A stretch of DNA of 64,000 nucleotides from an uncultured Chloroflexia bacterium (GTDB taxonomy: Bacteria; Chloroflexota; Limnocylindria; QHBO01): positions 137,592 through 201,591 of the forward strand of contig CAWIXR010000007.1 in assembly GCA_963840145.1 (NCBI GenBank), in the 5' to 3' direction. A model generated the notes under the pieces. The model searched no databases. It was not told the origin of the DNA and worked only from the letters and a program-made list of their open reading frames with translations. This document shows, in pieces, positions 1 through 64,000 of this stretch. The first letter of the stretch is position 1; the number at the start of each line of letters is the position of its first letter. Position numbers and translations under genes: made by a program.

Positions 1-158
1 GGATGGCCCTGCTCCGCGAGCCGCGGGCGCCGCGCGCCGACCTGCGCTACCTGTTCGGCAGCTACCTGGCCGATGAGCGCAATGACGCCTGGCGCACCTT
101 CCTCTTCCTGGAGGCGCCGCGCGTCCTGAAGCCCGTGCCCGGGCCGCAGGCGGTCTAG
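1..158 (+). CDS. 3' end of an unidentified gene (partial, continues upstream of the window)
   Basis: The frame opening at base 3 keeps high third-position G+C until TAG 156-158 (..RADLRYLFGSYLADERNDAWRTFLFLEAPRVLKPVPGPQAV*). No motif recognised. Confidence 0.3.
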   Translation, partial: MALLREPRAPRADLRYLFGSYLADERNDAWRTFLFLEAPRVLKPVPGPQAV

Positions 159-568
159 GCCGGCGTCGTCGCGGCGGTGATCGACATCGCCTCCGCTTCC
201 TCGGAGCCCGCGGGGAAGTCCTTGACCGGTCGCACCTCCACGGCGCCCCACCGCGCGCCGGGACATGCCGCCGCGAGCTCCAGCGCCTCGTCGAGGTCCC
301 GCGCCTCGACGATGTAGAAGCCGCCCAGCGCCTCCTTGGCCTCGATGAAGGGACCATCGGTCACGACCGTCTGGCCATCCAACGCGCGAACCGTGGTGGC
401 GGTCGGGTTCGGCTGCAGCGCCTCACCGCCGAGGTACGCGCCGCGTTCCCTGAGCATCCGGGTGTAGTCGAGGTACGCCTCGGTGACCTCGGCCTCCCGC
501 TCAGGCGAAGGCGGCTCGGGCGAGGGCTGCGCCGTTGACGGACCGACGATGAGGAGTGCGTAGCGCAT
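155..568 (-). CDS. YCII-related (DGPF) domain protein
   Basis: 137-aa ORF. ..YLGGEALQP..TVVTDGPFIEAKEALGGFYIVEARDLDEALELAA.. fits the YciI/DGPF family pattern. Confidence 0.75.
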   Translation of the reverse strand: MRYALLIVGPSTAQPSPEPPSPEREAEVTEAYLDYTRMLRERGAYLGGEALQPNPTATTVRALDGQTVVTDGPFIEAKEALGGFYIVEARDLDEALELAAACPGARWGAVEVRPVKDFPAGSEEAEAMSITAATTPA

Positions 569-688
569 TGAGTCGGTACCTCCAGACGATGGCGGCGTCG
601 TTGGCCGCTCCTGTCATCAGCGACGAACGGGAGCCGGACCGATCGACATCGCCGGGGATGTCGACGGCGCGGTCCTAGTATGCGTGTC

Positions 689-2045
689 ATGCCCGCCGAG
701 CTGGTGTACCCCGTCCTGCCGGAGCGCGTCGTCCACGTGCTGCGAACTCTGGCCGGTGCCGGCCACGAGGTCGCCCTCGTCGGCGGGGTCGTGCGCGACC
801 GGCTCCTCGACCTCGCGCACACCGGCGAGTGGGACGCCGCCACGCTCCGCCCTTCCCGAGGAAATCGTCGCCCTCTTCGCCGGCGCGACCTGGGAGAACC
901 GGTTCGGGACGGTCACCATCGGTGCCGATCCGGCGGTGGAGATCACCTCGTACCGCGCCGAGGGTGCCTACCGCGACCGGCGCCGCCCCGACGAGGTCCG
1001 CTTCGGCGTCTCCCTCACCGATGACCTCGGGCGGCGCGACTTCACGATCAACGCGGTGGCCTGGCTACCGATCGACCTCGAGGCGCGGCGCGGCGCGCTG
1101 ATCGACCCGCACGGCGGGCAGTCCGATCTGGCGGCGCGGGTGCTGCGGGCCGTCGGCGACCCGGCAGAGCGCTTCGCCGAGGACGCCCTGCGCCTGATCC
1201 GCGCGGCTCGCTTCGCCGGGCGCTTCGAGCTGACGATCGCCCCGCCCACCGAGGCGGCGATCCGCGAGCTGGCACCGACCGTCGCCTCTGTCTCGGCCGA
1301 GCGGGTGCGGGACGAGCTCGTCCGCATCCTCCGCGACGATCCGACTCCATCGCGCGCGATCGGCCTACTCGAGCAGCTGGGACTCCTGCCGGTGATCCTG
1401 CCGGAGCTCGCCGCACTGCGCGGCGTGCCGCAGGCCAAGGCGGTGCCCGGCGACGCCCTCGACCACTCCCTGCGTGCCGTCGACGCCGCCCCGCCGGACG
1501 ACCCTCCGGTGCTGCGCCTGGCCGCGCTCCTCCACGACCTCGGCAAGGCCGAGACCCAGCGCGGTGGCCACTTCATCGGCCACGAGAAGGTTTCCGCCGA
1601 GCAGGCGAGCGAGGTCCTGCGCCGGCTGCGAGTGCCGCGGGCGCTCGCCGAGCGCGTCATCGGCGCCATCCGACACCACATGTACGACTACGACCCGGCC
1701 TGGACCGATGCCGCCGTGCGCCGATTCGTGCGTCGCCTCGACGGCGTCGACCGCGAGCTCCTCTTCGCCCTGCGCCGCGCCGACAACACCGCGTCCGGCG
1801 TCGGGCCCGCCGGCGACGCCAACCAGGCCGAGCTCGAGGCGCGCATCGCCGCGCAGGTCGATGCCGAGCCGGGCCTGCTCGTCGAGCGGCGGCTGGCGAT
1901 CGACGGCCACGACCTCCAGCGCGCGCTGGGCATGGCGCCGGGGCCGGAGATCGGTGCCGTCCTCGATCGGCTGACGGAGCTCGTCCTCGACGACCCGGGC
2001 CTGAACAGGCGCGACGTCCTGCTCGACCTCGCGCGCGAGCGGTGA
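689..2045 (+). CDS. cca: CCA-adding tRNA nucleotidyltransferase with HD domain; reading frame broken by one extra base near 845
   Basis: The N-terminus MPAELV..LVGGVVRDRLLD..EWDAAT is in the frame of ATG 689. From 846 the family continues in the +1 frame (SALPEEIVALF..RDFTINAVA..AALLHDLGKA..). Third-position G+C switches frame at the same point. TAGTAT 676-681 lies 7 nt before ATG 689. Confidence 0.8.
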
Positions 2046-2182
2046 CCGGACGCACCGCCGGTCTGCCGGGACCGATGCCGGCCCGGTGACGTCGGAAGGC
2101 ACGCTGCTACAATCGGCCGTCCAGACCGTGTCTGGGACGTCTTCTTCCACCGCCGACCACTGATCGGAGGGACCGCGCTCCG

Positions 2183-2875
2183 ATGACCTTGACCGGCCGA
2201 CGCCCGCTCCGGGTCGAGCACCGGCTGACGCAGCCGAACGCATCCCTTGCCGATTTGACCGCGGCGGTCGGCCTCGCCACCGAGCACGAGCTGGCTTCCC
2301 TGACCGTGAGCCCATGGCTGGTGAAGGCTGCCAAGCGATCGCTGGGTCGGTCGCGGGTGACCCTCGGCACGGTGGTCGGCTTCCCGCACGGCGGCCAGCT
2401 GCTCAGCGTCAAGGCCTTCGAGGCGTCCAAGGCCCTCGAGCAGGGCGCGACCCAGATCGACTTCGTGCTCAACAGCGGCGCGCTCGTTTCCGGCGACGAC
2501 GAGACCGTCTTCAACGACATGCTGGCGGTCGTCGACATGGCGCACTCGGCGCTCGCCGCCGCCGGCGTGATCGTCGGCTCCGACCCGCTGGGCGAGGATC
2601 TCGTGCGTCGAGCGTGCCACCTGGCCGAGCGCGCGGGCGCCGACTACGTCGTCACCGGCGCCGGCAGCGCCAGCGCGAACGCCACCGTCGCCCGCACCCG
2701 ACTGCTGCGCGACAGCGTCGGGCCGCGGATCGGGGTGAAGGCCAGCGGCCGGTTCCGCAGCCTCGACCAGCTCACCGAAGCGGTCGCCGCCGGTGCGACG
2801 CGCGTCTCCGCGCAGCTCACTCCGGCTCTCGCCCGCACGGTCACGGACGAGCCGGCCGCCGCGCTGGCCCGTTAG
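2183..2875 (+). CDS. deoC: deoxyribose-phosphate aldolase
   Basis: 230 aa. ..LGTVVGFPHGG..GATQIDFVLN..IGVKASGRF.. is the class I DeoC aldolase pattern. GGAGGG lies upstream. Confidence 0.75.
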   Translation: MTLTGRRPLRVEHRLTQPNASLADLTAAVGLATEHELASLTVSPWLVKAAKRSLGRSRVTLGTVVGFPHGGQLLSVKAFEASKALEQGATQIDFVLNSGALVSGDDETVFNDMLAVVDMAHSALAAAGVIVGSDPLGEDLVRRACHLAERAGADYVVTGAGSASANATVARTRLLRDSVGPRIGVKASGRFRSLDQLTEAVAAGATRVSAQLTPALARTVTDEPAAALAR

Positions 2876-2894
2876 GCAGAGGGGAGGGCATGGA

Positions 2895-3938
2895 TTGAAG
2901 CTTCTCGTCGTCGGCGGCGCCGGCTACGTGGGGTCGACGAGCGTCGAGCGCTTCCTCGAGCGCGGCCACGAGGTGCTCGTCTACGACAACCTGGCGAGCG
3001 GCCACGCCGCCGCAGTGCCGGATGGCGCCACGTTGGTGATCGGCGACCTCGCCGATCGGATGCAGCTGCGCCATATCCTCTCCGAGGGGGTCGACGCGGT
3101 CCTCCACTGCGCGGCGCGCTCGCTGGTCGGCGAGTCGATGGAGAACCCTGGCGCCTACTACCGCACGAACGTCGCCCACGGCGTTTCGCTGCTCGAGGCG
3201 ATGCGGGATGCCGGCGTCACCCGCCTGGTCTACAGCTCGACCGCGGCGGTGTACGGCGAGCCGCGCCGGGTCCCGATCGCCGAGGCCGACCGCACTCAGC
3301 CGATCAATCCCTACGGCGAGACGAAGCTCGCCTTCGAGGGCGCAATGCGCTGGTTCTGCGCCGCGCACGAAATGCGCGCGATCAGCCTGCGCTACTTCAA
3401 CGTCGCCGGCGCGACCGAGCGCAACGGCGAGGACCACGACCCGGAGACGCACCTGATGCCGCTGATCCTGCGCGTCGCCGCCGGCGAGGCGACGCACGTC
3501 CAGATCTACGGGCAGGACTACCCGACGCCCGACGGCACCTGCATCCGCGACTTCATCCACGTCCGCGACCTGGCCGACGGCCACCTGCTGGCGCTCGAGG
3601 CCACCGACGAGGCCGATCCGTCGCTCGAGGTCTACAACCTCGGCTCGGCGGCCGGCTTCAGCGTTCGCGAGGTCGTCGAGGCCGCGCGGCGCGTCACGGG
3701 GCGACCGGTGCCCGCACGTGCCGTCAAGCGCCGCGTCGGTGACCCGCCGGTGCTGGTGGCGTCATCGCGCCGGGCGCGACGCGAGCTCGGTTGGCACCCG
3801 ACGCACTCGACCCTGGAGCACATGCTGGCCGACGCGTGGACCTGGCGCCTGAAGTACCCGAAGGGCTATGGCGATCGCCGTGCCGGCGCCCGGACCGCGC
3901 CGCCGGCCCGCAAGCAGGTCGCGGCCAGCGCCGGCTAG
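2895..3938 (+). CDS. galE: UDP-glucose 4-epimerase
   Basis: TTG 2895 is preceded by GGGGAGGG (2881-2888). (M)KLLVVGGAGYVGS Rossmann motif, YSSTAAVYG, NPYGETK (YxxxK). The ORF-track start 2793 lies inside deoC and is unlikely. Confidence 0.85.
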   Translation: MKLLVVGGAGYVGSTSVERFLERGHEVLVYDNLASGHAAAVPDGATLVIGDLADRMQLRHILSEGVDAVLHCAARSLVGESMENPGAYYRTNVAHGVSLLEAMRDAGVTRLVYSSTAAVYGEPRRVPIAEADRTQPINPYGETKLAFEGAMRWFCAAHEMRAISLRYFNVAGATERNGEDHDPETHLMPLILRVAAGEATHVQIYGQDYPTPDGTCIRDFIHVRDLADGHLLALEATDEADPSLEVYNLGSAAGFSVREVVEAARRVTGRPVPARAVKRRVGDPPVLVASSRRARRELGWHPTHSTLEHMLADAWTWRLKYPKGYGDRRAGARTAPPARKQVAASAG

Positions 3939-4360
3939 CCGCGCCGGGCGCAGCTCGCGCAGAGCCCGTAGAAGTCGACCCGCTCGTCGTCGATCCGGAA
4001 CCCGAGGTTGGCCGCCACGCGCTCGGCGACCGGGCGGATGTATGCCTCGTCGATCTCCTCGACGCGCCCGCATCGGTCACAGGAGAGGTGATGGTGGTGC
4101 CCGGGACGGCAGGCGACGTAGCCGTAGACGTGGCCGTCCAGCTCGAGGCGACGGGCGAGGCCGGCGGCGACGAGCGCCTCGAGGGTGCGAAAGACGGTGG
4201 CGCGCCCGATGCCCGGGTCGCCCCGGTGCATCTGCTCGTACAGGTCCTGAGCCGAGACCTGGCGGCCGGCGGCGACCAGCGCATCGGCAACCGCCAGGCG
4301 CTGCCGGGTGACGCGCTCCCCGGCGTCGCGCAGCCGCTCGGCGGTCGACGCGCCGCTCAA
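3935..4360 (-). CDS. zur: Fur-family metalloregulator, probably Zur
   Basis: C-terminal part of track ORF 3935..5461: ..VTRQRLAVADAL..SAQDLY..IGRATVFRTLE..HHHHLSCDRCGRV..FYGLCASCA. TTG 4360 overlaps the TGA of the upstream ZIP gene (TTGA). Confidence 0.8.
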   Translation of the reverse strand: MSGASTAERLRDAGERVTRQRLAVADALVAAGRQVSAQDLYEQMHRGDPGIGRATVFRTLEALVAAGLARRLELDGHVYGYVACRPGHHHHLSCDRCGRVEEIDEAYIRPVAERVAANLGFRIDDERVDFYGLCASCARRG

Positions 4361-5112
4361 TGTCCACCGACCGCGGCGGCGAACATCGAGAAGCCGTAGA
4401 TCGCGACCACGCCGATCAGTGTCGCGGCCACGACCCAGCGCGATCGGTCGCTGCGGTGGGCCTCCGGCAGCAGCTCCGCCGCGCCGATGTAGAGGAAGAA
4501 GCCGGCGAAGACGGCAAGCATCCCGCCGAGGACGATGTCCGGGATCGGCAGCAGCAGTCCGACCACGACGCCGAGCACGGGAGCGAGTGCCACGAGCCCG
4601 ACCCAGCGGTAGATCTCGTCTCGCGGCGTGCGGCTGGCCAGCAGCAGGCTGACGATGCCGATGCCGTCGCTGAAGCGGTGGACGACGACCACGACCGCGA
4701 TCACCAGCCCCAGCCCGCCGCCGACGGCAAGGCCGGCGGCCAGCGCGACGCCGTCGAGGAAGCTGTGCAGGCTCATGCCGATCGCGCCGATCAGGCCGAT
4801 GTGGTGATGCTCGGCGTCGCCGTGGTCCAGCTCGGTGGCCGTCTCGTGCCCGACGTGGAGGGCGGTCAGCTTCTCGATCGCGTAGAACGCCAGGAAGCCG
4901 AGGGCGGTGAAGATCATCGCCAGGTCCAGCGACCCGCCAAGGTGCTCGACGCTCTCGGGAATCAGGTCGAAGAAGGCTGCACCGATGCGGATCCCGGCGC
5001 CGAACGCGATCACGAGCCCGACATGGCCGACCGCGCGCATCGCCAGCATCCCCCCGACGAGGGCCGAGAAAAAGGCGCTGAACGAGACGAGGACGGCGGT
5101 GAGTGGCACCAT
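4357..5112 (-). CDS. zupT: ZIP-family zinc/divalent-metal transporter (ZupT-like)
   Basis: Multi-TM ORF with a His-rich loop (HETATELDHGDAEHHH) and HSFLDGVA / HRFSDGIG motifs. Start placed at ATG 5112 (MVPLTAVLVSF.., like ZupT N-termini). The track start GTG 5136 remains possible. Confidence 0.8.
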   Translation of the reverse strand: MVPLTAVLVSFSAFFSALVGGMLAMRAVGHVGLVIAFGAGIRIGAAFFDLIPESVEHLGGSLDLAMIFTALGFLAFYAIEKLTALHVGHETATELDHGDAEHHHIGLIGAIGMSLHSFLDGVALAAGLAVGGGLGLVIAVVVVVHRFSDGIGIVSLLLASRTPRDEIYRWVGLVALAPVLGVVVGLLLPIPDIVLGGMLAVFAGFFLYIGAAELLPEAHRSDRSRWVVAATLIGVVAIYGFSMFAAAVGGH

Positions 5113-5151
5113 AACGATACTCAGTATCATCTTCACTCATGCTCCCGTCAA
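5113..5151 (-). promoter_or_regulatory. candidate zupT-zur promoter with an overlapping palindromic operator (putative Zur box)
   Basis: On the minus strand: TTGACG (5151-5146), a 17-nt spacer, GATACT (5128-5123), then 10 nt to ATG 5112. The perfect palindrome GATACT-c-AGTATC (5116-5128) covers the -10 in an otherwise GC-rich region. Confidence 0.35.
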
Positions 5152-5241
5152 GGGTCCGGGCGGCTCGCGTGGTAGCATCGAGACGTTCCAGTGCAGGCAG
5201 CGCCACCCGCGAGCGCGCCCTCAATTTCCCAGGAGTCCCGT

Positions 5242-6498
5242 TTGCCCGATACCCATACCCAGCGCGCCCGCCCGCGCCGCCGTCACGCGGCCGCAGGCCG
5301 GGACCAGGCTGCCACGGAGAAGCCGGAGGCGCCATCGGAGCTCGAGGCTGCCGCCATCGCCGCCGCAGGCGGCTATCGGTTCGGCGACATCGAGGTGCCG
5401 GCCACGATCGCGCGCGCCATCGAGTCGATGGGCTTCGTGACCCCCACCGAGGTGCAGGCACGGTCCATTCCTCCGCTGCGGCGTGGCGAGGACCTCATCG
5501 GCCAGGCGCAGACGGGCACTGGCAAGACCGCGGCCTTCGGCATCCCCATCGTCGAGAAGATCGAGCCGTCGAGCCAGCACGTCCAGGCGCTCATCCTGAC
5601 CCCGACCCGCGAGCTGTGCGTGCAGGTCGAGGATGAGATCGGCCGCATCGGCCGATTCCGGGGCGTGCGCACCGTGGCCATCTACGGCGGCTCGAGCATG
5701 GACCGCCAGATCGAGGCGCTGAAGCGCGGGGCGCAGGTGGTGGTCGGCACGCCGGGGCGGGTGCTCGACCTCATCCGGCGTCGCGAGCTGCTGCTCGACC
5801 GCGTCCACACCGTGATCCTCGACGAGGCCGATCGGATGCTCGACATGGGCTTCATCGTCGACGTCGAGACGATCCTTTCCCGCTCCCCGCGCACGCGCCA
5901 GACAGCACTGTTCAGCGCCACGATGCCGTACGCGATCCTGCGCATCTGCGATCGGTTCATGAAGCCGAACCCCGCGCACGTCACCGTCCGGCCCGACCTG
6001 CGCACCGTCGAGACCGTGCGCCAGCTCGTGTACTTCGTCGCGGAACAGGACAAGGTCGCCGCACTCGTGGAGCTCAACGAGCACTACGGCTTCGACCGGC
6101 TGCTCACCTTCCGCCACACCCAGATCGGCGTGGACCGATTGGCCGCGACGCTGAAGCGCCGCGGCAAGAACGTCGCCGCGCTCCACGGCGGCCTGTCGCA
6201 GCGCGAGCGCGACCGCACCCTGGCGGCCTTCCGCGCCGGCAAGATCCAGTTCCTCATCGCCACCAACGTCGCCAGCCGCGGGCTCGACATCACCGACCTG
6301 CCGTACGTGCTGAGCTTCGACATCCCCGAGGACGCCGACACCTACGTCCATCGCATCGGCCGCACCGGGCGCGCCGGGCGCGAGGGGACCGCGATCACCT
6401 TCGTCGGCGAGTGGGACCTCGATGCCTGGGAGGCGATCCGCGCGGAAGTCGGCGCCAACGTCGAGATCGGCGAGCTGGACCTCTACGGCCCGGGCTGA
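5242..6498 (+). CDS. DEAD-box ATP-dependent RNA helicase
   Basis: Q motif (FVTPTEVQ), AQTGTGKT, PTRELC, DEAD, SAT, ..RGLDI.., HRIGRTGRAG. TTG 5242 with AGGAG 6 nt upstream is preferred over the track start 5191. Confidence 0.9.
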   Translation: MPDTHTQRARPRRRHAAAGRDQAATEKPEAPSELEAAAIAAAGGYRFGDIEVPATIARAIESMGFVTPTEVQARSIPPLRRGEDLIGQAQTGTGKTAAFGIPIVEKIEPSSQHVQALILTPTRELCVQVEDEIGRIGRFRGVRTVAIYGGSSMDRQIEALKRGAQVVVGTPGRVLDLIRRRELLLDRVHTVILDEADRMLDMGFIVDVETILSRSPRTRQTALFSATMPYAILRICDRFMKPNPAHVTVRPDLRTVETVRQLVYFVAEQDKVAALVELNEHYGFDRLLTFRHTQIGVDRLAATLKRRGKNVAALHGGLSQRERDRTLAAFRAGKIQFLIATNVASRGLDITDLPYVLSFDIPEDADTYVHRIGRTGRAGREGTAITFVGEWDLDAWEAIRAEVGANVEIGELDLYGPG

Positions 6499-6505
6499 GT
6501 CGCCC

Positions 6506-6543
6506 TCTCCGTTGCTGTGCCGCCTGCGCAACGAACGGCGGAG
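6506..6543 (+). terminator. stem-loop downstream of the helicase gene
   Basis: ctccGTTGC..GCAACgaacggcGGAG: inverted repeats CGTTGC/GCAACG (6510-6515 / 6527-6532) flanked by CTCCG/CGGAG. No U-tract. Confidence 0.3.
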
Positions 6544-6664
6544 CAGCGTCACATTCGTGATCCAACCTCGTCGGACGTTGCGCGCGGTGCAAGGATCGGC
6601 CAAGTTGCGCGCCCGGATCGGTCCATAGTCTCCGGTTGTTGCACCCACGGATACCGAGGAGCGG

Positions 6665-7033
6665 TTGACGGGACATCTGCGGTTCGTTGCGCTGATCTCG
6701 ACCGTCGTGCTCGCCGGCTGCGCGGTGTTCGGGTCCGAGATCACCATCGACGCGCGCAACGACAGCGACGACGTGATGGTCGTGCAGGTCGTCGACGGCA
6801 ACGGTGATGCCGTTGGTCCCGCCCACCGGCTCGAGCCGCTCGAGGAGCGCACCGTCGAGCTGGCGATCCCCGGCGGCTCCTGGGACGTCGCCGTCAACGG
6901 CGCTCGGCTCCTCACCCACACCGACGCGGCTGGCCGGACGGGACGGCTGCCGGTCACGCTGATCCTGCCCGCCCCGGATGACCCGATCGGGCAGCCGTAC
7001 TGGGAGGCGCCGTCGGACTGGGCGGGCGAATGA
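6665..7033 (+). CDS. hypothetical lipoprotein
   Basis: 122 aa. Signal peptide with lipobox (..VVLAGC). High third-position G+C. Confidence 0.55.
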   Translation: MTGHLRFVALISTVVLAGCAVFGSEITIDARNDSDDVMVVQVVDGNGDAVGPAHRLEPLEERTVELAIPGGSWDVAVNGARLLTHTDAAGRTGRLPVTLILPAPDDPIGQPYWEAPSDWAGE

Positions 7034-7139
7034 GCCTGACGTTGTCACGGGGCCAACACCGGCGAACCCCGCGCCGGGCGGTGCTACCATCGGAGCCCCG
7101 AGCCGCCACCGGCCGACGCACGTTCGAGGAGGCTCCGCC

Positions 7140-8453
7140 CTGACCGCCAATCCCGCCGCAGGAATCCCATCGGCGCTGGATGCCGATGGGCTGGCCGAGG
7201 TCAGGCGCGTCGGCAACGCCGACCTGATGGTCGGCATCCCGTCCTTCGGCAACGCCGAGACGATCGGCTACGTCGTGCGCGCCAGCACGGCCGGCATGGT
7301 CCAGTACTTCCCCGAGCTGAAGCCGATCCTCGTGAACAGCGACGGCGGCTCGCCCGATGACACGCCGCGCGTCGCGGTCAGCACCGAGAGCCCGGACTAC
7401 CTCGAGAAGGTGATCCTGGTCAGCCCGAAGCACAAGCTCCAGCGCATCAGCGTCACCTACCAGGGCACGAGCGGCAAGGGCACCGCGGTGCGCGCACTGT
7501 TCGAGGTGGCGCGCGAGCTGAAGGTCAAGGCCATGGTCATGGTCGACTCGGACCTGCGCTCGATCGTGCCGGAATGGGTGGAGCTGCTGGCCGGGCCGAT
7601 CCTCAAGGGCGGCTACGACTTCGTGGCGCCGATGTACGCGCGCTACAAGTACGACGGCACGATCACGAACAACATCAGCTATCCGCTGACCCGCGCGCTG
7701 TACGGGGCGCGCATCCGCCAGCCGATCGGCGGCGACTTCGCGGTCTCCGGCGACCTCGTCGCGCGCTACCTGGAGCTCGACACCTTCGACGACCTCGCCG
7801 CGCGCTTCGGGATCGACATCTGGATGACGCACTCGGCGATCAACGAGGGCTTCGCCGTCTGCCAGGCACGCCTCGGCGCGAAGATCCACGACGCCAAGGA
7901 CCCCGCCAGCGACCTCGGCCCGATGTTCCGCCAGGTCGTCGGGACCCTCTTCAAGCTGGCCGGCCACTACGAGGACCGATGGCTCCGCGTGAAGGGCTCG
8001 CACCCGATCCCGGAGTACGGCTTCGAGCGCGTGGTGGCCCCTGAGGAGATCAAGGTCAACCACGCCAAGCTGGTCGACAACCTCGAGCAGGCCAGGCTGG
8101 CCCAACAGGAGGTGTGGACCGAGATGCTTGCCCCGGAGCAGCTCGAGCGCGTCAACGGCCTCGACATCGGCGGCGACCCGGCCGACTTCCGCTTCAGCTC
8201 CGACCTCTGGATCCGCTGCCTCTACGACAGCCTCGTCGCCTTCAACCGGCCCGGGACCGATCGTGAGCGGCTGCTGGCCGGCCTCACCCCGCTCTACTTC
8301 GGGCGCACCGCCGGCTTCATCAGCGACACGCTCGAGCTGACCACCGACCAGGCGGAGCGGGTCATCGACGATCAGGCGCGCCAGTTCGAGGAGCTCAAGC
8401 CCTACCTCGTCGCCCGCTGGCAGGCGGCGCGAGCGACCGGGGCCGGCAGCTGA
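7140..8453 (+). CDS. GT-A fold glycosyltransferase (specificity unknown), coupled to gpgS
   Basis: ..ADLMVGIPSFGNAETIGYVV..NSDGGSPDDT..GKGTAVRAL..MVDSDLR.. No canonical start precedes the conserved N-terminus. CTG 7140 lies 7 nt after GAGGAGG (7126-7132); ATG 7226 is the alternative. The stop shares a base with the next ATG. Confidence 0.6.
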   Translation: MTANPAAGIPSALDADGLAEVRRVGNADLMVGIPSFGNAETIGYVVRASTAGMVQYFPELKPILVNSDGGSPDDTPRVAVSTESPDYLEKVILVSPKHKLQRISVTYQGTSGKGTAVRALFEVARELKVKAMVMVDSDLRSIVPEWVELLAGPILKGGYDFVAPMYARYKYDGTITNNISYPLTRALYGARIRQPIGGDFAVSGDLVARYLELDTFDDLAARFGIDIWMTHSAINEGFAVCQARLGAKIHDAKDPASDLGPMFRQVVGTLFKLAGHYEDRWLRVKGSHPIPEYGFERVVAPEEIKVNHAKLVDNLEQARLAQQEVWTEMLAPEQLERVNGLDIGGDPADFRFSSDLWIRCLYDSLVAFNRPGTDRERLLAGLTPLYFGRTAGFISDTLELTTDQAERVIDDQARQFEELKPYLVARWQAARATGAGS

Positions 8454-10432
8454 TGGCGGCTGCCCGGCGCAAGACGCCGTATCGCATCCTTCTGCCGCTC
8501 GCGAACCCGAGGACGGCGCGCGACCTCGTGCGCATCGGTGCGGGCGTCGCCGACGGACGACCGACCGAGATCACCGCGCTCGGCATCGTCGAGGTGCCCG
8601 AGGGCGTGAGCCTCTCGGAGGGTGCGACCCAGGCACGGACCTCGCGCCGCCTCCTCCAGCGCGTGCTCGCGTTCGGCGACGAGGAGGGAGTCGAGCTGCG
8701 GACGCTGGTGCGCATCGGCCGCCATGCCGCCGACGGGGTGATCGAGGCGGTCGGCGAGGAGAGCACCGACCTCGTGATCTTCGGCTGGGGCGGCCCGCCG
8801 ACGCCGTCGCAGACCGCTCGGGCCGAGGCGGAGGACGCCGAGATGGTGCTCGCGGGCGAGCGGGCCTTGCCGCGTCCGGTGTTCAGCCCGACCATCGACG
8901 CGGTCGTGCGCGAGTCGCCGTGCGACATCGCGGTCGTCAAGCAGCGCGGCCTGGACAAGGTCGGCTCGATCCTCGTGCCGGTCCGCGGCGGCCCGCATGC
9001 CGAGCTGGCGATGCGCATCAGCCGCGACCTCGCCAAGCGCTTCGGCGCGAAGGTCGTCGTGCTGCACGTCGTGCCGAAGGGCATCGGCGCACGGGCGGTC
9101 GAGCGCGAGCAGGCGGCGGTCGACGCCTTCGTGCGCGAGCATGCCGGCACGCGACGGGCGACCGGCATCATCCGCGAGGCGACCAGCGTGCGCCAGGCGA
9201 TCATCAAGGAGGCCGCCAACCACGACCTGGTGGTGATGGGCGCATCGGCCCAGCCGACGAACGCCAGCCCGGACGGTCGCTACCTGTTCGGCACCCTGGC
9301 CGAGACGGTCGCCAGCAAGGCGAAGCCGACGGTGATCGTGGTGAAGACGAAGCAGTCGCTGGGTCTCGCCACCTTCGACGAGCTGCGCGCGTCGGAGGGC
9401 ACGCTCGCCCACGCCGACGCGTTCGTGGAGCGGACGCGGTCGTTGCCGGTGGTTGTCGACAAGTGGTTCGCGGAGAACACCTTCCACGCCCACGAGTTCG
9501 CCGACATCCGCAAGCTCGTCGCGCTCAAGGAGCGCCACAACCTGACGATCAGCCTCGGGTTGCCGGCGCTCAACGAGGAGAAGACGATCGGCATCGTCAT
9601 CAAGCGCGTGAAGAGCGCGCTGGTGGACCGCGTGCCGCTGATCGACCAGATCGTGGTGATCGACTCGGACAGCGAGGACCGCACCGCCCAGATCGCCGCC
9701 GACCTGGAGGTGCCGGTGTACCGCCACTCCCAGATCCTGCCCGAGCTCGGCTCCTTCGTCGGCAAGGGAGAGGCGCTGTGGAAGAGCCTCCACGTGCTCG
9801 ATGGCGACATCGTCGCCTGGATCGACACCGACATCAGCAATATCCAGCCGCGCTTCGTGTACGGGCTGCTCGGACCGCTGCTGGCCGAGCCGCAGCTCCA
9901 GTACGTGAAGGGCTTCTACCAGCGGCCGATCCGCAGCGGCGACAAGCTGCAGGCCGAGGGCGGTGGCCGCGTCACCGAGCTGATGGCGCGCCCGCTCATC
10001 AACCTCTTCTTCCCCGAGCTGTCGGGCATGATCCAGCCGCTGTCGGGCGAGTACGCCGGCCGCCGCGCGCTGCTCGAGCGACTGCCCTTCTTCACCGGCT
10101 ACGCCGTGGAGATCGGCCTGCTCATCGACATCCTCGACTCCGCCGGGCTTGCGGGCCTCGGGCAGGTCGACCTCGAGCGGCGCATCCACCGCAACCAGCC
10201 GCTGCCCAACCTGTCGCAGATGGCCTACGTCATCCTCCAGGGCGCCATCCGCAAGCTCGAGGAGCGCCATCGGCTCGAGCTGCTCACAGAGGTCGGCCGC
10301 GGCATGAAGCTCATCAACACCGGCAAGGACCACTTCAACCTCGAGGTGCGCGAGATCGGCGACGAGATCCGCCCACCGATGGCCTCGATCCCGGCCTACG
10401 TCGAGCGCCGCAGGTCACTGAAGGACCGATAG
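8453..10432 (+). CDS. gpgS: tandem universal-stress-protein domains fused to glucosyl-3-phosphoglycerate synthase (GT81)
   Basis: The N-terminal ~300 aa carry two USP-like repeats (..DLVIFGWGG.., ..HDLVVMGAS..GRYLFGTLAETVASKAKPTVIVVK). The C-terminal part has LPALNEEKTIG, VIDSDSEDRT, GKGEALW, WIDTDI, GGGRVTEL, PLSGEYAG, GYAVEIGLLID. Confidence 0.8.
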   Translation: MAAARRKTPYRILLPLANPRTARDLVRIGAGVADGRPTEITALGIVEVPEGVSLSEGATQARTSRRLLQRVLAFGDEEGVELRTLVRIGRHAADGVIEAVGEESTDLVIFGWGGPPTPSQTARAEAEDAEMVLAGERALPRPVFSPTIDAVVRESPCDIAVVKQRGLDKVGSILVPVRGGPHAELAMRISRDLAKRFGAKVVVLHVVPKGIGARAVEREQAAVDAFVREHAGTRRATGIIREATSVRQAIIKEAANHDLVVMGASAQPTNASPDGRYLFGTLAETVASKAKPTVIVVKTKQSLGLATFDELRASEGTLAHADAFVERTRSLPVVVDKWFAENTFHAHEFADIRKLVALKERHNLTISLGLPALNEEKTIGIVIKRVKSALVDRVPLIDQIVVIDSDSEDRTAQIAADLEVPVYRHSQILPELGSFVGKGEALWKSLHVLDGDIVAWIDTDISNIQPRFVYGLLGPLLAEPQLQYVKGFYQRPIRSGDKLQAEGGGRVTELMARPLINLFFPELSGMIQPLSGEYAGRRALLERLPFFTGYAVEIGLLIDILDSAGLAGLGQVDLERRIHRNQPLPNLSQMAYVILQGAIRKLEERHRLELLTEVGRGMKLINTGKDHFNLEVREIGDEIRPPMASIPAYVERRRSLKDR

Positions 10433-10443
10433 ACCACGCGCCG

Positions 10444-11004
10444 ATGCACGTCGTGGTCGTCCCCTACGACCCGGGCTGGCGCGAGCAGTTCCGCACCGTT
10501 CGCGATTCGCTGCTTGCCGCGCTCGAGGGCGTGCCGATCCGGTCGGTCGAGCACGTCGGCAGCACATCGGTTCCGGGACTCGCGGCGAAGCCGCAGATCG
10601 ACGTCGACGTGGTGGTCGCCGCCGAGCACCTGCCGGCAGCGCGCGCGGCACTCGAGGCCGCCGGCTACACCTGGCTCGGCGAGCTCGGGATCAACGACCG
10701 CCACGCGTTTCGGGCTCCGGATCATGCGCCGCCGCGCCACGTGTACGTGGCCGTCGACGGCTGCCTCGCGCTCCGGAACCATCTCGCGGTGCGCGACCTG
10801 CTGCGTCGCGATGCGCGGCTGCGCGACGAGTACGGGCAGCTCAAGCTCCAGCTCGCCGAACGCGACTACGCCGACATCGACCAATACGTGATCGACAAGT
10901 CGCCGATGATCCAGCGCATCCTCGCGGCGGCCGGCATCGATGACGTCGAGCGAGCCGCCATCGATGCCATGAACAGGGGAACCGGCGCGCGTCGGACGGG
11001 GTAG
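10444..11004 (+). CDS. GrpB-family (UPF0157) protein
   Basis: MHVVVVPYDPGWREQF..VEHVGSTSVPGLAAKPQIDV..RNHLAVRDLLR..YGQLK.. This is the C-terminal part of track ORF 8920..11004. Confidence 0.75.
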   Translation: MHVVVVPYDPGWREQFRTVRDSLLAALEGVPIRSVEHVGSTSVPGLAAKPQIDVDVVVAAEHLPAARAALEAAGYTWLGELGINDRHAFRAPDHAPPRHVYVAVDGCLALRNHLAVRDLLRRDARLRDEYGQLKLQLAERDYADIDQYVIDKSPMIQRILAAAGIDDVERAAIDAMNRGTGARRTG

Positions 11005-11141
11005 TCAGGGCGTGGAGGGACCGTCCACCGGCCGAGTCGGAGCTCCGCGAGCGAGCCCGTCCGAGCGATCTGACCGACCCTGCAACCCCCGGCGATGCGG
11101 TCCCACGCCGGGGTACACCTCTGCCCGTATCATCGGAGGGC

Positions 11142-12323
11142 ATGCCAGACCGATCCCTGCGCGTCCTCATCGCCCCCGACTCGTTCGGCGGCGCCCTCGA
11201 CTCGGTGGCAGTGGCCGCCGCCATCGCCCGTGGCTGGTCCGAGGTGCGCGGCGGTGACGAGGTGATCCGCCGCCCGATGGCCGATGGCGGCGAGGGCACG
11301 CTCGCCGCGGTGGCCGATGCGCTCGGCGACGCCGCGGAACGACGGACGGTCTCCACGACCGATGCCCTGGGCCGGCCGATCGACGCCGACTGGCTGCTGC
11401 TCGACGACGGTCGTGGCGCGTTCGTCGAGATGGCCGCCGCCTCCGGCCTGGCGCGGCTGACGCCGGAGGAGCGCACGCCCGAGAGCGCGCGGCGCGCCTC
11501 GACGCGCGGGACCGGCGACGTCATCCGCGCCGCGCTCGACGCCGGCGTCGAGCGGATCACGATCGGGCTCGGCGGTTCCGCGACCACCGACGGCGGCAGC
11601 GGACTGCTGCGCGCGCTCGGCATCCGCTTCCTCGGCAGGGACGGCGCCGAGCTCCCCGACGGCGGCGCGGCACTGGCGGACCTCGATCGGATCGATCCGG
11701 CCGGCCTCGACGCCCGGCTGGAGGAGGTGAGGCTCTCCGTCGCCTCCGACGTCACGAACACCCTGGTCGGGAGCCGCGGCGCGGCCGCGACCTACGGCCC
11801 GCAGAAGGGCGCCGACCCCGAAACGGTGGCCGAGCTCGACGCGGCGCTGGCGAGATTCGGCGCCGGCATCGAGGCGGCCACCGGGCGGCTGGTGGCCGAC
11901 CTGCCCGGCGCGGGCGCGGCCGGCGGTACGACCGCCGGCTTGCTCGGCTTCACGAGCGCCACCCTGCGCCCCGGCGTCGACGTCGTGGCCGAGCTGGTCG
12001 GGCTTGCCGCCGCGCTCGAGGAGGCCGACCTCGTGATCACCGGCGAGGGGCGCGCCGACGAGCAGACGCTGCAGGGCAAGACGGCGATGGGCGTCGCCAC
12101 CCTGGCTCGCTCGCGCAACAGCCCGGTCGTGCTGCTGTGCGGCGCCCTCGGCCCGGGTGCCGAGGCGCTCGACGTCGCGACGGCGCTGACCGTTGTGCAG
12201 CCGATCGGCGACCGGCCGGCGGACCTCTCGACCGCGATGGCCGACACCGATCGGCTTCTGGAGGCCGCGGCCGCGAGGCTCGCGCGCACCGTCGGCATCG
12301 GCCTGGAGCTTGCGCGCCCGTAG
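11142..12323 (+). CDS. glycerate kinase
   Basis: 393 aa. RVLIAPDSFGG..MADGGEGTL..GLGGSATTDGG..ITGEGRADEQTLQGK.. is the GlxK/GarK family pattern. TATCAT 11128-11133 lies 8 nt before the ATG. Confidence 0.85.
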   Translation: MPDRSLRVLIAPDSFGGALDSVAVAAAIARGWSEVRGGDEVIRRPMADGGEGTLAAVADALGDAAERRTVSTTDALGRPIDADWLLLDDGRGAFVEMAAASGLARLTPEERTPESARRASTRGTGDVIRAALDAGVERITIGLGGSATTDGGSGLLRALGIRFLGRDGAELPDGGAALADLDRIDPAGLDARLEEVRLSVASDVTNTLVGSRGAAATYGPQKGADPETVAELDAALARFGAGIEAATGRLVADLPGAGAAGGTTAGLLGFTSATLRPGVDVVAELVGLAAALEEADLVITGEGRADEQTLQGKTAMGVATLARSRNSPVVLLCGALGPGAEALDVATALTVVQPIGDRPADLSTAMADTDRLLEAAAARLARTVGIGLELARP

Positions 12324-12337
12324 GGGCGCATCGGTCC

Positions 12338-13180
12338 ATGGCGAGGAAGGGTCCGAGCCCGCAGAAACGGGCGGCGGATCGGCGGAAACGCCGGAGGCTG
12401 GCGGACGTCGTGCTGGAGCGCCTGGGTGATCGGTACGAGCATCCGACCTGGGCGGGGCCGCGCGTCGACACCGTCAGCGAGCTGGTGCTCACGATCCTGA
12501 GCCAGAACACCGCCGATGTGAACTCGTTCCGGGCTTTCACCGCGCTCCGCGCGCGCTACCCCGACTGGGACACGGTGCTGGCCGCGCCGACCGACGAGCT
12601 CGAGGACGTCATCCGCCCCGGCGGCCTGGCGCCGACGAAGTCGCGCCGCATCCAGCACGTGCTGGCCGAGGTGCACGCCGCAACGAACGGCACCTGGGAC
12701 CTCGGCTTCCTCGGCACCATGCCGCTGGACGAGGCGCGCGAGTGGCTCATCGCACTGCCGGGGATCGGCCGCAAGACGGCCTCGATCATCCTGCTCTTCG
12801 GCTTCGGGCGGCCGGCGATGCCGGTGGACACCCACGTCCATCGCGTCACGACGCGGCTCGGGATGCTGCCGCCGCGCACCCCGCTGCCACGCGCCCACGA
12901 CCTGCTGGAGGAGGTGCTCGCGCCGGACGAGATGTACCCGTTCCACGTCGAGACGATCCGGCACGGGCGCGACACCTGCCGCGCCCCGCGGCCGATCTGC
13001 GGCCTCTGCCCGCTGACCGATGCCTGCGCCTACTACGTCCTCGCCGCGAAGGGCAAGGCGCCGATGGCGCCAATGCCGAGGGGCTCAGCCGCGGACGGCC
13101 CGCCGCGTTACCACGACGAGCTGATCCACGGCTGGATGCCGCCGGAGAAGCCGGTCAGCCCCGCCGGTCCCTCCGGCTGA
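12338..13180 (+). CDS. HhH-GPD base-excision glycosylase, endonuclease III-related, with a 4Fe-4S cluster loop
   Basis: ..LVLTILSQNT..LPGIGRKTASIILLF..PVDTHVHRV.. and C-x6-C-x2-C-x5-C (CRAPRPICGLCPLTDAC). Basic N-terminal tail. ATG 12338. Confidence 0.75.
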   Translation: MARKGPSPQKRAADRRKRRRLADVVLERLGDRYEHPTWAGPRVDTVSELVLTILSQNTADVNSFRAFTALRARYPDWDTVLAAPTDELEDVIRPGGLAPTKSRRIQHVLAEVHAATNGTWDLGFLGTMPLDEAREWLIALPGIGRKTASIILLFGFGRPAMPVDTHVHRVTTRLGMLPPRTPLPRAHDLLEEVLAPDEMYPFHVETIRHGRDTCRAPRPICGLCPLTDACAYYVLAAKGKAPMAPMPRGSAADGPPRYHDELIHGWMPPEKPVSPAGPSG

Positions 13181-13411
13181 AGCCGCCCGCCGACCGCCCG
13201 CCGATATTCGCCACGTGACTGTACCGGCCGCTTCTTGGCCTATTACTCGCGTGCGGATTGGATCGGCCACGCTGTAGCGGTTCTGGCTGGCCGTTCCACG
13301 CACGAGCGGAATACTCGGCCACTTTTTGGCGGATACACGCCTCAGGCGAATGGCGGTGCGGTCGAGGGGCCCGGAGAGACGGATGCGCTAGAATCGGCGC
13401 TCGCTTGCCGG

Positions 13412-13486
13412 GCCGAAGTAGCTCAGGGGTAGAGCATCGGTTTCGTAAACCGACGGTCGTGGGTTCGAATCCCACCTTCGGCTCCA
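13412..13486 (+). tRNA. tRNA-Thr (anticodon CGU), CCA encoded
   Basis: The cloverleaf folds by hand: acceptor GCCGAAG/CTTCGGC, D arm GCTC..GAGC, anticodon stem TCGGT/ACCGA with loop TTCGTAA, T arm GTGGG-TTCGAAT-CCCAC, discriminator T plus CCA. TAGAAT at 13389-13394 upstream. Confidence 0.9.
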
Positions 13487-13493
13487 CTTCGCC

Positions 13494-14273
13494 TCAGGGC
13501 GAGGACTCGATCCTCTCCTGGAGGTCGATGAGCGGCTGCTGGCTGACGTTGATCAGCCCGTCCTGCGGCCGATCGAGGTCGATGACGAGCCAGAGCACGG
13601 CGCCGAGCGAGATCACCAGCACGGTCGCGATCAGCGGGCTCCGCTTCCCGTCCTGCCCGGCCCCGTAGCCGACCAGCCCGAGGCTCAGGATGACGCCGCC
13701 GATCAGCAGCCATAGGATCGTGATCGGCACGCGCGCGTAGACGCCGGCCACGACGCGGTTCGTGTGCAGGTCGATGATCTCGTTGACCGACTCGATGTAG
13801 AGGGCGACGACGTCGGATCCCTCGGTCCGCGCGACCTCCTCGGCGATCGCCCACAGCTCGGCCTGGAGCTCCTCGGAGCGAGCGATGGCGGCGGTGACCT
13901 GCTCGGTGTCCGAGGTCGCGATCCGCTGCGGGACGTACTCGCGAAGGATCGCTCGGCTATCGGTCGAGGCGGGCTCCGACAGGTAGCCCGCGCGCAGGTA
14001 GGCGGTGCCGATCGCGTTCGTCTCGGCCAGTACCAGGCCGCGGCGCGTGTCGAATCGGTCCGACGCCATGCCCGTCGTGATCGCCAGCAGGAAGGCCATG
14101 AGCCCGAGAACCGAGCCGACGATCAGGCCGGTCGGCCCCTCGACGCCGTCGGGGTCGCGCTGCTTCGACCACACCCCGAGCCGGTAGCCGGCCTCGTAGA
14201 CGACGTAGGTGGCGACGACGAACAGCGCGAGGAAGACGAGCACCGGAACCCGATCGAGCGGCTGCTGGCTCAC
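13494..14273 (-). CDS. membrane protein (DUF4239 / bestrophin-like, tentative)
   Basis: 259 aa. Two N-terminal and two C-terminal TM helices flank a helical soluble region. The family assignment is from memory only. Confidence 0.5.
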   Translation of the reverse strand: MSQQPLDRVPVLVFLALFVVATYVVYEAGYRLGVWSKQRDPDGVEGPTGLIVGSVLGLMAFLLAITTGMASDRFDTRRGLVLAETNAIGTAYLRAGYLSEPASTDSRAILREYVPQRIATSDTEQVTAAIARSEELQAELWAIAEEVARTEGSDVVALYIESVNEIIDLHTNRVVAGVYARVPITILWLLIGGVILSLGLVGYGAGQDGKRSPLIATVLVISLGAVLWLVIDLDRPQDGLINVSQQPLIDLQERIESSP

Positions 14274-14277
14274 AGCC

Positions 14278-15453
14278 TCACTCAGCGGTCGAGCGCGGTT
14301 CGGTCGGCGGTGGCGTGGGCTCTACCGGCTCGGTCGGCGGCGGACCGTCAGGCGGGGGCTCCATTGGCGCGCCGCCCGGCGGCAGGTCGTCCGGCGGCAG
14401 ATCCTCGGGCGGGATGCCCTCGGCGGTCGCGTCGAACTCATCGGCCTCCTGCTGCGAGCGATACCAGACCCACACGCCGCCCGCGGCCACCGCGAGGAGC
14501 GCGAGCCCGGCCAGCCACGGCAGCGGCCCCGGTCCCTGGTCGCCCGGCTCGCCACTGCCTGACGGCGACGGCTCCGGCGATGGGCTCTCGGTGGCCGATG
14601 GAGACGGCGACGGAGTCGGGCTCGGCGATGGCGACGGAGTTGGGCTCGGCGACGGTGTGGCCGATGGCGTCGGCGAGGGGGTGGGACTCGGCGTCGGAGT
14701 CGGAGTTGGCGTCGGCGTGGGTGTCGGTGTCGGAGTTGGCGTCGCCGTGGGTGTCGGTGTCGGAGTCGGAGTGGGCGTTGGTGTCGGAGTCGGAGTCGGC
14801 GTTGGCGTGGGCGTCGGCTCCGGGGTTGGCGACGGCGTTGGGGTTGGCTCCGGTGTCGGAGATGGCGAAGGCGTCGGCTCCGCGGTGGGAGACGGCGAGG
14901 CGGTCGGCTCGGCCGTCGGGGTCGCGGTCGGCGCGGCGCTCTCGGAGGCGCTCGCCGCACCGCTCTCCGATGGGCTCGCGCCGTCATCGCCGCACTCGAC
15001 GTTCAGGCTGCCGAGCGTGGTCAGGAAGGTGTCGATCGCATCGGCGGCGAGCTGGACGTCGGACATCGCGTCGGTCACGGCGGCGGGGTCACCCGAATCG
15101 ACGGCCGAGCGCAGGTTCGTCGCCGCGATCTCGGTGGCATCGAGCGCGGCCTGGAACGCCGCCCGGATGACCGGGCCGACATCGTCCTCGGACGTCTCGT
15201 CGAGCGCTGCCTGCCCCTCGGCCCCGGTGGTCTCGAGGTTGTCGATCGCCGCGAGCGCGGCCTCGTTCTCCGGCGTTCCGGCCTCAGCGACGAGCGCCGG
15301 GTCGAGGGCGAGGAGCTCGTCGAGATCGGCCTGGATCTCGTTCCCATAGCCGAGCAGGCCGCAGGCGGCGGTTTCGACCGCGCCGCAGGCGGCGAGCGCC
15401 ACGACCAGCGGCAGGACGAGGAGCGCGAGGCGGGGACGGCGACGAATCTTCAT
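14278..15453 (-). CDS. lipoprotein with a helical N-domain, a very long Pro-Thr/Pro-Ser linker and a C-terminal TM anchor
   Basis: [24 protein letters not shown] lipobox. The PT/PS tract runs from [12 protein letters not shown] to [12 protein letters not shown]. Then [21 protein letters not shown] and an acidic Pro-rich tail. ATG 15453 is preferred to the longer track ORF. Confidence 0.65.
14556..14940. repeat. low-complexity coding repeat (PT/PS linker), including a 30-bp tandem duplication
   Basis: Hexanucleotide-periodic GGNGTNGG-type DNA. 14701-14730 and 14731-14760 are identical except 14715 g versus 14745 c. Confidence 0.85.
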
Positions 15454-15491
15454 CGGTATCGGGCAGAGTACCGTCATGCTCGCCTCCGGCA

Positions 15492-16556
15492 TCACCCGTT
15501 CTGCATGAGGTTCGGCGCCAGTAGATCGGGAGTGATCTCGGCGAGCGTGCGGCAGCCGGCGAGGGCCATCGCCAGCGAGAGCTCGTCGCGCAGCAGCTCG
15601 ATGATGCGCCGGACGCCATCGGCCCCGTCGACCGCCAGGCCCCACAGCGCCGGGCGACCGATGGCGACGAGGTCGGCGCCGAACGCGAGCGCCTTGAGCA
15701 CGTCGATGCCGCGCCGGACGCCGCCGTCGACCACGAGCAGCGCCCGATCGCCGACGGTCTCCGCGATCGCCGGCAGGGCGTCGGCACCTGCGAGCGCGGT
15801 GTCGAGCTGCCGCCCACCGTGGTTGCTGACCCACACGCCGTCGCAGCCGGCGTCGACCGCGCGGAGCGCGTCATCGGCTCTGAGGACGCCCTTCACCAGC
15901 AGGGGAAGCGGGCAGACGGAACGCAGCCAGGCCAGCTCGTCCCAGTCGAAGGTCGGCAGGACGACGATCCCGGTCTCCGGATCGACGAGCTGCTCCGGCG
16001 GCAGGTGCGCGCCGAGATGGACCTCGAAGCCGCTGCGCAGGTCGCGCTCGCGGTTGCCGGGCAGCGGCAGGTCGACGGTCACGACCACGGCCGAGAAGCC
16101 GGAGGCGGTGGCGCGCTCGACGAGGGCCTGGCACGCGTCCCGGTCGGCGGGCACGTACAGCTGGAACCAGCGCGGGCCGTGGGGGGCGGTGGACGCGACA
16201 TCCTCCATCGGCACCGATGAGATCGTCGACAGTGTGAACAGCCCGCCGGCCGCCGCCGCGCCGCGGGCGGTGGCGCGCTCGGCCTCGGGATGAGAGAGCG
16301 AATGGGCCGCGGTCGGTGCCACGACGATCGGATGTGCCAGCTCAACGCCGAAGGCGGACGTTGAGAGGTTGCGCTCGGCGACGTTCACGAGGACGCGCGG
16401 GCGAAGCCGGATCCGGTCCCAGGCCGCGCGGTTATCGGCCATCGAGATCTCGTCGCCGGCGCCGCCGGCCTGGTAGTCCCACGCGGCGGGATCGGTCACT
16501 GCGCGGGCGAGGTGCTCGTAGTCGGCGACGGTGATCGGGCGCGAGGCATCGGTCAT
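15492..16556 (-). CDS. FMN-dependent alpha-hydroxy-acid dehydrogenase/oxidase (LldD / glycolate oxidase family)
   Basis: 354 aa. ..[58 protein letters not shown].. Confidence 0.8.
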
Positions 16557-16575
16557 TCACGCCGATAATGCCCTC

Positions 16576-17511
16576 ATGCAACGACCCTCTGTTCTGAACA
16601 TCGGCGGCGGCTGGCTCGTGGCTGCCGCCGTCATCGGCCTCCTGCTCGCCGCGTGCGCGCCGGAAGAGCCGGCCGCCAGCTTCACGCCGAGCCCGACCGT
16701 GGAGCCGACGCCCGAGCCAACCGCCTCGCCGACGCTGTCGGCCGAGCTGATGGACCGACCCTGGAACGTCCTCTACGTCGGCATCGATCTCAACGAGCGG
16801 CGACGGGGCGAGAACCAGCCGCTGAACACCGACGCGCTGATGCTTGTCAGCCTCTCGGCCGATCAGTCGGAGTTGACGCTCGTCTCACTGCCGCGCGACA
16901 CGGTCGACGTGCCACTGCCCGACGGCACGGTCTACCCGCGCAAGATCAACGGGCTGTACGCCGAGCAGGGAATCGAGGCGCTCGTCGGCGCGATGGAGAC
17001 GCTCTACGGCGTGGAGATCGACGGCCACGCGATCGTCGACATGGACGACTTCGCCGCCCTCGTCACCGCGGTCGACGGGGTGGAGGTCACGCTCGACGAG
17101 CCGCTGGCCGACCCGATCGTCAACCTCGCCCTCGAGCCCGGCACGCACACGCTCGACGCCGCGCAGGCGCTCGGCTACGTGCGAACGCGCGTCGACCAGG
17201 ACTACGGCCGGATGGGCCGCCAGCAGGAGGTGATCGTCGAGCTCGTCTCGCGGCTCGTCGATCCGGACACGGATCTCGACCTGGTGGCGCTCCTCGACGG
17301 CCTCGCCTCGCTCGAGACCGATCTTCCCCTCGACCAGCTTCCCACGCTGATCGAGCTGGCGAGCCGTGCGGCCGATGCGGAGGTCACGAACTTCCTGATC
17401 GAGCCGCCGCTGATCGTGTTCGAGGGCGACCGTGGCGACGGTCGCGGCTACATCCTGGAGCCGGACGTCGAGGCGATCCGCGCCGAGGTGCAGACACTCA
17501 TCGGCGAGTGA
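16576..17511 (+). CDS. LCP (LytR-CpsA-Psr) family cell-envelope phosphotransferase
   Basis: Signal/lipobox (LLLAAC), PT linker, then ..NVLYVGID..TDALMLVSL..LVSLPRDT..INGLYA..ALGYVRTR..GRMGRQQ.. ATG 16576 lies 6 nt after GATAAT. Confidence 0.8.
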   Translation: MQRPSVLNIGGGWLVAAAVIGLLLAACAPEEPAASFTPSPTVEPTPEPTASPTLSAELMDRPWNVLYVGIDLNERRRGENQPLNTDALMLVSLSADQSELTLVSLPRDTVDVPLPDGTVYPRKINGLYAEQGIEALVGAMETLYGVEIDGHAIVDMDDFAALVTAVDGVEVTLDEPLADPIVNLALEPGTHTLDAAQALGYVRTRVDQDYGRMGRQQEVIVELVSRLVDPDTDLDLVALLDGLASLETDLPLDQLPTLIELASRAADAEVTNFLIEPPLIVFEGDRGDGRGYILEPDVEAIRAEVQTLIGE

Positions 17512-17595
17512 CCGCGCCTCACATGCAGCCGACCGGCTCCTCGGCGCGCGGCCAGCGCTCGACGCCGTCGGGCGTGACCACGTGACGCGCGGGCC

Positions 17596-18297
17596 TCAGG
17601 ACTCGGATTCGCCCTCGCCCTCGGACGGGGCAGCGTCGCCGCCCTCGCCCTCGGCACCCTCGCCGGCAGCCTCGGCCTCGGCCGCCGCCGCCTCGAGCTC
17701 CTCCTCGGTGAGGACCGGCTCCGGCTCCTCCTCCTCGACCCGCGGCGGGACGACGGTCGCGACGAGCGTGTCGCCATCGGTCAGGACGTGGACGAGGTCA
17801 CGGTTGAGGCTGAGGTCGCGGACGTGGATGGCGACGTCGAGGGTCCGCAGGACCGAGACGTCGACGACGACCTGTTGCGGGATGTCGTTCGGCAGCGCCT
17901 TGACGTGCAGGCTCGACAGGTTGTGCAGCAGCGTGCCGCCGGTCTCCTCGACCGCGGGCGCCTCGCCGGTGAAGACGATCGGGACGTCGATCTCCATCTC
18001 GGTCTTGAGGTTGACGATGAAGAAGTCGACGTGGATCGCGTTGCCGCTGAGCGGGTTGCGCTGGACGCTCTTGATGATGCCGCTCGTCGGCGTCGACTGA
18101 CCCGGCAGGCGCATATCGACCACCGAGGTGCGGCCGGCCTTGCGGTAGAGGGTCTCGAACACCTTCGCGTCGACCTGGACCGGGGTGGAAGCCTCGCCCT
18201 TGCCGAAGACGATGCCCGGCACGATGCCATCGCGGCGCAGCCGCTTGTTGGCCTTGCCGTGGGCCTCGCGCGGGTCGAGGGTGAGCTCCAGGTCCAT
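17596..18297 (-). CDS. rplY: 50S ribosomal protein L25 / general stress protein Ctc
   Basis: MDLELTLDPREAHGKANKRLRRDGIVPGIVFGKG.., two-domain Ctc form with an acidic C-terminal tail. The rest of the 732-aa track ORF is an artefactual upstream extension. Confidence 0.85.
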   Translation of the reverse strand: MDLELTLDPREAHGKANKRLRRDGIVPGIVFGKGEASTPVQVDAKVFETLYRKAGRTSVVDMRLPGQSTPTSGIIKSVQRNPLSGNAIHVDFFIVNLKTEMEIDVPIVFTGEAPAVEETGGTLLHNLSSLHVKALPNDIPQQVVVDVSVLRTLDVAIHVRDLSLNRDLVHVLTDGDTLVATVVPPRVEEEEPEPVLTEEELEAAAAEAEAAGEGAEGEGGDAAPSEGEGESES

Positions 18298-18450
18298 CGG
18301 TGTCGTGAGTTCCTCTGTGGTGTCGTGCCGGCGGGCAGCACGGATCGGGTCGAAGAGCGCTGGTTGCGAGCCGGCATGGTACCCGCCGAGCGGCCGAGCG
18401 GCAACCGGGCGGAACGAACGGAATCGGAACGGGCCGCGTATCACTGGCGG

Positions 18451-19749
18451 ATGAGGAACCTCCTGCGATCGCCGGCCGCCATGCTGCCGGCGCTCATGCT
18501 TGCCGCTTGCACCGGCGCCGGACCAAGCGCGACCGCCGTCGTGACCGATGCGGCCCCCTCGATGACGGCGGCCCCGACCGCGACGCCCGAGGCCGATGAG
18601 GTCGCCCGCGACCTCGACCAGCTGATCTCGTCGCTCGACTCGACGCATCCCGACGCCTGGCACGGCATCGCGCGCGAGGACTTCGTCGCCGCGCTCGACG
18701 CGTACGAGGCCGCGTTGCCGGAGTACACGGCGGAGGAGTCGGTGGTCGAGCTGATGCGCGTTGTCGCGCTCCTGAGCCGCGAGGGACGCGACGGCCACCA
18801 GTTCGCATTCCCACTGTTCGGCATGGAGGCCCCGGCGCTGCCGATCACGGTCTACGAGTTCGACGAGGGCATCACGATCACCGACGCCGCGCCGCCGCAC
18901 GAGGGGCTGGTCGGGGCCACGATCACCGCCATCGACGGCACTCCCATCGACGAGGTCCTGGCGGCGATCGAGCCGCTCGTGCCGCGCGACGGTCCGGCCA
19001 CGGTGCCCGCCTTCCGCCCGATCTTCCTGCCGCGCACCGAGGTGCTGCGCGGCCTGGGGATCATCGGTGACGGTCCGGTCGAGCTGGCGATCGACCATCA
19101 CGGCCTCGAGACGGTCGAGACCCTCGAGCCGATCCCGTTCGAGGCCTACGAGGATTTCCTCGGCGGCCGCGGGATGCACCAGCTGCCGTCGAGCGATCGC
19201 TCGCGCTACCTCACCGACCCCGAGCCGCTGACGATCGACGAGCTCGGCGATGGCGTGCTCTACATCCGTTATCGCAACGTGGTCGCGCCGTCGGTCGGCG
19301 ACGCGCGCGAGCTGTTCGAGGGCGGATCGGTCCGGCGGCTCGTGCTCGACCTGCGTCAGAACCCCGGCGGCGACAACACGACTTACGGCCCGCTCCTCGA
19401 GCTGGTGCAGGACTTCGCGGAGGCGCATCCCGGCGAGCTGCGCGTGCTGATCGACCGCGTCACCTTCAGCGCAGCCTCGAACCTGTCGACCGAGATCGAG
19501 CAGAGCACCGATGCAGTCTTCATCGGTGAACCGATGGCCGGCGGCCTGAATTTCTGGGACGACGTGAACTTCGTGCGCCTCGAGTCGCTGCCGGTGCCGA
19601 TGCAGGTCGGCGTCAGCACACGCTACTGGCAGTTCGCCGAGCCCGATGACCCGCGCCTGACGATCGAGCCCGATGTGCTCATCCCCGCCAGCGCCGAGGA
19701 CTTCCTCGTCGGTGGAGACCCGGCGCTCGACGCCGCGCTCTCCGGCTAG
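18451..19749 (+). CDS. S41-family (tail-specific-protease-like) peptidase lipoprotein
   Basis: Lipobox LMLAAC. ..RRLVLDLRQNPGGDN.. and ..TFSAASN.. are typical of the peptidase S41 catalytic domain. Confidence 0.65.
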   Translation: MRNLLRSPAAMLPALMLAACTGAGPSATAVVTDAAPSMTAAPTATPEADEVARDLDQLISSLDSTHPDAWHGIAREDFVAALDAYEAALPEYTAEESVVELMRVVALLSREGRDGHQFAFPLFGMEAPALPITVYEFDEGITITDAAPPHEGLVGATITAIDGTPIDEVLAAIEPLVPRDGPATVPAFRPIFLPRTEVLRGLGIIGDGPVELAIDHHGLETVETLEPIPFEAYEDFLGGRGMHQLPSSDRSRYLTDPEPLTIDELGDGVLYIRYRNVVAPSVGDARELFEGGSVRRLVLDLRQNPGGDNTTYGPLLELVQDFAEAHPGELRVLIDRVTFSAASNLSTEIEQSTDAVFIGEPMAGGLNFWDDVNFVRLESLPVPMQVGVSTRYWQFAEPDDPRLTIEPDVLIPASAEDFLVGGDPALDAALSG

Positions 19750-19831
19750 CCGTTGCGTCGGCGCCTCTGGATAACGGATCTTCACGGGAAGCAATCCGGG
19801 CCTGAAACCGGCCGATTCCTATACTGCCCGC

Positions 19832-20530
19832 GTGGCCGGCACGATCATGATCGTCGAGGACGAGCCCGCCGTCGCGCGCGGCGTGCAGGTTGCGCTCGAG
19901 CGCGAGGGCTACACGGTGAGCGTGCAGCCCACCGGTGAGGACGCGATCGCCAACTTCGCCGATGCGGCGCCGGACCTCGTGGTGCTCGACGTGCGGCTGC
20001 CCGGGATCGACGGCTTCGAGGTGCTGCGCCAGCTGCGCCGTGAAACACGGGCGCCGGTCCTCTTCCTCACCGCGCGCGCCGACGAGGTCGACAAGGTCGT
20101 CGGGCTGGAGATGGGTGCCGACGACTACCTCGTCAAGCCGTTCAGCGTCCGCGAGCTGGTCAGCCGCATCAAGGCGCTCCTGCGCCGCGCGTACGGTGAG
20201 CTCGCCGACACGCAGACCGGCCGGACCCTTCGCCGCGGGGACCTCGTCATCGACCTCGAGCGCCGGCGCGTGACGCGCGGGAGCGAGCGCATCGGCCTGA
20301 CCACCACCGAGTTCGACCTGCTGCGACACCTCGCCTCCCGGCCGGGCCGCGTCTTCACCCGCGCACAGCTGCTCGAGCTGGTGCGTGACTACGACGATGC
20401 GCTCGAGCAGGACGAGCGCACGATCAACGTCCACATCAGCCACATTCGCGACAAGGTTGAGCCGGACCCGTCGCAGCCTCGCTACATCCGCACGGTGAGG
20501 GGCGTCGGATATGCCTTCGCCGAGGACTGA
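19832..20530 (+). CDS. OmpR/PhoB-type response regulator (MprA-like)
   Basis: ..IMIVEDE..LVVLDVRLPGIDG..DDYLVKPF.. receiver plus a winged-helix domain (..LTTTEFDLLRHL..IRTVRGVGY). GTG 19832 lies 6 nt after TATACT. Confidence 0.9.
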   Translation: MAGTIMIVEDEPAVARGVQVALEREGYTVSVQPTGEDAIANFADAAPDLVVLDVRLPGIDGFEVLRQLRRETRAPVLFLTARADEVDKVVGLEMGADDYLVKPFSVRELVSRIKALLRRAYGELADTQTGRTLRRGDLVIDLERRRVTRGSERIGLTTTEFDLLRHLASRPGRVFTRAQLLELVRDYDDALEQDERTINVHISHIRDKVEPDPSQPRYIRTVRGVGYAFAED

Positions 20531-22115
20531 CCAACCCCCGCCGTCGCGGTCGACGCTCGAGTGGTCCAGCTTCGACCCGCGCGGCCTCCCGGCGCTCATC
20601 GGCCGCCTGAACGTCCGGCTGGTCCTGGCGCTGGCGATCGTGGCGCTCGTCGGGCTCATGACCTCGGGCATCGCCATCCAGCAGATCCTCCCCGGCTTCT
20701 TCGTCGCGCAGACCGAGCAGCGGGTGGACGACGCAGCGGTCTCCACCGGGCTGTCGTTGCAGGAGGCCGTGACTCGCATCGGCAGCGACCCGGCGACCGA
20801 GGCGACGGCCTCGGTGCGCGAGCTGCGCGACTCGCGCATCGCTCGGGACGTGGCGGCGCTCGCCGCGCGGAACTTCAACGCGACGGTCACGATCATCAAC
20901 GACCTCGGGGCGCCGGTTGCGCGCGAGTCACCCCCGAACACCGAGGAACTCGAGTCGCGCGGCCTGCGCAAGGACACTGAGATCGGGCCGTCTGCCCGGC
21001 GCGTGCCGCTCGAGCTGCCGAACGGCGAGCGCGTCGAGTACGAGGTCATCGTCAGCGACCTGTATTCGACGCGCGTCGCGACGCTGCAGCAGATTCGCAG
21101 CGCGCTCATCGGCGCCGGGCTGCTGGCGCTCGGCGCGTCGCTGGTGACCGGCATCATCGCGGCCCGCAGCCTGACCGTGCCGATCGGCCGCCTGCGGCGC
21201 GTCGCCGCCCGCGTGTCGCAGGGACAGCTCGACGAGCGCGCGGCTCGATCCGGCGTGCTGGAGATCGACGAGCTGGGCCAGCAGTTCAACGTGATGGCCG
21301 ACCGCCTGTCCGGCACGCTCCGCATGCTCGAGGCCGACCGGGATCGGCTTCGCGAGTTCGTCGCCGACGTCAGCCACGAGCTGCGCACGCCGATCGCCGC
21401 CCTGCGGATGTACACCGAGCTCCAGCGCGACGGCTCCGTCGACGAGGCGACCCGGCAGGAGTTCCTGGAGCGGTCGCTGGAGCAGATCCAGCGGCTCGAG
21501 TGGTTGAGCACGAACCTGCTCGACCTGTCGCGGATCGACGCGGGCATCTACCCGCTCGACATGCGCACCGGTGACCTGCGCGACCCGGTGCAGGCCGTCG
21601 TGCAGGCACTGAGCGAGTCCGCCGTCGAGCGCGGCGTCGCGCTCGAGTCGACCGTGCCCGCCGAGCCGGTCGAGGTGCGCTTCGACCGTGAGCGCATCGT
21701 GCAGCTGATGAACAACCTCATCGGCAACGCGATCAAGTTCACGCCGCGCGGCGGTGCCGTATCGGTCCGGCTGGAAGAGCGCCCGTCCGACGTGCTCATC
21801 GAGGTCACCGACACCGGCCCCGGAATCCCGGCCGACGAGCTGCCGCACATCTTCGAGCGCTTCTACCGCGGCACGAACACCGGCGAGGCACGGGCATCCG
21901 GGAGCGGCCTTGGGCTCGCGATCGTGCGCTCGATCGTCGAGATGCACGAGGGCCAGATCGAGCTCGCCAGCCAGGTCGGCAACGGCACGCAGGTGCGCAT
22001 CATCCTCCCGAGACGGCCCGCCGATGCGGCCGATGAGCCCGAAGCGGCGACCGAGAAGGTCAACGAAACTTCACGCGGCGGGCGCGCTGCGCGCAACCCG
22101 GGGACCGTAGGCTGA
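20511..22115 (+). CDS. sensor histidine kinase (HAMP-HisKA-HATPase; MprB-like)
   Basis: Two TM helices, HAMP, FVADVSHELRTPIAAL H-box, N box (NLIGNAIKF), DTGPGI, GSGLGLAIV. Overlaps the regulator gene by 20 nt. Confidence 0.9.
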   Translation: MPSPRTDQPPPSRSTLEWSSFDPRGLPALIGRLNVRLVLALAIVALVGLMTSGIAIQQILPGFFVAQTEQRVDDAAVSTGLSLQEAVTRIGSDPATEATASVRELRDSRIARDVAALAARNFNATVTIINDLGAPVARESPPNTEELESRGLRKDTEIGPSARRVPLELPNGERVEYEVIVSDLYSTRVATLQQIRSALIGAGLLALGASLVTGIIAARSLTVPIGRLRRVAARVSQGQLDERAARSGVLEIDELGQQFNVMADRLSGTLRMLEADRDRLREFVADVSHELRTPIAALRMYTELQRDGSVDEATRQEFLERSLEQIQRLEWLSTNLLDLSRIDAGIYPLDMRTGDLRDPVQAVVQALSESAVERGVALESTVPAEPVEVRFDRERIVQLMNNLIGNAIKFTPRGGAVSVRLEERPSDVLIEVTDTGPGIPADELPHIFERFYRGTNTGEARASGSGLGLAIVRSIVEMHEGQIELASQVGNGTQVRIILPRRPADAADEPEAATEKVNETSRGGRAARNPGTVG

Positions 22116-22167
22116 CGATCGCCCGCTCGGCGAGCGCGAACACACAGCAGAAGCGAAGCATCGACCG

Positions 22168-23457
22168 ATGAAGACCGACCCGAATCAGCCAGACCAGCCT
22201 GACGATCCTGACAGCACGCAGCCCGTCGAAGTCCAGCGGTACGGGCCCGAGGTGCACCGCGATCCGACACAGACCGCCTGGCAGGCCGCCCCCGCGTGGT
22301 CGACGCGCCCGCCACAGCAGCCAGCGCCGGTCCAGGTGCGCCGTGGCCCGGGCACGGCACCGATCATCGCCATCGCCGTGGTTGCCGGCCTCGCCTCCGG
22401 CGCGCTCTCCGCGTTCGGCGTCGCGACCCTCCTCGACGACGGGCCGTCCGGCTTCGTGACCGGCGAGGGCACGGACGCCAACACCGTCAGCGAGATCCCG
22501 ATCGACGAGTCGAGCGCGGTGATCACGGCAGCGGCCCGCGTGGCGCCCGCGGTGGTCACGATCCAGCGCACGACCGGTGGCATTTTCGGGGGCCAGGATG
22601 GCTCCGGCTCCGGCTTCATCTATCACGAGGACGGCTTCATCGTCACCAACCGCCACGTCGTCGAGGGCGCGGAGAGCCTGATCGTCGTCCTCAATGACGG
22701 CCGGCAGCTCGAGGGCAGCGTCTACGGCATCGACACGCTCACCGACCTCGCGATCGTGAAGATCGAGGCCAGCGGCCTGCCGACGACACCGATCGGCACC
22801 TCGGCCGAACTCGAGCCCGGCCAGCTGGCGATCGCCATCGGCAACCCGCTCGGCAACTACGAGAACACCGTCACCACGGGCGTCGTCTCCGGGCTCGGCC
22901 GTCGCATCCAGGCCACCGACGCCGGGCAGACGAGCACCGAGCAGCTCAACAACCTCATCCAGACCGATGCCGCCATCAACCCTGGCAACTCGGGCGGACC
23001 GCTCGTCAACAGCGGCGGCCAGGTGATCGGCGTCAACACCGCGGTCAGCACCGACGCGCAGGGCATCGGCTTCGCGATCCCGATCGACGTCGCCAAGCCG
23101 ATCATGCAGCAGGCGGTCGAGGGCGCGGAGATCGCACGCCCTTGGATCGGGATCTTCTACATGCCGATCGACCCGGCGCTGGCCGAGTCGGAGGGCCTGC
23201 CGGTCGAGTACGGCGCGCTGATCGGCACCGAAGGCGGTCAGTCGCCGATCTTCCCCGGCAGCCCGGCGGAGCAGGCCGGCCTGCAGGAGGGCGACATCAT
23301 CGTCGCCATCGAGGGCGAGCAGATCGGACCCGGCTCGGACCTGTCGATGCTGATTGTGCCGTTCTCCCCGGGCGACACGATCACGCTCCGCGTGCTGCGC
23401 GACAGCTCGACAAGCGAGGTCGACGTGACGCTGGGAGAGCTTCCGGACGAGCGCTGA
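22168..23457 (+). CDS. HtrA/DegP-family serine protease with PDZ domain (PepD-like)
   Basis: TM anchor. Catalytic triad contexts TNRHVV, DLAIVKI and TDAAINPGNSGGPLVN. C-terminal PDZ domain. Confidence 0.9.
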   Translation: MKTDPNQPDQPDDPDSTQPVEVQRYGPEVHRDPTQTAWQAAPAWSTRPPQQPAPVQVRRGPGTAPIIAIAVVAGLASGALSAFGVATLLDDGPSGFVTGEGTDANTVSEIPIDESSAVITAAARVAPAVVTIQRTTGGIFGGQDGSGSGFIYHEDGFIVTNRHVVEGAESLIVVLNDGRQLEGSVYGIDTLTDLAIVKIEASGLPTTPIGTSAELEPGQLAIAIGNPLGNYENTVTTGVVSGLGRRIQATDAGQTSTEQLNNLIQTDAAINPGNSGGPLVNSGGQVIGVNTAVSTDAQGIGFAIPIDVAKPIMQQAVEGAEIARPWIGIFYMPIDPALAESEGLPVEYGALIGTEGGQSPIFPGSPAEQAGLQEGDIIVAIEGEQIGPGSDLSMLIVPFSPGDTITLRVLRDSSTSEVDVTLGELPDER

Positions 23458-23471
23458 CCGGCGGCGGAGGG

Positions 23472-23855
23472 CTACTCGAGGCGGCGCCTCAGCAGCGCCG
23501 CCTCGACGGTGTCCAGCTTGCCGTCGAGCGGCGCCTCGGGCTTGCGGACGCGGACCTCGACTCCATCGACCAGCGCCGGGTCGGTGGCGGCGAGCACGGC
23601 CCGGGCGATTGCGCCGGCCAGTCCCTCGATGAGGTCGAAGGCGGGTCCCGTGACCAGTGCGCCGACAAGCTCGTGGATGGCCGAATAGTCGACCGTGTCG
23701 TCGAGCGCATCGGTCTCGGCGGCGCGCGAGAGATCGGCCTGCAGGATGACGTCGACCTCGAAGGGCTGGGCCTCCACCTTCTCCTGCGGCAGGACGCCGT
23801 GGCGTGCCTGAAAGCGCATGCCGAGCAGGCTGAGGCGGTCGGGGAAGGGGGTCAC
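23472..23855 (-). CDS. folB: dihydroneopterin aldolase
   Basis: 127 aa. ..LGMRFQARHGVLPQEKVEAQPFEVDV..DDTVDYS..VEVRVRKPEAPL.. Confidence 0.8.
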   Translation of the reverse strand: MTPFPDRLSLLGMRFQARHGVLPQEKVEAQPFEVDVILQADLSRAAETDALDDTVDYSAIHELVGALVTGPAFDLIEGLAGAIARAVLAATDPALVDGVEVRVRKPEAPLDGKLDTVEAALLRRRLE

Positions 23856-24706
23856 CGGCGCACGATCGCGTCCGCCACCCGTCGGATGCGGGCCATCTGC
23901 TCGACGTCGTGGACGCGCACGATGTCCGCGCCGGCGGCGATCGCCAGCGCCACGGTCGCGGCGGTGCCATCGCCCCGGTCCTCCGGCGCCGCACCGTCGA
24001 GCAGCTCGCCGAGGAACCGCTTGCGGCTGGTGCCGACCAGCAGCGGCATCCCGTCGAGCGCCGCCTTCAGCTCACCGAGCCGATGGAGCAGCTCGAGGTT
24101 CTCCTCGGTTCCCTTCCCGAAGCCGATGCCCGGGTCGACGATGATTCGCTCGCGTGCGACCCCGCGCTCGGCGGCCGTCTCGACCGCCATCCGCAGCCAG
24201 CCGACGACGGTCTCGTACACGCCGGCCGCGTAGTCGCCCTCCTCCTGGTTGTGCATCAGCACGAGATGCGCATTGGCCTCGGCCGCCGCGACGGCGGTGC
24301 CCGGATCGAGCGTCGCGCCCCACACGTCGTTGACCATCCGCGCGCCGGCGGCCAGCGCGGCCCGCGCCACCGTTCCCTTCGTCGTGTCGATGCTGACGAT
24401 GGCCCGATCGCTCAGCGCGGCCGCAACGGCGCGGACCACCGGGATCGCGAGGGCGGCCTCCGCCCCGGCGTCGACCGCTGGCCGGTCGCCGTAGGCGCTC
24501 CGTGGCCGGGTCGACTCCGCCCCGACGTCGACGATCTCGGCGCCGGCCGCGACGAAGCCGGTCGCCTGCTCCACGGCGGCGGCAACGACCTCGTCGATGC
24601 TTCGCTTGGGCGTCGCCAGCCCGTCGCCGGAAAACGAGTCCGGCGTCACGTTGACGATGCCCATCAGGTAGGTTCGCTCGCCCCAGGCCAGCCGCGGTTC
24701 CATCAC
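23852..24706 (-). CDS. folP: dihydropteroate synthase
   Basis: ..MGIVNVTPDSFSGDG..IVDVGAESTRP..SIDT..MVNDV..DPGIGFGK.. Has 4-nt overlaps with both neighbours. Confidence 0.9.
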   Translation of the reverse strand: MMEPRLAWGERTYLMGIVNVTPDSFSGDGLATPKRSIDEVVAAAVEQATGFVAAGAEIVDVGAESTRPRSAYGDRPAVDAGAEAALAIPVVRAVAAALSDRAIVSIDTTKGTVARAALAAGARMVNDVWGATLDPGTAVAAAEANAHLVLMHNQEEGDYAAGVYETVVGWLRMAVETAAERGVARERIIVDPGIGFGKGTEENLELLHRLGELKAALDGMPLLVGTSRKRFLGELLDGAAPEDRGDGTAATVALAIAAGADIVRVHDVEQMARIRRVADAIVRR

Positions 24707-26013
24707 GCCTCCTCGCCCGTTCCGGTCAGCATGCCGCGAATCGCGCCGACGAGATAGAGGGAACCCGCCACGACGACCGGGTTACCTTCGGCCACGGCCA
24801 TGGCCGTGGCTGGGTCCGGGGCGGTCCGCGGCTCCGTCCCGCCGATCCGCCGCCAGGTCCTCGCCAGCGCCTCGGGCTCGTGGGCGCCCGGGTCGTCGAC
24901 GCGGGTGAAGACGAAGCGCGGCTCGAGCGGCGCGAGCGCGCGCAGCACCGCGGTCACGCGCTTCGTGCGCATCGCGCCGAACACGATCGTCGGCCGCCGG
25001 ACGCCGAGATCCTCGAGCGCCCGAGCCAGCGCCGCGGCACCGATCGGGTTGTGCGCGCCGTCGAGCAGGACGCGCTCGAGCCCGACCGACGATCCGTCGA
25101 GCACCTCGAGGCGCCCCGGCCAGCGCGCGTTCGCCATTCCGCGGCGCAGCGTCGCCTCGTCGACGGCGATGCCCCAGCGGTCGGCGAGCGCGTCGATCAC
25201 GCCCAGCGTCACCGCCGCGTTGTCGGCCTGGTGCCGCCCGAGGAGGCCGACGCGCAGGCCGTCGAGCCGCCGCGACGGCGTCCGCGCGTCGACGACGATC
25301 CCGCCCCAGCCCGTCTCGCGCAGCGTTGCCCGATACGGCTGGCGCGGCCCGGCCCGCAGCAGCGGGACGTTCAGCGACGCGCAGCGGTCGACGATCGGCC
25401 GCAGCCCGCGACCCGACGCGCCCGTCACCGCGAGATTGCCGGACTTGATGATCGGCGCCTTCTCGCCGCCGATCGCGCCCAGGGTCCGGCCGAGGATCGC
25501 CTCGTGGTCGAACTGGACGTTCGTGATCGCGGCGACGCCGAGGTCGAGGACGTTCGTCGCGTCGAGCCGCCCGCCCAGCCCGACCTCGACGATCGCGAGG
25601 TCGACCCGCTGTCGCGCGAGCTCCAAAATTGCCGCGGCGGTGAGCGCCTCGAACTCCGTGGGTGGACCGACGGCCCCCGCGACCCGGTCGATCTCCGGCA
25701 GCACGCGCTCGACCGCCTTCGCGAAGGCCGCCTGCGAGATCGGCTGGCCGTCGATCGCAATCCGCTCGCGGTAGCTGACGAGATGCGGCTTCGGCATGCT
25801 GCCGATGCGCAGGCCGGCCTCGGTCAGCACTGATTGGGTCATCGCCACCACGGAGCCCTTGCCGTTCGTCCCGCCCACCAGTGCGCCGCGCAGGCCGCGC
25901 TCGGGATGGCCGACCTCGTCCATCAGCCGCTCGACCCGCTCGAGGCCGAGGCTGATCCCGAAGCGCCCGCGCTCGGTGAGGGCCGCGACCGCCCGACGGT
26001 AGGAGAGCGTCAA
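24703..26013 (-). CDS. folC: bifunctional folylpolyglutamate synthase / dihydrofolate synthase
   Basis: 436 aa. ..VGGTNGKGSV..EVGLGGRLDATN..DGAHNP.. Confidence 0.9.
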   Translation of the reverse strand: MTLSYRRAVAALTERGRFGISLGLERVERLMDEVGHPERGLRGALVGGTNGKGSVVAMTQSVLTEAGLRIGSMPKPHLVSYRERIAIDGQPISQAAFAKAVERVLPEIDRVAGAVGPPTEFEALTAAAILELARQRVDLAIVEVGLGGRLDATNVLDLGVAAITNVQFDHEAILGRTLGAIGGEKAPIIKSGNLAVTGASGRGLRPIVDRCASLNVPLLRAGPRQPYRATLRETGWGGIVVDARTPSRRLDGLRVGLLGRHQADNAAVTLGVIDALADRWGIAVDEATLRRGMANARWPGRLEVLDGSSVGLERVLLDGAHNPIGAAALARALEDLGVRRPTIVFGAMRTKRVTAVLRALAPLEPRFVFTRVDDPGAHEPEALARTWRRIGGTEPRTAPDPATAMAVAEGNPVVVAGSLYLVGAIRGMLTGTGEEA

Positions 26014-26017
26014 GCGG

Positions 26018-26575
26018 TCAGTCCGCGGCGTCCTCGTAGAAGACGCAGTCGTTGAACTGCCCCGTCAGGCACAGGTCGTTGACGTAGCCGGAGTCGAGGT
26101 GCACGCCGCCTCGCAGGTCGCATCGGGCAACCGTGCCCTCCTGCTTCATCAGCGTGCGCATCAGCTGTGGCGCCTGGATCGGAATGCGGCCCTTCGCGCC
26201 GTGCGTCAGGAAGAAGTGCGGGCAGTGGTGGCGGCGCGGCTTCGTATAGCCCAGCGGCACGCCGCGCCTGCCGACGTGGACCGCCATGGGCTCCGGGGCG
26301 CCGGCATAGCGCTTCTCGGCGATGATGCAGCGGCCGGGCTCGCACTCCTTGTCGTTGTAGCAGCAGGCCCGAGCCGGACCGATGCCCTCCACCGCCCACA
26401 GCTCCCAGCACGGGCGGCGCAGGATGAAGGCGGGGCACCGATAGCGGATCGTGAGGTCGCAGTTCTCGACCTCCCAGCACATCGTGCGACGATCGTCGCC
26501 GCGACGATCGGGGGCGAAGGGATCCTCCGCCTGGCGACGCTCGGCCCCGCCGCGGCGCTCGGTCTTGATGATCAT
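26018..26575 (-). CDS. Cys/His-rich protein of unknown function (possible two-CW-type domain)
   Basis: 185 aa with 12 Cys: CWEVENC-x7-CP, CWELW, CC-x5-C-x4-C, HHCPH, C-x16-C-x7-C. Arg/Asp-rich N-terminal tail. High third-position G+C. Its stop lies 4 nt before the folC start on the same strand. Confidence 0.6.
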   Translation of the reverse strand: MIIKTERRGGAERRQAEDPFAPDRRGDDRRTMCWEVENCDLTIRYRCPAFILRRPCWELWAVEGIGPARACCYNDKECEPGRCIIAEKRYAGAPEPMAVHVGRRGVPLGYTKPRRHHCPHFFLTHGAKGRIPIQAPQLMRTLMKQEGTVARCDLRGGVHLDSGYVNDLCLTGQFNDCVFYEDAAD

Positions 26576-26685
26576 GCGTGCTCGGGCAGCCTCCTACGCC
26601 GGAGTGTAGCGGGTGGCTTCACGCGGAACGCGTGTGTGCGACGGAGCCGATGCGGTGCGCGTGTGCACCGCAATCGGTGCATCGG

Positions 26686-27018
26686 TCAGGCCAGGAACTG
26701 GCTGAGCCGCTCCTCCATCACCTCCTGGGGCATGTAGCCGACCAGGCGTGCGGCCTCGCGGCCGTTCTCGAAGAGGATGAGGGTGGGGATGCTGAAGATG
26801 CTGTAGCGCATCGCCAGCTGCTGGTTCTCGTCGGTGTTGACCTTCGCGACGTTGATCTTCTCGGCGTGCTTACCGCCGATGCTCTCGACCACCGGTGAGA
26901 CGAGGCGGCACGGGCCGCACCAGGCCGCCCAGAAGTCGACGAGCACCGGCTTCTCGGCGTTCAGTACCTCCGATTCGAAGGTCGACTCGTCGACCGTGAT
27001 CGGGGCGATGGTTGCCAT
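26686..27018 (-). CDS. trxA: thioredoxin
   Basis: MATIAPITVDESTFESEVL..PVLVDFWAAWCGPCR..NPQLA..SIPTLILF.. ATG 27018 gives the usual ~110 aa. Confidence 0.9.
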   Translation of the reverse strand: MATIAPITVDESTFESEVLNAEKPVLVDFWAAWCGPCRLVSPVVESIGGKHAEKINVAKVNTDENQQLAMRYSIFSIPTLILFENGREAARLVGYMPQEVMEERLSQFLA

Positions 27019-27104
27019 CTTCGGCAGGTCTGCCTCCACGCGTGGGTTACGCAACTGCCGGCCATCCTAGCACCGCGCATGCCGGGCCGAGATGACCCCA
27101 TCGT

Positions 27105-28730
27105 CTAGGGCGCAGGCGTTGGTGTCGGCGTCGGGGTCGGCGTGGGCGTCGGGGTCGGCGTGGGCGTCGGCGTGGGCGTGGGCGTCGGGGTCGGGGTCGG
27201 CGTGGGTGACGGGGTCGGTCCGCTGCTGATGACGAGGTCGACCTGGGAGCCGGCTTCGACATTGGCGCCCTCCGCCGGGTTGCTGCGGATGACGGACCCC
27301 TCGGGGATGGAAGGATCCGGCTCGCGCTCGACCGACCCGACGCTAAGGTCGAACTCGGCGAGCGTCTCGCGGGCCTGCTGCTCAGTCTGGCCTCGCAGCC
27401 GCGGCACCGCGACCTCGCCAGGCCCGGTTGACACGAACGCGACCAGCGCGGAGCCCTGCTCGGCCTCGTCGCCGCTGGCCGGCTCGCAGCGGATCACGCG
27501 ACCCTCGTCGACGTCCTCGGACGCCTGGTCCTCCTCGGTCAACGAGAACCCGAGGTCGGCCACCTGTGACCGGAGCGTCGGCAGCGAGACGTCGTTGCAG
27601 TTCGGCACCGTCACCAGCGCGACCGATGGGGTCGGCGACGCCCTTGGCACGACAACCAGCTGGACGCCGAGGAAGCCGATCGCCCCGAGCAGAAGCACGC
27701 CGAGCAGCGCAAGCAGCCACATCCACCACGGCTGGCCCTCGTCGCGGCGGTCGTAGGGGCGGGACGGGGGCGGGACCACGGGCGCGCGATCAGCCGGGGT
27801 CGTGACCCGCGGTGGAACGTAGACGGTCGGCTCACCGGCGGCCGGGGTGGCGGCTGCGACCGCGCCGGCTGCGGCGCCGGCTCCGACCGGCATCGCGCCC
27901 GGGTTGCGCCGCCACGCGCGGAGCGCCTCGGCCAATGCTCCAGCATCCGGGAAGCGGGCGAGCGGGTCGCGCTCGAGGGCGCGCATGACGATCGCCTCCA
28001 GGCCCGGCGGCTGCGGCCGGCCGATGGCGGTCGGGGAGGGCGGATCCTCGTTGAGGCGCTTGAGGGCGACAGCTGCGGCGGTATCGGCCTCGAACGGGCG
28101 GCGCGCGGTAAGCATCTCGTACAGAACGATGCCGAGCGAGTAGACGTCCGACGCGCCGGTCACCTCGTCCCCGCGCGCCTGCTCCGGGCTGAAGTAGTGG
28201 ACCGATCCGAGCGTCGTGCCGGTGACCGTCATCGACGCCTCGGCCACGGCGCGGGCGATGCCGAAGTCGGTGACCTTCGTGTCGCCGCCATCGGTGATCA
28301 GGATGTTGCCGGGCTTCACGTCGCGGTGGACGATGCCCTTGCGGTGGGCCACCTCCAGGGCGCTGGCGACGGCGACGGCGATCCGCACCGAGTCGTCGAC
28401 CGAGAGCGAGCCGCGCTCGCGCAGGATCGCCGAGAGGTCGCGCCCCGAGACGAGCTCCATGACGATGTACTGCTCGCCGTCCGCGCCATCGGTGCCGTAG
28501 TCGTAGACGCCGACGATGTTCGGGTGGCTGAGGCCGCCCGCGGCGCGCGCCTCCTGCTTGAAGCGGGCGGTGAAACCGGGGTCGGAGCTGAACTGGGGGC
28601 GGAGGATCTTGACCGCCACCTCGCGGTCGAGCTGCTCGTCGAGGGCGCGCCAGATCGTCGCCATGCCGCCCTCGCCGAGAGGGCCGATGAGCCGGTATCG
28701 CCCGCTGATGAGCCTGCCGATCATCTCCAC
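27105..28730 (-). CDS. transmembrane Ser/Thr protein kinase with extracellular PASTA repeats and a PT tail (PknB-like)
   Basis: Hanks motifs (GEGGMATIW, VAVKIL, HRDVKPGNIL, DFGIA, YFSPEQ), one TM helix, two PASTA-like repeats, and a C-terminal (TP)n tail. Confidence 0.9.
   Translation of the reverse strand: MEMIGRLISGRYRLIGPLGEGGMATIWRALDEQLDREVAVKILRPQFSSDPGFTARFKQEARAAGGLSHPNIVGVYDYGTDGADGEQYIVMELVSGRDLSAILRERGSLSVDDSVRIAVAVASALEVAHRKGIVHRDVKPGNILITDGGDTKVTDFGIARAVAEASMTVTGTTLGSVHYFSPEQARGDEVTGASDVYSLGIVLYEMLTARRPFEADTAAAVALKRLNEDPPSPTAIGRPQPPGLEAIVMRALERDPLARFPDAGALAEALRAWRRNPGAMPVGAGAAAGAVAAATPAAGEPTVYVPPRVTTPADRAPVVPPPSRPYDRRDEGQPWWMWLLALLGVLLLGAIGFLGVQLVVVPRASPTPSVALVTVPNCNDVSLPTLRSQVADLGFSLTEEDQASEDVDEGRVIRCEPASGDEAEQGSALVAFVSTGPGEVAVPRLRGQTEQQARETLAEFDLSVGSVEREPDPSIPEGSVIRSNPAEGANVEAGSQVDLVISSGPTPSPTPTPTPTPTPTPTPTPTPTPTPTPTPTPTPAP
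27108..27222. repeat. coding (PT)n microsatellite-like repeat at the kinase C-terminus
   Basis: GGCGTNGGNGTCGG hexanucleotide periodicity encoding [10 protein letters not shown]...TPAP. Confidence 0.8.
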
Positions 28731-28736
28731 GGTCGG

Positions 28737-29615
28737 TCAGTCTCGCAGGTCGAGACCGCGGATGTAAGCACGCACCTCGTCGGCGTCCTCCGACTCGAGC
28801 GCCACCGCGACGTTGGCCTTGAGCCAGCCGACCCGGGTGCCGGCGTCGTGGCGGGTGCCCTCGAACTGGTAGCCGAAGACGGGCTGCTCCCGGATGAGGC
28901 CGCGGATCGCATCGGTCAGCTGGATCTCGCCGCCGGCGCCGCGGCTCGTCTGCTCGAGGACGTCGAAGATCTTCGGGGTCAGGATGTAGCGGCCCAGCAC
29001 CGCCAGGTCCGAGGGAGCCTCGTCGACCGATGGCTTCTCGACGAGGTCGCGGATCTCGACCACGCGGCCCTCCTCGTGCAGCGGATCGACGATCCCGTAG
29101 CGGGTGACCTCCTCGCGTGGCACGCGCTGGACGGCGATGACCGAGCCGCGATGCGTGTTGTGCGCCTCGATCAGCTGCTTGGTGACCGGCGGGCCGCCCG
29201 GGTTGAGCATTACGTCGTCGCTGAGCAGCACCGCGAACGGCTCGTCGCCGACGAGGTCCTTGGCCACCAGCACCGCGTGCCCGAGGCCGAGCTGCTCGCG
29301 CTGGTGGACGAACGCGACCGTCCCGATCTCGCTGATGCGACGGATGATCCGGAGCATCTCGATGTCGCCGCGCTCCTCCAGCCAGCGCTCGAGCGCCGGG
29401 TTGGAATCGAAGTGGTCCTCGATCGCGCTGCGTCCGGTGGAGATGACGATGATGATCTGCTCGATTCCCGATGCCACCGCCTCCTCGACGGCGTACTGGA
29501 TGATCGGCCGGTCGACGAGCGGCATGACCTCCTTCGGGATGGCCTTGGTGGCCGGGAGGAAGCGGGTGCCGAAGCCGGCGGCGGGCAGGACGGCCTTACG
29601 GACGCGCGCGGTGAT
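28737..29615 (-). CDS. galU: UTP--glucose-1-phosphate uridylyltransferase; apparent non-canonical ATC start
   Basis: The conserved RKAVLPAAGFGTRFLPATKAIPKEV block lies upstream of the first ATG (29525). The in-frame window is closed by TGA nine codons above ATC 29615 and contains no ATG/GTG/TTG. AAGGAG lies 7 nt upstream of ATC. Confidence 0.8.
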   Translation of the reverse strand: MTARVRKAVLPAAGFGTRFLPATKAIPKEVMPLVDRPIIQYAVEEAVASGIEQIIIVISTGRSAIEDHFDSNPALERWLEERGDIEMLRIIRRISEIGTVAFVHQREQLGLGHAVLVAKDLVGDEPFAVLLSDDVMLNPGGPPVTKQLIEAHNTHRGSVIAVQRVPREEVTRYGIVDPLHEEGRVVEIRDLVEKPSVDEAPSDLAVLGRYILTPKIFDVLEQTSRGAGGEIQLTDAIRGLIREQPVFGYQFEGTRHDAGTRVGWLKANVAVALESEDADEVRAYIRGLDLRD

Positions 29616-29776
29616 GGCGTGACTCCTTGTTGTGTGATCTCACCGGAGCGTGACGCTGGCGCACTCGGATTGCCCGCGGCGATGCCGCGCTCGGGGTCGT
29701 CACTGGGGACGAAAGTATACCCGCCCATCGTTGCAGGGCCCGCGAAGGAGGGCCTGACGGTACAATCGCGCCGCCG

Positions 29777-30211
29777 ATGCTGAAGTCCCTGGTTCGAACC
29801 CTCCGCGGACCGAGTCGCGACCCGCGGATGGCCTACGTCAGCCGCCCGATGCCGCGCGACCTGCCCGACGAGCAGGTGATCGCGGCGCTCGAGATCGCCC
29901 TCGCCGCCGACCCCAATCCGGCGTATCTGGTCGAGACATTGCCGGCGGCGCTGAAGGAGGTCACCGGTCGCGACCTTCGGGTGCTGGACCGATCCGTCCG
30001 CGACGTCACCGGAGCCTTCACCAAGGTCCAGATCATGATCCGCGACGGCGACGTCGGCAGCTGGCCGGGCTACGACGCGATGTCCTACCCGCTGCTGGCC
30101 CCCTCCGAGCAGGCGGAGGCCGCTCGCGCAGCGATCATCGCCGCCGATGAGGCCACCCCCGCCGGCCCGAAACTCGGCTGGGAGCCGCCCCCGCCGCCGG
30201 AGCGCCGCTAG
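29777..30211 (+). CDS. hypothetical protein
   Basis: 144-aa ORF with coding-like third-position G+C. TACAAT 29761-29766 lies 10 nt upstream of the ATG. No motif recognised. Confidence 0.5.
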   Translation: MLKSLVRTLRGPSRDPRMAYVSRPMPRDLPDEQVIAALEIALAADPNPAYLVETLPAALKEVTGRDLRVLDRSVRDVTGAFTKVQIMIRDGDVGSWPGYDAMSYPLLAPSEQAEAARAAIIAADEATPAGPKLGWEPPPPPERR

Positions 30212-30216
30212 CAGCC

Positions 30217-30396
30217 GTGGGCCGCCAGAACGTCCCTCGCGACCAGTGGCTCGAGCTTGGCTACGAGTGCCCGCGCTGTGGCGAGCAGCTCTACGAGTCG
30301 ATGGTGTACTCGTGGCGCCCCGTCCCGGAGGACCCGAAGCTGCTGCTGCTGTTCTGCCCGAACTGTGGCGATCGCGTGGAGATCAACCACATCTAG
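30217..30396 (+). CDS. small zinc-ribbon protein (59 aa), absent from the ORF track
   Basis: GTG 30217 to TAG 30394-30396: (M)GRQNVPRDQWLELGYECPRCGEQLYESMVYSWRPVPEDPKLLLLFCPNCGDRVEINHI. Two CxxC knuckles and near-uniform G/C at third positions. Confidence 0.55.
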   Translation: MGRQNVPRDQWLELGYECPRCGEQLYESMVYSWRPVPEDPKLLLLFCPNCGDRVEINHI

Positions 30397-30445
30397 GGAG
30401 CGCGTGATGCGCGTATATACATATATACACGGCGGCCAAGTGAGA

Positions 30446-30522
30446 TGGTGCCCCCAAGGGGATTCGAACCCCTGATCTCCACCTTGAAAGGGTGGCGTCC
30501 TAGGCCTCTAGACGATGGGGGC
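30446..30522 (-). tRNA. tRNA-Glu (anticodon UUC), CCA encoded
   Basis: Reverse complement GCCCCCA-TC-GTCTAGAGGCCTAGGAC-G-CCACC-CTTTCAA-GGTGG-AGATC-AGGGG-TTCGAAT-CCCCT-TGGGGGC-A-CCA. Confidence 0.9.
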
Positions 30523-30563
30523 GTCGCGCAACGGTCCCCTCGAATGCTACCAGCGAACGGCGC

Positions 30564-30875
30564 TCAGCCGAGGTAGAAGAGCAGGATCAGGATCAGCAGG
30601 CCGGCGAGCGCGACCGCGGCGACGAGCGCCATCAGCCCGCCACCGATGGCGACCAGCACCGACTGCCCGCCCTGCCGCCGTCGGGCCATGCGGCTGCCCC
30701 AGATCCAGCCCTGGCTGTAGAGGAAGAGCCCGATCAGGGTGCCGAGGATGCCGGCCGCCAGGAGGGCCAGGACGGAGAGGTCGGCGTCGCGCCCGAGCAG
30801 CGCCAGGGCGGCGAGCCCTCCGGCGATGATCAGGCCGACGATACCGATGATGGCGTTGCGCAGGAGCGGATGCAC
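30564..30875 (-). CDS. small integral membrane protein (3 TM helices)
   Basis: GTG 30875: (M)HPLLRNAIIGIVGLIIAGGLAALALL..LLAAGILGTLIGLFLY..VLVAIGGGLMALVAAVALAGLLILILLFYLG. High third-position G+C. Confidence 0.55.
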   Translation of the reverse strand: MHPLLRNAIIGIVGLIIAGGLAALALLGRDADLSVLALLAAGILGTLIGLFLYSQGWIWGSRMARRRQGGQSVLVAIGGGLMALVAAVALAGLLILILLFYLG

Positions 30876-30999
30876 GGCGCGCCATTCTAGCCGCCGATCG
30901 TCGTCGGGCCGCTGGCGCTTGGTTGCTCCGGGTACGCAACTTGCTTCGACGTGCGGCGTGCCGCTGGACGCGGCCGCATGCAGCAACAGGAGGCGCCCG

Positions 31000-31272
31000 A
31001 TGCCTGAGCGACGGAGTGCCGACCACAACGGAACGCCCATCGACGAGGGCAACATGAGCGTCCGGGAGGCCGGGCGCAAGGGCGGCAAGACCACGCGGGC
31101 GCGGTACGGTGCCGAGTTCTTCCAGGAGATCGGTGCAAAGGGCGGCCGGACCGTCAGCGAGCGCTACTCGAACGAGCACTTCCGCGAGATCGGCCGCAAG
31201 GGTGGCCGTCGGGTCGCGGAGCTGATCGCGCGTGCCAAGAGCATGGACGAGGGCGCTCAGAAGCCGGAGTAG
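31000..31272 (+). CDS. KGG-repeat general stress protein
   Basis: 90 aa with repeated ..EAGRKGGKTT..FFQEIGAKGGRTV..FREIGRKGGRRV.. AGGAGG lies 6 nt upstream of ATG 31000. Confidence 0.75.
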   Translation: MPERRSADHNGTPIDEGNMSVREAGRKGGKTTRARYGAEFFQEIGAKGGRTVSERYSNEHFREIGRKGGRRVAELIARAKSMDEGAQKPE

Positions 31273-31862
31273 CGCTGCTCCTTCCAGGGATCGGCCTCGT
31301 TGTGGTAGCCGTTGCGCTCCCAGAAGCCTGGCCGATCCTCCGCGCTGAACTCCACCCCGCGCAGCCACTTCGCGCTCTTCCAGAAGTACGGACCGTGGAC
31401 GATCGCCCGCAGCGGGTAGCCGTGCTCGGGCGTGAGCGGCTCGCCGTCGTACGACCACGCCAGCATGCACTCCGGCCGCATGGCGGTCTCGAGAGGGACG
31501 TTCGCCGTGTAGCCGCCCTCGGCGTGGAAGATCACGAACCGCGCGGCTTCAGTTGGCTGCGCCACCTCGGCGATGTGCGTGAACGCGACGCCCTCCCAGC
31601 GCGTGTCGAGCTTCGACCAGCGGGTGACGCAGTGGATGTCGAGGGTCTGCTCCGCGATCGGCAGGTTGCGGAACTCCGCCCAGCGCAGCGTGAACGGCTC
31701 GGCCACCTCGCCCCACACCCGGAAGTCCCAGCCCGACAGGTCGGCGTACGAGGGCACCCGCCCGAAGTGGAGGACGGGGAACTTGTCGGTCAGCACCTGT
31801 CCCGGCGGGACGCGCGCGGCGAGCTCCGGCGGTACGTTGCGTCGCTGCCAGGGGAAGACCAT
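31257..31862 (-). CDS. sulfite-oxidase-like molybdopterin oxidoreductase (small single-domain form)
   Basis: MVFPWQRRNVPPELAARVPPGQVLTDKFPVLHFG..LDIHCVTRWSKLDTRWEGV..GYPLRAIVHGPYFWKSAKWLRGVEF.. Only the last 201 aa of the 730-aa track ORF are coding. Confidence 0.75.
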   Translation of the reverse strand: MVFPWQRRNVPPELAARVPPGQVLTDKFPVLHFGRVPSYADLSGWDFRVWGEVAEPFTLRWAEFRNLPIAEQTLDIHCVTRWSKLDTRWEGVAFTHIAEVAQPTEAARFVIFHAEGGYTANVPLETAMRPECMLAWSYDGEPLTPEHGYPLRAIVHGPYFWKSAKWLRGVEFSAEDRPGFWERNGYHNEADPWKEQRYSGF

Positions 31863-31907
31863 GAGCCGATGGTACGCGGCTGCCCGACGCCTGCCTAGAC
31901 TGGACCG

Positions 31908-33638
31908 ATGCCCCCGCGCTCGACGCCCTTCGCCGCGCTTGCCGGCACTGCCGCCGCCGTCGGCGCGACCCGCAGCAAGAACGCGAAGCGCGACCTGCTC
32001 GCCGCGTACCTGCGTGACCTGCCGCTCGGCGACCTGCCGGGGGCGACCGTCTTCTTCGCCGGCCGGCCGCTCGTCGACCCGACCGCCAAGCTCGGCCTGG
32101 GGTGGGTCCAGCAGGGCGCGGCGCTGGCCGCGGCGAGTGGCGCCGGCGAGGAGGCGCTGCGGGCCGCGTACCTCCGCCACTCGGACTTCGGCGACGCGGC
32201 CGCTGACCTCGTCACCGAGGGCAGCGGCAGGCCATTGACGGTCACGGACGTCGCGAACGGCTTCGCCGCGATCGCCGCGGCGGGATCCGCTGCCGAACGG
32301 GTCGCGCTGATGACCGATCTCTACCGTCGCGCAACGACGGAGGAGGCGCGCTTCATCGGCCGCGTCGCGTCGCGCGAGACCCGCATCGGCCTGCGCGAGG
32401 GGCTGCTGGAGGAGGCGATCGCCACCGCCTTCGACGCCGATCCGGATGCGGTGCGCCGGGCGCACATGCTGACCGGCGAGATCGGTGAGACGGCGGTACT
32501 GGCCCGCGAGGGGCGCCTCGCCGAGGCCGCGCTGCACGTCGGCCGTCCGATCCGCTTCATGCTGGCGACGCCGGTGGCGGACGCCGTCGAGGTGATGCGG
32601 CGGGTCGGCGACGAGGCCTGGATCGAGGATAAGTACGACGGCATCCGCGCCCAGCTGCACATCGAGGCCGGCGGCACACCGCGGCTGTTCAGCCGCGACC
32701 TCAACGACGTGACCCGCTCGTTTCCGGAGGTCGTCGAGGCCGCCGCGGCGCTGGCCGGCGAGGCGCCGCTGGTCATCGACGGCGAGCTCGTGCCGTGGCG
32801 AGAGGGATCGGTCCTGGACTTCGCGTCGCTGCAGACCCGGTTGGGCCGGGTGAAGCCCTCGAAGGAGCTGCTGGCCGAGGTGCCGGTCGTGCTCGTCGCC
32901 TTCGACCTGCTGCACCACGCCGGCCGCGACCTGCTCGAATCGCCCCTCCGGGAACGTCGCGCCGCCCTCGACGCGCTGTCGCTGCCGGAGCGGACCGGCG
33001 AGCGGATGCTGCGCTCGCACCTGGCGACGGCGCGATCGGCGAAGGAGGTCGACGGCCACTTCGACGACGCCCGCGAACGGCGCAACGAGGGCCTGATGGT
33101 CAAGGACCCCGACTCGACCTACCAGCCCGGTCGCCGCGGGCTCGGGTGGCTGAAGCTGAAGAAGGCGCTGGCCACGCTCGACTGCGTCGTCGTCGGCGTC
33201 GAGTGGGGCCACGGCAAGCGCCGCGGCGTGCTCAGTGACTACACCTTCGCCGTGCGCGAGACCGATGAGCCCGACGCGCGCCTGCTCACGATCGGCAAGG
33301 CCTACACCGGCCTGACCGATGCCGAGATCGCGACGATGACCGAGCATTTCAAGGCGATCACGCTCCAGGACCATGGCCGATACCGGACCGTCGTGCCCGA
33401 GGTCGTCGTCGAGATTGCCTTCGACCGGATCATGCGCTCGGCGCGGCACCGGTCGGGGTTCGCGATGCGCTTCCCGCGGATCGCGCGCATCCGGGACGAC
33501 AAGATGCCGGCCGAGATCGACACGATGGCGACCGTCGAGGCGCTGTTCGGGGAGCAGGCTTCCGGCCGCATCCTGCTCGCCACCGGCGCGAGCGGCGAGA
33601 CCGAGCGCATCGCCGCCGTCGGCTCCGGCGACGAGTGA
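31908..33638 (+). CDS. ATP-dependent DNA ligase (three-domain DBD-NTase-OB type)
   Basis: 576 aa. Motif I EDKYDGIRAQLH, VIDGELV (III), LVAFDLL (IIIa), NEGLMVKD (IV), WLKLKK (V), and OB/motif VI ..RFPRIARIRDDK. TAGACT lies 6 nt before the ATG. Confidence 0.9.
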   Translation: MPPRSTPFAALAGTAAAVGATRSKNAKRDLLAAYLRDLPLGDLPGATVFFAGRPLVDPTAKLGLGWVQQGAALAAASGAGEEALRAAYLRHSDFGDAAADLVTEGSGRPLTVTDVANGFAAIAAAGSAAERVALMTDLYRRATTEEARFIGRVASRETRIGLREGLLEEAIATAFDADPDAVRRAHMLTGEIGETAVLAREGRLAEAALHVGRPIRFMLATPVADAVEVMRRVGDEAWIEDKYDGIRAQLHIEAGGTPRLFSRDLNDVTRSFPEVVEAAAALAGEAPLVIDGELVPWREGSVLDFASLQTRLGRVKPSKELLAEVPVVLVAFDLLHHAGRDLLESPLRERRAALDALSLPERTGERMLRSHLATARSAKEVDGHFDDARERRNEGLMVKDPDSTYQPGRRGLGWLKLKKALATLDCVVVGVEWGHGKRRGVLSDYTFAVRETDEPDARLLTIGKAYTGLTDAEIATMTEHFKAITLQDHGRYRTVVPEVVVEIAFDRIMRSARHRSGFAMRFPRIARIRDDKMPAEIDTMATVEALFGEQASGRILLATGASGETERIAAVGSGDE

Positions 33639-33654
33639 CGTACGATCCGCCCCG

Positions 33655-33840
33655 ATGAGCGCGTTCGACGCGGGGGCGTTCGGCGGCGGCGGGATCGGTG
33701 CGGTGCGACCGGTCGCGGTCGAGATCTACACCGCGGCCTACCGGGTCTCGGGCAGCATCGAGACGCGCTTCAGCCGCGTCGACCGAGATCCTCAACCAGC
33801 AGGTCGGCGGCCACCTGGCGGTCGATCCGCGCGACCGTGA
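33655..33840 (+). CDS. N-terminal fragment of a tandem-domain hypothetical protein (see findings)
   Basis: ATG 33655 MSAFDAGAFGGGGIGAVRPVAVEIYTAAYRVSGSIETRFSRVD.. The coding-like codon bias leaves this frame at about 33784. Confidence 0.45.
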   Translation: MSAFDAGAFGGGGIGAVRPVAVEIYTAAYRVSGSIETRFSRVDRDPQPAGRRPPGGRSARP

Positions 33841-34250
33841 GCGAGCACGCCGATCCGACCGCGCCGCTCACCGCGCCGACCGCGCTGGTGTCGGTCGAGG
33901 AGATCCTCATCATGGTCGCGGCCGACCTCTCGGGCAGCTCCGGCGAGATGCGCATCCAGAAGCGCCCCGTTCACGCGCAGCTCGCCATCCCGCCCTTCCT
34001 GATCGGCGGCACGATCCACGTTCCGATGGAGAGCCGGCCCGTCGACGGGCTGCTTCTCGGAACCGACCAGTTCATCGCCATGACCGATGCCACGGTCGCG
34101 TCGGGCACGCATCCCGAGCTCGGTCGCACGGCCCCGGTGCTCGCGCTGCGCCGCGGCCGCGCGCACGTGCTGCTGATCGCCGACGACGACGAGGCGGATG
34201 AGCCCGCGAGCGAGGCGCCCGGCGAGGCGCCCGGCGAGGAGGGCGGCTAG
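33837..34250 (+). CDS. C-terminal part of the same tandem-domain hypothetical protein
   Basis: 137-aa ORF from GTG 33837. The second repeat ..VHAQLAIPPFLIGGTIHVP..FIAMTDATVASG..VLALRRGRAHVLLIADDD mirrors the pattern of the upstream fragment. Acidic tail. Confidence 0.6.
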   Translation: MSEHADPTAPLTAPTALVSVEEILIMVAADLSGSSGEMRIQKRPVHAQLAIPPFLIGGTIHVPMESRPVDGLLLGTDQFIAMTDATVASGTHPELGRTAPVLALRRGRAHVLLIADDDEADEPASEAPGEAPGEEGG

Positions 34251-35002
34251 GGTCCCCGGTCGACGACCGGCCTGGCCGCGAACGGCCTGGCCGGCTCTGC
34301 GGCGTCGAGCACCGCCTCGATGAGGCGGGCGCTGTCCGCGGCGTCCATCCGTCGCACGAGGCCGATCGAGTTCGCCCACCACGGCGCATTGTCGGCGGTC
34401 ACGATCTCGTCCTCGGGCTCCTCGAGCACGATCTGCGAGTGCTGGCGCGGGAAGACGACGGCGGGGCGTATCGGCATGTCCGGCAGGCCGGCATCCCGGG
34501 CCCAGCGCACGACGCCGTCACAAAGCGAGTTGGCGTCCCAGCTCGGGTTCGTCCGGCAGCGGATCCATCCCTTCTTGCCGCGGGCGTCGAACTCCCAGAT
34601 CCGACCACGCACGCGGTAGCGGCCGACCCAGTCGCGCACGGTGATGACCCGGACACCCGCGGGGCCCACGAGGATGCCGTCGAGGCGGCTTGCGTCGCGG
34701 ATCGCGAGCCGTGGGGCGACGATCAGCGCGTAGCTGTCGTCGAAGGTCTCACCCATCAGGGCGGCCATCGCGCCGGTCAGCTGCCGCGACCGGTTCGGCT
34801 TCAGGATGCGGACGAGCCACGCGGCGCCGATGCCGAGGGCGATGGCGGCAGTTCCGGCACCGAGCGCCGCACCGAGTGTGGTCGTCGAGACGAGCAGGGT
34901 CAGCTCCATCGCCAGGATGCCGGTCACGACCATCGCGATCGCCAGGAGCATCGGCCGTCGGCGCGCGGTCGTCGACAGGGCCTTCGGCCGGATCACGCGC
35001 AT
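34247..35002 (-). CDS. membrane-anchored NERD-like domain protein
   Basis: 251 aa. Two N-terminal TM helices, then ..YALIVAPRL..RLDGILVGPAGVRVITVRDWVGRY.. resembling a nuclease-related (NERD) domain. GGAGG lies 8 nt upstream of the ATG. Confidence 0.45.
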   Translation of the reverse strand: MRVIRPKALSTTARRRPMLLAIAMVVTGILAMELTLLVSTTTLGAALGAGTAAIALGIGAAWLVRILKPNRSRQLTGAMAALMGETFDDSYALIVAPRLAIRDASRLDGILVGPAGVRVITVRDWVGRYRVRGRIWEFDARGKKGWIRCRTNPSWDANSLCDGVVRWARDAGLPDMPIRPAVVFPRQHSQIVLEEPEDEIVTADNAPWWANSIGLVRRMDAADSARLIEAVLDAAEPARPFAARPVVDRGP

Positions 35003-35034
35003 CGGTCATGCCTCCGCTCGGCTAGGCTCGTCAG

Positions 35035-35505
35035 ATGTCGAATCACATCGTCGCCACCGTCGATCCCGAGACCAGCCGCGTCGACGCCCGCGCCGACGGC
35101 GGCGGATCGATCGCGCTCGAGCTCGATGAGCGCGGCGGACCGACTCCGATCGACGGCCTGCTGGCGTCGCTCGCGGGGTGCACGGCGATGGACGTCGCCG
35201 GCATCCTGAAGAAGAAGCGGCAGTCCGCGACCGCGTACGAGGTCGAAGTCGACGGAGATCGCGTCGAGGAGCACCCGCGCGTCTTCACCGCCATCCGCGT
35301 CGAGCACCGGGTGCGCGGCGCGGTCGAGCCCGAGGCGCTGCGGCGTTCGATCGAGCTGTCGGCGACGATCTACTGCCCGGTCAGCGCGATGCTGTCGGCG
35401 GTCGCGCGCATCGAGCATCGGTACCGGCTGGTCGACGATGCCGGCCGCGAGCATGCGGCCGTGGTGGCTGTGCTCGGCCCGGGGGAGCGGCGCCTCCCGG
35501 GCTAG
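35035..35505 (+). CDS. OsmC/Ohr-family peroxiredoxin-like protein
   Basis: 156 aa. ..PTPIDGLLASLAGCTAMDV.. and ..ELSATIYCPVSAML.. are the two conserved Cys contexts. TAGGCT lies 6 nt before the ATG. Confidence 0.8.
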   Translation: MSNHIVATVDPETSRVDARADGGGSIALELDERGGPTPIDGLLASLAGCTAMDVAGILKKKRQSATAYEVEVDGDRVEEHPRVFTAIRVEHRVRGAVEPEALRRSIELSATIYCPVSAMLSAVARIEHRYRLVDDAGREHAAVVAVLGPGERRLPG

Positions 35506-35516
35506 CGCCGCCCGGA

Positions 35517-35909
35517 TCACGAGGCGGTTCGAAGCTCTCGGGCCCCCGCCAGTGCCTCCTCGACGGCATTGCGGAACGCGTCGAGGTCGAACGGCTTGGC
35601 GACGACCGGACCGATCGGCGCCAGCTCCGCCAGACGCTCGCGGTTCGCCGCGGAGACGAAGATGGCGGGGATGCCCGGCCACGCCGTGCGCAGCAGCTCG
35701 GTGATGTCGCCACCGTCTCCATCGGGGAGCATGACGTCGACCACCATCAGGTGCGGCAGGGCGACGTCCATGAGGTCGCCGAGCTCGACGATCCGCGTGC
35801 AGGTCACGACGGTGAAGCCCATCTCGCGGAGGAGATCGGCCTCGAGCGCGGCGATGTCCGGATCGTCCTCGAGGACGTAGGCGCGGGGTGCGGTGGTGTC
35901 GTCATTCAT
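35517..35909 (-). CDS. stand-alone response-regulator receiver domain (CheY-like)
   Basis: ATG 35909: MNDDTTAPRAYVLEDDPDI..LMVVDVMLPDGDG..IFVSA..VVAKPFD.. No output domain. Confidence 0.8.
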   Translation of the reverse strand: MNDDTTAPRAYVLEDDPDIAALEADLLREMGFTVVTCTRIVELGDLMDVALPHLMVVDVMLPDGDGGDITELLRTAWPGIPAIFVSAANRERLAELAPIGPVVAKPFDLDAFRNAVEEALAGARELRTAS

Positions 35910-36051
35910 CGGCGCCAAGTGTCGCCGCCGAGACCGCCGGGGTCTATGGCCCATCCGCGTAGTACCGATGGTCCACGCCGTCCACCTTGGAGGCCCGGTG
36001 TACCCTTCCATTTCGCAATCGGCATTCTCATCACGGGAGCACGGCACGCAG

Positions 36052-36960
36052 ATGGCGCGATCGATGTGGCGGGGGGCGATCCAGTTCGGGCTGGTGACCA
36101 TTCCCGTCAAGCTCTACCTGGCCACCGAGACGGGCGGCATCGGCTTCAACCTGCTGCATGCCTCCTGTGGAAACCGCATCCAGATGAAGGTCTATTGCCC
36201 GTTCCACGACGAGGTCATCCCGCGCTCGGAGACCGTCCGCGGATACGAGTGGAGCAAGGGCAAGTACGTCGTCGTCACCGACGAGGACATCGACTCGGTG
36301 CCGCTCAAGACGGTCCGCGCGATCGAGATCGAGACCTTCGTTCCGGCCTCTCGCGACAGCGGCACGCAGTTCGTGAAGCAGGCCTACTACCTCGAGCCTG
36401 AGCAGATCGGCGCCAAGGCCTTCTACCTGCTGAAGTCGGTCCTGGCCGAGCAGGAGAAGAGCGCCATCTGCAAGATCGTGCTGAAGGATCGCGAGCAGCT
36501 CGCCGCCCTCAACCCCTTCAGCCAGACGATGCTGCTGACCACCCTGCACTGGCCCGATGAGGTCCGCACCACCGAGGAGCTGAACCTCCCCGAGGACGAG
36601 ATCGAGATCAAGGCCTCCGAGAAGAAGATGGCCGAGCAGCTTGTCGCGAGCATGACCGGCGAGTTCGACCCCGCCGACTACGCCGACGGCTACCGTGAGG
36701 CGCTGATGGCGGTGATCGAGAAGAAGGTCGCCGGCGAGAAGCCTGAGCCGGCCGTCCGCGCCGAGCCGACGAACATCACCGACCTCATGGCCGCCCTCGA
36801 GGCATCGGTTGCGGCCGCGCGAACCGATCGCAAGGCGGAGGCCGAGAAGCCGGCCGCGGCAAAGGCGAAGCCCACCAAGGCGAAGGCGACGCGGGCCAAG
36901 AAGGCCGCCGCGGAGGCCGAGGCGGAGGCACCGCGGCAGCGGCGCCGCAAGACCGCCTGA
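36052..36960 (+). CDS. ku: Ku protein (non-homologous end joining) with a Lys/Ala-rich C-terminal tail
   Basis: MARSMWRGAIQFGLVTIPVKLYLAT..RGYEW..YVVVTDEDI..IEIETFV..YYLEP..AFYLL.. Tail ..KPAAAKAKPTKAKATRAKKAAAE.. Confidence 0.9.
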   Translation: MARSMWRGAIQFGLVTIPVKLYLATETGGIGFNLLHASCGNRIQMKVYCPFHDEVIPRSETVRGYEWSKGKYVVVTDEDIDSVPLKTVRAIEIETFVPASRDSGTQFVKQAYYLEPEQIGAKAFYLLKSVLAEQEKSAICKIVLKDREQLAALNPFSQTMLLTTLHWPDEVRTTEELNLPEDEIEIKASEKKMAEQLVASMTGEFDPADYADGYREALMAVIEKKVAGEKPEPAVRAEPTNITDLMAALEASVAAARTDRKAEAEKPAAAKAKPTKAKATRAKKAAAEAEAEAPRQRRRKTA

Positions 36961-36970
36961 TCCGCGGGTC

Positions 36971-37666
36971 GTGCCCGGAGAGCAGCTCGACCTTCCGATC
37001 CCGACCGAGCCTGGCGCGGCGCTGCCGGCGCGGCTGGCGCCGATGCAGCCGACGGCCGGCGCGGAGCCGTTCGACGACCCCGCCTATCTCTTCGAGCCGT
37101 GGTGGCCGGGCGTCCGGGCCCTCGCGTGGATCGAGGGCGGGCGCCTCGTCCGCCTCCAGGTCGAGGGCATGGCCGACGCCCTCACCGCCTTCGCCGAGCT
37201 CGGCGAGGAGCTTCCCGAACGCCTGACCGAGGACGGCGTCGTGCTCGACGGCTGGCTCCTCGCGCTCGACGAGGGCGGCTGGCTCGACACCGATCTCCTG
37301 CGCCGGCGGCTCGCCGGTGAGCGCGGCGCCGGGCGCCCGGGCTTCGTCGCCTGCGACCTGCTGTGGAGCGGCGGGGCGCCGTGGCACGCGCGCCGCTTCG
37401 CCACCCGCCGCGACCACCTCGAGGGCGTCCTCCGCGACGGCGACCGCTGCGTCGTGTCGCACGCGCTGCGCGGAGAGGGGACGTTGCTGGCCGAGGCGCT
37501 TGCGCGCTTCGGGCTCACCGGCATCTCGGCCCGCCGCCTCGACGCACGGTATCGCTTCGGCTCGGCCGGGGAGGGCTGGCTGAGGCTCCCGGTCGCCCCG
37601 GCCGTGCGCACTGAGCGCCCGCGCCTGGCCCTCATCCAGCGCCTGCCGCTCGACGAGCGCGACTAG
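36971..37666 (+). CDS. LigD/LigC-like nucleotidyltransferase-fold protein lacking all catalytic residues (pseudo-ligase)
   Basis: GTG 36971. ..LAPMQPT..YLFEPWWPGVRALA..VVLDGWLLALD..FVACDLLWSGG..RRFATRRDHLE..GLTGISARRLDARYRFGSAGEGWLRLP. Ligase motif order is preserved but K, D, E and K/K are replaced. No OB domain. Confidence 0.7.
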   Translation: MPGEQLDLPIPTEPGAALPARLAPMQPTAGAEPFDDPAYLFEPWWPGVRALAWIEGGRLVRLQVEGMADALTAFAELGEELPERLTEDGVVLDGWLLALDEGGWLDTDLLRRRLAGERGAGRPGFVACDLLWSGGAPWHARRFATRRDHLEGVLRDGDRCVVSHALRGEGTLLAEALARFGLTGISARRLDARYRFGSAGEGWLRLPVAPAVRTERPRLALIQRLPLDERD

Positions 37667-39867
37667 GGCAGCGTCCGCTGCAGGATCCACGGGTACGGCG
37701 GGCTCGTGCCGAGGCGCTGCGCGTCGGTGACGAAGCCGTCCCGCGGGTAGCTCCGAAACGCCGCGATTTCGAACGTCTGACTCGGGACGCCGACCGGGGC
37801 GTCGCGCTCCGGGAACGCGCGGCCACGCACGACGGCGGCGATCGCGAGCTCGTCGTCGACCGGAAGGCCCCAGTGGTCGCGCACGACGATCACGATGTCC
37901 CATGTGTCGATGCTGTCCGGCGCCACCTCGATGGCCCGCTGGAGCCACTCCTCGGCCTCGGCCCGCTCGTCGCGCATGGCGTGGGCCAGGGCCCTGGTGG
38001 CCGGGTCGGCGATCGAGGCGGCGTCGATCGGCTCGCCCATCGCCCACCACGCCAGGAGGCGATTGAACTCGAGCAGCGCTCCGAAGTCGTCGTCGAGCGC
38101 CGCGTCGCCGATCGGCAGGTCGCGCGGCCAGCCGCCGGCAAAGATGGTGAGCCGCTGGCTCAGCAGGGAGCGGAGGTAGGCGTCGTCGGCCGCGTCCGGC
38201 ATGGCCAGGGACTCGTAGCCGAGCGCGGCGTTGAGCAGCTCGGCCTCGAAGAAGGCGGCGGTCGCCACCGCGCGCTCGGTGGCTCGCTCCTGACACGCGG
38301 CGTCGCCCTGCTGCCCGCACAGGATTGCGAGGTTGACCCACGAGGGCGCGTCACCGGCGTTCCCCTCGACGGCCGCCTCCGCTGCATCCCGCGCGGTCGC
38401 GTCCATGCCGGCGCGCTCCGCGGCCACGGCGAGCGCCTTCGGCCCGAACGGGTGCCACGGATCGATCGCGGTCGAGCGCTCCAGCAGTGCCGTGCCCCCG
38501 TCCCAATCGCCGTCGACATACGTGTCGAGGCCCGCGCGGTAGGCGATCGCGCCGGCATCGGCAACGACCATCCCGGCCAGCAGGACGAGCGCCGCCGCGC
38601 CGGCGGGCACGAGGAGGATCCGGCGCCGCAGCGGCCGCCACTCGACGACGCCGGTATCGGTCAGGGCGACGGCGAGCAGAGTGATCGCCAGCAGGTTGAA
38701 GGCCGGCACGAATGTGAGGTCCTCGAACAGCCCACCGACGAGGAGGCCGAGCAGCAGGTAGCCCGCCGTCCTGCCGGTCCGCGTCCCCGCGCGCCACGGG
38801 CCGGCGAACCAGGCGATCGCGGCGACGAGCACGAGCGCGGCCGCCAGGCCGACCAGCCCACCGTCGCCGAGCACGCCTAGGGGCAGGTTGTGCGAGTGCG
38901 GCTGGCTGACCGGGAAGCTGAAGTCGGGGGCCGCCGCCTGCCGGGCGTACGGCATGAAGCCGGGGCCGATGCCGAGGATCGGGTCGGTGCTCCAGGCGGC
39001 CAGCGTGTCGCGCCACAGGCCGGCGCGGTAGAGGAGCGAGGTCACCGCGGTCAGGCGGGGCGCGGCGAGCACGATCACCGCCGCCACGCCGGCGAGGGCC
39101 AGCAGCCCGAGGCCGATGCTCCGCGCGTCCGGCCCGCCGGCCGGCAGCAGGCGGTGACGGCGATGCCAGGTCCACGGGATGAGTGCTGCGACGATCGTCA
39201 CGCCCATCGCCAGCCACGCGGAGCGCGACCCGGACAGCACGGTCAACGGCACCCCGACCAGCACGAGGCCGGTCTGCACGATCCGCCGCCAGCGGGGCGA
39301 CTCGATAAGCCCGGCGAGGGCCCACGCCGGCCAGATCACGAACGGCGGGACGGCCACCGAGCCGAACGGCGTGCCCTCCGCGGGCAGGCGGATCGGCGGC
39401 AGCCCCGGCGCGCCGGCGAGGATCCACTCGACGCGCCGGACGAGCAGGTTGACCAGCGTCGGCGCCGACAGCAGCAGCACCGGCACGGCGGTGACCACGC
39501 CGACCCACGACGGCCGCTGCCGCACGCAGAAGAGCGCGACCGGCAGCATCGCGGCGTAGGCGGCGATGGCGGCCAGCGCCCGCAGGCTCATGCCGGTGTT
39601 CATCGCCGATGCCGTGGCCACGCCGAAGGCGACGAGCAGGACGATCAGCGGAAGGTCGATCGGGGTGTGCGGCAGGTCACCGCCGCGCACCGCGACGAGC
39701 GCGAGCCCGGCGATCGCGCCGATGCCGATCAAGTGCAGCAGGAGCTGGTAGCGTGCGTCCCACAGCGCGCCGTCCCATCCGACGTAGCCGAAGACCGCCA
39801 GCCCGGCGGCCAGGCCGAGCCACTCGACGAGCGTCCGGCGGCCCGCCCACGCCCAGGCCGCGTTCAT
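37663..39867 (-). CDS. O-antigen-ligase-like (Wzy_C) polytopic membrane protein with a C-terminal TPR-like domain
   Basis: 734 aa. About 12 TM helices with ..SGSRSAWLAMGV.., then a soluble helical-repeat C-terminal half. Confidence 0.7.
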   Translation of the reverse strand: MNAAWAWAGRRTLVEWLGLAAGLAVFGYVGWDGALWDARYQLLLHLIGIGAIAGLALVAVRGGDLPHTPIDLPLIVLLVAFGVATASAMNTGMSLRALAAIAAYAAMLPVALFCVRQRPSWVGVVTAVPVLLLSAPTLVNLLVRRVEWILAGAPGLPPIRLPAEGTPFGSVAVPPFVIWPAWALAGLIESPRWRRIVQTGLVLVGVPLTVLSGSRSAWLAMGVTIVAALIPWTWHRRHRLLPAGGPDARSIGLGLLALAGVAAVIVLAAPRLTAVTSLLYRAGLWRDTLAAWSTDPILGIGPGFMPYARQAAAPDFSFPVSQPHSHNLPLGVLGDGGLVGLAAALVLVAAIAWFAGPWRAGTRTGRTAGYLLLGLLVGGLFEDLTFVPAFNLLAITLLAVALTDTGVVEWRPLRRRILLVPAGAAALVLLAGMVVADAGAIAYRAGLDTYVDGDWDGGTALLERSTAIDPWHPFGPKALAVAAERAGMDATARDAAEAAVEGNAGDAPSWVNLAILCGQQGDAACQERATERAVATAAFFEAELLNAALGYESLAMPDAADDAYLRSLLSQRLTIFAGGWPRDLPIGDAALDDDFGALLEFNRLLAWWAMGEPIDAASIADPATRALAHAMRDERAEAEEWLQRAIEVAPDSIDTWDIVIVVRDHWGLPVDDELAIAAVVRGRAFPERDAPVGVPSQTFEIAAFRSYPRDGFVTDAQRLGTSPPYPWILQRTLP

Positions 39868-39894
39868 CGGACGGTGACGGGCCTGGCCTCGACC

Positions 39895-40929
39895 TCAGCC
39901 CGCATAGCGCTCGGCAGCCTGGCGCACCGAGCTCGCAACCGCCTTGCGCAGCGCCTCGGGCTCGAGCACCTCGACGGCGCCGCCCCACGACATGATCCAC
40001 GGCTGGATCTCGACGATGCCCGCGACCGTGACCGACAGCTCGAGTCGGCCGCGAGGCAGCTCCTTCAGCTGCTGGGATCGGTGCCAGACCGCCTCGCGCA
40101 CGCGGTGCGCGACCGACGTCTCGAAGCGCAGGCGGACGTGCACCGGCGGCGTCGAGTCCGACGACCAGATGCCCCACGAATTGGCGAGCCAGGCGTCGGG
40201 GTCGAAGTCGGCGGGGATCTCGTAGCGGTCCTGCGTGAGCGTCGCGGATCGGATGCGCTCGACCTTGTAGGTGCGCATCGCCTTCGCCGGCTCGTCGTGG
40301 CCGATGAGGTAGACGCTGCGCAGGGCCGCGTCCGGCTCGAGGAAGTACGGGTGCACGCGGGTGCGCTTCTGGTCGCCGGTGCCGGGGTCGTAGAGGATCT
40401 CGACCACCCGCCCCTCGGCCCAGCCGCGCGCCACCGCGCTGAAGCTGCGGGTGAACGGCTCGTTCGGGTCGTGAGCGCCGACCGCCAGCATCGTGGCGGT
40501 CACGTGGCGAGCGATCGGCTGCGGCAGGGCGTCGGCCAGCTTCGTGAAGGCGCTGACCACGGCCGCGTCGTACTGGTCGCTCCAGCGCGCGATCAGGCGC
40601 GAGGCGAGGAAAAGGACGATCGCCTCGGGCACCGACAGGCGAAGCGGCGGCAGGAAGAACTTGCGGTCGATGCCGTAGTGCCCGCGACCGGCCTGGAAGA
40701 CGGGGACGCCCAGCTCGTCCTCGAGCGCCCGGATGTCGCGATACACGGTGCGCGTCGTCATGCCGGTCAGGCTCGCGATCTCGCTGACGGCCACGCCGGC
40801 CTCGGTGCCGCCCTTCGAAAAGAGGATCGAGACGACGCTCAGCAGCCGCGCGAGCCGGTCGCGCTTGCGACCGACCCGGTCGTCCCCACCGTCATCCCAG
40901 CCCGACCAGCGATCGCCCTCGTCCAGCAC
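39895..40929 (-). CDS. HTH-WYL-domain transcriptional regulator (YafY/PafBC-like)
   Basis: ..VSEIASLTGMTTRTVYRDIRALEDELGVPV.. HTH. ..VEILYDPGTGDQKRTRVHPYFLE..SVYLIGHD..RTYKVERI.. WYL domain. C-terminal WCX-like region. Confidence 0.8.
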   Translation of the reverse strand: MLDEGDRWSGWDDGGDDRVGRKRDRLARLLSVVSILFSKGGTEAGVAVSEIASLTGMTTRTVYRDIRALEDELGVPVFQAGRGHYGIDRKFFLPPLRLSVPEAIVLFLASRLIARWSDQYDAAVVSAFTKLADALPQPIARHVTATMLAVGAHDPNEPFTRSFSAVARGWAEGRVVEILYDPGTGDQKRTRVHPYFLEPDAALRSVYLIGHDEPAKAMRTYKVERIRSATLTQDRYEIPADFDPDAWLANSWGIWSSDSTPPVHVRLRFETSVAHRVREAVWHRSQQLKELPRGRLELSVTVAGIVEIQPWIMSWGGAVEVLEPEALRKAVASSVRQAAERYAG

Positions 40930-40950
40930 GGGCCGATGATAGACCCGAGG

Positions 40951-41676
40951 TCAGCCCTCGGCCGATGCGCTGGGCTCCGCGGACGGCGACGGGACGGGGG
41001 TCGGGGACGGTGCCGTCTCGCCGGGGAGCGCGTCGATGATCGCGCGGTTCACCGCGTCGTCGACGCCGATGAGCAGGAAGACGATGTCGCCGCTCGACCA
41101 GGTGAAGATGTGGGTCCCCGCCGCGGTGGCGTTGTCCTCGGGGCGGACCCAGACGCGCTTGCCGCCGACGGTCGACGCCTCCCACGGCTCGGGGTCGAGC
41201 CCGGCGATGCCGACATAGCGCCCGGCCGTCGCCAGGTGCGGCTCGAGGTCCTCGGTCGCGACCTCGGGGCCGTCGACGCGCATCGCGTACAGCGTCGTGC
41301 GCGGCACGTCGACGTAGGCGACGACGAGCGACGCGAAGCGGTTGCCGATCTCTCCGAAGGCCAGCCCGACGTCGCCGGGGGTCAGGGCGAACTCCTCGAA
41401 CGGGGCGACGACGACGACGAAGCCGGCGGCCTCGGTCGGGATGAGCGCGGCGAGCTCGGGGTCCGGCTCGTTCGTGAATCGCGGCGTCGGCGCCGGGCTC
41501 GGGCTGGGCGTCGGGGTCGGGGCCGGCGTGAGGGTCGGGGCCGGTGTGGCGGTCACGGCGGTGGTCGGCACCGGCGTCGGGTCGGCGCCGGAGCAGGCGC
41601 CGAGGGCCACGGCGGCCGCGAGCGCCAGGCTCGCCGCCCCGGCCGGGCGCAGCATGGCGAGGCGGGAGGTCGTCAT
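40951..41676 (-). CDS. hypothetical lipoprotein with PT linker
   Basis: Lipobox (AVALGAC), TPxP linker, a ~150-aa globular domain and a PS-rich tail. Confidence 0.55.
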   Translation of the reverse strand: MTTSRLAMLRPAGAASLALAAAVALGACSGADPTPVPTTAVTATPAPTLTPAPTPTPSPSPAPTPRFTNEPDPELAALIPTEAAGFVVVVAPFEEFALTPGDVGLAFGEIGNRFASLVVAYVDVPRTTLYAMRVDGPEVATEDLEPHLATAGRYVGIAGLDPEPWEASTVGGKRVWVRPEDNATAAGTHIFTWSSGDIVFLLIGVDDAVNRAIIDALPGETAPSPTPVPSPSAEPSASAEG

Positions 41677-41696
41677 CGGCGGCGGAATGATACCGC

Positions 41697-44600
41697 TCAG
41701 GCCGCCCCGCGCTCCTCCTTCGTTTGCGCGTCGCTCCGACGCCGGCGGCTCCCAACGTCCCCGCGCTCCGCGACCACCGCGGACAGCGCATCGAGCACGC
41801 TGCGGCGGTAGCCGGCCGGCGAGGCGCGCAGCATCGCCATCGCCTCGGCGCGGCCGACGCGCTCGCCGGCGCCCGAGACGAGCTCGTCGTAGTCGTTGGC
41901 TGCCCCGACAATATGCGCGCCGATCGGGACGCGCCGCCCGCGCCGGCCGCCGGCCGCCAGCCGGCGATAGCCCTGGATCAGGGCGGCGACCTCGCGCAGC
42001 GACGGGATGGGGGTCATCTCGGCGACGCCGTGCGCGTCGAGCAGGTGGAGGCGGCCGGCGAGCTCGATCGAGTGACGCTCGTCCTCGCCGAGGCCGATCC
42101 GGTCCGCCAGCGTCGCCGCCAGCCTTCCGACGCGATCGGCGTGCCCGCGCGCCGCCGCCCCGCGGACGTCGAACGAGCGCGCGATCGTGAGCAGCGCGTC
42201 GCGCAGCGAGTCCGTGCCGTCGTGCTGCGGTCCGGCCAGCTGGGTGGCGCGCTCGACGAGGTGCTCGACGGCGTGCTCGTCGTCGCCGTCGCGCAGGGCG
42301 GCCGCGGCCAGCTCCTCGAGCGTGCCGCGCAGGTCGCCGACGTCGGCGGTGAGCCGATCAGCGCGGACGACGCGGTCCTCGCCGGCGCGCTTGCCGTAGT
42401 AGAGAGCGGTATCGGCCGCGGCGATGAGGCCGGCGCGGTCGACGGCGTCACTGGGCAGGCCGGCCACGCCGACGGTGATCGTGACCGGGCTCGGGTCCGC
42501 AGTGGTCAGCGCGGCGACGGCGCGGCGGATACGGCTCGCCACGCGAACCGCCTCGGTGATGCCGGTCTGCGGCAGGATCAGCGCGAACTCGTCGCCGCCG
42601 TAGCGGTAGACGCGGTCGTCGCTGCGCGCGGCGCCGTAGATGGCGGTGGCTGCGCGGTGAAGGAGCGCGTCGCCGGCGGGATGCCCGTGGCGGTCGTTGT
42701 ATGCCTTGAAGCTGTCCAGGTCCATCATCAGCACCGCCAGGCGGCGCTGGGAACCCTCTCCTTCCTCGACGTAGCGCGCGAGGTCGCGCTGGAAGGCGCC
42801 GTGGTTGGCGAGGCCGGTGAGCGCGTCGGTCTCGGCGCGCTGGCTGACCGCGTGGTGCGCGTCGGCGTTGCGCAGCGCGATCGACGCCTGCCCCGCGAAC
42901 AGCTGGATGAGCTCGAAGTCGCTCTCGCTGAAGTACACCTCGGGACCGCCGATGCGCGAGACGTTGAGCGCGCCGAGCACCTCGCCCTCGGCGATGAGCG
43001 GGACGACCACGACCGCCTCCGGCTCGGGCGGCGTGCCGGGGATCTGGAGCGCGCGCGGATCGCTGAGTGCGTCGTTGGCCAGGATCGGCTGCGAGTGCTC
43101 GACCGCCCAGCCCATCAGGCCGCGCCCGAACGGGATCTGGTAGGCGCCCACCTCGTCTGCGTGCTGCTCGCGCGTCAGGACCGGCGCCATCAAGCGCGTC
43201 GCCGCATCGGTCCGGTAGACGGAGAGGTTGTCGTAGGCGACGACGTCGCGAAGGCCGTCGGCGATCGTCTCGAGCACGTCCGCCGGATCCAGGGCCGAGA
43301 GGAGGCGCTCGTTGATCTGGAGCAGGCGCCGCTGCGAGTCGGCCCGGCGGGCAAGCTCGCTGGACTGGTCGACCAGCTGCTCGTAGCTCGTGGCGTTGGC
43401 CATCGCCTGGGCGGCGTAGCCGGCGAAGATCGACATCGTCTGGAGGTCGTCATCGGTGAAGCGGTTGAAGCCGAGCTGGCTCAGGACGATGACGCCGAGC
43501 GCGCGACCCTCGTAGAGCATCGGCACCACCAGCATCGACTCGGGGACGTCATCGGTCCCGTCGATCGTCTTGCCCCGCTCGTCGTCGAGGGCGTCGTTGA
43601 TGAGTAGCGGCTCGCCGTGCTCGGCGACCCAGCCGGTGAAGCCCTCGCCGACCTCGACGCGCAGAAGCTCGACCGCGTCGTCCGGGTTGCCCTCGAGCAT
43701 CTCGCGCGTGAACGCGATCGGCTCGCACATGTTGCGCTCCCAGTCGACGCGATAGATGCGGATATCGTGGAAGTCGGCGAGTGGCGCGGCCTCGGCCACG
43801 ATCGCCTCGGCGATGGCGCGCACGTCGGTCAGGCGGTTCAGGCGCGCGGAGAGGTCCTGGATCGAGCGCATGCGGGCGGCCTGCGAGGCCACGGAGCGAT
43901 ACAGTCGCGCGTTCTGGATGGCGACCGCCGCCTGGTCGGCGAAGGCCTGCACCAGCGCGACCTCCTCCTCCGGCCACGTGCGCTCGGTGCGGTGGTAGAG
44001 CCCGAGCAGGCCGAGCGGCTGGTCGCCGCCGATCAGCGGGACGAGGCAGACGGTGCGGATCCCCTCGGCCACGTAACCGCTGTGCAGCAGGCCGACGGCG
44101 TCGACGGTATCGAGGCGCGCCGCATACGGCCGCCGGTCGCGCAGCGTGCGGATGCCGACAGTGTCTGAGTCGAGGGTCAGCTCCGCCACGCGGTCGAGGA
44201 AGCCATCGCTCAGGTCGTGGTGCGCGGCGACGGTGAACGGGTGCTCGTTGCCCGGCGTCACGAGCCAGAGACCGGCCTTGTCGGCCTCGAAGAGGGAGCG
44301 GGTGAGGTCGACGACCTCACCGAGGACGGCGGCGAGGTCGAGGTTGCCGGTGAGCTCTTTCGTAACCGATCGCAGCGCCCGCGCACGCTGCAGCTCGCGA
44401 CGGGCACGGCCAAGCAGTCGCGTGCTGGCGAGCGTGGTGGCCACCGTCGACGCCAGCGATCGACGGAAGGCGGGTGAGAGGACGCCGGACGACTCCGGGT
44501 CGAGCACCAGCACGCCGACCGGCCCGCGCTTCGTGCCAAGCACGAGCGCGATGTCGTCGCCGTCGGGACCGGTTCCGCGCGTGGCCGGCGGCGGGGCGTC

Positions 44601-45005
44601 GAACCCGGCGTGCGCGGCGAGGTCGAAGGGCTCGGTCTCCCCGACGTACACGGCGGCACGCTCGACGCCGAGCTCGGTGCGCAGCGCCTCGACGACTGAT
44701 CGGGCGACCGAGGCGGTCGTCGGCGAGGCGGCGAGGCCCGCGGCGACGCGTCCGAAGACGGCGAGCTCGCCGCTGCGCTCCTGGTGGGCATCGGTCGCGG
44801 TGGGCGACTCGTCGCCGGGGGTGCGGTCCTCGACGAGCAGGCGCTCGACGTCGCCGCGGCGGAAGCGGCGGTCGCCGCGCGAGTTGATGCGGTAGGCGGT
44901 CAGCCGGCCGGCATCGGTCCAGGTGCGGATCGTGTTGGGGTGGACGCCGAGCAGCGTCGCAGCCTGGGCGACGGTCAGGAGCGCGTGGGCATCGTCGCGC
45001 GTCAT
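41697..45005 (-). CDS. multidomain signalling protein: excisionase/MerR-type HTH, several GAF domains, GGDEF, degenerate HD-GYP
   Basis: LLTVAQAATLLGVHPNTIRTWTDAGRL HTH. Repeated GAF-like blocks. RSDD-x5-GGDEF (I-site plus active site). C-terminal GHADRV..LHLLDAHG..GAANDYDEL with the HD and GYP signatures degraded. ATG 45005 has AGAGG upstream. Confidence 0.8.
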   Translation of the reverse strand: MTRDDAHALLTVAQAATLLGVHPNTIRTWTDAGRLTAYRINSRGDRRFRRGDVERLLVEDRTPGDESPTATDAHQERSGELAVFGRVAAGLAASPTTASVARSVVEALRTELGVERAAVYVGETEPFDLAAHAGFDAPPPATRGTGPDGDDIALVLGTKRGPVGVLVLDPESSGVLSPAFRRSLASTVATTLASTRLLGRARRELQRARALRSVTKELTGNLDLAAVLGEVVDLTRSLFEADKAGLWLVTPGNEHPFTVAAHHDLSDGFLDRVAELTLDSDTVGIRTLRDRRPYAARLDTVDAVGLLHSGYVAEGIRTVCLVPLIGGDQPLGLLGLYHRTERTWPEEEVALVQAFADQAAVAIQNARLYRSVASQAARMRSIQDLSARLNRLTDVRAIAEAIVAEAAPLADFHDIRIYRVDWERNMCEPIAFTREMLEGNPDDAVELLRVEVGEGFTGWVAEHGEPLLINDALDDERGKTIDGTDDVPESMLVVPMLYEGRALGVIVLSQLGFNRFTDDDLQTMSIFAGYAAQAMANATSYEQLVDQSSELARRADSQRRLLQINERLLSALDPADVLETIADGLRDVVAYDNLSVYRTDAATRLMAPVLTREQHADEVGAYQIPFGRGLMGWAVEHSQPILANDALSDPRALQIPGTPPEPEAVVVVPLIAEGEVLGALNVSRIGGPEVYFSESDFELIQLFAGQASIALRNADAHHAVSQRAETDALTGLANHGAFQRDLARYVEEGEGSQRRLAVLMMDLDSFKAYNDRHGHPAGDALLHRAATAIYGAARSDDRVYRYGGDEFALILPQTGITEAVRVASRIRRAVAALTTADPSPVTITVGVAGLPSDAVDRAGLIAAADTALYYGKRAGEDRVVRADRLTADVGDLRGTLEELAAAALRDGDDEHAVEHLVERATQLAGPQHDGTDSLRDALLTIARSFDVRGAAARGHADRVGRLAATLADRIGLGEDERHSIELAGRLHLLDAHGVAEMTPIPSLREVAALIQGYRRLAAGGRRGRRVPIGAHIVGAANDYDELVSGAGERVGRAEAMAMLRASPAGYRRSVLDALSAVVAERGDVGSRRRRSDAQTKEERGAA

Positions 45006-45135
45006 CGACCGACCTCTTGAGAGTGAATGGAGCTTCTGGTAAGAACCGTGCACCCGATGCTAGAAACGGGATGTGCCGGGCGCGATGCCCCGTTGGTACC
45101 GATTTGGCCCCGACATCGGTTCCGGTCGCGTCTTC

Positions 45136-45879
45136 CTAGAGCAGCGCGGAGACCAGCAAGCCAACCCCACCGACGGCGACGAGCGTGACGGAGGCCGCAA
45201 CGCCGATGACGGCGGCGGCCGTCAGCCGCCGTCGGCCGCCGCCGAGCAGGCGCATCGCGTCGTCGATCGCGAGGTTGGTGATCACGTAGCCGCCGTTCGG
45301 CGGCTGGAGCCGGATCCGGCCGTCGTCGCCGCGGACCGGGCGGGCGACGACGAGGAGCCGATCGGTGACGTTGACGGTGCGGATGACCGATCGCGCCGCG
45401 GTGGCGGACCCGTGCCGCTCGGCGAGCCGCGCGACCGCCGACGCGTGAGGCTCCTCGAGCTGGCTCGCGTCGCCGCGCCAGACCTTCGGGATCGCGATCA
45501 GCGGCTCCGCTGCGCCGGCCGGATCGACGGTGAGCGAGCCGTCGTGGTCCCACAGCTCGAAGGAGCGGGTCTCGCGCAGCCGCTCGACGCTGCGCCAGCT
45601 GCCGCCGACCATGACCTCGACGTCGCGGTGGAAGGCCACCAGCCGCTCGCCCTCTCCGGCCTCGAGCGGGTCGCGGCAGCGGATGCGGCCGACCACCCGC
45701 ACCGGGCGCTGCGGCAGGTCGGCGGCGTCGAGCAGCTGGCCGACCTTGACCTCACGCGGCCCCGCCAGCCGTCTGGCGAGCGCCGGCTGTGCCCCGGCCG
45801 CGCGGAGGGCGACCCACGAGGCCAGCCCGATGAGCGCGCCGGCGAGTGCCAGCAACCCGAAGGCCAGCGGTAGCGGCAC
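45136..45879 (-). CDS. membrane protein with N- and C-terminal TM helices (GIDE-like, tentative)
   Basis: GTG 45879 lies 2 nt after the ybaK stop. ..VRVVGRIRCRDPLEAGEGERLVAFHRDVEV.. sits between the terminal TM helices. Confidence 0.45.
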   Translation of the reverse strand: MPLPLAFGLLALAGALIGLASWVALRAAGAQPALARRLAGPREVKVGQLLDAADLPQRPVRVVGRIRCRDPLEAGEGERLVAFHRDVEVMVGGSWRSVERLRETRSFELWDHDGSLTVDPAGAAEPLIAIPKVWRGDASQLEEPHASAVARLAERHGSATAARSVIRTVNVTDRLLVVARPVRGDDGRIRLQPPNGGYVITNLAIDDAMRLLGGGRRRLTAAAVIGVAASVTLVAVGGVGLLVSALL

Positions 45880-45881
45880 CG

Positions 45882-46361
45882 TCAGCCGTCCGGCGCGGCG
45901 GCGAGGTCGGCTAGCGCCCCCCCGCTGGCGCGGACGAGGTCCGCGGGCCTGATGGCGAAGACCGCGTCCGGCAGGCCGGCGGCCGCCCACACGACCTCGT
46001 GCCGCTCGAGGTCACCGTCGACGAGGATCGTCGTTGGCGAGGCATGGCCGAACGGCGGGACGCCGCCGATCGCGAAGCCGGTCGCGGCGCGGGCCTCGTC
46101 GCCGTCGGCGCGTCGAGCGCTCGTGGCGCCGGTGGCCGCGGCCAGCTTGTCGAGGTCGACCCGGTTGGAGCCGGAGACGAGCGCCACGACCGGTCGGTCG
46201 TCGGCGATGAAGACGAGCGACTTGACGATCTGGGCGACTTCGCAGCCGACGGCGCGGGCTGCATCGGCCGCGGTTCGCGTGCCCTCCGGGAAGCGGCGGA
46301 CCTCGATCGCCAGTCCGCTCGCCGCGGCGGCCGCCACGACGCGGTCCACATTCGGGTGCAT
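45882..46361 (-). CDS. YbaK/EbsC-family aminoacyl-tRNA deacylase
   Basis: 159 aa. ..IVKSLVF..PVVALVSGSNRVDLDKL..ATGFAIGGVPPFGH.. TAAGAT lies 6 nt upstream of the ATG on the minus strand. Confidence 0.8.
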   Translation of the reverse strand: MHPNVDRVVAAAAASGLAIEVRRFPEGTRTAADAARAVGCEVAQIVKSLVFIADDRPVVALVSGSNRVDLDKLAAATGATSARRADGDEARAATGFAIGGVPPFGHASPTTILVDGDLERHEVVWAAAGLPDAVFAIRPADLVRASGGALADLAAAPDG

Positions 46362-46402
46362 CGCCCGATCTTAGGTTGCGTGCTAGGCTGGCCGCACAAC
46401 CC

Positions 46403-46500
46403 AAGAGACGACAGGGGAGCGCCACCGCGCTGAGAGTGCGACGTCGAACGTCGCAGACCCTCGAACCTGATCCGGGTCATGCCGGCGAAGGAAGTCGATG
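46403..46500 (+). promoter_or_regulatory. TPP (THI-box) riboswitch
   Basis: acaGGGGAGCgccaccgcgCTGAGAgtgcgacgtcgaacgtcgcagACCCtcgaACCTGATCCGGGTCATGCCGGCGAAGGAAgtcg matches the THI-box core. TAGGCT at 46383-46388 is a possible -10. Thiamine genes lie downstream. Confidence 0.85.
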
Positions 46501-46592
46501 CAGCCTCATCACGGCGCGCCTCAGATCTCGGTCTCGTTGACCGATGCCGGCGCGCCGTTCGTCGTTTCGCGGACCGAACCGTTGGAGGACCG

Positions 46593-47246
46593 ATGCGGAT
46601 CGTGGTCGTCGCGTCCGGCGCCTTGGCGCCGGGGGACGAGACATGGCTGGACGGGGCGGACCTGGTGATCGCCGCCGACGGCGGCGCCGATGCGCTCGAC
46701 CGTCTCGGACGCCGGCCGGATCGCCTCGTCGGCGACCTCGACTCCGCCGATCCCGCGCTCGTCGAGCGGCTCGCGGCGTCAGGCACCACTGTCGACCGCC
46801 ATCCGGTCGACAAGGAGGCGTCGGACACCGAGCTCGCGGTGCGGGCCGCGGTGACCGAGGGTGCGGATCGGATCGACCTGCTCGGCGCCACCGGCGGCGA
46901 TCGGCTCGACCACGAGCTGGCGAACCTCCTCCTCCTCGCCGACCCTGCCCTCGCCGGCGTGGAGCTGCGCGTGCTGGTCGCAGGGACGACCGTCCGCGCG
47001 CTGCGTGGCGGTCAGGTGCTGGCGCTCAGCGGCGACCCCGGTGATCTCGTCACGCTGCTGCCGATCGGCGGCGATGCGGGCGGGGTCACCACCAGCGGCC
47101 TGCGCTGGCCGCTCGACGGCGCGACCCTGGAGATGGGCACGTCGCGCGGCCTGTCGAACCAGATCCTCGAGGCGGGCGCATCGGTCCGTCTCAGCAACGG
47201 GGTGCTCCTCGTCGTCGAAACCGCGTCAACTGGAGAGCTCGAATGA
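46593..47246 (+). CDS. thiamine pyrophosphokinase
   Basis: ATG 46593 after GGAGG. MRIVVVASG..VIAADGGA..LVGDLDS..HPVDKEASDTELAV..LLGATGGDRLDH.. Confidence 0.8.
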   Translation: MRIVVVASGALAPGDETWLDGADLVIAADGGADALDRLGRRPDRLVGDLDSADPALVERLAASGTTVDRHPVDKEASDTELAVRAAVTEGADRIDLLGATGGDRLDHELANLLLLADPALAGVELRVLVAGTTVRALRGGQVLALSGDPGDLVTLLPIGGDAGGVTTSGLRWPLDGATLEMGTSRGLSNQILEAGASVRLSNGVLLVVETASTGELE

Positions 47247-47830
47247 CCACCACCTCGCCGGACCGCGAACGCGGCTGGCGCACCGTCGACATCGTCGTGG
47301 CGGCCGTGATCGCGGTCGCGTTCGGCGTCGTCTTCCAGGCCTGGAACGTCGTGTGGGAGGCGACCGCCTTCGTCGCCCCGCCCGTCCGCGGCGCCTTCTA
47401 CGGCGTATGGATGATCCCCGCGGTGATCGTGCCGCTGATCGTGCGTCGCCCCGGCGCCGCGCTGTTCGGCGAGGCGGTCGCGGCATCGGTGTCGATGGTG
47501 CTCGGCGCGCAGTGGGGGCTGCTGGCGATCGTCTATGGCCTCGCCCAGGGTGCGGCCGCCGAGCTCATCTTCGCCTTCGGGCTCTACCGGCGTTGGAACC
47601 TGCTCACCGCCGTCGGCGCCGGGGCCGCCGCGGGCTTCGCCGGCGCGCTCATCGACCTGGCGGTGTACTACCCCGACTGGGGCGCGGACTGGCAGCTTCT
47701 GTACTCGGCGCTGGTGGTCGTGAGCTCGGCGGCGGTCGCCGGCATCGGTGGATGGCTGCTCGTGCGTGGTCTCGCCGCCACCGGCGTCCTGCGCGAGTTC
47801 GAGGTCGGGCGCGAGCAGCCGGAGGTCTGA
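47243..47830 (+). CDS. ECF-transporter S component, YkoE-type (HMP/thiamine)
   Basis: 195 aa with about 6 TM helices, in the first transporter position of a THI-box-controlled ykoEDC-like operon. ATGA overlap with the TPK gene. Confidence 0.7.
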   Translation: MTTTSPDRERGWRTVDIVVAAVIAVAFGVVFQAWNVVWEATAFVAPPVRGAFYGVWMIPAVIVPLIVRRPGAALFGEAVAASVSMVLGAQWGLLAIVYGLAQGAAAELIFAFGLYRRWNLLTAVGAGAAAGFAGALIDLAVYYPDWGADWQLLYSALVVVSSAAVAGIGGWLLVRGLAATGVLREFEVGREQPEV

Positions 47831-47855
47831 CCGCCGAACCGCCGACAATGCCGGC

Positions 47856-49313
47856 ATGACAGCCGGGCCGGCGGGAATCGAGGCGCGCGGGTGGGGCCTG
47901 CGCCAGCCCGGGCGCCGCGAATGGGCACTGCGTGGCGTCGACCTGCGCGTCGAGCCCGGCGAGCGGATCCTCCTGCTCGGGCCGTCCGGCGCGGGGAAGT
48001 CGACGCTGCTGAGGGCCCTGGCCGGGCTCATCGATCCGGCATCCGGCGCCGAGACCACAGGGACGCTGCTCGTCGATGGTCGCGACCCGCGGGCCGCGCG
48101 GGACCGAACCGGGATGATGTTCCAGGATCCCGAGTCGCAGCTGGTGATGGCGCGCGCCGGCGACGACGTCGCCTTCGGGCTCGAGAACCGATGCATCGCG
48201 CCTGACGGGATCTGGTCGCGTGTCGACGCCGCCCTCGCCGCGGTCGAGTTTCCGTACGGCCGGGATCGGCCGACCCACGCCCTGTCCGGCGGTGAGCAGC
48301 AACGGCTGGCCCTGGCCGGCACGCTGGCGCTCCAGCCCGGGCTGCTCCTGCTCGACGAGCCGACCGCGAACATCGACCCGGAGGGAGCCGCGGAGGTGCG
48401 AGCGGTGCTCGCCCGGGTCCTCGAGCGCCTCGGGGCGACGATGGTGCTCGTCGAGCATCGCGTCGACGAGGCCGTCGCGCTCGTCGACCGGGTCGTCGTC
48501 ATCGAGGCCGGTGGCGGCGTGGTCGCCGACGGGCCGCCGGCTCGGGTCTTCCGCGATCACGGCAGCGCGCTCGCCGATGGCGGCGTCTGGGTGCCCGACC
48601 GTCCGCCCGCGGCCCCCACCCGCCGCGATCGGCCGCCGAAGCAGACGCTGCTCCTCGCCGAGCATGTCTCGTTCCGCTGGCCCGGCTCGGCCGTCGATGC
48701 GCTCACGCCGGTCGACGTCTCGCTGCGCTCGGCGGAGGCGATCGCCATCACCGGGCCGAACGGGAGCGGCAAGTCGACACTGGCGCTGCTGCTGGCCGGA
48801 CTGCTGCTGCCTCGGATCGGTCAGGTCGTGGCCGGCGAGGCGCTCGCGGCCGGCCGCGGCCATGAGCCGATCGCCCGCTGGCGCGCGCGCGACCTGGCGA
48901 CGCACATCGGCACCGTCTTCCAGGATCCCGAGCACCAGTTCCTGACCGGCTCGGTGCGTGAGGAGCTCCTGCTCGGGCCGATGCGGGCCGGGTCTGACAT
49001 CGCGACCGCGACACGGCGCGTCGACGAGCTCCTCGAGCGGCTGCACCTCGGCCACCTCGCGGCGGCGAACCCGTTCACCCTGTCGGGCGGCGAGCAGCGG
49101 CGCCTCTCGGTCGCGACCGCTCTCGCGACCGCGCCGATGCTGCTGATTCTCGACGAGCCGACCTTCGGGCAGGACCGGCGCACCTGGGGCGAGCTGCTCC
49201 AGCTGCTCGCCGCGCTGCGCGACGGCGGTCGCGGGATCGGCTTCGTGACTCACGACCGCGCGTTCGCCACCGCCCTGGCGGATCGCACCTTCGCGCTGCG
49301 GGCACCGTCCTGA
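47856..49313 (+). CDS. ECF-transporter duplicated ATPase (YkoD-type)
   Basis: Two ABC cassettes: GPSGAGKST..LSGGEQQRLAL..LLLDEP and GPNGSGKST..LSGGEQRRLSV..LILDEP. Confidence 0.9.
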   Translation: MTAGPAGIEARGWGLRQPGRREWALRGVDLRVEPGERILLLGPSGAGKSTLLRALAGLIDPASGAETTGTLLVDGRDPRAARDRTGMMFQDPESQLVMARAGDDVAFGLENRCIAPDGIWSRVDAALAAVEFPYGRDRPTHALSGGEQQRLALAGTLALQPGLLLLDEPTANIDPEGAAEVRAVLARVLERLGATMVLVEHRVDEAVALVDRVVVIEAGGGVVADGPPARVFRDHGSALADGGVWVPDRPPAAPTRRDRPPKQTLLLAEHVSFRWPGSAVDALTPVDVSLRSAEAIAITGPNGSGKSTLALLLAGLLLPRIGQVVAGEALAAGRGHEPIARWRARDLATHIGTVFQDPEHQFLTGSVREELLLGPMRAGSDIATATRRVDELLERLHLGHLAAANPFTLSGGEQRRLSVATALATAPMLLILDEPTFGQDRRTWGELLQLLAALRDGGRGIGFVTHDRAFATALADRTFALRAPS

Positions 49314-50113
49314 TGCGCCTCCTCGCCCCGATCGATCCGGCACCAGACGCGCCGCTCGCCCGCGCCAACCCGCTGGCGAAGCTCGCCGCCGCGCTCGTCC
49401 TCCTCGTGGCGCTGTTCCTCTCCCTCGACGCCGTCACGGCCGGCGTGATCCTCATCGGTCTCGTGCTGGTCGTGCCGTTCGCCGGCATCCCGGTCCCGGC
49501 GCTCGTCCGACGCACGTGGCTGATCGGGCTGGCGGCGGCGATCGTCGGCGTCGTGAACGTCGTCTTCGCGGCCGAGCAGCTTGGGCCGACGGTCGTCTCG
49601 ATCGGCCCGCTGGAGGTCGGCGGCGAGACCCTCGTCAACGGCATCGGCCTCGCGCTGCGCCTGCTGGCGATCGGGCTGGCCGGGATCCTCGCCACGGCGA
49701 CGAGCCAGCCCACCGACATGGCCGATGCGCTCGTCCAGCATCTGCGCGTCTCGCCGCGCTTCGCGATCGGGGCGCTGGCGGCGATGCGCCTCGTCCCGCT
49801 GCTGGCCGCGGAGTGGCAGATGATCGGCCTCGCGCGGCGAGCCCGCGGCGTCGATGCCGGCCGCTCGCCGCTCGCCGCCGGGCGGCTGTGGATCGGCAAG
49901 CTGGCCTCGCTCCTCGTGCGGGCCGTGCGGCGGGCGAGCCGCCTCGCGCTCGCGATGGATGCCCGCGGCTTCGGCGCGCTCCCCGGCCGCACGAACGCGC
50001 GAATCTCGCGGTTCCGGCCGAGCGACGCGGCCTGGGTCGCCGGCGCGGTCGCCCTGGCCGCGATGGCCGTCGGCGTGAGCCTCGCCCTCGGAGCCTGGCG
50101 GCCGCTCGTCTAG
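49313..50113 (+). CDS. ECF-transporter T component (EcfT/CbiQ/YkoC-type)
   Basis: 266 aa, polytopic. ..ALRLLAIGLAG..ARRARG.. pattern. Its start shares a base with the ATPase stop. Confidence 0.8.
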   Translation: MRLLAPIDPAPDAPLARANPLAKLAAALVLLVALFLSLDAVTAGVILIGLVLVVPFAGIPVPALVRRTWLIGLAAAIVGVVNVVFAAEQLGPTVVSIGPLEVGGETLVNGIGLALRLLAIGLAGILATATSQPTDMADALVQHLRVSPRFAIGALAAMRLVPLLAAEWQMIGLARRARGVDAGRSPLAAGRLWIGKLASLLVRAVRRASRLALAMDARGFGALPGRTNARISRFRPSDAAWVAGAVALAAMAVGVSLALGAWRPLV

Positions 50114-51420
50114 CGCGGGATCGAGGTGGTGTGCCCCTCGATCGGGCCGAGCCAGGTCGGGGCGTGGGCGACGCCGACGTAGCGCATCGGGTCGAACGGC
50201 TCGAGCGACAGCGTGCGCGCGCGGCCGCCGGCGATCAGCTCGGCGAGGAGCAAGCCGAGAACGGGGGCATACGGGAGCCCGTGGCCGGTCAGCCCGGCGC
50301 CGACGTAGGCGCCCGGCAGCGGCGTGCCGTTCTCGGCGGGCAGCGGCCCGGCCATCGGCATCTCGAGGGAGGCGAAGTCGAGCAGCCCGGCCCAACAGCG
50401 CACGATCCGCGCATCGGCCAGGCGCGGGTGGAGCGCTGCGATCAGGCCGGCCGGTCGCGGCGGGACGCCGGGGCGCACGCGCATCGAGTAGGAGCCGATG
50501 CCCATCCCCTCGTCGCTGACCGCGAAGCCGCCGATGACGACCTCGCCGGTCCGCATCTGGCGCCAGTACTCGTTGCACCGGTTCGTCTCGAAAGCGGGCC
50601 TGCCGATGCTGAATGTCAGCGCATCGGTCACGCACACCGTCTCGCGGATCGGCGTCAGGTTGGCCGCGAGATGCGGCGCCAGCGCCGGCGTCCAGGCGTT
50701 CGTGGCGAGCAGCACCGCCCCGGTCGAGACATCTCCGTGCGAGGTGGCGACGCCCGTGAGGCGGCCGCCGCTCGCCAGCAGCCGCTCCGCGCGCACGCCG
50801 GTGATGACCGCTCCGCCGGCGGCCCGCACCGCGTCGAGCAGGGCGAAGCAGAGGCGGAACGGGTTGAGCTTCGCGTCCTGCGGCGTCCACTTCGCGGCGC
50901 GGACGGTGTCCGGGGCGAGGCCCGGCGCCAGGTCGTCGAGCTCCGCGCCGGTGACGATGCGGACCTCCAGCCCCTCGCCGGCCTGCAGCCAGGCCATGTG
51001 GCGGATCAGCTCCTCCTCCGACTCCTCGGTGGCCAGGTCCAGCGAGCCGAAGCGATCCCACTCGATCCCGCCCGGCAGCTCGGCGTCCCATGCCTCGAGC
51101 ATGTCCAGCGAGCGCATCGTGTAGTCGAGGATCGAGCGGCCGCCGGATTCCTGGACGAGCTTCGTCACCCGCGGGAAGTGCCCGCCCAGCCCGGCCAGCG
51201 CCATGCCCGCGTTGCGGCCCGAGGCGCCCCACGACGGCGAGTTGGCCTCGATGACCAGCGGACGCATCCCGGCCCGCGCGAGGTGGTAGGCCGACGACGC
51301 GCCGAGCATGCCGGCCCCGATCACGACGACCTCGGCTGCGGTCGGCAGCTCCGCGCGCGGGTCGGGGACGAACGGGACCGGCTGGGGCGGCGGAGAGAGG
51401 ACCGGCGCGGGTTGGGACAT
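50110..51420 (-). CDS. FAD-dependent oxidoreductase (DAO/DadA family)
   Basis: ATG 51420. ..VVVIGAGMLGASSAYHLARAG..SGRNAG.. Only the last 436 aa of the 726-aa track ORF are coding. Confidence 0.75.
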   Translation of the reverse strand: MSQPAPVLSPPPQPVPFVPDPRAELPTAAEVVVIGAGMLGASSAYHLARAGMRPLVIEANSPSWGASGRNAGMALAGLGGHFPRVTKLVQESGGRSILDYTMRSLDMLEAWDAELPGGIEWDRFGSLDLATEESEEELIRHMAWLQAGEGLEVRIVTGAELDDLAPGLAPDTVRAAKWTPQDAKLNPFRLCFALLDAVRAAGGAVITGVRAERLLASGGRLTGVATSHGDVSTGAVLLATNAWTPALAPHLAANLTPIRETVCVTDALTFSIGRPAFETNRCNEYWRQMRTGEVVIGGFAVSDEGMGIGSYSMRVRPGVPPRPAGLIAALHPRLADARIVRCWAGLLDFASLEMPMAGPLPAENGTPLPGAYVGAGLTGHGLPYAPVLGLLLAELIAGGRARTLSLEPFDPMRYVGVAHAPTWLGPIEGHTTSIPR

Positions 51421-51447
51421 GCCGGCGCCGAGCGTACCATCGGGCCG

Positions 51448-52437
51448 ATGCCACGCTCCGAAGAGATTCGCCTTCGCGCCGGCGAGATCGGCCTTGCCGC
51501 GACGCTGACCCTGGCCGACGGCGAGCCCGCCAGGCGCCTGCCGTGGGCGCTGCTCGTGCCGAGCTGGCTGCCGCGCGGCCGGGACGGCGGCTGGGACCGA
51601 GTCGGACACCCGGACTGGTTCGCGCCTTCGTCCCCCGGTATCGGGCTCTTCGAGCGCCTGGCCGATGCTCTGGCGGCGCGTGGCGTGGCCAGCCTGCGCT
51701 ACGACCCGCGCGGCTGCGGCGAGTCCGGGGGCGACTGGGCCGCCTCGAACCTGTTCACGCGGATCGACGACGCGCGCGACGCGATCGGCGCGATGCGCTC
51801 GCGGCGCGAGCTCGACCTGCGGCGCACCGCGATCGTCGGCCACGGCGAGGGAGCGGTGATCGCCATCAGCGTGGCGATCGGTGACCCGGCAATCGGCGCG
51901 GTCGGGCTCATCGGTCCACCGGCGAGGTCCTTCCGCGACGTCCTGCGCCGTGGGGTCGCCGAGCGGCAGCGGACCGGGACCGATCGCGAGCATCCGGTCG
52001 TCGCCGCGCTCGACCTGGCCGCGGAGGAGCTCATCGAGCGAGCGGTGCGGCGCGAGGCCGAGATCGAGCTGCGGGTCGCCGACGCATCGGTCCGGCTGTC
52101 GCTCGCCGGCTGGGAGCAGGCGATCCACACGCCGGCGCTGGCCTTGGCGACGATGCTGCACCGCCACACCGTGATCGCCCACGGCTCGCGCGATGCCTGG
52201 GCCGACCCCGACGAGTCGCGGCTGCTGGCCGCGGTGCTGGCGGAGGCCGGCACCCGGCCGTCCGTCCAGGTCGTCGAGGGCACCGGGCACGACCTGGCCG
52301 AGGCTGATGACGACCGCATCGGTGCCTTCGCCGATGCGCTGATTGCCGGGATGGAGCCGCGCGAGCTGCCGCCGGTGCTGGTGGCGATCGAGCAGATGAC
52401 CGGCGATCCCGGCACGACGCTAGACTCTGGCTCGTGA
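51448..52437 (+). CDS. alpha/beta-hydrolase-fold protein without the nucleophile serine
   Basis: ATG 51448 lies 7 nt after TACCAT. ..LRYDPRGCGESGG.. The elbow IVGHGEGAV has Gly where Ser is expected. ..HGSRDAWAD.. and ..GTGHDL.. are retained. Confidence 0.65.
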   Translation: MPRSEEIRLRAGEIGLAATLTLADGEPARRLPWALLVPSWLPRGRDGGWDRVGHPDWFAPSSPGIGLFERLADALAARGVASLRYDPRGCGESGGDWAASNLFTRIDDARDAIGAMRSRRELDLRRTAIVGHGEGAVIAISVAIGDPAIGAVGLIGPPARSFRDVLRRGVAERQRTGTDREHPVVAALDLAAEELIERAVRREAEIELRVADASVRLSLAGWEQAIHTPALALATMLHRHTVIAHGSRDAWADPDESRLLAAVLAEAGTRPSVQVVEGTGHDLAEADDDRIGAFADALIAGMEPRELPPVLVAIEQMTGDPGTTLDSGS

Positions 52438-52898
52438 CTCGTTTGGCGGCCGGTGACCCGGCACCCGACTTCACCCTGACCGCGGATGACGGCAGCGTCG
52501 TCTCGAGCGAGTCGCTCGCCGGCTCCCGCTACGTCCTCTACTTCTATCCCAAGGACGACACGCCCGGCTGCACGGCCCAGGCATGCGGGCTGCGCGACAG
52601 CTGGTCGCGGGTGACCGAGACCGGCATCCAGCTCTTCGGCGTCTCGCCCGACAGCGTGGAGAGCCACGCGAAGTTCCGCGAGAAGTTCGCTCTGCCCTAC
52701 CGGCTCCTGGCCGATGCGGGCCACGGGCTGGCCGATGCCTACGGCGTCTGGATCGAGAAGACGAACTACGGCCGAACCTACTTCGGCAACGAGCGGAGCA
52801 CCTTCGTCGTCGGCCCGGACGGGCGGATCGAGACCGTGCTGGCGCAGGTCAAGCCGGCGGAGCACGTCGACCAGCTGATGGAGGCGCTCGCCGCGTGA
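52434..52898 (+). CDS. bcp: thioredoxin-dependent peroxiredoxin Bcp
   Basis: ..APDFTLT..VLYFYPKDDTPGCTAQACGLRD..GVSPDS.. Confidence 0.9.
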   Translation: MTRLAAGDPAPDFTLTADDGSVVSSESLAGSRYVLYFYPKDDTPGCTAQACGLRDSWSRVTETGIQLFGVSPDSVESHAKFREKFALPYRLLADAGHGLADAYGVWIEKTNYGRTYFGNERSTFVVGPDGRIETVLAQVKPAEHVDQLMEALAA

Positions 52899-52909
52899 AG
52901 GAGGGTGGC

Positions 52910-53002
52910 GTGGTGCTGGCCAGCCTCCTCGTCGCGGGTCTGCTCCTGCTCGTGGTCGTCGGCGTCCTGGCGCTCGTCGCGCTGCTCGACCCCGTTCCCT
53001 GA
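52910..53002 (+). CDS. possible 30-aa hydrophobic peptide
   Basis: AAGGAGGG (52898-52905) is followed by GTG 52910: (M)VLASLLVAGLLLLVVVGVLALVALLDPVP. Third positions are almost all G/C. Confidence 0.4.
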   Translation: MVLASLLVAGLLLLVVVGVLALVALLDPVP

Positions 53003-53008
53003 GGTTCG

Positions 53009-53031
53009 GCCGAGCGTGCGCTACGCTCGGC
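53009..53031 (+). terminator. perfect 9-bp stem / 5-nt loop hairpin
   Basis: GCCGAGCGT-gcgct-ACGCTCGGC immediately after the bcp / small-peptide unit. No U-tract. Confidence 0.35.
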
Positions 53032-53138
53032 GACCAAGCACTTGCCTGCCGCGGCTGGCATGCATCGTGCGAAGTTCGGTACCACGTGTGACGCCGAAAG
53101 GCGTTGCAGGGAGGGACTGAACCGATAAGGAGAGAACG

Positions 53139-53285
53139 ATGCTCTGGGCGATCATCGCCATCCTGCTGGTCCTGTGGCTGTTGGGCTTCATCGGGCAAAT
53201 CGGCGGCGGCCTCATCTGGCTGCTGCTGGTCATTGCCGGGATCGTGCTCGTCTTCCAGCTGCTCAGCGGGCGACGCACGGTCTGA
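53139..53285 (+). CDS. lmo0937-family small membrane protein (48 aa), absent from the ORF track
   Basis: AAGGAGAG lies 5 nt upstream of the ATG. MLWAIIAILLVLWLLGFIGQIGGGLIWLLLVIAGIVLVFQLLSGRRTV. Confidence 0.7.
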   Translation: MLWAIIAILLVLWLLGFIGQIGGGLIWLLLVIAGIVLVFQLLSGRRTV

Positions 53286-53517
53286 CCCCGCTCCAGCGCT
53301 GATGCCGGCCGGCCCGGTCCCCTGATCGGCATGGGGGGAAGCGGCCGGCTCGGCGCACGAGACGGACCCGGTCCGGCCCGCCTGGCGACCGATGAGCTGT
53401 CACGTTCGTCGGCTACGCTTGGCGGGCCGTGCCGACTCACCACCAGCTTCGACCTTCGCCCGGCGTTGATCGCCGGGCTTCGTGCACCCGCCGCTCGGCT
53501 ACCCTGACGCGGATCGC

Positions 53518-54612
53518 ATGAAGCTGCTCCACTTCGCGGACCTCCATCTCGACGCCCCGTTCGCCTGGGCGTCGCCGGAAACGGCTCGCGCGCGACGCCG
53601 GAACCGGCGCGAGGCGCTCACCCGGATCGTGGCGCTGGCCGAGGCGGAGGAGGTCGACGCGATCCTCGGCGCCGGCGACCTGTTCGAGCAGGACCGCATC
53701 GGTCCGGACACCGTGGAGTTCCTGCGCAGCACCTTCGAGCGCACCGATCGCCGCGTCTTCCTGGCCCCGGGCAACCACGACTGGCTGTCGGCGCGCAGCC
53801 CGTACGCGCTCGTCGAGTGGTCGCCGAACGTCCACGTCTTCACCGAGTCCGCGCTGCGGCCGGTCGCGCTCGACGACGGGCTGACGCTGTGGGGCGCCGC
53901 GCACCGCGCGCCGGCCAACACCGACGACCTCTTCGCCGGCTTCCACGTCGATCGCGGCGGGATCAACCTTGCGCTGGCGCACGCGTCCGAGCGGGCCACC
54001 CTCGCCTGGCAGGAGTCGGGCAAGGCGCCGCACGCGCCGTTCGACGCAGCGGCGTTGCCGGCGACCGGCCTCGCCCACGCGTTCCTCGGCCACTACCACC
54101 TGCCCCGCGACGCCGAGCGCCACACCTACCCGGGCAACCCCGACCCGCTCGACTTCGGCGAGACCGGTGAGCGCGGTGCGGTGCTTGCGACCATCGCCGC
54201 CGATGGCACGGTCACGCGCGAGCGGCGCGACGTCTCGGTCAGCGAGGTCCACGACCTCGAGGTCAACGTCGACGGCGCCACGCACTCCGACGAGGTCGCC
54301 GCGATCGTTCGAGAGCGCCTCGCGCCGCTGGCCGGCTGCGTGCGGGTCACGCTCTCCGGTGAGCTGGCGCCGTCGGTGCAGCTCGACCCGCGCGAGCTCG
54401 AGCGGATCGGCGGTCACCTCGAGGGCCTGGTCGTGCGCGCGGGCGGCCTGAGGATCGGCTACGACCTCGTCGGGATCGGCGCGGAGTCGACGGTGCGCGG
54501 CCAGTTCGTTCGCTCGGCGATCGAGGAGATCCGCGACCCCGAGCTGCGACGGCGGGTGATCCTGACCGGGCTGCGAGCGCTCGAGGGCCGCGGCGACCTG
54601 GAGGTGGCCTGA
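53518..54612 (+). CDS. SbcD/Mre11-like metallophosphoesterase (YhaO-type DNA repair exonuclease)
   Basis: MKLLHFADLHLD..GAGDLFE..LAPGNHD..GHYH.. Confidence 0.8.
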   Translation: MKLLHFADLHLDAPFAWASPETARARRRNRREALTRIVALAEAEEVDAILGAGDLFEQDRIGPDTVEFLRSTFERTDRRVFLAPGNHDWLSARSPYALVEWSPNVHVFTESALRPVALDDGLTLWGAAHRAPANTDDLFAGFHVDRGGINLALAHASERATLAWQESGKAPHAPFDAAALPATGLAHAFLGHYHLPRDAERHTYPGNPDPLDFGETGERGAVLATIAADGTVTRERRDVSVSEVHDLEVNVDGATHSDEVAAIVRERLAPLAGCVRVTLSGELAPSVQLDPRELERIGGHLEGLVVRAGGLRIGYDLVGIGAESTVRGQFVRSAIEEIRDPELRRRVILTGLRALEGRGDLEVA

Positions 54613-54613
54613 G

Positions 54614-57388
54614 ATGCGGATCGAGCGCGTGACCGCCCACGCCTTCGGCCCGTTCAACGGTGAGTCACTCGAGCTGGCGCCGGGGCTCACGGTCGTCAGC
54701 GGCCCGAACGAGGCCGGCAAGTCGAGCTGGCACGCCGCCATCCGGGCCGGCATCGGCGGGGTGCGTCGCGGGCGCGGCGCGGGGACGAGGGTCGAGGCGG
54801 CCTTCGAGGAGCGCCACAAGCCGTGGGACGGCGACGGCCGCTGGGCGGTCGAGGTTCGCCTCGCGCTCGACGACGGTCGGACGATCGAGATCAGCCAGGA
54901 CCTGGCGGGCAAGGTCGCCTGCCGCGCGACCGATGTCGTCCTCGGGCGCGACGTCTCCGACGAGATCATGGACGGCACGCCCGACGCCTCGCGCTGGCTC
55001 GGCCTCGACCGCGAGGCCTTCGCCGCCACGATCTGCGTCGGCCAGGCCCAGATCGCCACGATCGCCAACCGCGACACCGCCGCCTCGCTGCAGGAGCACA
55101 TGCAGCGCGCCGCAGCCACCCGCGGGACCGATGCGACCGCCGCCGAGGCACGAGAACGGCTGAAGGCGTTCGCGCGCGACCAGGTCGGCGTCGATCGCCA
55201 GGGGGCGCGAGGCCCGCTGCGGAGCGCGAAGGAGCGTGTCGAGACGGCGCAGGCGGCGCTCGCCGAGGCCCGCGCGCGCCACGAGGCCTTCCTCGACGCC
55301 AGCCTCAGCGCCGAGGCCGCGGAACGGGATGCCGCCGCGCAGGGCCGGCGCGCGCTCGCGATCGAGTCCGCGCTCGCCGCCCGCGCCGCGACCGATCTCG
55401 CCCGCCGCGCCGAGCGTGCCACCCGGCTCGCCGAGCTCCATCCGAGCGAGCCTGCCGGGCTCGCGGACCGCGACGCGCGTGCCGATGCCGTCGCCGGCGC
55501 CCTGGACGCCTGGCACGGCCGGCCACGGCCGGAGCCGCTGACCGGCACGAGCGCCGCCGAGCTCGAGGCCGAGCTCGCTGCGCTGCCCGCGCCGCCCGAC
55601 GGCGACCTTGAGCTCCACGCCTCGGTGGTCGAATCGCGCCGCGCCCTCGATCGGGCCGATGACGCGCTCGGAATGCTCGGGCCGCGCCCGTCCGCGCCCA
55701 ACCCGCGGAACGGTCCGAGCGAGGACGAGCTCCGTGGCCTCGCCCGGAGCCTGCGCACGCCCGATCCACCGGCCCGGCCCGAGCTCGAGGCGGAGCTGCG
55801 CGCGGCCGAGCAGGATCTCGCGGTGGGTCGTGGCCGTCGCGGCCCGCGCTGGATCGTCGCCGCCACTCTGGCCGCCGTCGCGGCGATCGCCGCCTTCGTT
55901 GTCGGGCAGATGCTGGTCGCGGTCGCGGCCGGTCTGATGGCCGTGGGTCTCGCTGCCTGGGCGTGGCTCGCGGGCCGAAGCTCCGATGCCGCGGGGCGGG
56001 TCGAGCGTGCTCGCGCCGCGCTCGCGCCCATGGAGCTGGCGCGGGACGCGGCCCGCGCTGAGCGCGACGCGGCGGCCGATGCAGCGCGCGCCGCGGGCCT
56101 GCCGGCCGATCCGACCGAGCTCGAACGACGAGCGGACGACGCCGCGGCCGGGGTGCGCGCCGCGCGCGAGGCGGCGGCCTGGGACGAGCGGCGAGCCGAC
56201 CTCACCGAACGCCGCGACCGGTCCGCCTCGGCACTGCGCGATGCCCTCCGCGCGCGCGGCGTTGAGCCGACCGACGACCTCGCGGCCGCGACGGCTGCCT
56301 ACGAGGCCGAGTGCCGGCTCCGCGCCGATCGGTCGCGCCGCGCCGGCAACCGTCCGGCCCTCGAGCGTGCCCTCGCGACGCGGCGCGAGGCAGAGGCGGC
56401 GGCCGCGGAAACCGCGCGCTCTGCCGCGCGTGCCGAAGGCGCGCTTCGCGCGGTCGCCGCGGATCTCGGGCTGCCGGCCGAGGTGCCGCCGGACGAGCTA
56501 TCCCAGGCGCTCGCTGCCTGGCAGCGGGCACGGGGCGAGGAGGCAGAGCGGGCCGACGCGGCGCGTCGCGAGTGGCATGAGCTGACGACGCTCCTCGCCG
56601 GCCGGCCGCTCGATGCGTTGCGCGCCGAGGCCGAGTCCGCGGCCGGCAAGGCCGCGTCACTTGTCGCGAAGGTCGACCCGGCCGAGCTCGCAGCGCTCGC
56701 GCCGCATGGCGACCTCGCCGCACTCCTGGAGGTCGAGCGCGACGAGCTGGACCGCGCAAGGGAGGGGGCGAGCACGCAGCGCGGCGCGCTTGCAGAGATG
56801 CAGCGCGACCTGCCCGACGTCGCCGAGGCCGAGGAGGCGTTGGCGGACGCGACCGCCGAGCTAGCGCGGGTCATCGGCCTCCAGGAGGTCCTCACCGAGA
56901 CGGCTCGCCTCCTGCGCGCCGCCGAGGAGCGCGTCCACCGCGACCTCGCGCCGATCCTCGCGGCCGCCATCACCCGCTGGCTGCCGCGCGTCAGCGGCGG
57001 CGCCTACGTCGATGCGTCGGTCGATCCGGCCGACCTGTCGGTACGGGTCAAGGAGGCGAGGAGCGGTCGCTGGCGGTCGGCGCTGCTCCTGTCGGAGGGC
57101 ACCCGCGAGCAGGTCTACCTGCTGCTGCGCGTCGCGATGGCCCAACAGCTGGCCACGACCGGCGAGACCGCGCCGCTCCTGCTCGACGAGGTCACCGTCC
57201 AGGCCGATGCCGAGCGCAAGCAGCAGCTGCTCGGCGTCCTCCACGAGCTGAGCGCAGAGCGCCAGATCATCCTCTTCACCCACGACGACGACGTCGTCGG
57301 CTGGGCCGCGCGCGTGCTCACCGGGTCGCGTGACCGCCTCGTGGAGCTGCGGGCGACGGCCAGCGCTCCGCAGGCGGCGCTCGGCTGA
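54614..57388 (+). CDS. SbcC/Rad50-like AAA ATPase with an internal membrane hairpin (YhaN-type)
   Basis: Walker A GPNEAGKSS. Long Ala/Arg/Glu coiled-coil regions. Two TM helices (WIVAATLAAVAAIAAFVVGQ / MLVAVAAGLMAVGLAAWAWLAG). Signature LSEGTREQ. Walker B LLLDEV. Confidence 0.8.
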   Translation: MRIERVTAHAFGPFNGESLELAPGLTVVSGPNEAGKSSWHAAIRAGIGGVRRGRGAGTRVEAAFEERHKPWDGDGRWAVEVRLALDDGRTIEISQDLAGKVACRATDVVLGRDVSDEIMDGTPDASRWLGLDREAFAATICVGQAQIATIANRDTAASLQEHMQRAAATRGTDATAAEARERLKAFARDQVGVDRQGARGPLRSAKERVETAQAALAEARARHEAFLDASLSAEAAERDAAAQGRRALAIESALAARAATDLARRAERATRLAELHPSEPAGLADRDARADAVAGALDAWHGRPRPEPLTGTSAAELEAELAALPAPPDGDLELHASVVESRRALDRADDALGMLGPRPSAPNPRNGPSEDELRGLARSLRTPDPPARPELEAELRAAEQDLAVGRGRRGPRWIVAATLAAVAAIAAFVVGQMLVAVAAGLMAVGLAAWAWLAGRSSDAAGRVERARAALAPMELARDAARAERDAAADAARAAGLPADPTELERRADDAAAGVRAAREAAAWDERRADLTERRDRSASALRDALRARGVEPTDDLAAATAAYEAECRLRADRSRRAGNRPALERALATRREAEAAAAETARSAARAEGALRAVAADLGLPAEVPPDELSQALAAWQRARGEEAERADAARREWHELTTLLAGRPLDALRAEAESAAGKAASLVAKVDPAELAALAPHGDLAALLEVERDELDRAREGASTQRGALAEMQRDLPDVAEAEEALADATAELARVIGLQEVLTETARLLRAAEERVHRDLAPILAAAITRWLPRVSGGAYVDASVDPADLSVRVKEARSGRWRSALLLSEGTREQVYLLLRVAMAQQLATTGETAPLLLDEVTVQADAERKQQLLGVLHELSAERQIILFTHDDDVVGWAARVLTGSRDRLVELRATASAPQAALG

Positions 57389-57391
57389 GCG

Positions 57392-58111
57392 ATGCCCGAT
57401 GACCGGCTGCCCACGCCCGAGCGGGTGCTCGTCGTGGCCGCCCACCCCGATGACATCGAGTTCGGCGCCGCGGGCACCGTCGCCCGCTGGGTCGGCGAGG
57501 GCACGAACGTGCGCTACCTGCTCGCGACGCGCGGGGACAAGGGCAGCGACGACCCGAGCACCGATCCAACTCAGCTCGGCGCCCTGCGCGAGCGCGAGCA
57601 GCGCGCGGCGGCCGCGGAGATCGGCGTCGAGGGCGTCGACTTCCTCGACGAGCCGGACGGCCAGGTGCTGCCGACGCTCGAGCTGCGCGAGCGGATCACC
57701 CGCGCCATCCGCGAGCTCAGGCCGGAGGTCGTGATGACCCACGATCCGACGGTGCTGTTCGTGAACAACGAGTGGGTGAACCACCCCGACCATCGCGCGG
57801 TCGGCCAGGCAGCGATCGACGCCGTCTTCCCGACGGCGCGCGACCCCTTGAACTTCCGCGAGCACCTCGACGCGGGCCTCCAGCCGTGGAAGGTCGCCGA
57901 GCTGTTTCTGTGGAGCACGAACGAGGCGAACCAGCTCGTCGACATCGGCGAGACGCTCGAGGCCAAGATCGCGGCGCTCAGCCGGCACGCGAGCCAGTTC
58001 CGGTCACTCGACGAGATCGCGCGCTGGGTCCGGCGCCGCAGCGAGGAGCTCGGCGAGCGCGCCGGCTACCGCGCCGCCGAGGGCTTCCGCCGCGTGACGC
58101 TGGCCCGATGA
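57392..58111 (+). CDS. PIG-L/LmbE-family deacetylase
   Basis: ..VLVVAAHPDDIEFGAAGT..HPDHRAVG.. Confidence 0.8.
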   Translation: MPDDRLPTPERVLVVAAHPDDIEFGAAGTVARWVGEGTNVRYLLATRGDKGSDDPSTDPTQLGALREREQRAAAAEIGVEGVDFLDEPDGQVLPTLELRERITRAIRELRPEVVMTHDPTVLFVNNEWVNHPDHRAVGQAAIDAVFPTARDPLNFREHLDAGLQPWKVAELFLWSTNEANQLVDIGETLEAKIAALSRHASQFRSLDEIARWVRRRSEELGERAGYRAAEGFRRVTLAR

Positions 58112-60123
58112 TCCGCCGAGGGGGAGTGGCCGCCCTCGTCCTGCTGCTCGCCGCCTGCGTTGCCGAGCCGACGCCCGAGCCGACGCCGGGGCCGACCACC
58201 TTCCCGATCGCCGGCCCGGACGCGGCCGCGGCGGTCGCCGACGGGTTCGTCGCGGCCTGGACCGCGGGCGACTACGCCGCGATGCACGCCACGCTCGATC
58301 CGGCGCTCCAGGCCCGGTACCCGCTCGAGGCGTTCAGCGAGCTGCATGCCGCGTTCGGTGAGCTGGCGCGGGTCACCGACATCGGAGCGACGCTCGGCGC
58401 GCCGCTGACGATCGGCCTGCCGGCCGAGCCGCGCCCCGACGCCTTCCCGGTGCCGACCGCGACCCCGATCCCCACGCCGAATCCCTCCGCCGGCGCCGCG
58501 CCATCGACAACGCCGGCCCCGACCGCGCCGCCGTTCGACCCCGAGCGGCCGCTCGCCGGCCCGGTGCCCGCGCTCTCGGTGCCGATGGCGCTGGCCGTCG
58601 CCTCCGAGCGGTTCGGAGAGCTCGACCTCGAGCGCGCGCTGACCCTCGTCCACGGCCCGGACGGCTGGCTCGTGCGGTGGACGCCGGAGCTGCTCTTCCC
58701 CGAGCTCGGGCCTGACGGCACGTTGCGGCTCGACCGCGAGCTCGGGGCGCGCGGGCGCATCGTCGGTGCCGGCGACCTCGTGTGGGCCGAGAACCGCGAC
58801 GACGGCGCGCGGGTCTACCCGCAGGATGCGCTCGCCGGCCAGGTCATCGGCTACGTCAACGAGGTGACCGCCGAGGAGCTCGCGACGCTCGAGGCCGAGG
58901 GCTACCTGGCCGGCGACGTCGTCGGGCGCTCTGGACTCGAGTCCGGCGCCGAGGCGATGCTGCGCGGCACGCCCGGCTGGTCGCTGGTGGCGGTGCCCGC
59001 CGAGGGCGAGCCATCGGTGCTGCTCGAGACCGAGATGGTTCCCGGAGCCGACGTCGCGATCACGATCCGGCCGGCCATCCAGCTCGCCGCGCAGGACGCC
59101 CTGTCGGCCCATGCGGAGGGCGCGACCGCCGTCGTCGACCCGCGCAGCGGCGACGTGTTCGCGCTCGCCAGCCAGCCGGCGTTCAACCCGAACTCGATGA
59201 CGGTCGGCACGACGATCGGCGGCGTGCCGCTGAACCCGGCCGGGCAGGGCCAGATCCTCAACCGCTCGGTGCGCGGCGCGTACCCGGCGGGATCGTCGTT
59301 CAAGCCGTTCACCCTGATCGCCGCGCTCGCGACCGGCGTCGTCACGCCGTCGAGCACCCGCACCTGCCCGCCGACGTGGCAGTACGGCGACTTCACGTTC
59401 CGCAACTACATGGACCACACGCTGCCGGGCCAGGTCGGCTTCGCCGAGTCGATGGCCTTCAGCTGCAACACGACCTACATGCCGCTCGCCTTCGAGGTCT
59501 ACCAGGCCGAGGAGACCGCCCTGACCGACCTGCTCAAGGACTTCGGCTTCGGCGCGCCGACGGGCATCCGCTACCTCGGCGAGGAGACCGGGATCGTGCC
59601 CGACGACGACTGGCTGCGCGAGAACGGGCGCGGCGGCTACTCGGGCTTCGAGCAGGTCCAGCTGGCGATCGGCCAGGGCGCCTTCCTCGGCACGCCGCTG
59701 CAGCTGGCGAACGCGTACGCCGCCATCGGCAACGGCGGACGGCTGTGGACGCCGAGGCTCGTCACCAGCGTCACGCTGCCGGACGGCACCGTCGTCGAGG
59801 AGATCGAGCCCGCGGCGGCCAACGACATTCCGGTCGACGCCGCGGACCTCGCCTACGTGACCGATACGCTCCAGGCGGTCGTGACCCTGCCCTACGGCAC
59901 CGGCACCGCCGCATTCGCCGGCTTCGGGATCCCGGTGGCGGGCAAGTCGGGCACGGCCGAGTCGGGCGCTGCCGACCCGCACGCCTGGTTCCCCGCCTAC
60001 GCCCCGGCCGACGATCCGACGATCAGCGTGGCCACCGTCCTGCCCTACCTTCCGCTCGGCACCGGCGGCGACAACGCCGCGCCGCTCGTGCGGCGCGTCA
60101 TGGCGACACACTTTTCCGAGTGA
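58108..60123 (+). CDS. class B penicillin-binding protein (transpeptidase) with an NTF2-like N-domain; lipoprotein
   Basis: Lipobox LLLAAC. ATGA overlap with the upstream gene. SxxK (GSSFKPF), SxN (FSCNT), KSGT (GKSGTAE). Confidence 0.85.
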   Translation: MIRRGGVAALVLLLAACVAEPTPEPTPGPTTFPIAGPDAAAAVADGFVAAWTAGDYAAMHATLDPALQARYPLEAFSELHAAFGELARVTDIGATLGAPLTIGLPAEPRPDAFPVPTATPIPTPNPSAGAAPSTTPAPTAPPFDPERPLAGPVPALSVPMALAVASERFGELDLERALTLVHGPDGWLVRWTPELLFPELGPDGTLRLDRELGARGRIVGAGDLVWAENRDDGARVYPQDALAGQVIGYVNEVTAEELATLEAEGYLAGDVVGRSGLESGAEAMLRGTPGWSLVAVPAEGEPSVLLETEMVPGADVAITIRPAIQLAAQDALSAHAEGATAVVDPRSGDVFALASQPAFNPNSMTVGTTIGGVPLNPAGQGQILNRSVRGAYPAGSSFKPFTLIAALATGVVTPSSTRTCPPTWQYGDFTFRNYMDHTLPGQVGFAESMAFSCNTTYMPLAFEVYQAEETALTDLLKDFGFGAPTGIRYLGEETGIVPDDDWLRENGRGGYSGFEQVQLAIGQGAFLGTPLQLANAYAAIGNGGRLWTPRLVTSVTLPDGTVVEEIEPAAANDIPVDAADLAYVTDTLQAVVTLPYGTGTAAFAGFGIPVAGKSGTAESGAADPHAWFPAYAPADDPTISVATVLPYLPLGTGGDNAAPLVRRVMATHFSE

Positions 60124-60273
60124 GATGGCCATTGAGGTTGACCATCCCAACGGACCGAGCCAGCCGGTGCCGCATGGGTCGCCTTGCAGCACGCACGACC
60201 GAACGGGTAGCATCGGCCCTGCCGCTCCTGTCAGCCTGATGGTCTAACGCCGCCCGGAGAGAGCGACGACGAC

Positions 60274-62247
60274 GTGATCAGCGATACCGCGATTCCACTG
60301 AGGTTCCAGACCGCCGAGGTCGGCGTCGACTGGCTTCAGTGCAATATCGAGTGCCAGGAAGGCTGCCCGGTCAACACGAACTGCCGCGGCTACCTGATGC
60401 TGGCCGCCGAGGGTCGCTTCGAGGAGGGCTACATCCTCGCCCGCGACCCGAATCCGGTCGCCGCGATCTGCGGATACGTCTGTTCCGCTCCCTGCGAGAA
60501 GGCCTGCCGGCGCGCCGACATCGACAAGCCGCTCGCCATCCGCGCGATGAAGCGCTTCCTCGTCGACTGGCACTACGGCAACAACATGCCGGACAACGTC
60601 GTCGTCGCGCCGCCAACCGGCCGCAGCGTGGCCGTCATCGGTGCCGGGCCTGCCGGCCTGGCCGCGGCAAAGGAGCTCGGCGGCTGGGGCCACGAGGTCC
60701 ACGTCTACGAGGCCCTCCCCTCGGGCGGCGGCACGACCCTCATCGGCGTACCGGCATTCCGGCTGCCGCGAGACGTCATCGAGCTCGACGTGAACTGGGT
60801 CGCCAAGCATGGCGTGCAGTTCCACTACAACGTCGAGATCGGCCGCGACGTGACCCTCGACCAGCTCCGCGAGCGCCACGACGCGGTCGTCGTTGCCACC
60901 GGCTGCATGTACCCCGTCGCGATGAACGTCCCCGGCGAGGAGCTTGACGGGGTCATCTACGGCGTCGACTTCCTCAAGCGCGCCAACCTCGGGCAGCCGC
61001 AGTGGGTCGGCGAGCACGTCGTGATCATCGGCGGCGGATATACGGCCATGGACTCCAGCCGCACCGCCCTGCGCCTTGGTGCGAAGTCCTCGACGATCCT
61101 CTACCGGCGCGGGCCGGAGGAGATGGTCGTCGACGAGGAGGAGCAGCACGAGACCCGTTTCGAGGGCGTGAAGTTCGAGTACTTCGCCTCGCCCGTCGAG
61201 GTACTCGCCGGTCCGGACGGCCGCGTGAGCGGGATGGTCTTTCAGCGCACGCAGCTCGGGCCGCCGGACGCCACCGGGCGCCGGAGCGCGGAGCCGATCC
61301 CCGGCAGCGAGTTCACCGTCCCGTGCGACATGGTCATCCCCTGCACCAGCCAGGCGTCGGACAACAACGTGCTCGGCGAGTTCGGCGCGAAGCTGAATCG
61401 CCACATCGGTGTCACCGACACGCGCACCGTCGTCGATGGCGGGTCGCTCTCCTCGTGGCGCACGGAGCCGCTGAACGGCTCGACGCCGAAGGACGCCCAG
61501 GGGCAGCCGATGAACAACCTGGCCTTCGAGTTCAACCGCGGCAACGTCGCGATCAACGCCGACACCTTCGGGACGACGAGCGACGGGATCTTCGCGGTCG
61601 GCGACTTCGTGACCGGGCCCGCCACGATCATCGAGGCCGCGGGCCTCGGGCGCCGCGCGGCACGATCCGTCGACCGTTGGCTGGCCGGGGTGCGCGGCGA
61701 GGAGCTCGAGGAGCTGCCGGTCATCAACCGCGCGGTGATCACGCAGAGCCTCGACCACGACATGCCGCGCTTCTACGAGGCCACCCGCCGGCAGGAGATC
61801 CCGATGGCGCCGCCGGAGCTGCGCCGCGACTTCACGAGCCTCGTCGAGGTCGGCTACGACACTCGCGGGGCGATCGCCGAGGGCACGCGCTGCCTGCAGT
61901 GCAACCACAACATCAACATCGACGGGCCCCGCTGTATCCTGTGCGGGCTCTGCGCCGACGTCTGCCCCGAGGGCGTGATCTACATGGTCGACAAGGCGCA
62001 GGTCGGCGGCGACGACCCGGAGCAGGACTTCTTCCAGGCGTGGCCCCGCGGAATCGCCATGATCATCGACGAGGAGCGCTGCATCCGCTGCAACCTCTGC
62101 GTCGAGCGGTGTCCCACCAACTGCATCACGATGGACCGGCTCGAGCTCGAGCGGTTCACGCCTGACGGAAAGGTGCTCTTGGAGAGCTACAAGGACAACG
62201 TCCTCGGACAGGTCGGCCAGCAGGCCGGCATGGCGGTCGACCGATGA
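60274..62247 (+). CDS. GltD-like NAD(P)-dependent iron-sulfur flavoprotein with a C-terminal 2x[4Fe-4S] ferredoxin module
   Basis: [15 protein letters not shown] and [13 protein letters not shown] clusters. [14 protein letters not shown] and [12 protein letters not shown] dinucleotide folds. [17 protein letters not shown] and [12 protein letters not shown]. Confidence 0.8.
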
Positions 62248-62978
62248 GCAACGGCGAGCGCAACCCGATCGTGCGCGCCGTGACCGAGTCCGGGGTCTGG
62301 CGCAGCCTCTTCCGCCAGCCGTACCCGACCACCAGCCGCACCCGCGCGCTGGCGGTCATGAACAACGTCTTCCTGCACCTGCACCCGGTGCGCGTGAAGC
62401 GCCACGCGGTGCGCTACACGTACACGTTCTGCCTGGGCGGGATCAGCTTCTTCCTGTTCCTGGCGCTCACCGTCACCGGGCTGTACCTGATGTTCTTCTA
62501 CGTCCCGTCGGTGAGCAGCGCCTACGACGACATCCTCTCGATCGAGGCCTCGGTCGCCTTCGGCAGCTTCGTGCGCAACATGCACCGATGGGCGGCGCAC
62601 CTGATGGTGCTGACCGTCTTCCTGCACATGATCCGCGTCTTCTACCACGGCGCCTACAAGCCGCCGCGCGAGTTCAACTGGGTCGTCGGCGTGGTGCTGC
62701 TGTTCTGCACCCTGTGGCTGAGCTTCACCGGCTACCTGCTGCCGTGGGACCAGATCGCGTTCTGGGCGATCACGGTCGGCACGCAGATGGCGCAGTACGC
62801 GCCGATCCTCGGCCCCGAGACCGGCTTCTTCCTGCTCGGCGGCATCCAGGTCGGCGAGGACACGCTGCTGCGCTTCTACGTGATGCACGTGATCGCCTTC
62901 CCCCTCATCACCGCCATCTTCCTGATCGTCCACTTCTGGCGCATCCGGAAGGACGGCGGCATCAGCGGCCCCGTGTAG
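62244..62978 (+). CDS. cytochrome b6-type (N-terminal cytochrome b) subunit
   Basis: ..[53 protein letters not shown].. (four His ligands). ATGA overlap with the upstream gene. Confidence 0.9.
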
Positions 62979-62996
62979 CCTCCAGGTGATGGACCG

Positions 62997-63614
62997 ATGA
63001 CGATCGAGAAGCGACCGAACCGCACCGCCGACAAGAACGCCCCGACCCAGGCGCCGGACCGGGCGCCGATCGTCGCGCCGACGACGGGTCCCAAGCTGCC
63101 CGGCCCGCCCGGCGTGCCCGGCACGGAGCGTTTCCGGCTGCTCGCCTACGTCAAGCAGGAGTCGATGGTCCGCGTCGACAAGCGGCCCGACGAAACCGTC
63201 CTCACCTGGCCGCACCTGCTGCGCGCCGAGTTCGTGATGTCGACGCTCATCCTCGTGCTGCTCGTCATCACCTCGGTCTTCATCCGCGCCCCGCTCGAGG
63301 AGATGGCCAACCCCGCCGTGACGCCGCACGTCGCCAAGGCGCCGTGGTACTTCCTCGGCCTCCAGGAGATCCTCAGCTACTTCAACGCGACCGTCGCCGG
63401 CGTGGTGGTGCCGACCTTCTACCTCGTCGGGCTGGCCGCGATCCCCTACATCGACCGCTCGCCGTACAAGGCGGCCCGTGACCGCAAGCTGATGTGGGTC
63501 TTCTTCCTGTGCCTGATGATCGGCGGGCTGCTGACGACCTTCATCGGCTCCTTCTTCCGCGGTCCGGGATGGAACTGGGTCTGGCCGTGGGAGGGGCTGT
63601 TCTTCAACCTATGA
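62997..63614 (+). CDS. cytochrome bc complex subunit IV (C-terminal cytochrome b equivalent)
   Basis: ..TWPHLLRAEF..AKAPWYFLGLQEIL..PYIDRSP.. Three TM helices. Confidence 0.85.
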   Translation: MTIEKRPNRTADKNAPTQAPDRAPIVAPTTGPKLPGPPGVPGTERFRLLAYVKQESMVRVDKRPDETVLTWPHLLRAEFVMSTLILVLLVITSVFIRAPLEEMANPAVTPHVAKAPWYFLGLQEILSYFNATVAGVVVPTFYLVGLAAIPYIDRSPYKAARDRKLMWVFFLCLMIGGLLTTFIGSFFRGPGWNWVWPWEGLFFNL

Positions 63615-63820
63615 CCCACCAGCAGTCGTACGGCGAGGTCAACGGTCCGCCGACCGGCGAGATCACGCGGCGGGGCTTCATGCGCCGCATGCTCGGCGTC
63701 GGGGTCGGCATCCTGTCGCTCGAGTTCCTCGGCGCCTCGCTGGCATTCCTGTGGCCGAACCTGAGCGAGGGCCTCGGCGCCGAGATCACGCTGGGACCGC
63801 GGAGGACATCGCCTCGCTGA
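63611..63820 (+). CDS. Rieske-type subunit, N-terminal segment with Tat signal (frame ends prematurely)
   Basis: ATGA overlap with subunit IV. ..GEITRRGFMRRMLGVGVGILSLEFLGASLAFLWP.. TGA at 63818-63820, but the coding signal continues in another frame. Confidence 0.7.
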   Translation: MTHQQSYGEVNGPPTGEITRRGFMRRMLGVGVGILSLEFLGASLAFLWPNLSEGLGAEITLGPRRTSPR

Positions 63821-64000
63821 ATCCGACCTGGGCGGAGGGCCTCCCGTTCATCTACAACCAGGCCAACCTCTTCTTCGTCAATGTGCCGGCCGCGATGGCG
63901 CGCGTCGAGAGCGAGGGCCCGCCGGCCGGAGCCGATCAACGACCCCGGCGGCAACGTCGACGAGGAGCTGCCGCTGCCGGAGCGGTCGGTGCTGGCGCTG
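63799..64000 (+). CDS. continuation of the Rieske-type gene in shifted frames (partial, runs off the window)
   Basis: From 63799: TAEDIASLNPTWAEGLPFIYNQANLFFVNVPAAMARVESEGPPAG. From about 63929, back in the original frame: EPINDPGGNVDEELPLPERSVLAL. Both stretches have near-uniform G/C third positions. Confidence 0.55.

Follow-up and report, generated by a model that had tools for sequence, protein, structure and literature searches.

Bacterial NHEJ is taught as the work of two proteins, Ku and LigD, and in many bacteria ligD follows ku. The window analyzed here, a stretch of 64,000 nucleotides from the genome of a soil Chloroflexota bacterium, raises the question of what stands in for LigD when the gene behind ku encodes a ligase-like protein stripped of its catalytic residues. 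For this ORF, 36971-37666, we coined the name psl in the present analysis. The coordinates and gene content given for the ku-psl region by an initial annotation hold, and they are collected together with the neighboring features in Table 1.

Table 1. Features of the ku-psl locus and its upstream genes, with positions in the 64-kb window.
Feature	Position	Strand	Description
ATP-dependent DNA ligase	31908..33638	+	LigB/Lig1-type, three domains, motif I EDKYDGIR; candidate sealing enzyme
DUF6812-like gene	33837-34250	+	between ligase and ku
NERD-like gene	34247-35002	-	weak match; between ligase and ku
OsmC gene	35035-35505	+	between ligase and ku
Orphan receiver gene	35517 to about 35954	-	between ligase and ku
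ku	36052..36960	+	302 aa; gene 1 of the bicistron; Pfam Ku 1.4e-40, TIGR02772 3.6e-80
ku-psl junction	36961..36970	+	10 nt: TGA tccgcgggtc GTG
psl	36971..37666	+	231 aa; LigD-LIG-type NTase domain without OB domain, with N- and C-terminal peptides
N-terminal hexapeptide QLDLPI	36983..37000	+	psl residues 5-10; candidate beta-clamp-binding motif in a disordered segment
Degenerate motif I FEPWWPGVR	37091..37117	+	Lys to Trp44, Asp to Pro46 (1VS0 alignment)
Degenerate motif III VVLDGWLLALD	37238..37270	+	Glu to Trp95 in the psl of the window
Motif IIIa region FVACDLLW	37343..37366	+	aromatic and Asp kept
Degenerate motif IV TGISARRLDARY	37517..37552	+	Glu to Thr183, Lys to Arg188
Degenerate motif V GWLRLP	37574..37591	+	two Lys to Arg205 and Pro207
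psl C-terminal tail RPRLALIQRLPL	37616..37651	+	conserved; stands where linker and OB domain would be

Profile searches, phmmer and a structure model agree that Psl is a homologue of the nucleotidyltransferase (NTase) domain of LigD LIG. In phmmer, residues 21-205 align to the LIG domain of Mycobacterium tuberculosis LigD (1VS0/6NHX, E about 4e-10; 4.7e-10 for 1VS0), which bears out the block-for-block correspondence that had been read from the ORF by eye. The paired motifs, M. tuberculosis LigD first, are FEGKWDGYR and FEPWWPGVR (motif I), VVLDGEAVVLD and VVLDGWLLALD (motif III), EGVIAKRRDSRY and TGISARRLDARY (motif IV), and WVK and WLR (motif V); the motif order I-III-IIIa-IV-V and the location beside ku are common to both proteins. 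The best NCBIfam match is the LigD model PRK09632 (E=1.4e-22), at 79.9 bits against a cut-off of 989, and with a TIGR02779 score of 58.4 against 227.75 Psl stays below the NCBIfam LigD cut-offs. The Pfam model PF01068 (DNA_ligase_A_M) yields 16.9 bits (E=0.005) and misses its gathering threshold of 26.2 bits; precomputed matches to it are present on some Psl relatives. The AF2 model (pLDDT 90.2, pTM 0.86) retrieved as top Foldseek PDB matches only adenylation domains of ATP-dependent DNA ligases (TMq 0.66-0.74), and the M. tuberculosis LIG structures 1VS0, 6NHX and 6NHZ share its fold at TM 0.66-0.68 and 28% identity. Profile and structure comparison thus agree with the early assignment to the ligase fold.

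The OB domain with its motif VI is missing, as had been noted: no DNA_ligase_A_C match was found, the AF2 model consists of the NTase domain and a short tail, and the C-terminus lies 25 residues past motif V. Compared with LigD, Psl has the NTase fold and the association with ku, and it lacks the catalytic residues, the OB domain and the POL and PE domains. JGI and automated pipelines label the family 'bifunctional NHEJ protein LigD'.

How thoroughly the active site has been dismantled is seen across 134 family sequences. Trp44 occupies the position of the motif I lysine nucleophile in the 1VS0 alignment and Pro46 that of the aspartate; W44, W45 and G47 are found in 134/134 sequences and P46 in 133/134. 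The lysines of motifs IV and V have given way to Arg, Arg and Pro (R188 in 129/134, R205 in 134/134, P207 in 129/134). The motif III glutamate is Trp only in the subclade of the window and Thr, Ala or Ser elsewhere, never Glu. Of the W/P/W/R pattern first proposed, the motif I pair and the arginines are therefore conserved family-wide, while the motif III Trp is a feature of one subclade. Likewise, the statement that every catalytic residue is substituted is accurate for the motif residues it listed, but some pocket residues are kept, namely the motif I Gly, the motif IIIa aromatic (F, Y or L at position 125 in the family) and Asp (D129, 131/134) and, in the Psl of the window, the motif I Arg. 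The latter is gone in two-thirds of the family.

The loss extends to lysine as such. Psl in the window contains 28 arginines and not a single lysine, 65 of 77 orthologues have none either, and the remainder carry one each, at non-conserved sites; a shifted catalytic lysine is thereby excluded. Because lysine is wholly absent, no lysyl-AMP intermediate is possible for Psl, and self-adenylylation and nick sealing are predicted to be negative. A pocket that still depends on a ligand (ATP, AMP, NAD, or a 5'-adenylated or 5'-phosphate end), or that works with a non-lysine nucleophile, would account for the finding that conservation in Psl peaks at the remodelled motif I loop PFDD...FEPWWPG, with its two Trp and Gly invariant, and for the retention of the motif IIIa aromatic, Asp129, Arg188 and Arg205. 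We nevertheless consider it very unlikely. The family alignment offers no His, Cys, Ser or Tyr that is invariant and could serve as nucleophile, the Asp and Glu that contact metal and ribose are missing as well as the lysine, the motif I Arg is missing from most members, and the bulky Trp and Pro may merely fill the pocket. In addition, step 1 of ligation needs the OB domain with motif VI.

A dead active site in the slot 3' of ku that ligD uses in many bacteria, in a protein that automated pipelines call LigD, would suit a normal ligD that has recently become a pseudogene. The conservation data refute this, and we give it next to no probability. A pattern scan found relatives of Psl in 232 species genomes, nearly all named Candidatus Limnocylindria or Chloroflexota. 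An 18-sequence profile search returned the same close relatives, and the diversity came from seeding with a divergent member. The complete orthologous ORFs are intact in 77/81 cases (225-241 aa), in loci spanning 54-93% identity, with one more clade at about 50%; start codon and ku-psl junction are conserved, and the substituted residues are invariant. Against its closest relatives psl has an omega (dN/dS, NG86) of 0.07-0.10, on a par with the 0.08-0.22 of Ku and the 0.08-0.11 of the upstream ligase, Lig, in matching comparisons; the medians over 150 pairs are psl 0.28, Ku 0.23 and Lig 0.18. The GC3 of psl, 94%, is similar to that of Ku and Lig, in line with the strong coding bias recorded earlier. 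The view that the gene has been maintained as a non-catalytic paralogue and is not in decay is thus well founded: with catalytic residues lost, purifying selection and phylogenetic persistence, Psl is a pseudo-enzyme.

A few loci have oddly sized psl genes. L044 has an apparent fusion and L015, L039, L062 and L065 have odd lengths; errors or lesions of the frameshift or stop-loss kind in individual MAG contigs seem to be the cause, and several of these loci derive from one MAG series.

The partner with which psl has been inherited is ku. In all 82 loci having upstream DNA ku lies upstream of psl, and in 79 of the 82 with the ku stop located psl starts 6-14 nt past it, generally at a GTG (81/84), as it does in the window. 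The divergent clade, about 50% identical, keeps ku-psl, the two genes overlapping by 4 nt or lying <100 nt apart, amid neighboring genes wholly different from those of the window's subclade. The conserved unit is the ku-psl pair, whose linkage is seen in two entirely distinct genomic contexts, and the bicistron is kept throughout Candidatus Limnocylindria under purifying selection; the Ku association once proposed for the protein is, at the genomic level, a fact. Across the junction the relatives show no conservation of reading frame, which excludes a Ku-Psl fusion or a programmed frameshift and implies termination-reinitiation coupling. Translation of psl is probably tightly coupled to that of ku. 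The four genes at 33837..35954 are conserved in the subclade and lie outside this core; the NERD-like (weak), OsmC and receiver genes had been recognized before, and the DUF6812-like gene joins them.

If Psl is inactive, sealing would require another ligase. The only other one in the window is, as first reported, the upstream enzyme with intact motif I, whose three domains match Pfam DNA_ligase_A_N, _M and _C (NCBIfam PRK03180, 2.5e-109). Among subclade loci whose upstream DNA reaches at least 6.6 kb, 53/53 have this LigB-type ligase, but within 10 kb it was found in none of the five divergent-clade loci (L088-L092), which excludes it from the conserved core. The suggested tie to the ligase 2.4 kb upstream of ku therefore stands in the window's subclade and does not extend to the divergent clade. 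The ligase gene is also on a transcription unit separate from ku-psl. LigD modules are no nearer: tblastn with full-length LigD proteins detected neither POL nor PE in the 64-kb window, in agreement with the initial annotation, and neither was found in the 1.31 Mb around 93 related loci, although a normal LigD or LigC may be encoded elsewhere in these genomes. LigD POL/PE domains close to the locus can thus be set aside.

What, then, does Psl do? We regard as probable, if only just, that it is a non-catalytic adaptor, made with Ku, that aids end joining while a separate ligase does the sealing. Psl is the NTase half of a LigD-type LIG that no longer has the OB domain, the Lys nucleophile or the acidic residues that bind metal and ribose. 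Co-produced with Ku, it would bind Ku via a surface inherited from the ancestral LIG, perhaps helped by pairing of its negative charge with the basic Ku C-terminal tail, and partner proteins would attach to its terminal peptides QLDLPI and RPRLALIQRLPL. The sealing of strands would fall to the neighboring LigB-type ligase in the window's subclade and to an unlinked ligase elsewhere. We infer this role from gene linkage and analogy, and the scaffold working with a separate ligase is indirectly supported by ku-psl-ligD operons in other lineages. The lack of POL and PE around the loci is consistent with it; the separate transcription unit of the nearby ligase and its absence from the divergent-clade locus count against it, as does the WWPG loop: being strictly conserved alongside Arg188, Arg205 and the aromatic residue of motif IIIa, it could point to a pocket that still accommodates a ligand and to a Psl that is more than a passive scaffold.

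Precedents for such an adaptor come from LigD itself. An inactive LIG module supporting Ku-dependent joining has been engineered in Mycobacterium smegmatis, where LigC, in work ascribed to Aniukwu et al. 2008, reportedly seals when the LigD ligase is dead. The ligase-dead LigD K484A showed comparable NHEJ efficiency in this organism, as cited in PMC12848934. The likeness to the proposed role of Psl is a functional analogy, since K484A was made in the laboratory by changing one residue of the full POL-PE-LIG protein, with LigC as backup, whereas Psl is natural, ancient, fixed and NTase only. Furthermore, Ku touches the LigD ligase domain with its core and its minimal C-terminal region (PMC13201618), and by analogy a Ku-contacting role is probably common to Psl.

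Further precedents are found among lysine-less LigD-LIG homologues encoded directly 3' of ku, in which the motif I lysine is Arg or Met. A FEVRWDGLR group (L093, L096-L101) places a lysine-less LIG paralogue between ku and a bona fide ligD in one operon at 7 loci, and a FELMWGG group (L102, L116, L129) comprises LigD-like paralogues directly behind ku. Both groups, the OB-containing proteins having been collected by a pattern scan built from two sequences, differ from Psl in keeping the OB domain and some motif residues and in having neither the QLxLxL peptide nor the RLPL tail. Such paralogues in ku-x-ligD operons are apparently undescribed. Closer in build is the sister FEP[SATW]WGGxR group (L086-L087, L108-L126), which resembles Psl in size, in its NTase-only architecture, in an N-terminal DQLSLxL, in the C-terminal ALIRRLPL tail and in the lost lysine nucleophile. 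It differs in its varied, not ku-linked contexts, in a kept motif III Glu and in a WGG loop in place of WWPG. No repair genes were seen in the neighborhoods inspected, and a link to PPK2 in L086 and L087 was not reproduced at other loci. This group, which bears matching terminal peptides yet is not ku-linked, weighs against a Ku adaptor; the fold may therefore have had an ancestral role independent of Ku.

Charge offers a further clue. LigD LIG is neutral or basic, and the NTase regions of active homologues have a net charge of about +1 (pI 7.9), whereas Psl is acidic (net -7, pI 5.2) and carries extra conserved N- and C-terminal peptides. The 53 C-terminal residues of Ku are strongly basic (net +9). 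An acidic Psl appears to fit an adaptor better than an end-binder, so that of the 'end-binding or scaffold factor' first envisaged the end-binding part is weakened and the Ku association, by gene linkage, is kept. Opposite charges would also suit a regulator or antagonist that masks the basic Ku tail or the ligase-docking site, and so limits Ku threading or bridging, gates NHEJ against recombination or helps to unload Ku. PMC4889933 and PMC13201618 assign control of threading, bridging and LigD recruitment to the Ku C-terminal region; gene linkage suggests obligate co-expression of Psl with Ku, and the catalytic and DNA-clamping OB functions have all been lost. We find such an antagonist quite unlikely, as class-wide fixation in stoichiometric operons is unusual for antagonists and the ku-psl-ligD operons elsewhere suggest cooperation.

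For contacts of the preferred adaptor with partner proteins, two terminal peptides missed in the initial annotation are candidates. The C-terminal tail RPRLALIQRLPL, shared with the sister group, has R216, P217, L219, L221, R224, L225 and P226 each at least 90% conserved and is modelled at pLDDT 70-84 with a short helix (219-222). At the other end, residues 1-14 are disordered in the AF2 model (pLDDT <50) and include QLDLPI, nearly invariant among variable flanks (in 134 sequences Q5 131, L6 133, L8 132, I/F/L10 133). At the sequence level it matches the beta-clamp-binding consensus QLxLxL, of which Hda carries an example, 6-QLSLPL-11 (PMC4564189, PMC5397184). E. coli Hda, like other beta-clamp partners a carrier of a QLxLxL or QLxLF motif, likewise has its hexapeptide in a disordered N-terminus, with a fold and pathway unrelated to those of Psl, a candidate clamp binder. 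Two further QLxLx[LIF] matches in the window, in an FAD oxidoreductase ORF and a Wzy_C gene, appear incidental.

Psl could accordingly be a beta-sliding-clamp adaptor: QLDLPI would sit in the cleft of DnaN and either link DNA ends that carry Ku to the polymerases and ligase associated with the clamp, or direct Ku to breaks that the clamp marks, the replisome tool-belt replacing LigD. The motif is rare by chance (about 2e-4 in the first residues of one protein), and among lysine-less relatives with at least 12 residues upstream of the NTase domain 9/32 others have it there, compared with 0/40 lysine-containing homologues. We still rate this reading as rather unlikely: the peptide could bind Ku or another partner instead, the ku-linked lysine-less groups with an OB domain do not have it, and no link of Ku or LigD to the clamp was found in the searchable literature.

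A broader proposal, which we advance with considerable doubt, is that lysine-less LigD-derived pseudo-ligases are an unrecognized third component of bacterial Ku-dependent end joining. The NTase-only form of Limnocylindria would bind Ku and recruit the beta clamp, with its polymerases and ligase, via QLDLPI in a LigD-independent NHEJ, and the OB-containing form elsewhere would work beside the true LigD of its ku-psl-ligD operon. The searchable literature yielded no description of the Psl family, a pseudo-ligase, a lysine-less LigD or Limnocylindria NHEJ, in keeping with the early remark that the variant is undescribed.

Genome surveys score NHEJ by domain presence, and PMC7719229 leaves catalytic residues unconsidered. 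As judged from the sequences, throughout a class of Chloroflexota abundant in soil Ku is paired with a LigD-labelled protein unable to form a ligase-adenylate, which leaves the NHEJ capacity of such organisms mis-scored. Psl points to a natural, fixed counterpart of the finding that ligase-dead LigD still supports NHEJ with another ligase sealing, and together with the ku-pseudoligase-ligD operons it suggests that non-catalytic LIG paralogues are recurrent Ku accessory factors. Clamp binding by QLDLPI, if true, would tie Ku-dependent repair to the replisome tool-belt.

By sequence and predicted structure, psl, the pseudo-ligase gene that follows ku, encodes a LigD-type ligase nucleotidyltransferase (NTase) domain. 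Residues 21-205 align to the ligase (LIG) domain of M. tuberculosis LigD (1VS0, 6NHX, 6NHZ; E about 4e-10, phmmer against PDB sequences), with archaeal ligases as weaker matches. The top NCBIfam models are LigD models (PRK09632, 1.4e-22; TIGR02779, 6.8e-16), all LigD scores lying far under the trusted cut-offs, and Pfam DNA_ligase_A_M gives 16.9 bits, below its threshold of 26.2. An AlphaFold2 model computed from 134 homologues (mean pLDDT 90.2, pTM 0.86) returned ATP-dependent DNA ligases as all of its top 50 Foldseek PDB matches; Pyrococcus and Thermococcus ligases reached a TMq of 0.74 and M. tuberculosis LigD 0.66-0.68 at 28% identity. The phmmer, NCBIfam and Foldseek results thus agree with the initial annotation, which had proposed LIG homology and the absence of an OB domain: the model comprises the NTase domain alone, and the chain stops 25 residues past motif V, which leaves no OB domain. 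The reading frame is real, as its GC at third codon positions (94%) matches that of ku (93%) and of the upstream ligase (94%). Long antisense ORFs over the region, whose DNA is 72% GC, are artefacts.

The active site is degenerate throughout, and alignment to 1VS0 recovers each catalytic substitution claimed beforehand. Motif I changes from FEGKWDGYR in LigD to FEPWWPGVR, placing Trp44 at the nucleophilic lysine and Pro46 at the aspartate; motif III from VVLDGE to VVLDGW (Glu to Trp95); motif IV from EGVIAK to TGISAR (Glu to Thr183, Lys to Arg188); and motif V from WVKxK to WLRLP (Lys to Arg205, Lys to Pro207). The protein contains no lysine at all and 28 arginines, with 26 lysines in Ku and 15 in the nearby ligase. 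Among 77 orthologues, 65 are lysine-free and 12 carry one at scattered positions, which excludes a displaced nucleophilic lysine and with it a lysyl-AMP intermediate. The protein is predicted to be inactive as a ligase.

Homologue searches yielded ~1000 proteins of roughly 230 aa, the named ones from Candidatus Limnocylindria or Chloroflexota MAGs; all family sequences derive from MAGs or metagenomes. When one genome of each GTDB species was scanned with a pattern, 232 proved to encode a relative, and 80 loci were retrieved. Representatives clustered at 50% identity, searched exhaustively with HMMER, extended the family to ~43% identity, FEPWWPG being present in all members. ORF length is 225-241 aa in 77/81 complete orthologues, and 81/84 start with GTG. 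In five loci (L015, L039, L044, L062, L065) the frame of ku or psl is extended, truncated or frameshifted; four of these belong to one MAG series with contig_N names, which makes indels from assembly a plausible explanation. Against the closest relatives, dN/dS of psl is 0.07-0.10 (Nei-Gojobori), the same pairs giving 0.08-0.22 for Ku and 0.08-0.11 for the ligase; medians over 150 pairs with unsaturated dS are 0.28, 0.23 and 0.18, respectively. In a 134-sequence alignment gathered by HMM, not by pattern, W44, W45, G47 and R205 are invariant, P46 occurs in 133 and R188 in 129. Conservation of the substitutions does not extend to Trp95, a position held by T, W, A or S and never by E. The remodelled motif I loop and the preceding PFDD form the most conserved block, so the change was selected for, not just tolerated. 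That the pocket still binds a ligand is improbable; the motif I Arg is retained in only 48/134 sequences. Low dN/dS, intact ORFs and the invariant substituted loop speak against a decaying ligD: psl is maintained by selection, as the initial annotation held for a non-catalytic paralogue.

What is conserved is the pairing of ku with psl. Wherever upstream DNA is available (82 loci), ku immediately precedes psl, which starts 6-14 nt past the ku stop in 79 of them (most commonly 8, 11 or 10 nt). Because the two frames are in no fixed relation, termination-reinitiation coupling is favoured over frameshifting, and psl is predicted to be co-expressed with Ku. A divergent receiver gene borders the operon upstream and a convergent Wzy_C/TPR gene downstream, the stop of the latter overlapping that of psl. 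Gene order across the window's subclade (54-93% identity) is Lig, DUF6812, NERD-like, OsmC, receiver, ku, psl, Wzy_C, and the three-domain ligase lies 1.4-4.4 kb from ku in 53/53 loci with enough upstream DNA. The divergent clade (L088-L092, ~50% identical) retains the pair, with a 4-nt overlap in three loci and a gap below 100 nt between the called genes in two, among wholly different neighbours (urease, MoxR/DUF58/DUF4129, sulfatases) and with no ATP-dependent ligase within 10 kb. The proposed tie to the ligase 2.4 kb upstream therefore holds in the subclade and fails in the divergent clade. LigD polymerase (POL) and phosphoesterase (PE) domains are absent from the window, as previously stated, and from 1.31 Mb of related loci.

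Several other genes accompany these loci. The DUF6812-like and NERD-like genes are conserved together with the LigB-type ligase across the subclade. Downstream of ku-psl lies a regulator of PafC-like architecture (HTH_PafC match weak and sub-threshold), separated from the pair in relatives by a CYTH-domain gene, an arrangement kept in L001-L004. One divergent-clade locus encodes a beta-CASP nuclease of the Artemis/SNM1 and RNase J superfamily, and another has two ku genes within 5 kb.

Positions of ku, psl and associated genes in the window and in fetched relative loci (L labels)
Locus	Feature	Position	Strand	Details
Window	ATP-dependent ligase	31908-33638	+	LigB-type, three-domain
Window	DUF6812-like ORF	33837-34250	+	after the ligase
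Window	NERD-like membrane protein	34247-35002	-	weak match
Window	ku	36052-36960	+	Pfam Ku 1.4e-40; TIGR02772 3.6e-80
Window	psl	36971-37666	+	231 aa; GTG start 10 nt past ku TGA
Window	HTH-WYL-WCX regulator	39895-40929	-	2.2 kb downstream of ku-psl
L086	FEP[SATW]WGGxR gene	5001-5744
L087	FEP[SATW]WGGxR gene	3919-4662
L088	first ku	4833-5762
L088	second ku	9051-10004		psl after this copy only
L089	beta-CASP/metallo-beta-lactamase nuclease	10847-12598	+	583 aa; directly downstream of ku-psl
L093	ku	2980-3843
L093	lysine-less LIG	3866-4990
L093	LigD	from 4990
L095	lysine-less NTase+OB	979-2046	+	FEVLWDGVR
L095	LigD	2056-4839	-	full-length PE-LIG-POL
L095	ku fragment	4931-5224	-

The motif I lysine is also absent from many of the nearest LigD-like clusters. 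A sister group with FEP[SATW]WGGxR (L086/L087, L108-L126) is likewise NTase-only and lysine-less (about 240-280 aa) and shares with psl an N-terminal DQLSLxL and a C-terminal ALIRRLPL(LFDE) peptide but, unlike psl, does not adjoin ku; PPK2 adjoins its gene in two loci only. In seven metagenome loci (L093, L096-L101; about 67% GC) ku is followed by a lysine-less NTase+OB protein (FEVRWDGLR) and then by a true PE-LIG LigD that has its motif I lysine (in YELKLDGFR or a closely similar sequence); at the second junction, examined in L093, the stop of the lysine-less gene overlaps the LigD start. Similarly, L102, L116 and L129 encode a FELMWGG protein (Lys to Met, NTase+OB, about 350 aa) directly downstream of ku, and in L095 the lysine-less paralogue is convergent with LigD, the ku fragment lying on the other, upstream side of LigD. 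Dead LIG paralogues next to ku thus recur, and at least one lineage has such a paralogue together with the real ligase in a single operon. One 568-aa representative (P0224) fuses a lysine-less LIG (NTase+OB, motif I VEFAWEGLR) to a His_kinase domain.

We infer that psl binds Ku as a non-catalytic end-joining adaptor, with a separate ligase sealing the break in its stead. Aniukwu et al. (2008) reportedly found that LigC seals when the LigD ligase is dead. Published work places contacts with the LigD ligase domain on the core and the minimal C-terminal region of Ku (PMC13201618), and ligase-dead LigD K484A is reported to keep NHEJ efficiency at a comparable level, as cited in PMC12848934; these results and the ku-pseudo-ligase-ligD operons elsewhere argue for the adaptor role. 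That psl is instead a regulator of Ku seems unlikely, if slightly less so than ligand binding. The protein is acidic (net charge -7, family median -8; pI 5.2). In homologues that contain lysine, the NTase region has a net charge of about +1 (pI 7.9), and the 53 C-terminal residues of the cognate Ku have +9. Given its acidity and the missing OB domain, the protein is more likely a protein-protein adaptor than an autonomous binder of DNA ends, so that of the end-binding or scaffold role first proposed the scaffold half is favoured. In the subclade the LigB-type ligase would be the obvious sealing candidate, although this linkage is not universal.

A further candidate partner, DnaN, is suggested by QLDLPI at residues 5-10 (Q 131, L 133, L 132 and I/F/L 133 of 134; flanks variable), which is disordered in the model (pLDDT below 50). 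At sequence level it resembles, in pattern and position, the bacterial beta-clamp-binding motif QLxLxL and 6-QLSLPL-11 of Hda (PMC4564189, PMC5397184), a type of motif expected by chance ~2e-4 times over the first residues of any one protein with the composition of psl. Among the 150 nearest representatives, counting those with at least 12 residues before the NTase domain, a clamp-like motif precedes it in 0/40 lysine-containing proteins, 9/32 other lysine-less relatives and 7/15 psl family members. At the C-terminus, the tail RPRLALIQRLPL shows conservation of at least 90%.

The searchable literature yielded no account of LigD paralogues that lack the lysine, a Ku-pseudo-ligase pair or a clamp motif in NHEJ factors, and the main comparative survey sorts NHEJ by domain presence only (PMC7719229). 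Ku-dependent end joining itself is known; what would be new here is a bacterial form of it that employs a LigD-derived pseudo-enzyme.

Follow-up and report, generated by a model that had tools for sequence, protein, structure and literature searches.

A GltD/NfnB-type flavoprotein gene heads a Rieske/cytochrome b6-type operon in Limnocylindria and may encode an NADPH-linked n-side subunit

The 3' end of the window (the whole 64,000-nucleotide stretch of DNA analysed here) holds the 5' two-thirds of an operon for a Rieske/cytochrome b6-type ('b6c') complex, putatively menaquinol-oxidising, the first gene of which encodes a GltD-like flavoprotein. The host is a soil member of the Chloroflexota, class Limnocylindria, and not the high-GC Gram-positive-type organism suggested by the first-pass annotation. 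The identities of the genes are hardly in doubt, and the flavoprotein probably belongs to the complex, either as a subunit or as a dedicated partner. Our overall reading, which we offer tentatively, is that of an n-side flavoprotein subunit in a respiration-driven NADPH generator; a net direction from quinol to NADP+ is possible and is advanced with reserve. As a working hypothesis, the sequence data fit a quinol:NAD(P)+ function, and also electron flow in the opposite direction.

The flavoprotein gene (60274-62247, on the + strand like all features below; GTG start, 657 aa) was assigned from Pfam, NCBIfam and motif matches, and a Shine-Dalgarno-like GGAGAGAG, read from the sequence, lies about 10-14 nt upstream (60256-60263). 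The stop codon overlaps the start of a cytochrome b6-type gene (62244-62978, 244 aa) in an ATGA at 62244-62247. The gene for subunit IV, the C-terminal half of cytochrome b, follows (62997-63614, 205 aa), and a second ATGA (63611-63614) joins its stop to the start of the Rieske Fe-S subunit gene, of which the window contains the N-terminal 130 codons (63611-64000). The three genes upstream of the Rieske gene are intact at these positions and have a GC3 of 0.92-0.93, which marks them as coding sequence rather than chance ORFs. A search of 59800-64000 gave no sigma-70-like promoter, and no terminator-like site was found between the genes of the operon. In relatives, the full operon comprises the flavoprotein, cytochrome b6, subunit IV, the Rieske protein, a membrane-anchored dihaem cytochrome c and two small membrane proteins.

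Pfam and motif searches agree with the initial description of a 657-aa GltD-like flavoprotein with two Cys clusters, two dinucleotide folds and a C-terminal double [4Fe-4S] module. The Pfam domains are Fer4_20 (residues 21-103), Pyr_redox_2 (118-374) and a C-terminal 2x[4Fe-4S] dicluster domain (553-617). The N-terminal 380 residues are GltD/NfnB-like, with two Cys clusters (C23/27/31/37 and C66/70/74/78), an FAD fold and an NADPH fold, the dinucleotide motifs being GAGPAG (123-128) and GGGYTA (253-258, then LYRR). A clade-specific loop (370-403) separates this part from the ferredoxin domain, which has C554/557/560/564 and C603/606/609/613, with an extra CxxC (C540/543) beside it. Sixteen Cys are invariant among the 75 homologues compared. 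Conservation extends to the FAD motif and to the NADPH 'YRR' motif, and the YRR segment aligns with NADPH-binding relatives. An AF2 model (pLDDT 81.5, pTM 0.84) gave NfnABC (9bov_A), StnABC (8oh5_C) and NfnABC (9n5u_A) as best Foldseek matches, followed by NfnB, GltD and DPD; the predicted fold is closest to that of the bifurcating subunits of NfnABC and StnABC, which bind NADPH. Neither a signal peptide nor a transmembrane helix was found in the 657 residues, and the protein is predicted from its sequence to be a cytoplasmic GltD/NfnB-type NADPH Fe-S protein.

Cytochrome b6 matches PF00033 (E 3e-44), NCBIfam cytb_ExtP (295.8 bits, cut-off 290) and, as its best PDB match, the b6 of b6f (E 7e-49). 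Residues 60-244 align with b6 of 1q90, 6rqf and 1vf5; the haem-ligand His are 114/128 and 215/230, and Cys63, within the CLGG motif that forms the haem cn site, stands opposite b6 Cys35. A conserved HLHP motif (His45, His47) lies in the N-terminal extension, and HxHP is kept at the cytochrome b N-terminus in 7 of 7 aligned flavoprotein-linked sequences from seven lineages. Subunit IV, assigned from PF00032, sequence and hydropathy, contains three hydrophobic helices together with the Qo motif APWY (KAPWYFLGLQE). Its alignment with Aquifex and bovine cytochrome b falls in the C-terminal half of those proteins, and that with b6f subunit IV is weak.

We propose that the flavoprotein would serve the complex as an additional subunit on the cytoplasmic (n) side. 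It would be an NfnB/GltD-type module that combines an NADPH site and FAD with some four [4Fe-4S] clusters, which form a wire. This wire would dock on the n-side face of the cytochrome b6 dimer and join haems bN/cN, and a further haem, held by the conserved HxHP histidines near the cytochrome b N-terminus, may be involved. Quinol would be oxidised at the Qo site, one electron passing to a Ser/Tyr-type Rieske centre of presumably high potential, then to the dihaem cytochrome c and a terminal oxidase. The low-potential electron would cross via bP to bN/cN, from where it could either reduce quinone at Qn, as in an ordinary Q cycle, or travel along the Fe-S wire and FAD to NADP+. If this is true, the complex is a respiration-driven NADPH generator. 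The motif CxCHGSxY, with the Ser and Tyr hydrogen-bond donors, is present in all flavoprotein-linked Rieske proteins; it is a predictor of Rieske potential, not a fully reliable one. By our estimate, NADP+ reduction would be thermodynamically borderline, with cytochrome c at about +250 to +300 mV and the membrane potential opposing the transfer of the low-potential electron. It should be noted that Limnocylindria are presumably aerobic heterotrophs, and the absence of an obvious need for reverse electron flow counts against a quinol to NADP+ direction.

The Fe-S wire would in principle be reversible, and the same docked complex could run from NADPH through FAD, the Fe-S wire and haems cN/bN to quinone at Qn, which we consider rather unlikely. 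Combined with Qo turnover, this would yield a proton-translocating NADPH:cytochrome c oxidoreductase, the other form being a plain NADPH:menaquinone reductase, and it would resemble the FNR/ferredoxin input into chloroplast b6f proposed for cyclic electron flow. Transfer from NADPH (-320 mV) to menaquinone (about -74 mV) is exergonic, with no charge moved against the field, and in those GltD and DPD modules that have been characterised, electrons pass from NADPH to Fe-S. Moreover, in Acidobacteriota and Bacteroidota the cluster runs on into cbb3 oxidase genes, so that flavoprotein, Rieske/b, cytochrome c and oxidase make up a complete NADPH-to-O2 chain in a single cluster; that these clusters read equally naturally in this sense counts against the quinol to NADP+ direction. 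The Chloroheliales include the type-I-reaction-centre phototroph Ca. Chlorohelix (PMC10972752), in which a cyclic route via a b6f-like complex would be plausible, and FNR co-purifies with b6f (cited in PMC5600118). However, the site has the NADPH-type YRR motif, and respiratory oxidation of NADPH, as opposed to NADH, is unusual. Flow from NADPH also leaves unexplained both the high-potential Ser/Tyr signature of all linked Rieske proteins and the enrichment of the linkage in reverse-electron-flow lineages (anammox bacteria, Nitrospinota).

Gene order was compared in 80 species-level loci of the window's clade and 80 Limnocylindrales loci (about 160 Limnocylindria species). The order flavoprotein, cytochrome b, subunit IV, Rieske, cytochrome c is kept in every sufficiently long Limnocylindria/Chloroheliales locus (11/11 in Chloroheliales), and this, with the two ATGA overlaps, bears out the tight operon linkage originally claimed. 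Within the operon, the gene for the flavoprotein is the best conserved in the window's clade (84-98% identity, vs. 46-83% for Rieske and 44-86% for cytochrome c). Homologues with 30-37% identity lie directly 5' of Rieske/cytochrome b genes in Nitrospirota, Nitrospinota, Acidobacteriota, Bacteroidota and a 'Deltaproteobacteria' MAG, in clusters where the order of the remaining genes varies; the linkage thus exists well beyond anammox bacteria. In metagenomes, 44 of 58 evaluable flavoprotein loci have a cytochrome b gene, directly 3' of the flavoprotein in 43 of these. Three of the nine distant homologues with context inspected are stand-alone genes, and these are closer to the window flavoprotein (37-42% identity) than the Rieske/b-linked group 1, of the Nitrospirota/Acidobacteriota type (30-34%). 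The linkage may therefore be of multiple origin, or not obligatory.

These data bear on the idea that the flavoprotein is a soluble, separate NADPH:acceptor oxidoreductase (SfrB-like or ferredoxin-linked, for example), co-transcribed with the complex and unbound to it. The protein has no membrane anchor, which counts against a subunit role, and belongs to a large family (3830 representatives at E<1e-30) that includes stand-alone genes and homologues annotated in sources as 'formate dehydrogenase (NADP+) beta subunit' or 'glutamate synthase beta-like'. We nevertheless find a separate enzyme improbable: among about 170 species-level loci of Chloroflexota, all that are long enough keep the genes adjacent, as do the five further phylum-level groups despite the reordering of other genes; they are translationally coupled in the window's clade; and no GltB, NfnA or formate-dehydrogenase catalytic partner, nor any other, is encoded near the flavoprotein gene. 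Consistent with a subunit role, all subunits of the analogous complex of Kuenenia stuttgartiensis co-migrate (PMC5600118, PMC12954380).

The fourth gene had been described as a Tat-signal Rieske gene starting at 63611. The RR motif (TRRGFMRR), membrane anchor and overlap are indeed present, but the ORF stops after 69 codons, and two frameshifts break the gene. An alignment of the DNA to five relatives, together with three-frame translation, places a 1-nt deletion after 63792, between ACGCT and GGG (63790-63820), followed by the premature TGA at 63818-63820. A compensating 1-nt insertion in the CCGCCGGCCGG run (63920-63926) restores the original frame, as seen in the stitched translation. With both indels corrected, the 130 Rieske residues share 82-88% identity with their counterparts in three relatives (L003-L005). 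The window end (64000) cuts the gene just before the CPHLGC box, and the cluster motifs are seen only in syntenic relatives, with full-length orthologues of 213-218 aa containing CPHLGC...CLCHGSKY in L001 and L003-L005. The two frameshifts are most likely assembly errors. A genuine pseudogene in a decaying operon, with a non-functional complex in the window genome, would account for the in-frame stop and the two indels relative to the five relatives, but is highly improbable, given that conserved residues are still encoded in the shifted frame across the 131 nt between the indels, that these are +1 and -1 and both within G/C runs, that the three upstream genes are intact with the GC3 given above, that a related MAG (L008) of the MFD-named series, which we take to be long-read-derived, has a private +1 indel in its Rieske gene, and that matches are fragmented in relatives of this series.

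Anammox bacteria were cited in the first-pass annotation as the only precedent for this architecture. The window complex is, however, a member of the 'APWY clade' defined by Kao and Hunte in 2014, Chloroflexi included (PMC4122944), which equals 'subfamily G' of cytochrome b of Dibrova et al. 2013/2017 (PMC5600118); it has the split cytochrome b, CxGG motif and Qo motif APWY of this clade, with no difference found. The clade is taxonomically scattered (Chloroflexi, Nitrospirae, Planctomycetes, delta-Proteobacteria) and co-occurs with large NAD(P)-binding Fe-S oxidoreductases (PMC4122944, PMC5600118), a link already reported by Kartal, Dibrova, Kao and Hunte, and Hauser. It is biochemically uncharacterised in vitro and in vivo (PMC4122944, PMC12954380). 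The proposal of a wider uncharacterised class thus holds for its spread across phyla and its biochemistry, but the class had already been noted in the literature; we found no specific description of Limnocylindria or Chloroheliales in the papers on the APWY clade/subfamily G.

The Rieske/cytochrome b complexes of Kuenenia (Kuste4569-4574 and Kustd1480-1485; Kartal 2011/2013; de Almeida 2016; Hauser 2025, PMC12954380) also have a b6-like four-helix cytochrome b, a separate subunit IV, a haem cN site and a Rieske protein with Ser/Tyr donors, for which potentials of +303 and +335 mV are reported (PMC12954380). Both kinds of operon include a gene for an NAD(P) oxidoreductase that has FAD and about four Fe-S clusters, and in AlphaFold3 models of the Kuenenia complexes a path leads from haem to FAD by way of four Fe-S clusters (PMC12954380). 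Conserved and presumably equivalent His occur in both cytochrome b N-termini (Kuenenia His43/His62; HxHP His45/His47 in the window). In contrast to Kuenenia, with its hexa- or octahaem cytochrome, the p-side partner in window-type operons is an ordinary membrane-anchored dihaem cytochrome c, and an HAO-like protein is lacking. Subunit IV has three helices vs. five in Kuenenia, and the gene order differs, with the flavoprotein first and Rieske fourth in the window. The hosts differ as well, an anaerobic chemolithoautotroph with an anammoxosome vs. a presumably aerobic Chloroflexota heterotroph.

With the b6c complexes of Firmicutes/Heliobacteria (QcrABC/PetABCD) and cyanobacterial/chloroplast b6f, the window complex shares split cytochrome b6 and subunit IV, a b6-type His spacing (14/15), the cysteine that binds haem cN covalently, a Rieske protein exported by the Tat pathway and a c-type subunit with one or two haems; chloroplast b6f, in addition, binds FNR peripherally. 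The canonical operons, however, lack a flavoprotein gene, their Qo motif is PEWY or PDWY instead of APWY, and the window cytochrome b has an N-terminal extension of about 28 residues carrying HxHP. The flavoprotein itself resembles NfnB, the 'NfnA' of NfnABC, StnC and GltD (PDB 4ylf, 5jca, 9bov, 9n5u, 8oh5, 6s6s) over residues 20-380, in both fold and cofactor motifs, has a ferredoxin-like domain after the GltD-type part as in NfnABC/StnABC, and shares the NADPH 'YRR' segment. Unlike these proteins, it has no C-terminal formate-dehydrogenase-like domain, and in place of an NfnA, HydBC-like or GltB partner, its genomic partner is a membrane Rieske/b complex.

The flavoprotein gene starts with GTG, preceded by GGAGAGAG at 60256-60263 (+ strand), and is the first of three intact genes arranged head to tail on the + strand: the flavoprotein gene itself (60274-62247, 657 aa), a cytochrome b6 gene (62244-62978, 244 aa) and a subunit IV gene (62997-63614, 205 aa). 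Pfam and motif searches bear out the genes and domains proposed for this region in the first-pass annotation, and both of the ATGA stop/start overlaps that it named (flavoprotein/cytochrome b6 and subunit IV/Rieske) are present. The GC3 of all three genes is 0.92-0.93, in surrounding DNA of 68-78% GC, indicating that they are real coding sequences. A scan of 59800-64000 found no promoter-like site, and terminator-like sites occurred at chance level; this result is neutral with regard to the transcription unit.

The flavoprotein contains Fer4_20, Pyr_redox_2 and C-terminal dicluster ferredoxin domains (Pfam). Its cysteines lie at C23/27/31/37, C66/70/74/78, C540/543, C554/557/560/564 and C603/606/609/613, and 16 are invariant in an alignment of 75 sequences spanning down to 34% identity. 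The nucleotide sites are GAGPAG (FAD) and a GGGYTA...LYRR segment that lines up with the NADPH site in NfnA, StnC, NfnB and GltD. The sequence has neither a signal peptide nor a membrane helix. In an AF2 model (pLDDT 81.5, pTM 0.84), disorder is confined to the loop 370-403 and the termini. In fold, the protein comes closest to the NADPH-binding subunits of two bifurcating enzymes, NfnABC and StnABC, with structural alignments of 630-700 columns that include the ferredoxin domain, followed by NfnB, GltD and DPD. Residues 370-403 (window 61381-61482, pLDDT <50) correspond to a clade-specific insertion: about 35-40 residues here have no counterpart in the 616-aa Limnocylindrales orthologue, and they account for most of the difference in length between the two proteins. 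The N-terminal Fer4_20 domain, the two Cys clusters and the FAD and NADPH Rossmann folds are those of an NfnB/GltD-type protein. No NfnA, GltB or HydBC-like partner gene is present in the window or the syntenic loci, so the flavoprotein is neither Nfn nor glutamate synthase; identification as a glutamate synthase beta, NfnB or formate dehydrogenase beta subunit was rejected for lack of a cognate partner nearby.

The cytochrome b6 aligns over its full length with b6 of the b6f complex (1q90, 6rqf, 1vf5; E 7e-49). It has four helices, with His114/128 in helix B (spacing 14) and His215/230 in helix D (spacing 15), as in b6. Cys63, in the sequence FCLGG, is aligned opposite b6 Cys35, the haem-cN cysteine of the CxGG motif, and an N-terminal extension of about 28 residues carries the motif HLHP (His45, His47). 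The protein also scores 295.8 bits against the NCBIfam model cytb_ExtP (Geobacter-type, delta-proteobacterial), just above the cut-off of 290. Subunit IV (205 aa, three hydrophobic segments) matches PF00032 with an E-value of 1e-11, and its Qo motif is APWY, within KAPWYFLGLQE. At the axial-ligand position of haem cN, the residue matching Chlamydomonas Phe40 is Glu78 or Phe79, in a weak alignment with an ambiguity of one residue. Judged by the APWY motif, the split cytochrome b and the CxGG motif, the cytochrome b of the window probably belongs to the APWY clade, or subfamily G, as defined by Kao and Hunte (PMC4122944) and Dibrova et al. (PMC5600118); for its phylogenetic position within that clade, the cytb_ExtP match gives an indirect hint.

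The fourth open reading frame, from 63611, encodes a twin-arginine motif (TRRGFMRR) and a hydrophobic anchor, and meets a TGA at 63818-63820 after 69 codons. When its DNA is aligned to that of five close relatives, the window is one base short after 63792 and one base long within 63920-63926, with no other length differences in the alignment. Two single-base corrections give 130 Rieske residues that share 82-88% identity with the proteins from three syntenic loci (L003-L005). The two indels are probably assembly errors in G/C runs: read in the shifted frame, the 131 nt between them retain conserved residues, the Rieske gene of L008, from a MAG of the same MFD-named series, has a private +1 indel, and matches are fragmented in several MFD-named MAGs. 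It is very improbable that the Rieske gene of this genome is instead a very recent pseudogene, and programmed frameshifting was rejected since the five relatives read straight through. A tblastn search for further frameshifts in the window, using relatives' ORFs, gave a signal swamped by spurious long ORFs in DNA of 70-78% GC.

The last Rieske residues of the window are ...SVLAL, where the relatives continue with WRKCPHLGC, the first Rieske box. The window copy thus ends before the CxHxGC...CxCHxS boxes, while its syntenic orthologues contain CPHLGC...CLCHGSKY, and the Rieske identity accordingly comes from synteny rather than from the window itself. The Tat-signal Rieske-type gene of the first-pass annotation therefore stands as regards its RR motif, anchor and ATGA overlap, but not as a continuous reading frame, being frameshifted twice and truncated.

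The host had been described as a high-GC Gram-positive-type genome, which is incorrect. The best 120 flavoprotein matches are 84-95% identical, those with names being Chloroflexota or 'Candidatus Limnocylindria' MAGs, and a scan of species-representative genomes again returned Limnocylindria, with up to 98% identity, plus a few evidently mis-binned contigs. Searching contigs for an exact copy of the window flavoprotein sequence gave no match. A similar scan with P0123, a 49%-identical representative, found only Limnocylindria, through a shared peptide pattern; the P0123 lineage is absent from GTDB species genomes. Our literature search on Limnocylindria respiration yielded nothing usable.

Synteny in relatives was retained at every sufficiently long locus of the window's clade. 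In L001, the locus of a relative whose flavoprotein is 95% identical to that of the window and in which the genes upstream of the operon are also syntenic, the order is flavoprotein, cytochrome b6, subunit IV, Rieske, dihaem cytochrome c, a 197-aa protein, an 83-aa protein and fructose-bisphosphate aldolase, and tblastn recovered this order throughout the clade. The L001 Rieske protein (218 aa) carries CPHLGC...CLCHGSKY. The cytochrome c, which lies beyond the end of the window, has 272 aa, an N-terminal anchor and two CxxCH motifs, and is conserved in relatives. Identities to the window's clade (tblastn) are 84-98% for the flavoprotein, 80-97% for cytochrome b, 46-83% for the Rieske protein and 44-86% for cytochrome c; the flavoprotein is the most constrained gene of the operon. 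The 197-aa multi-pass membrane protein (L001 12569-13162) and the 83-aa hydrophobic protein (13246-13497) have no Pfam match and keep their position after the dihaem cytochrome c across the clade, and went undetected in Limnocylindrales (tblastn). Both are candidates for additional subunits of the complex or for factors in its assembly.

In the sister order Limnocylindrales, the flavoprotein is 59% identical by phmmer and 53% by BLASTP, with more than 500 genome matches, and the same five-gene order is found with short gaps replacing the overlaps. A group of the class Chloroflexia, with 'Chloroflexi bacterium 54-19' and Ca. Chlorohelix among its members, has a homologue 37% (BLASTP) or 42% (phmmer) identical to that of the window. 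In Chloroheliales, the same order is followed by an EB_dh haem protein in all 11 of the sufficiently long loci.

Upstream of the operon lies an SbcCD-like pair (53482-57388, +), consisting of a 376-aa Metallophos nuclease whose stop codon abuts a 924-aa AAA_23/AAA_27/SMC_N ATPase, followed by a PIG-L deacetylase (57392-58111) and a PBP transpeptidase ending at 60123; this block is syntenic with L001 and L002, another relative's locus. A TPP riboswitch at 46403-46510 (+; 64.3 bits, gathering score 54.3) precedes + strand ORFs, including a double ABC_tran ATPase (47724-49313), which probably point to a thiamine-related transporter of the ECF type; in the syntenic L002, ABC_tran, ABC_tran and CbiQ are fused. 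On the - strand, 41697-45059 encodes a 1120-aa protein that combines a MerR-type HTH at its N-terminus with three GAF domains and a GGDEF diguanylate cyclase domain, and 50110-52419 encodes a protein of 769 aa, of which the C-terminal 400 make up a DAO-type FAD oxidoreductase and the N-terminal ~360 have no Pfam match. The window also contains tRNA-Thr(CGT) at 13412-13486 (+) and tRNA-Glu(TTC) at 30446-30522 (-).

In a search of 1.8 billion representatives, similarity dropped steeply after the Limnocylindria proteins, and next came a large family of 560-700-aa homologues, about 40% identical, that have the C-terminal ferredoxin domain in common. Nitrospinota, Nitrospirota, Dehalococcoidia, Acidobacteriota, Bacteroidota and 'Deltaproteobacteria' are represented among its named members. 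The first-pass annotation had suggested searching gene neighbourhoods across phyla, and the association indeed recurs. Homologues lie directly upstream of Rieske/cytochrome b genes in six of nine readable contigs of distant relatives and stand alone in the other three. Among metagenome loci with at least 1.5 kb downstream, 44 of 58 have a cytochrome b gene, directly downstream of the flavoprotein in 43, and most of those without one are partial, generic GltD-like matches.

The gene order varies between the linked loci. It is as in the window in Chloroheliales (L238); flavoprotein, Rieske, cytochrome b, a 274-aa protein and a multihaem cytochrome c in Nitrospirota (L235), with a cytochrome c as the last gene in a 'Deltaproteobacteria' MAG (L257); flavoprotein, fused cytochrome b, Rieske and cytochrome c, with an overlap, in Nitrospinota (L258); and flavoprotein, FixS, Rieske, cytochrome b, subunit IV, two cytochromes c and CcoN in Acidobacteriota (L255), an order shared by Bacteroidota (L256). 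In these last two (L255 6001-13887, L256 6001-13875), a FixS-like gene comes right after the flavoprotein, and the flavoprotein-Rieske-cytochrome b-subunit IV run continues into cytochrome c and cbb3-type oxidase genes (COX1/FixO). All linked sequences examined have APWY in subunit IV, an N-terminal HxHP in cytochrome b and CxCHGSxY in the Rieske protein. The haem-cN cysteine is missing from cytochrome b of L255 and L256, with FGLG or LGLG in place of FCLGG. The window flavoprotein is 37-42% identical to some stand-alone homologues versus 30-34% to linked ones of the Nitrospirota/Acidobacteriota type, which suggests that the Rieske/cytochrome b linkage may have arisen more than once. Beside one stand-alone homologue, on a Nitrospinae contig (L234 10891-17833), is an apparent diversity-generating retroelement with an RVT_1 reverse transcriptase, bAvd and an Mtd/FGE-sulfatase-type target protein, adjoined by phage baseplate genes.

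Topology signals in the sequences point to a cytoplasmic flavoprotein, a Tat-exported Rieske protein and an anchored cytochrome c. We propose that the flavoprotein would dock on the n-side (cytoplasmic side) of the cytochrome b6 dimer, where its Fe-S wire would exchange electrons with haems bN/cN. As to the net direction, we lean tentatively towards electron flow from quinol to NADP+. The Ser and Tyr hydrogen-bond donors, a sequence proxy for potential, are present in the Rieske orthologues, and every linked Rieske protein has this pair, which is associated with high potential. These phyla use menaquinone, as far as known, and a Ser/Tyr Rieske protein working with menaquinone would reproduce the unusual energetics that measurements revealed in Kuenenia. 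Among the lineages with the association are also some that need uphill electron flow for NAD(P)H, and the NADPH-type site is better suited to an anabolic product than to a respiratory fuel. Flow in this direction would, on the other hand, be thermodynamically borderline with a cytochrome c acceptor and against the membrane potential, and the presumed aerobic heterotrophy of Limnocylindria also speaks against it.

The opposite direction, NADPH input at cN/Qn by analogy with FNR on b6f, would be consistent with the Acidobacteriota and Bacteroidota clusters, which read naturally as an NADPH-to-O2 chain; we consider it somewhat unlikely. It is improbable that the flavoprotein is a soluble enzyme merely co-transcribed with the Rieske/cytochrome b genes. 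Electron flow from quinol to NADP+ could be taken further: in Limnocylindria and in other aerobic phyla with menaquinone as the quinone of their cultured members, a b6c complex with the flavoprotein might be the main or only complex III, making NADPH from quinol by bifurcation at Qo. We regard this extension as doubtful. If true, it would provide anabolic reductant without a pmf-driven transhydrogenase or reverse complex I, and a quinol-to-NADPH route in very abundant soil and freshwater bacteria, beyond exotic anammox cells.

Rieske/cytochrome b complexes are textbook quinol:cytochrome c oxidoreductases. Were such a complex to exchange electrons with NADP(H) on the cytoplasmic face, bioenergetics would gain a new reaction, be it NADPH generation by bifurcation or electron input from the n-side. 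Until now, the idea has been built on two experimentally difficult anammox complexes. The flavoprotein module is universally conserved and strongly constrained in a respiratory operon across an abundant soil and freshwater class of Chloroflexota. It is also found in Chloroheliales, which include an enrichment-cultured phototroph, and beside cbb3 oxidase genes in Acidobacteriota and Bacteroidota, offering a wider and more tractable choice of experimental systems. This argues for a general rather than an anammox-specific function. Nothing is overturned here; an NADP(H)-linked Rieske/cytochrome b module becomes a core conserved respiratory component in very abundant bacteria.

Kartal et al. reportedly proposed that bifurcation at the Qo site drives NAD(P)+ reduction in Kuenenia. 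No member of the APWY clade is characterized, and reverse operation has been suggested for it (Kao and Hunte, PMC4122944). In planctomycetes, genes for NAD(P)-binding oxidoreductases occur inside bc operons, with such proximity 'in many other cases' on the tree (Dibrova et al., PMC5600118). With both the clade and the linked oxidoreductases already in the literature, the window operon would belong to a recognized, though uncharacterized, kind. The wider class of Rieske/cytochrome b modules that the first-pass annotation envisaged, with a putative quinol:NAD(P) function, is thus real, but had been noted before. We found no description of an operon of this kind, with a plain dihaem cytochrome c, throughout Limnocylindria and Chloroheliales.

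Like the Kuenenia complexes, the window operon encodes an NAD(P)-binding FAD/Fe-S oxidoreductase. Potentials of +303 and +335 mV were measured for the two Kuenenia Rieske proteins (Hauser et al. 2025, PMC12954380). The AlphaFold3 models in the same study lead from bN/cN through a predicted extra haem, liganded by the N-terminal His of cytochrome b from each monomer, and four Fe-S clusters to FAD. Anammox complexes have hexa- or octahaem cytochromes c on the p-side, with or without an HAO-like octahaem protein, whereas the window's relatives have only a dihaem cytochrome c, with no HAO-like gene at their loci. Similarly, the anammox subunit IV-like protein has five transmembrane helices (Hauser et al. 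2025), in contrast to the three hydrophobic segments in the 205 aa of the window protein; the counterparts have 274 aa in L235 (Nitrospirota) and L257 ('Deltaproteobacteria'), and 311 aa in L238 (Chloroheliales).
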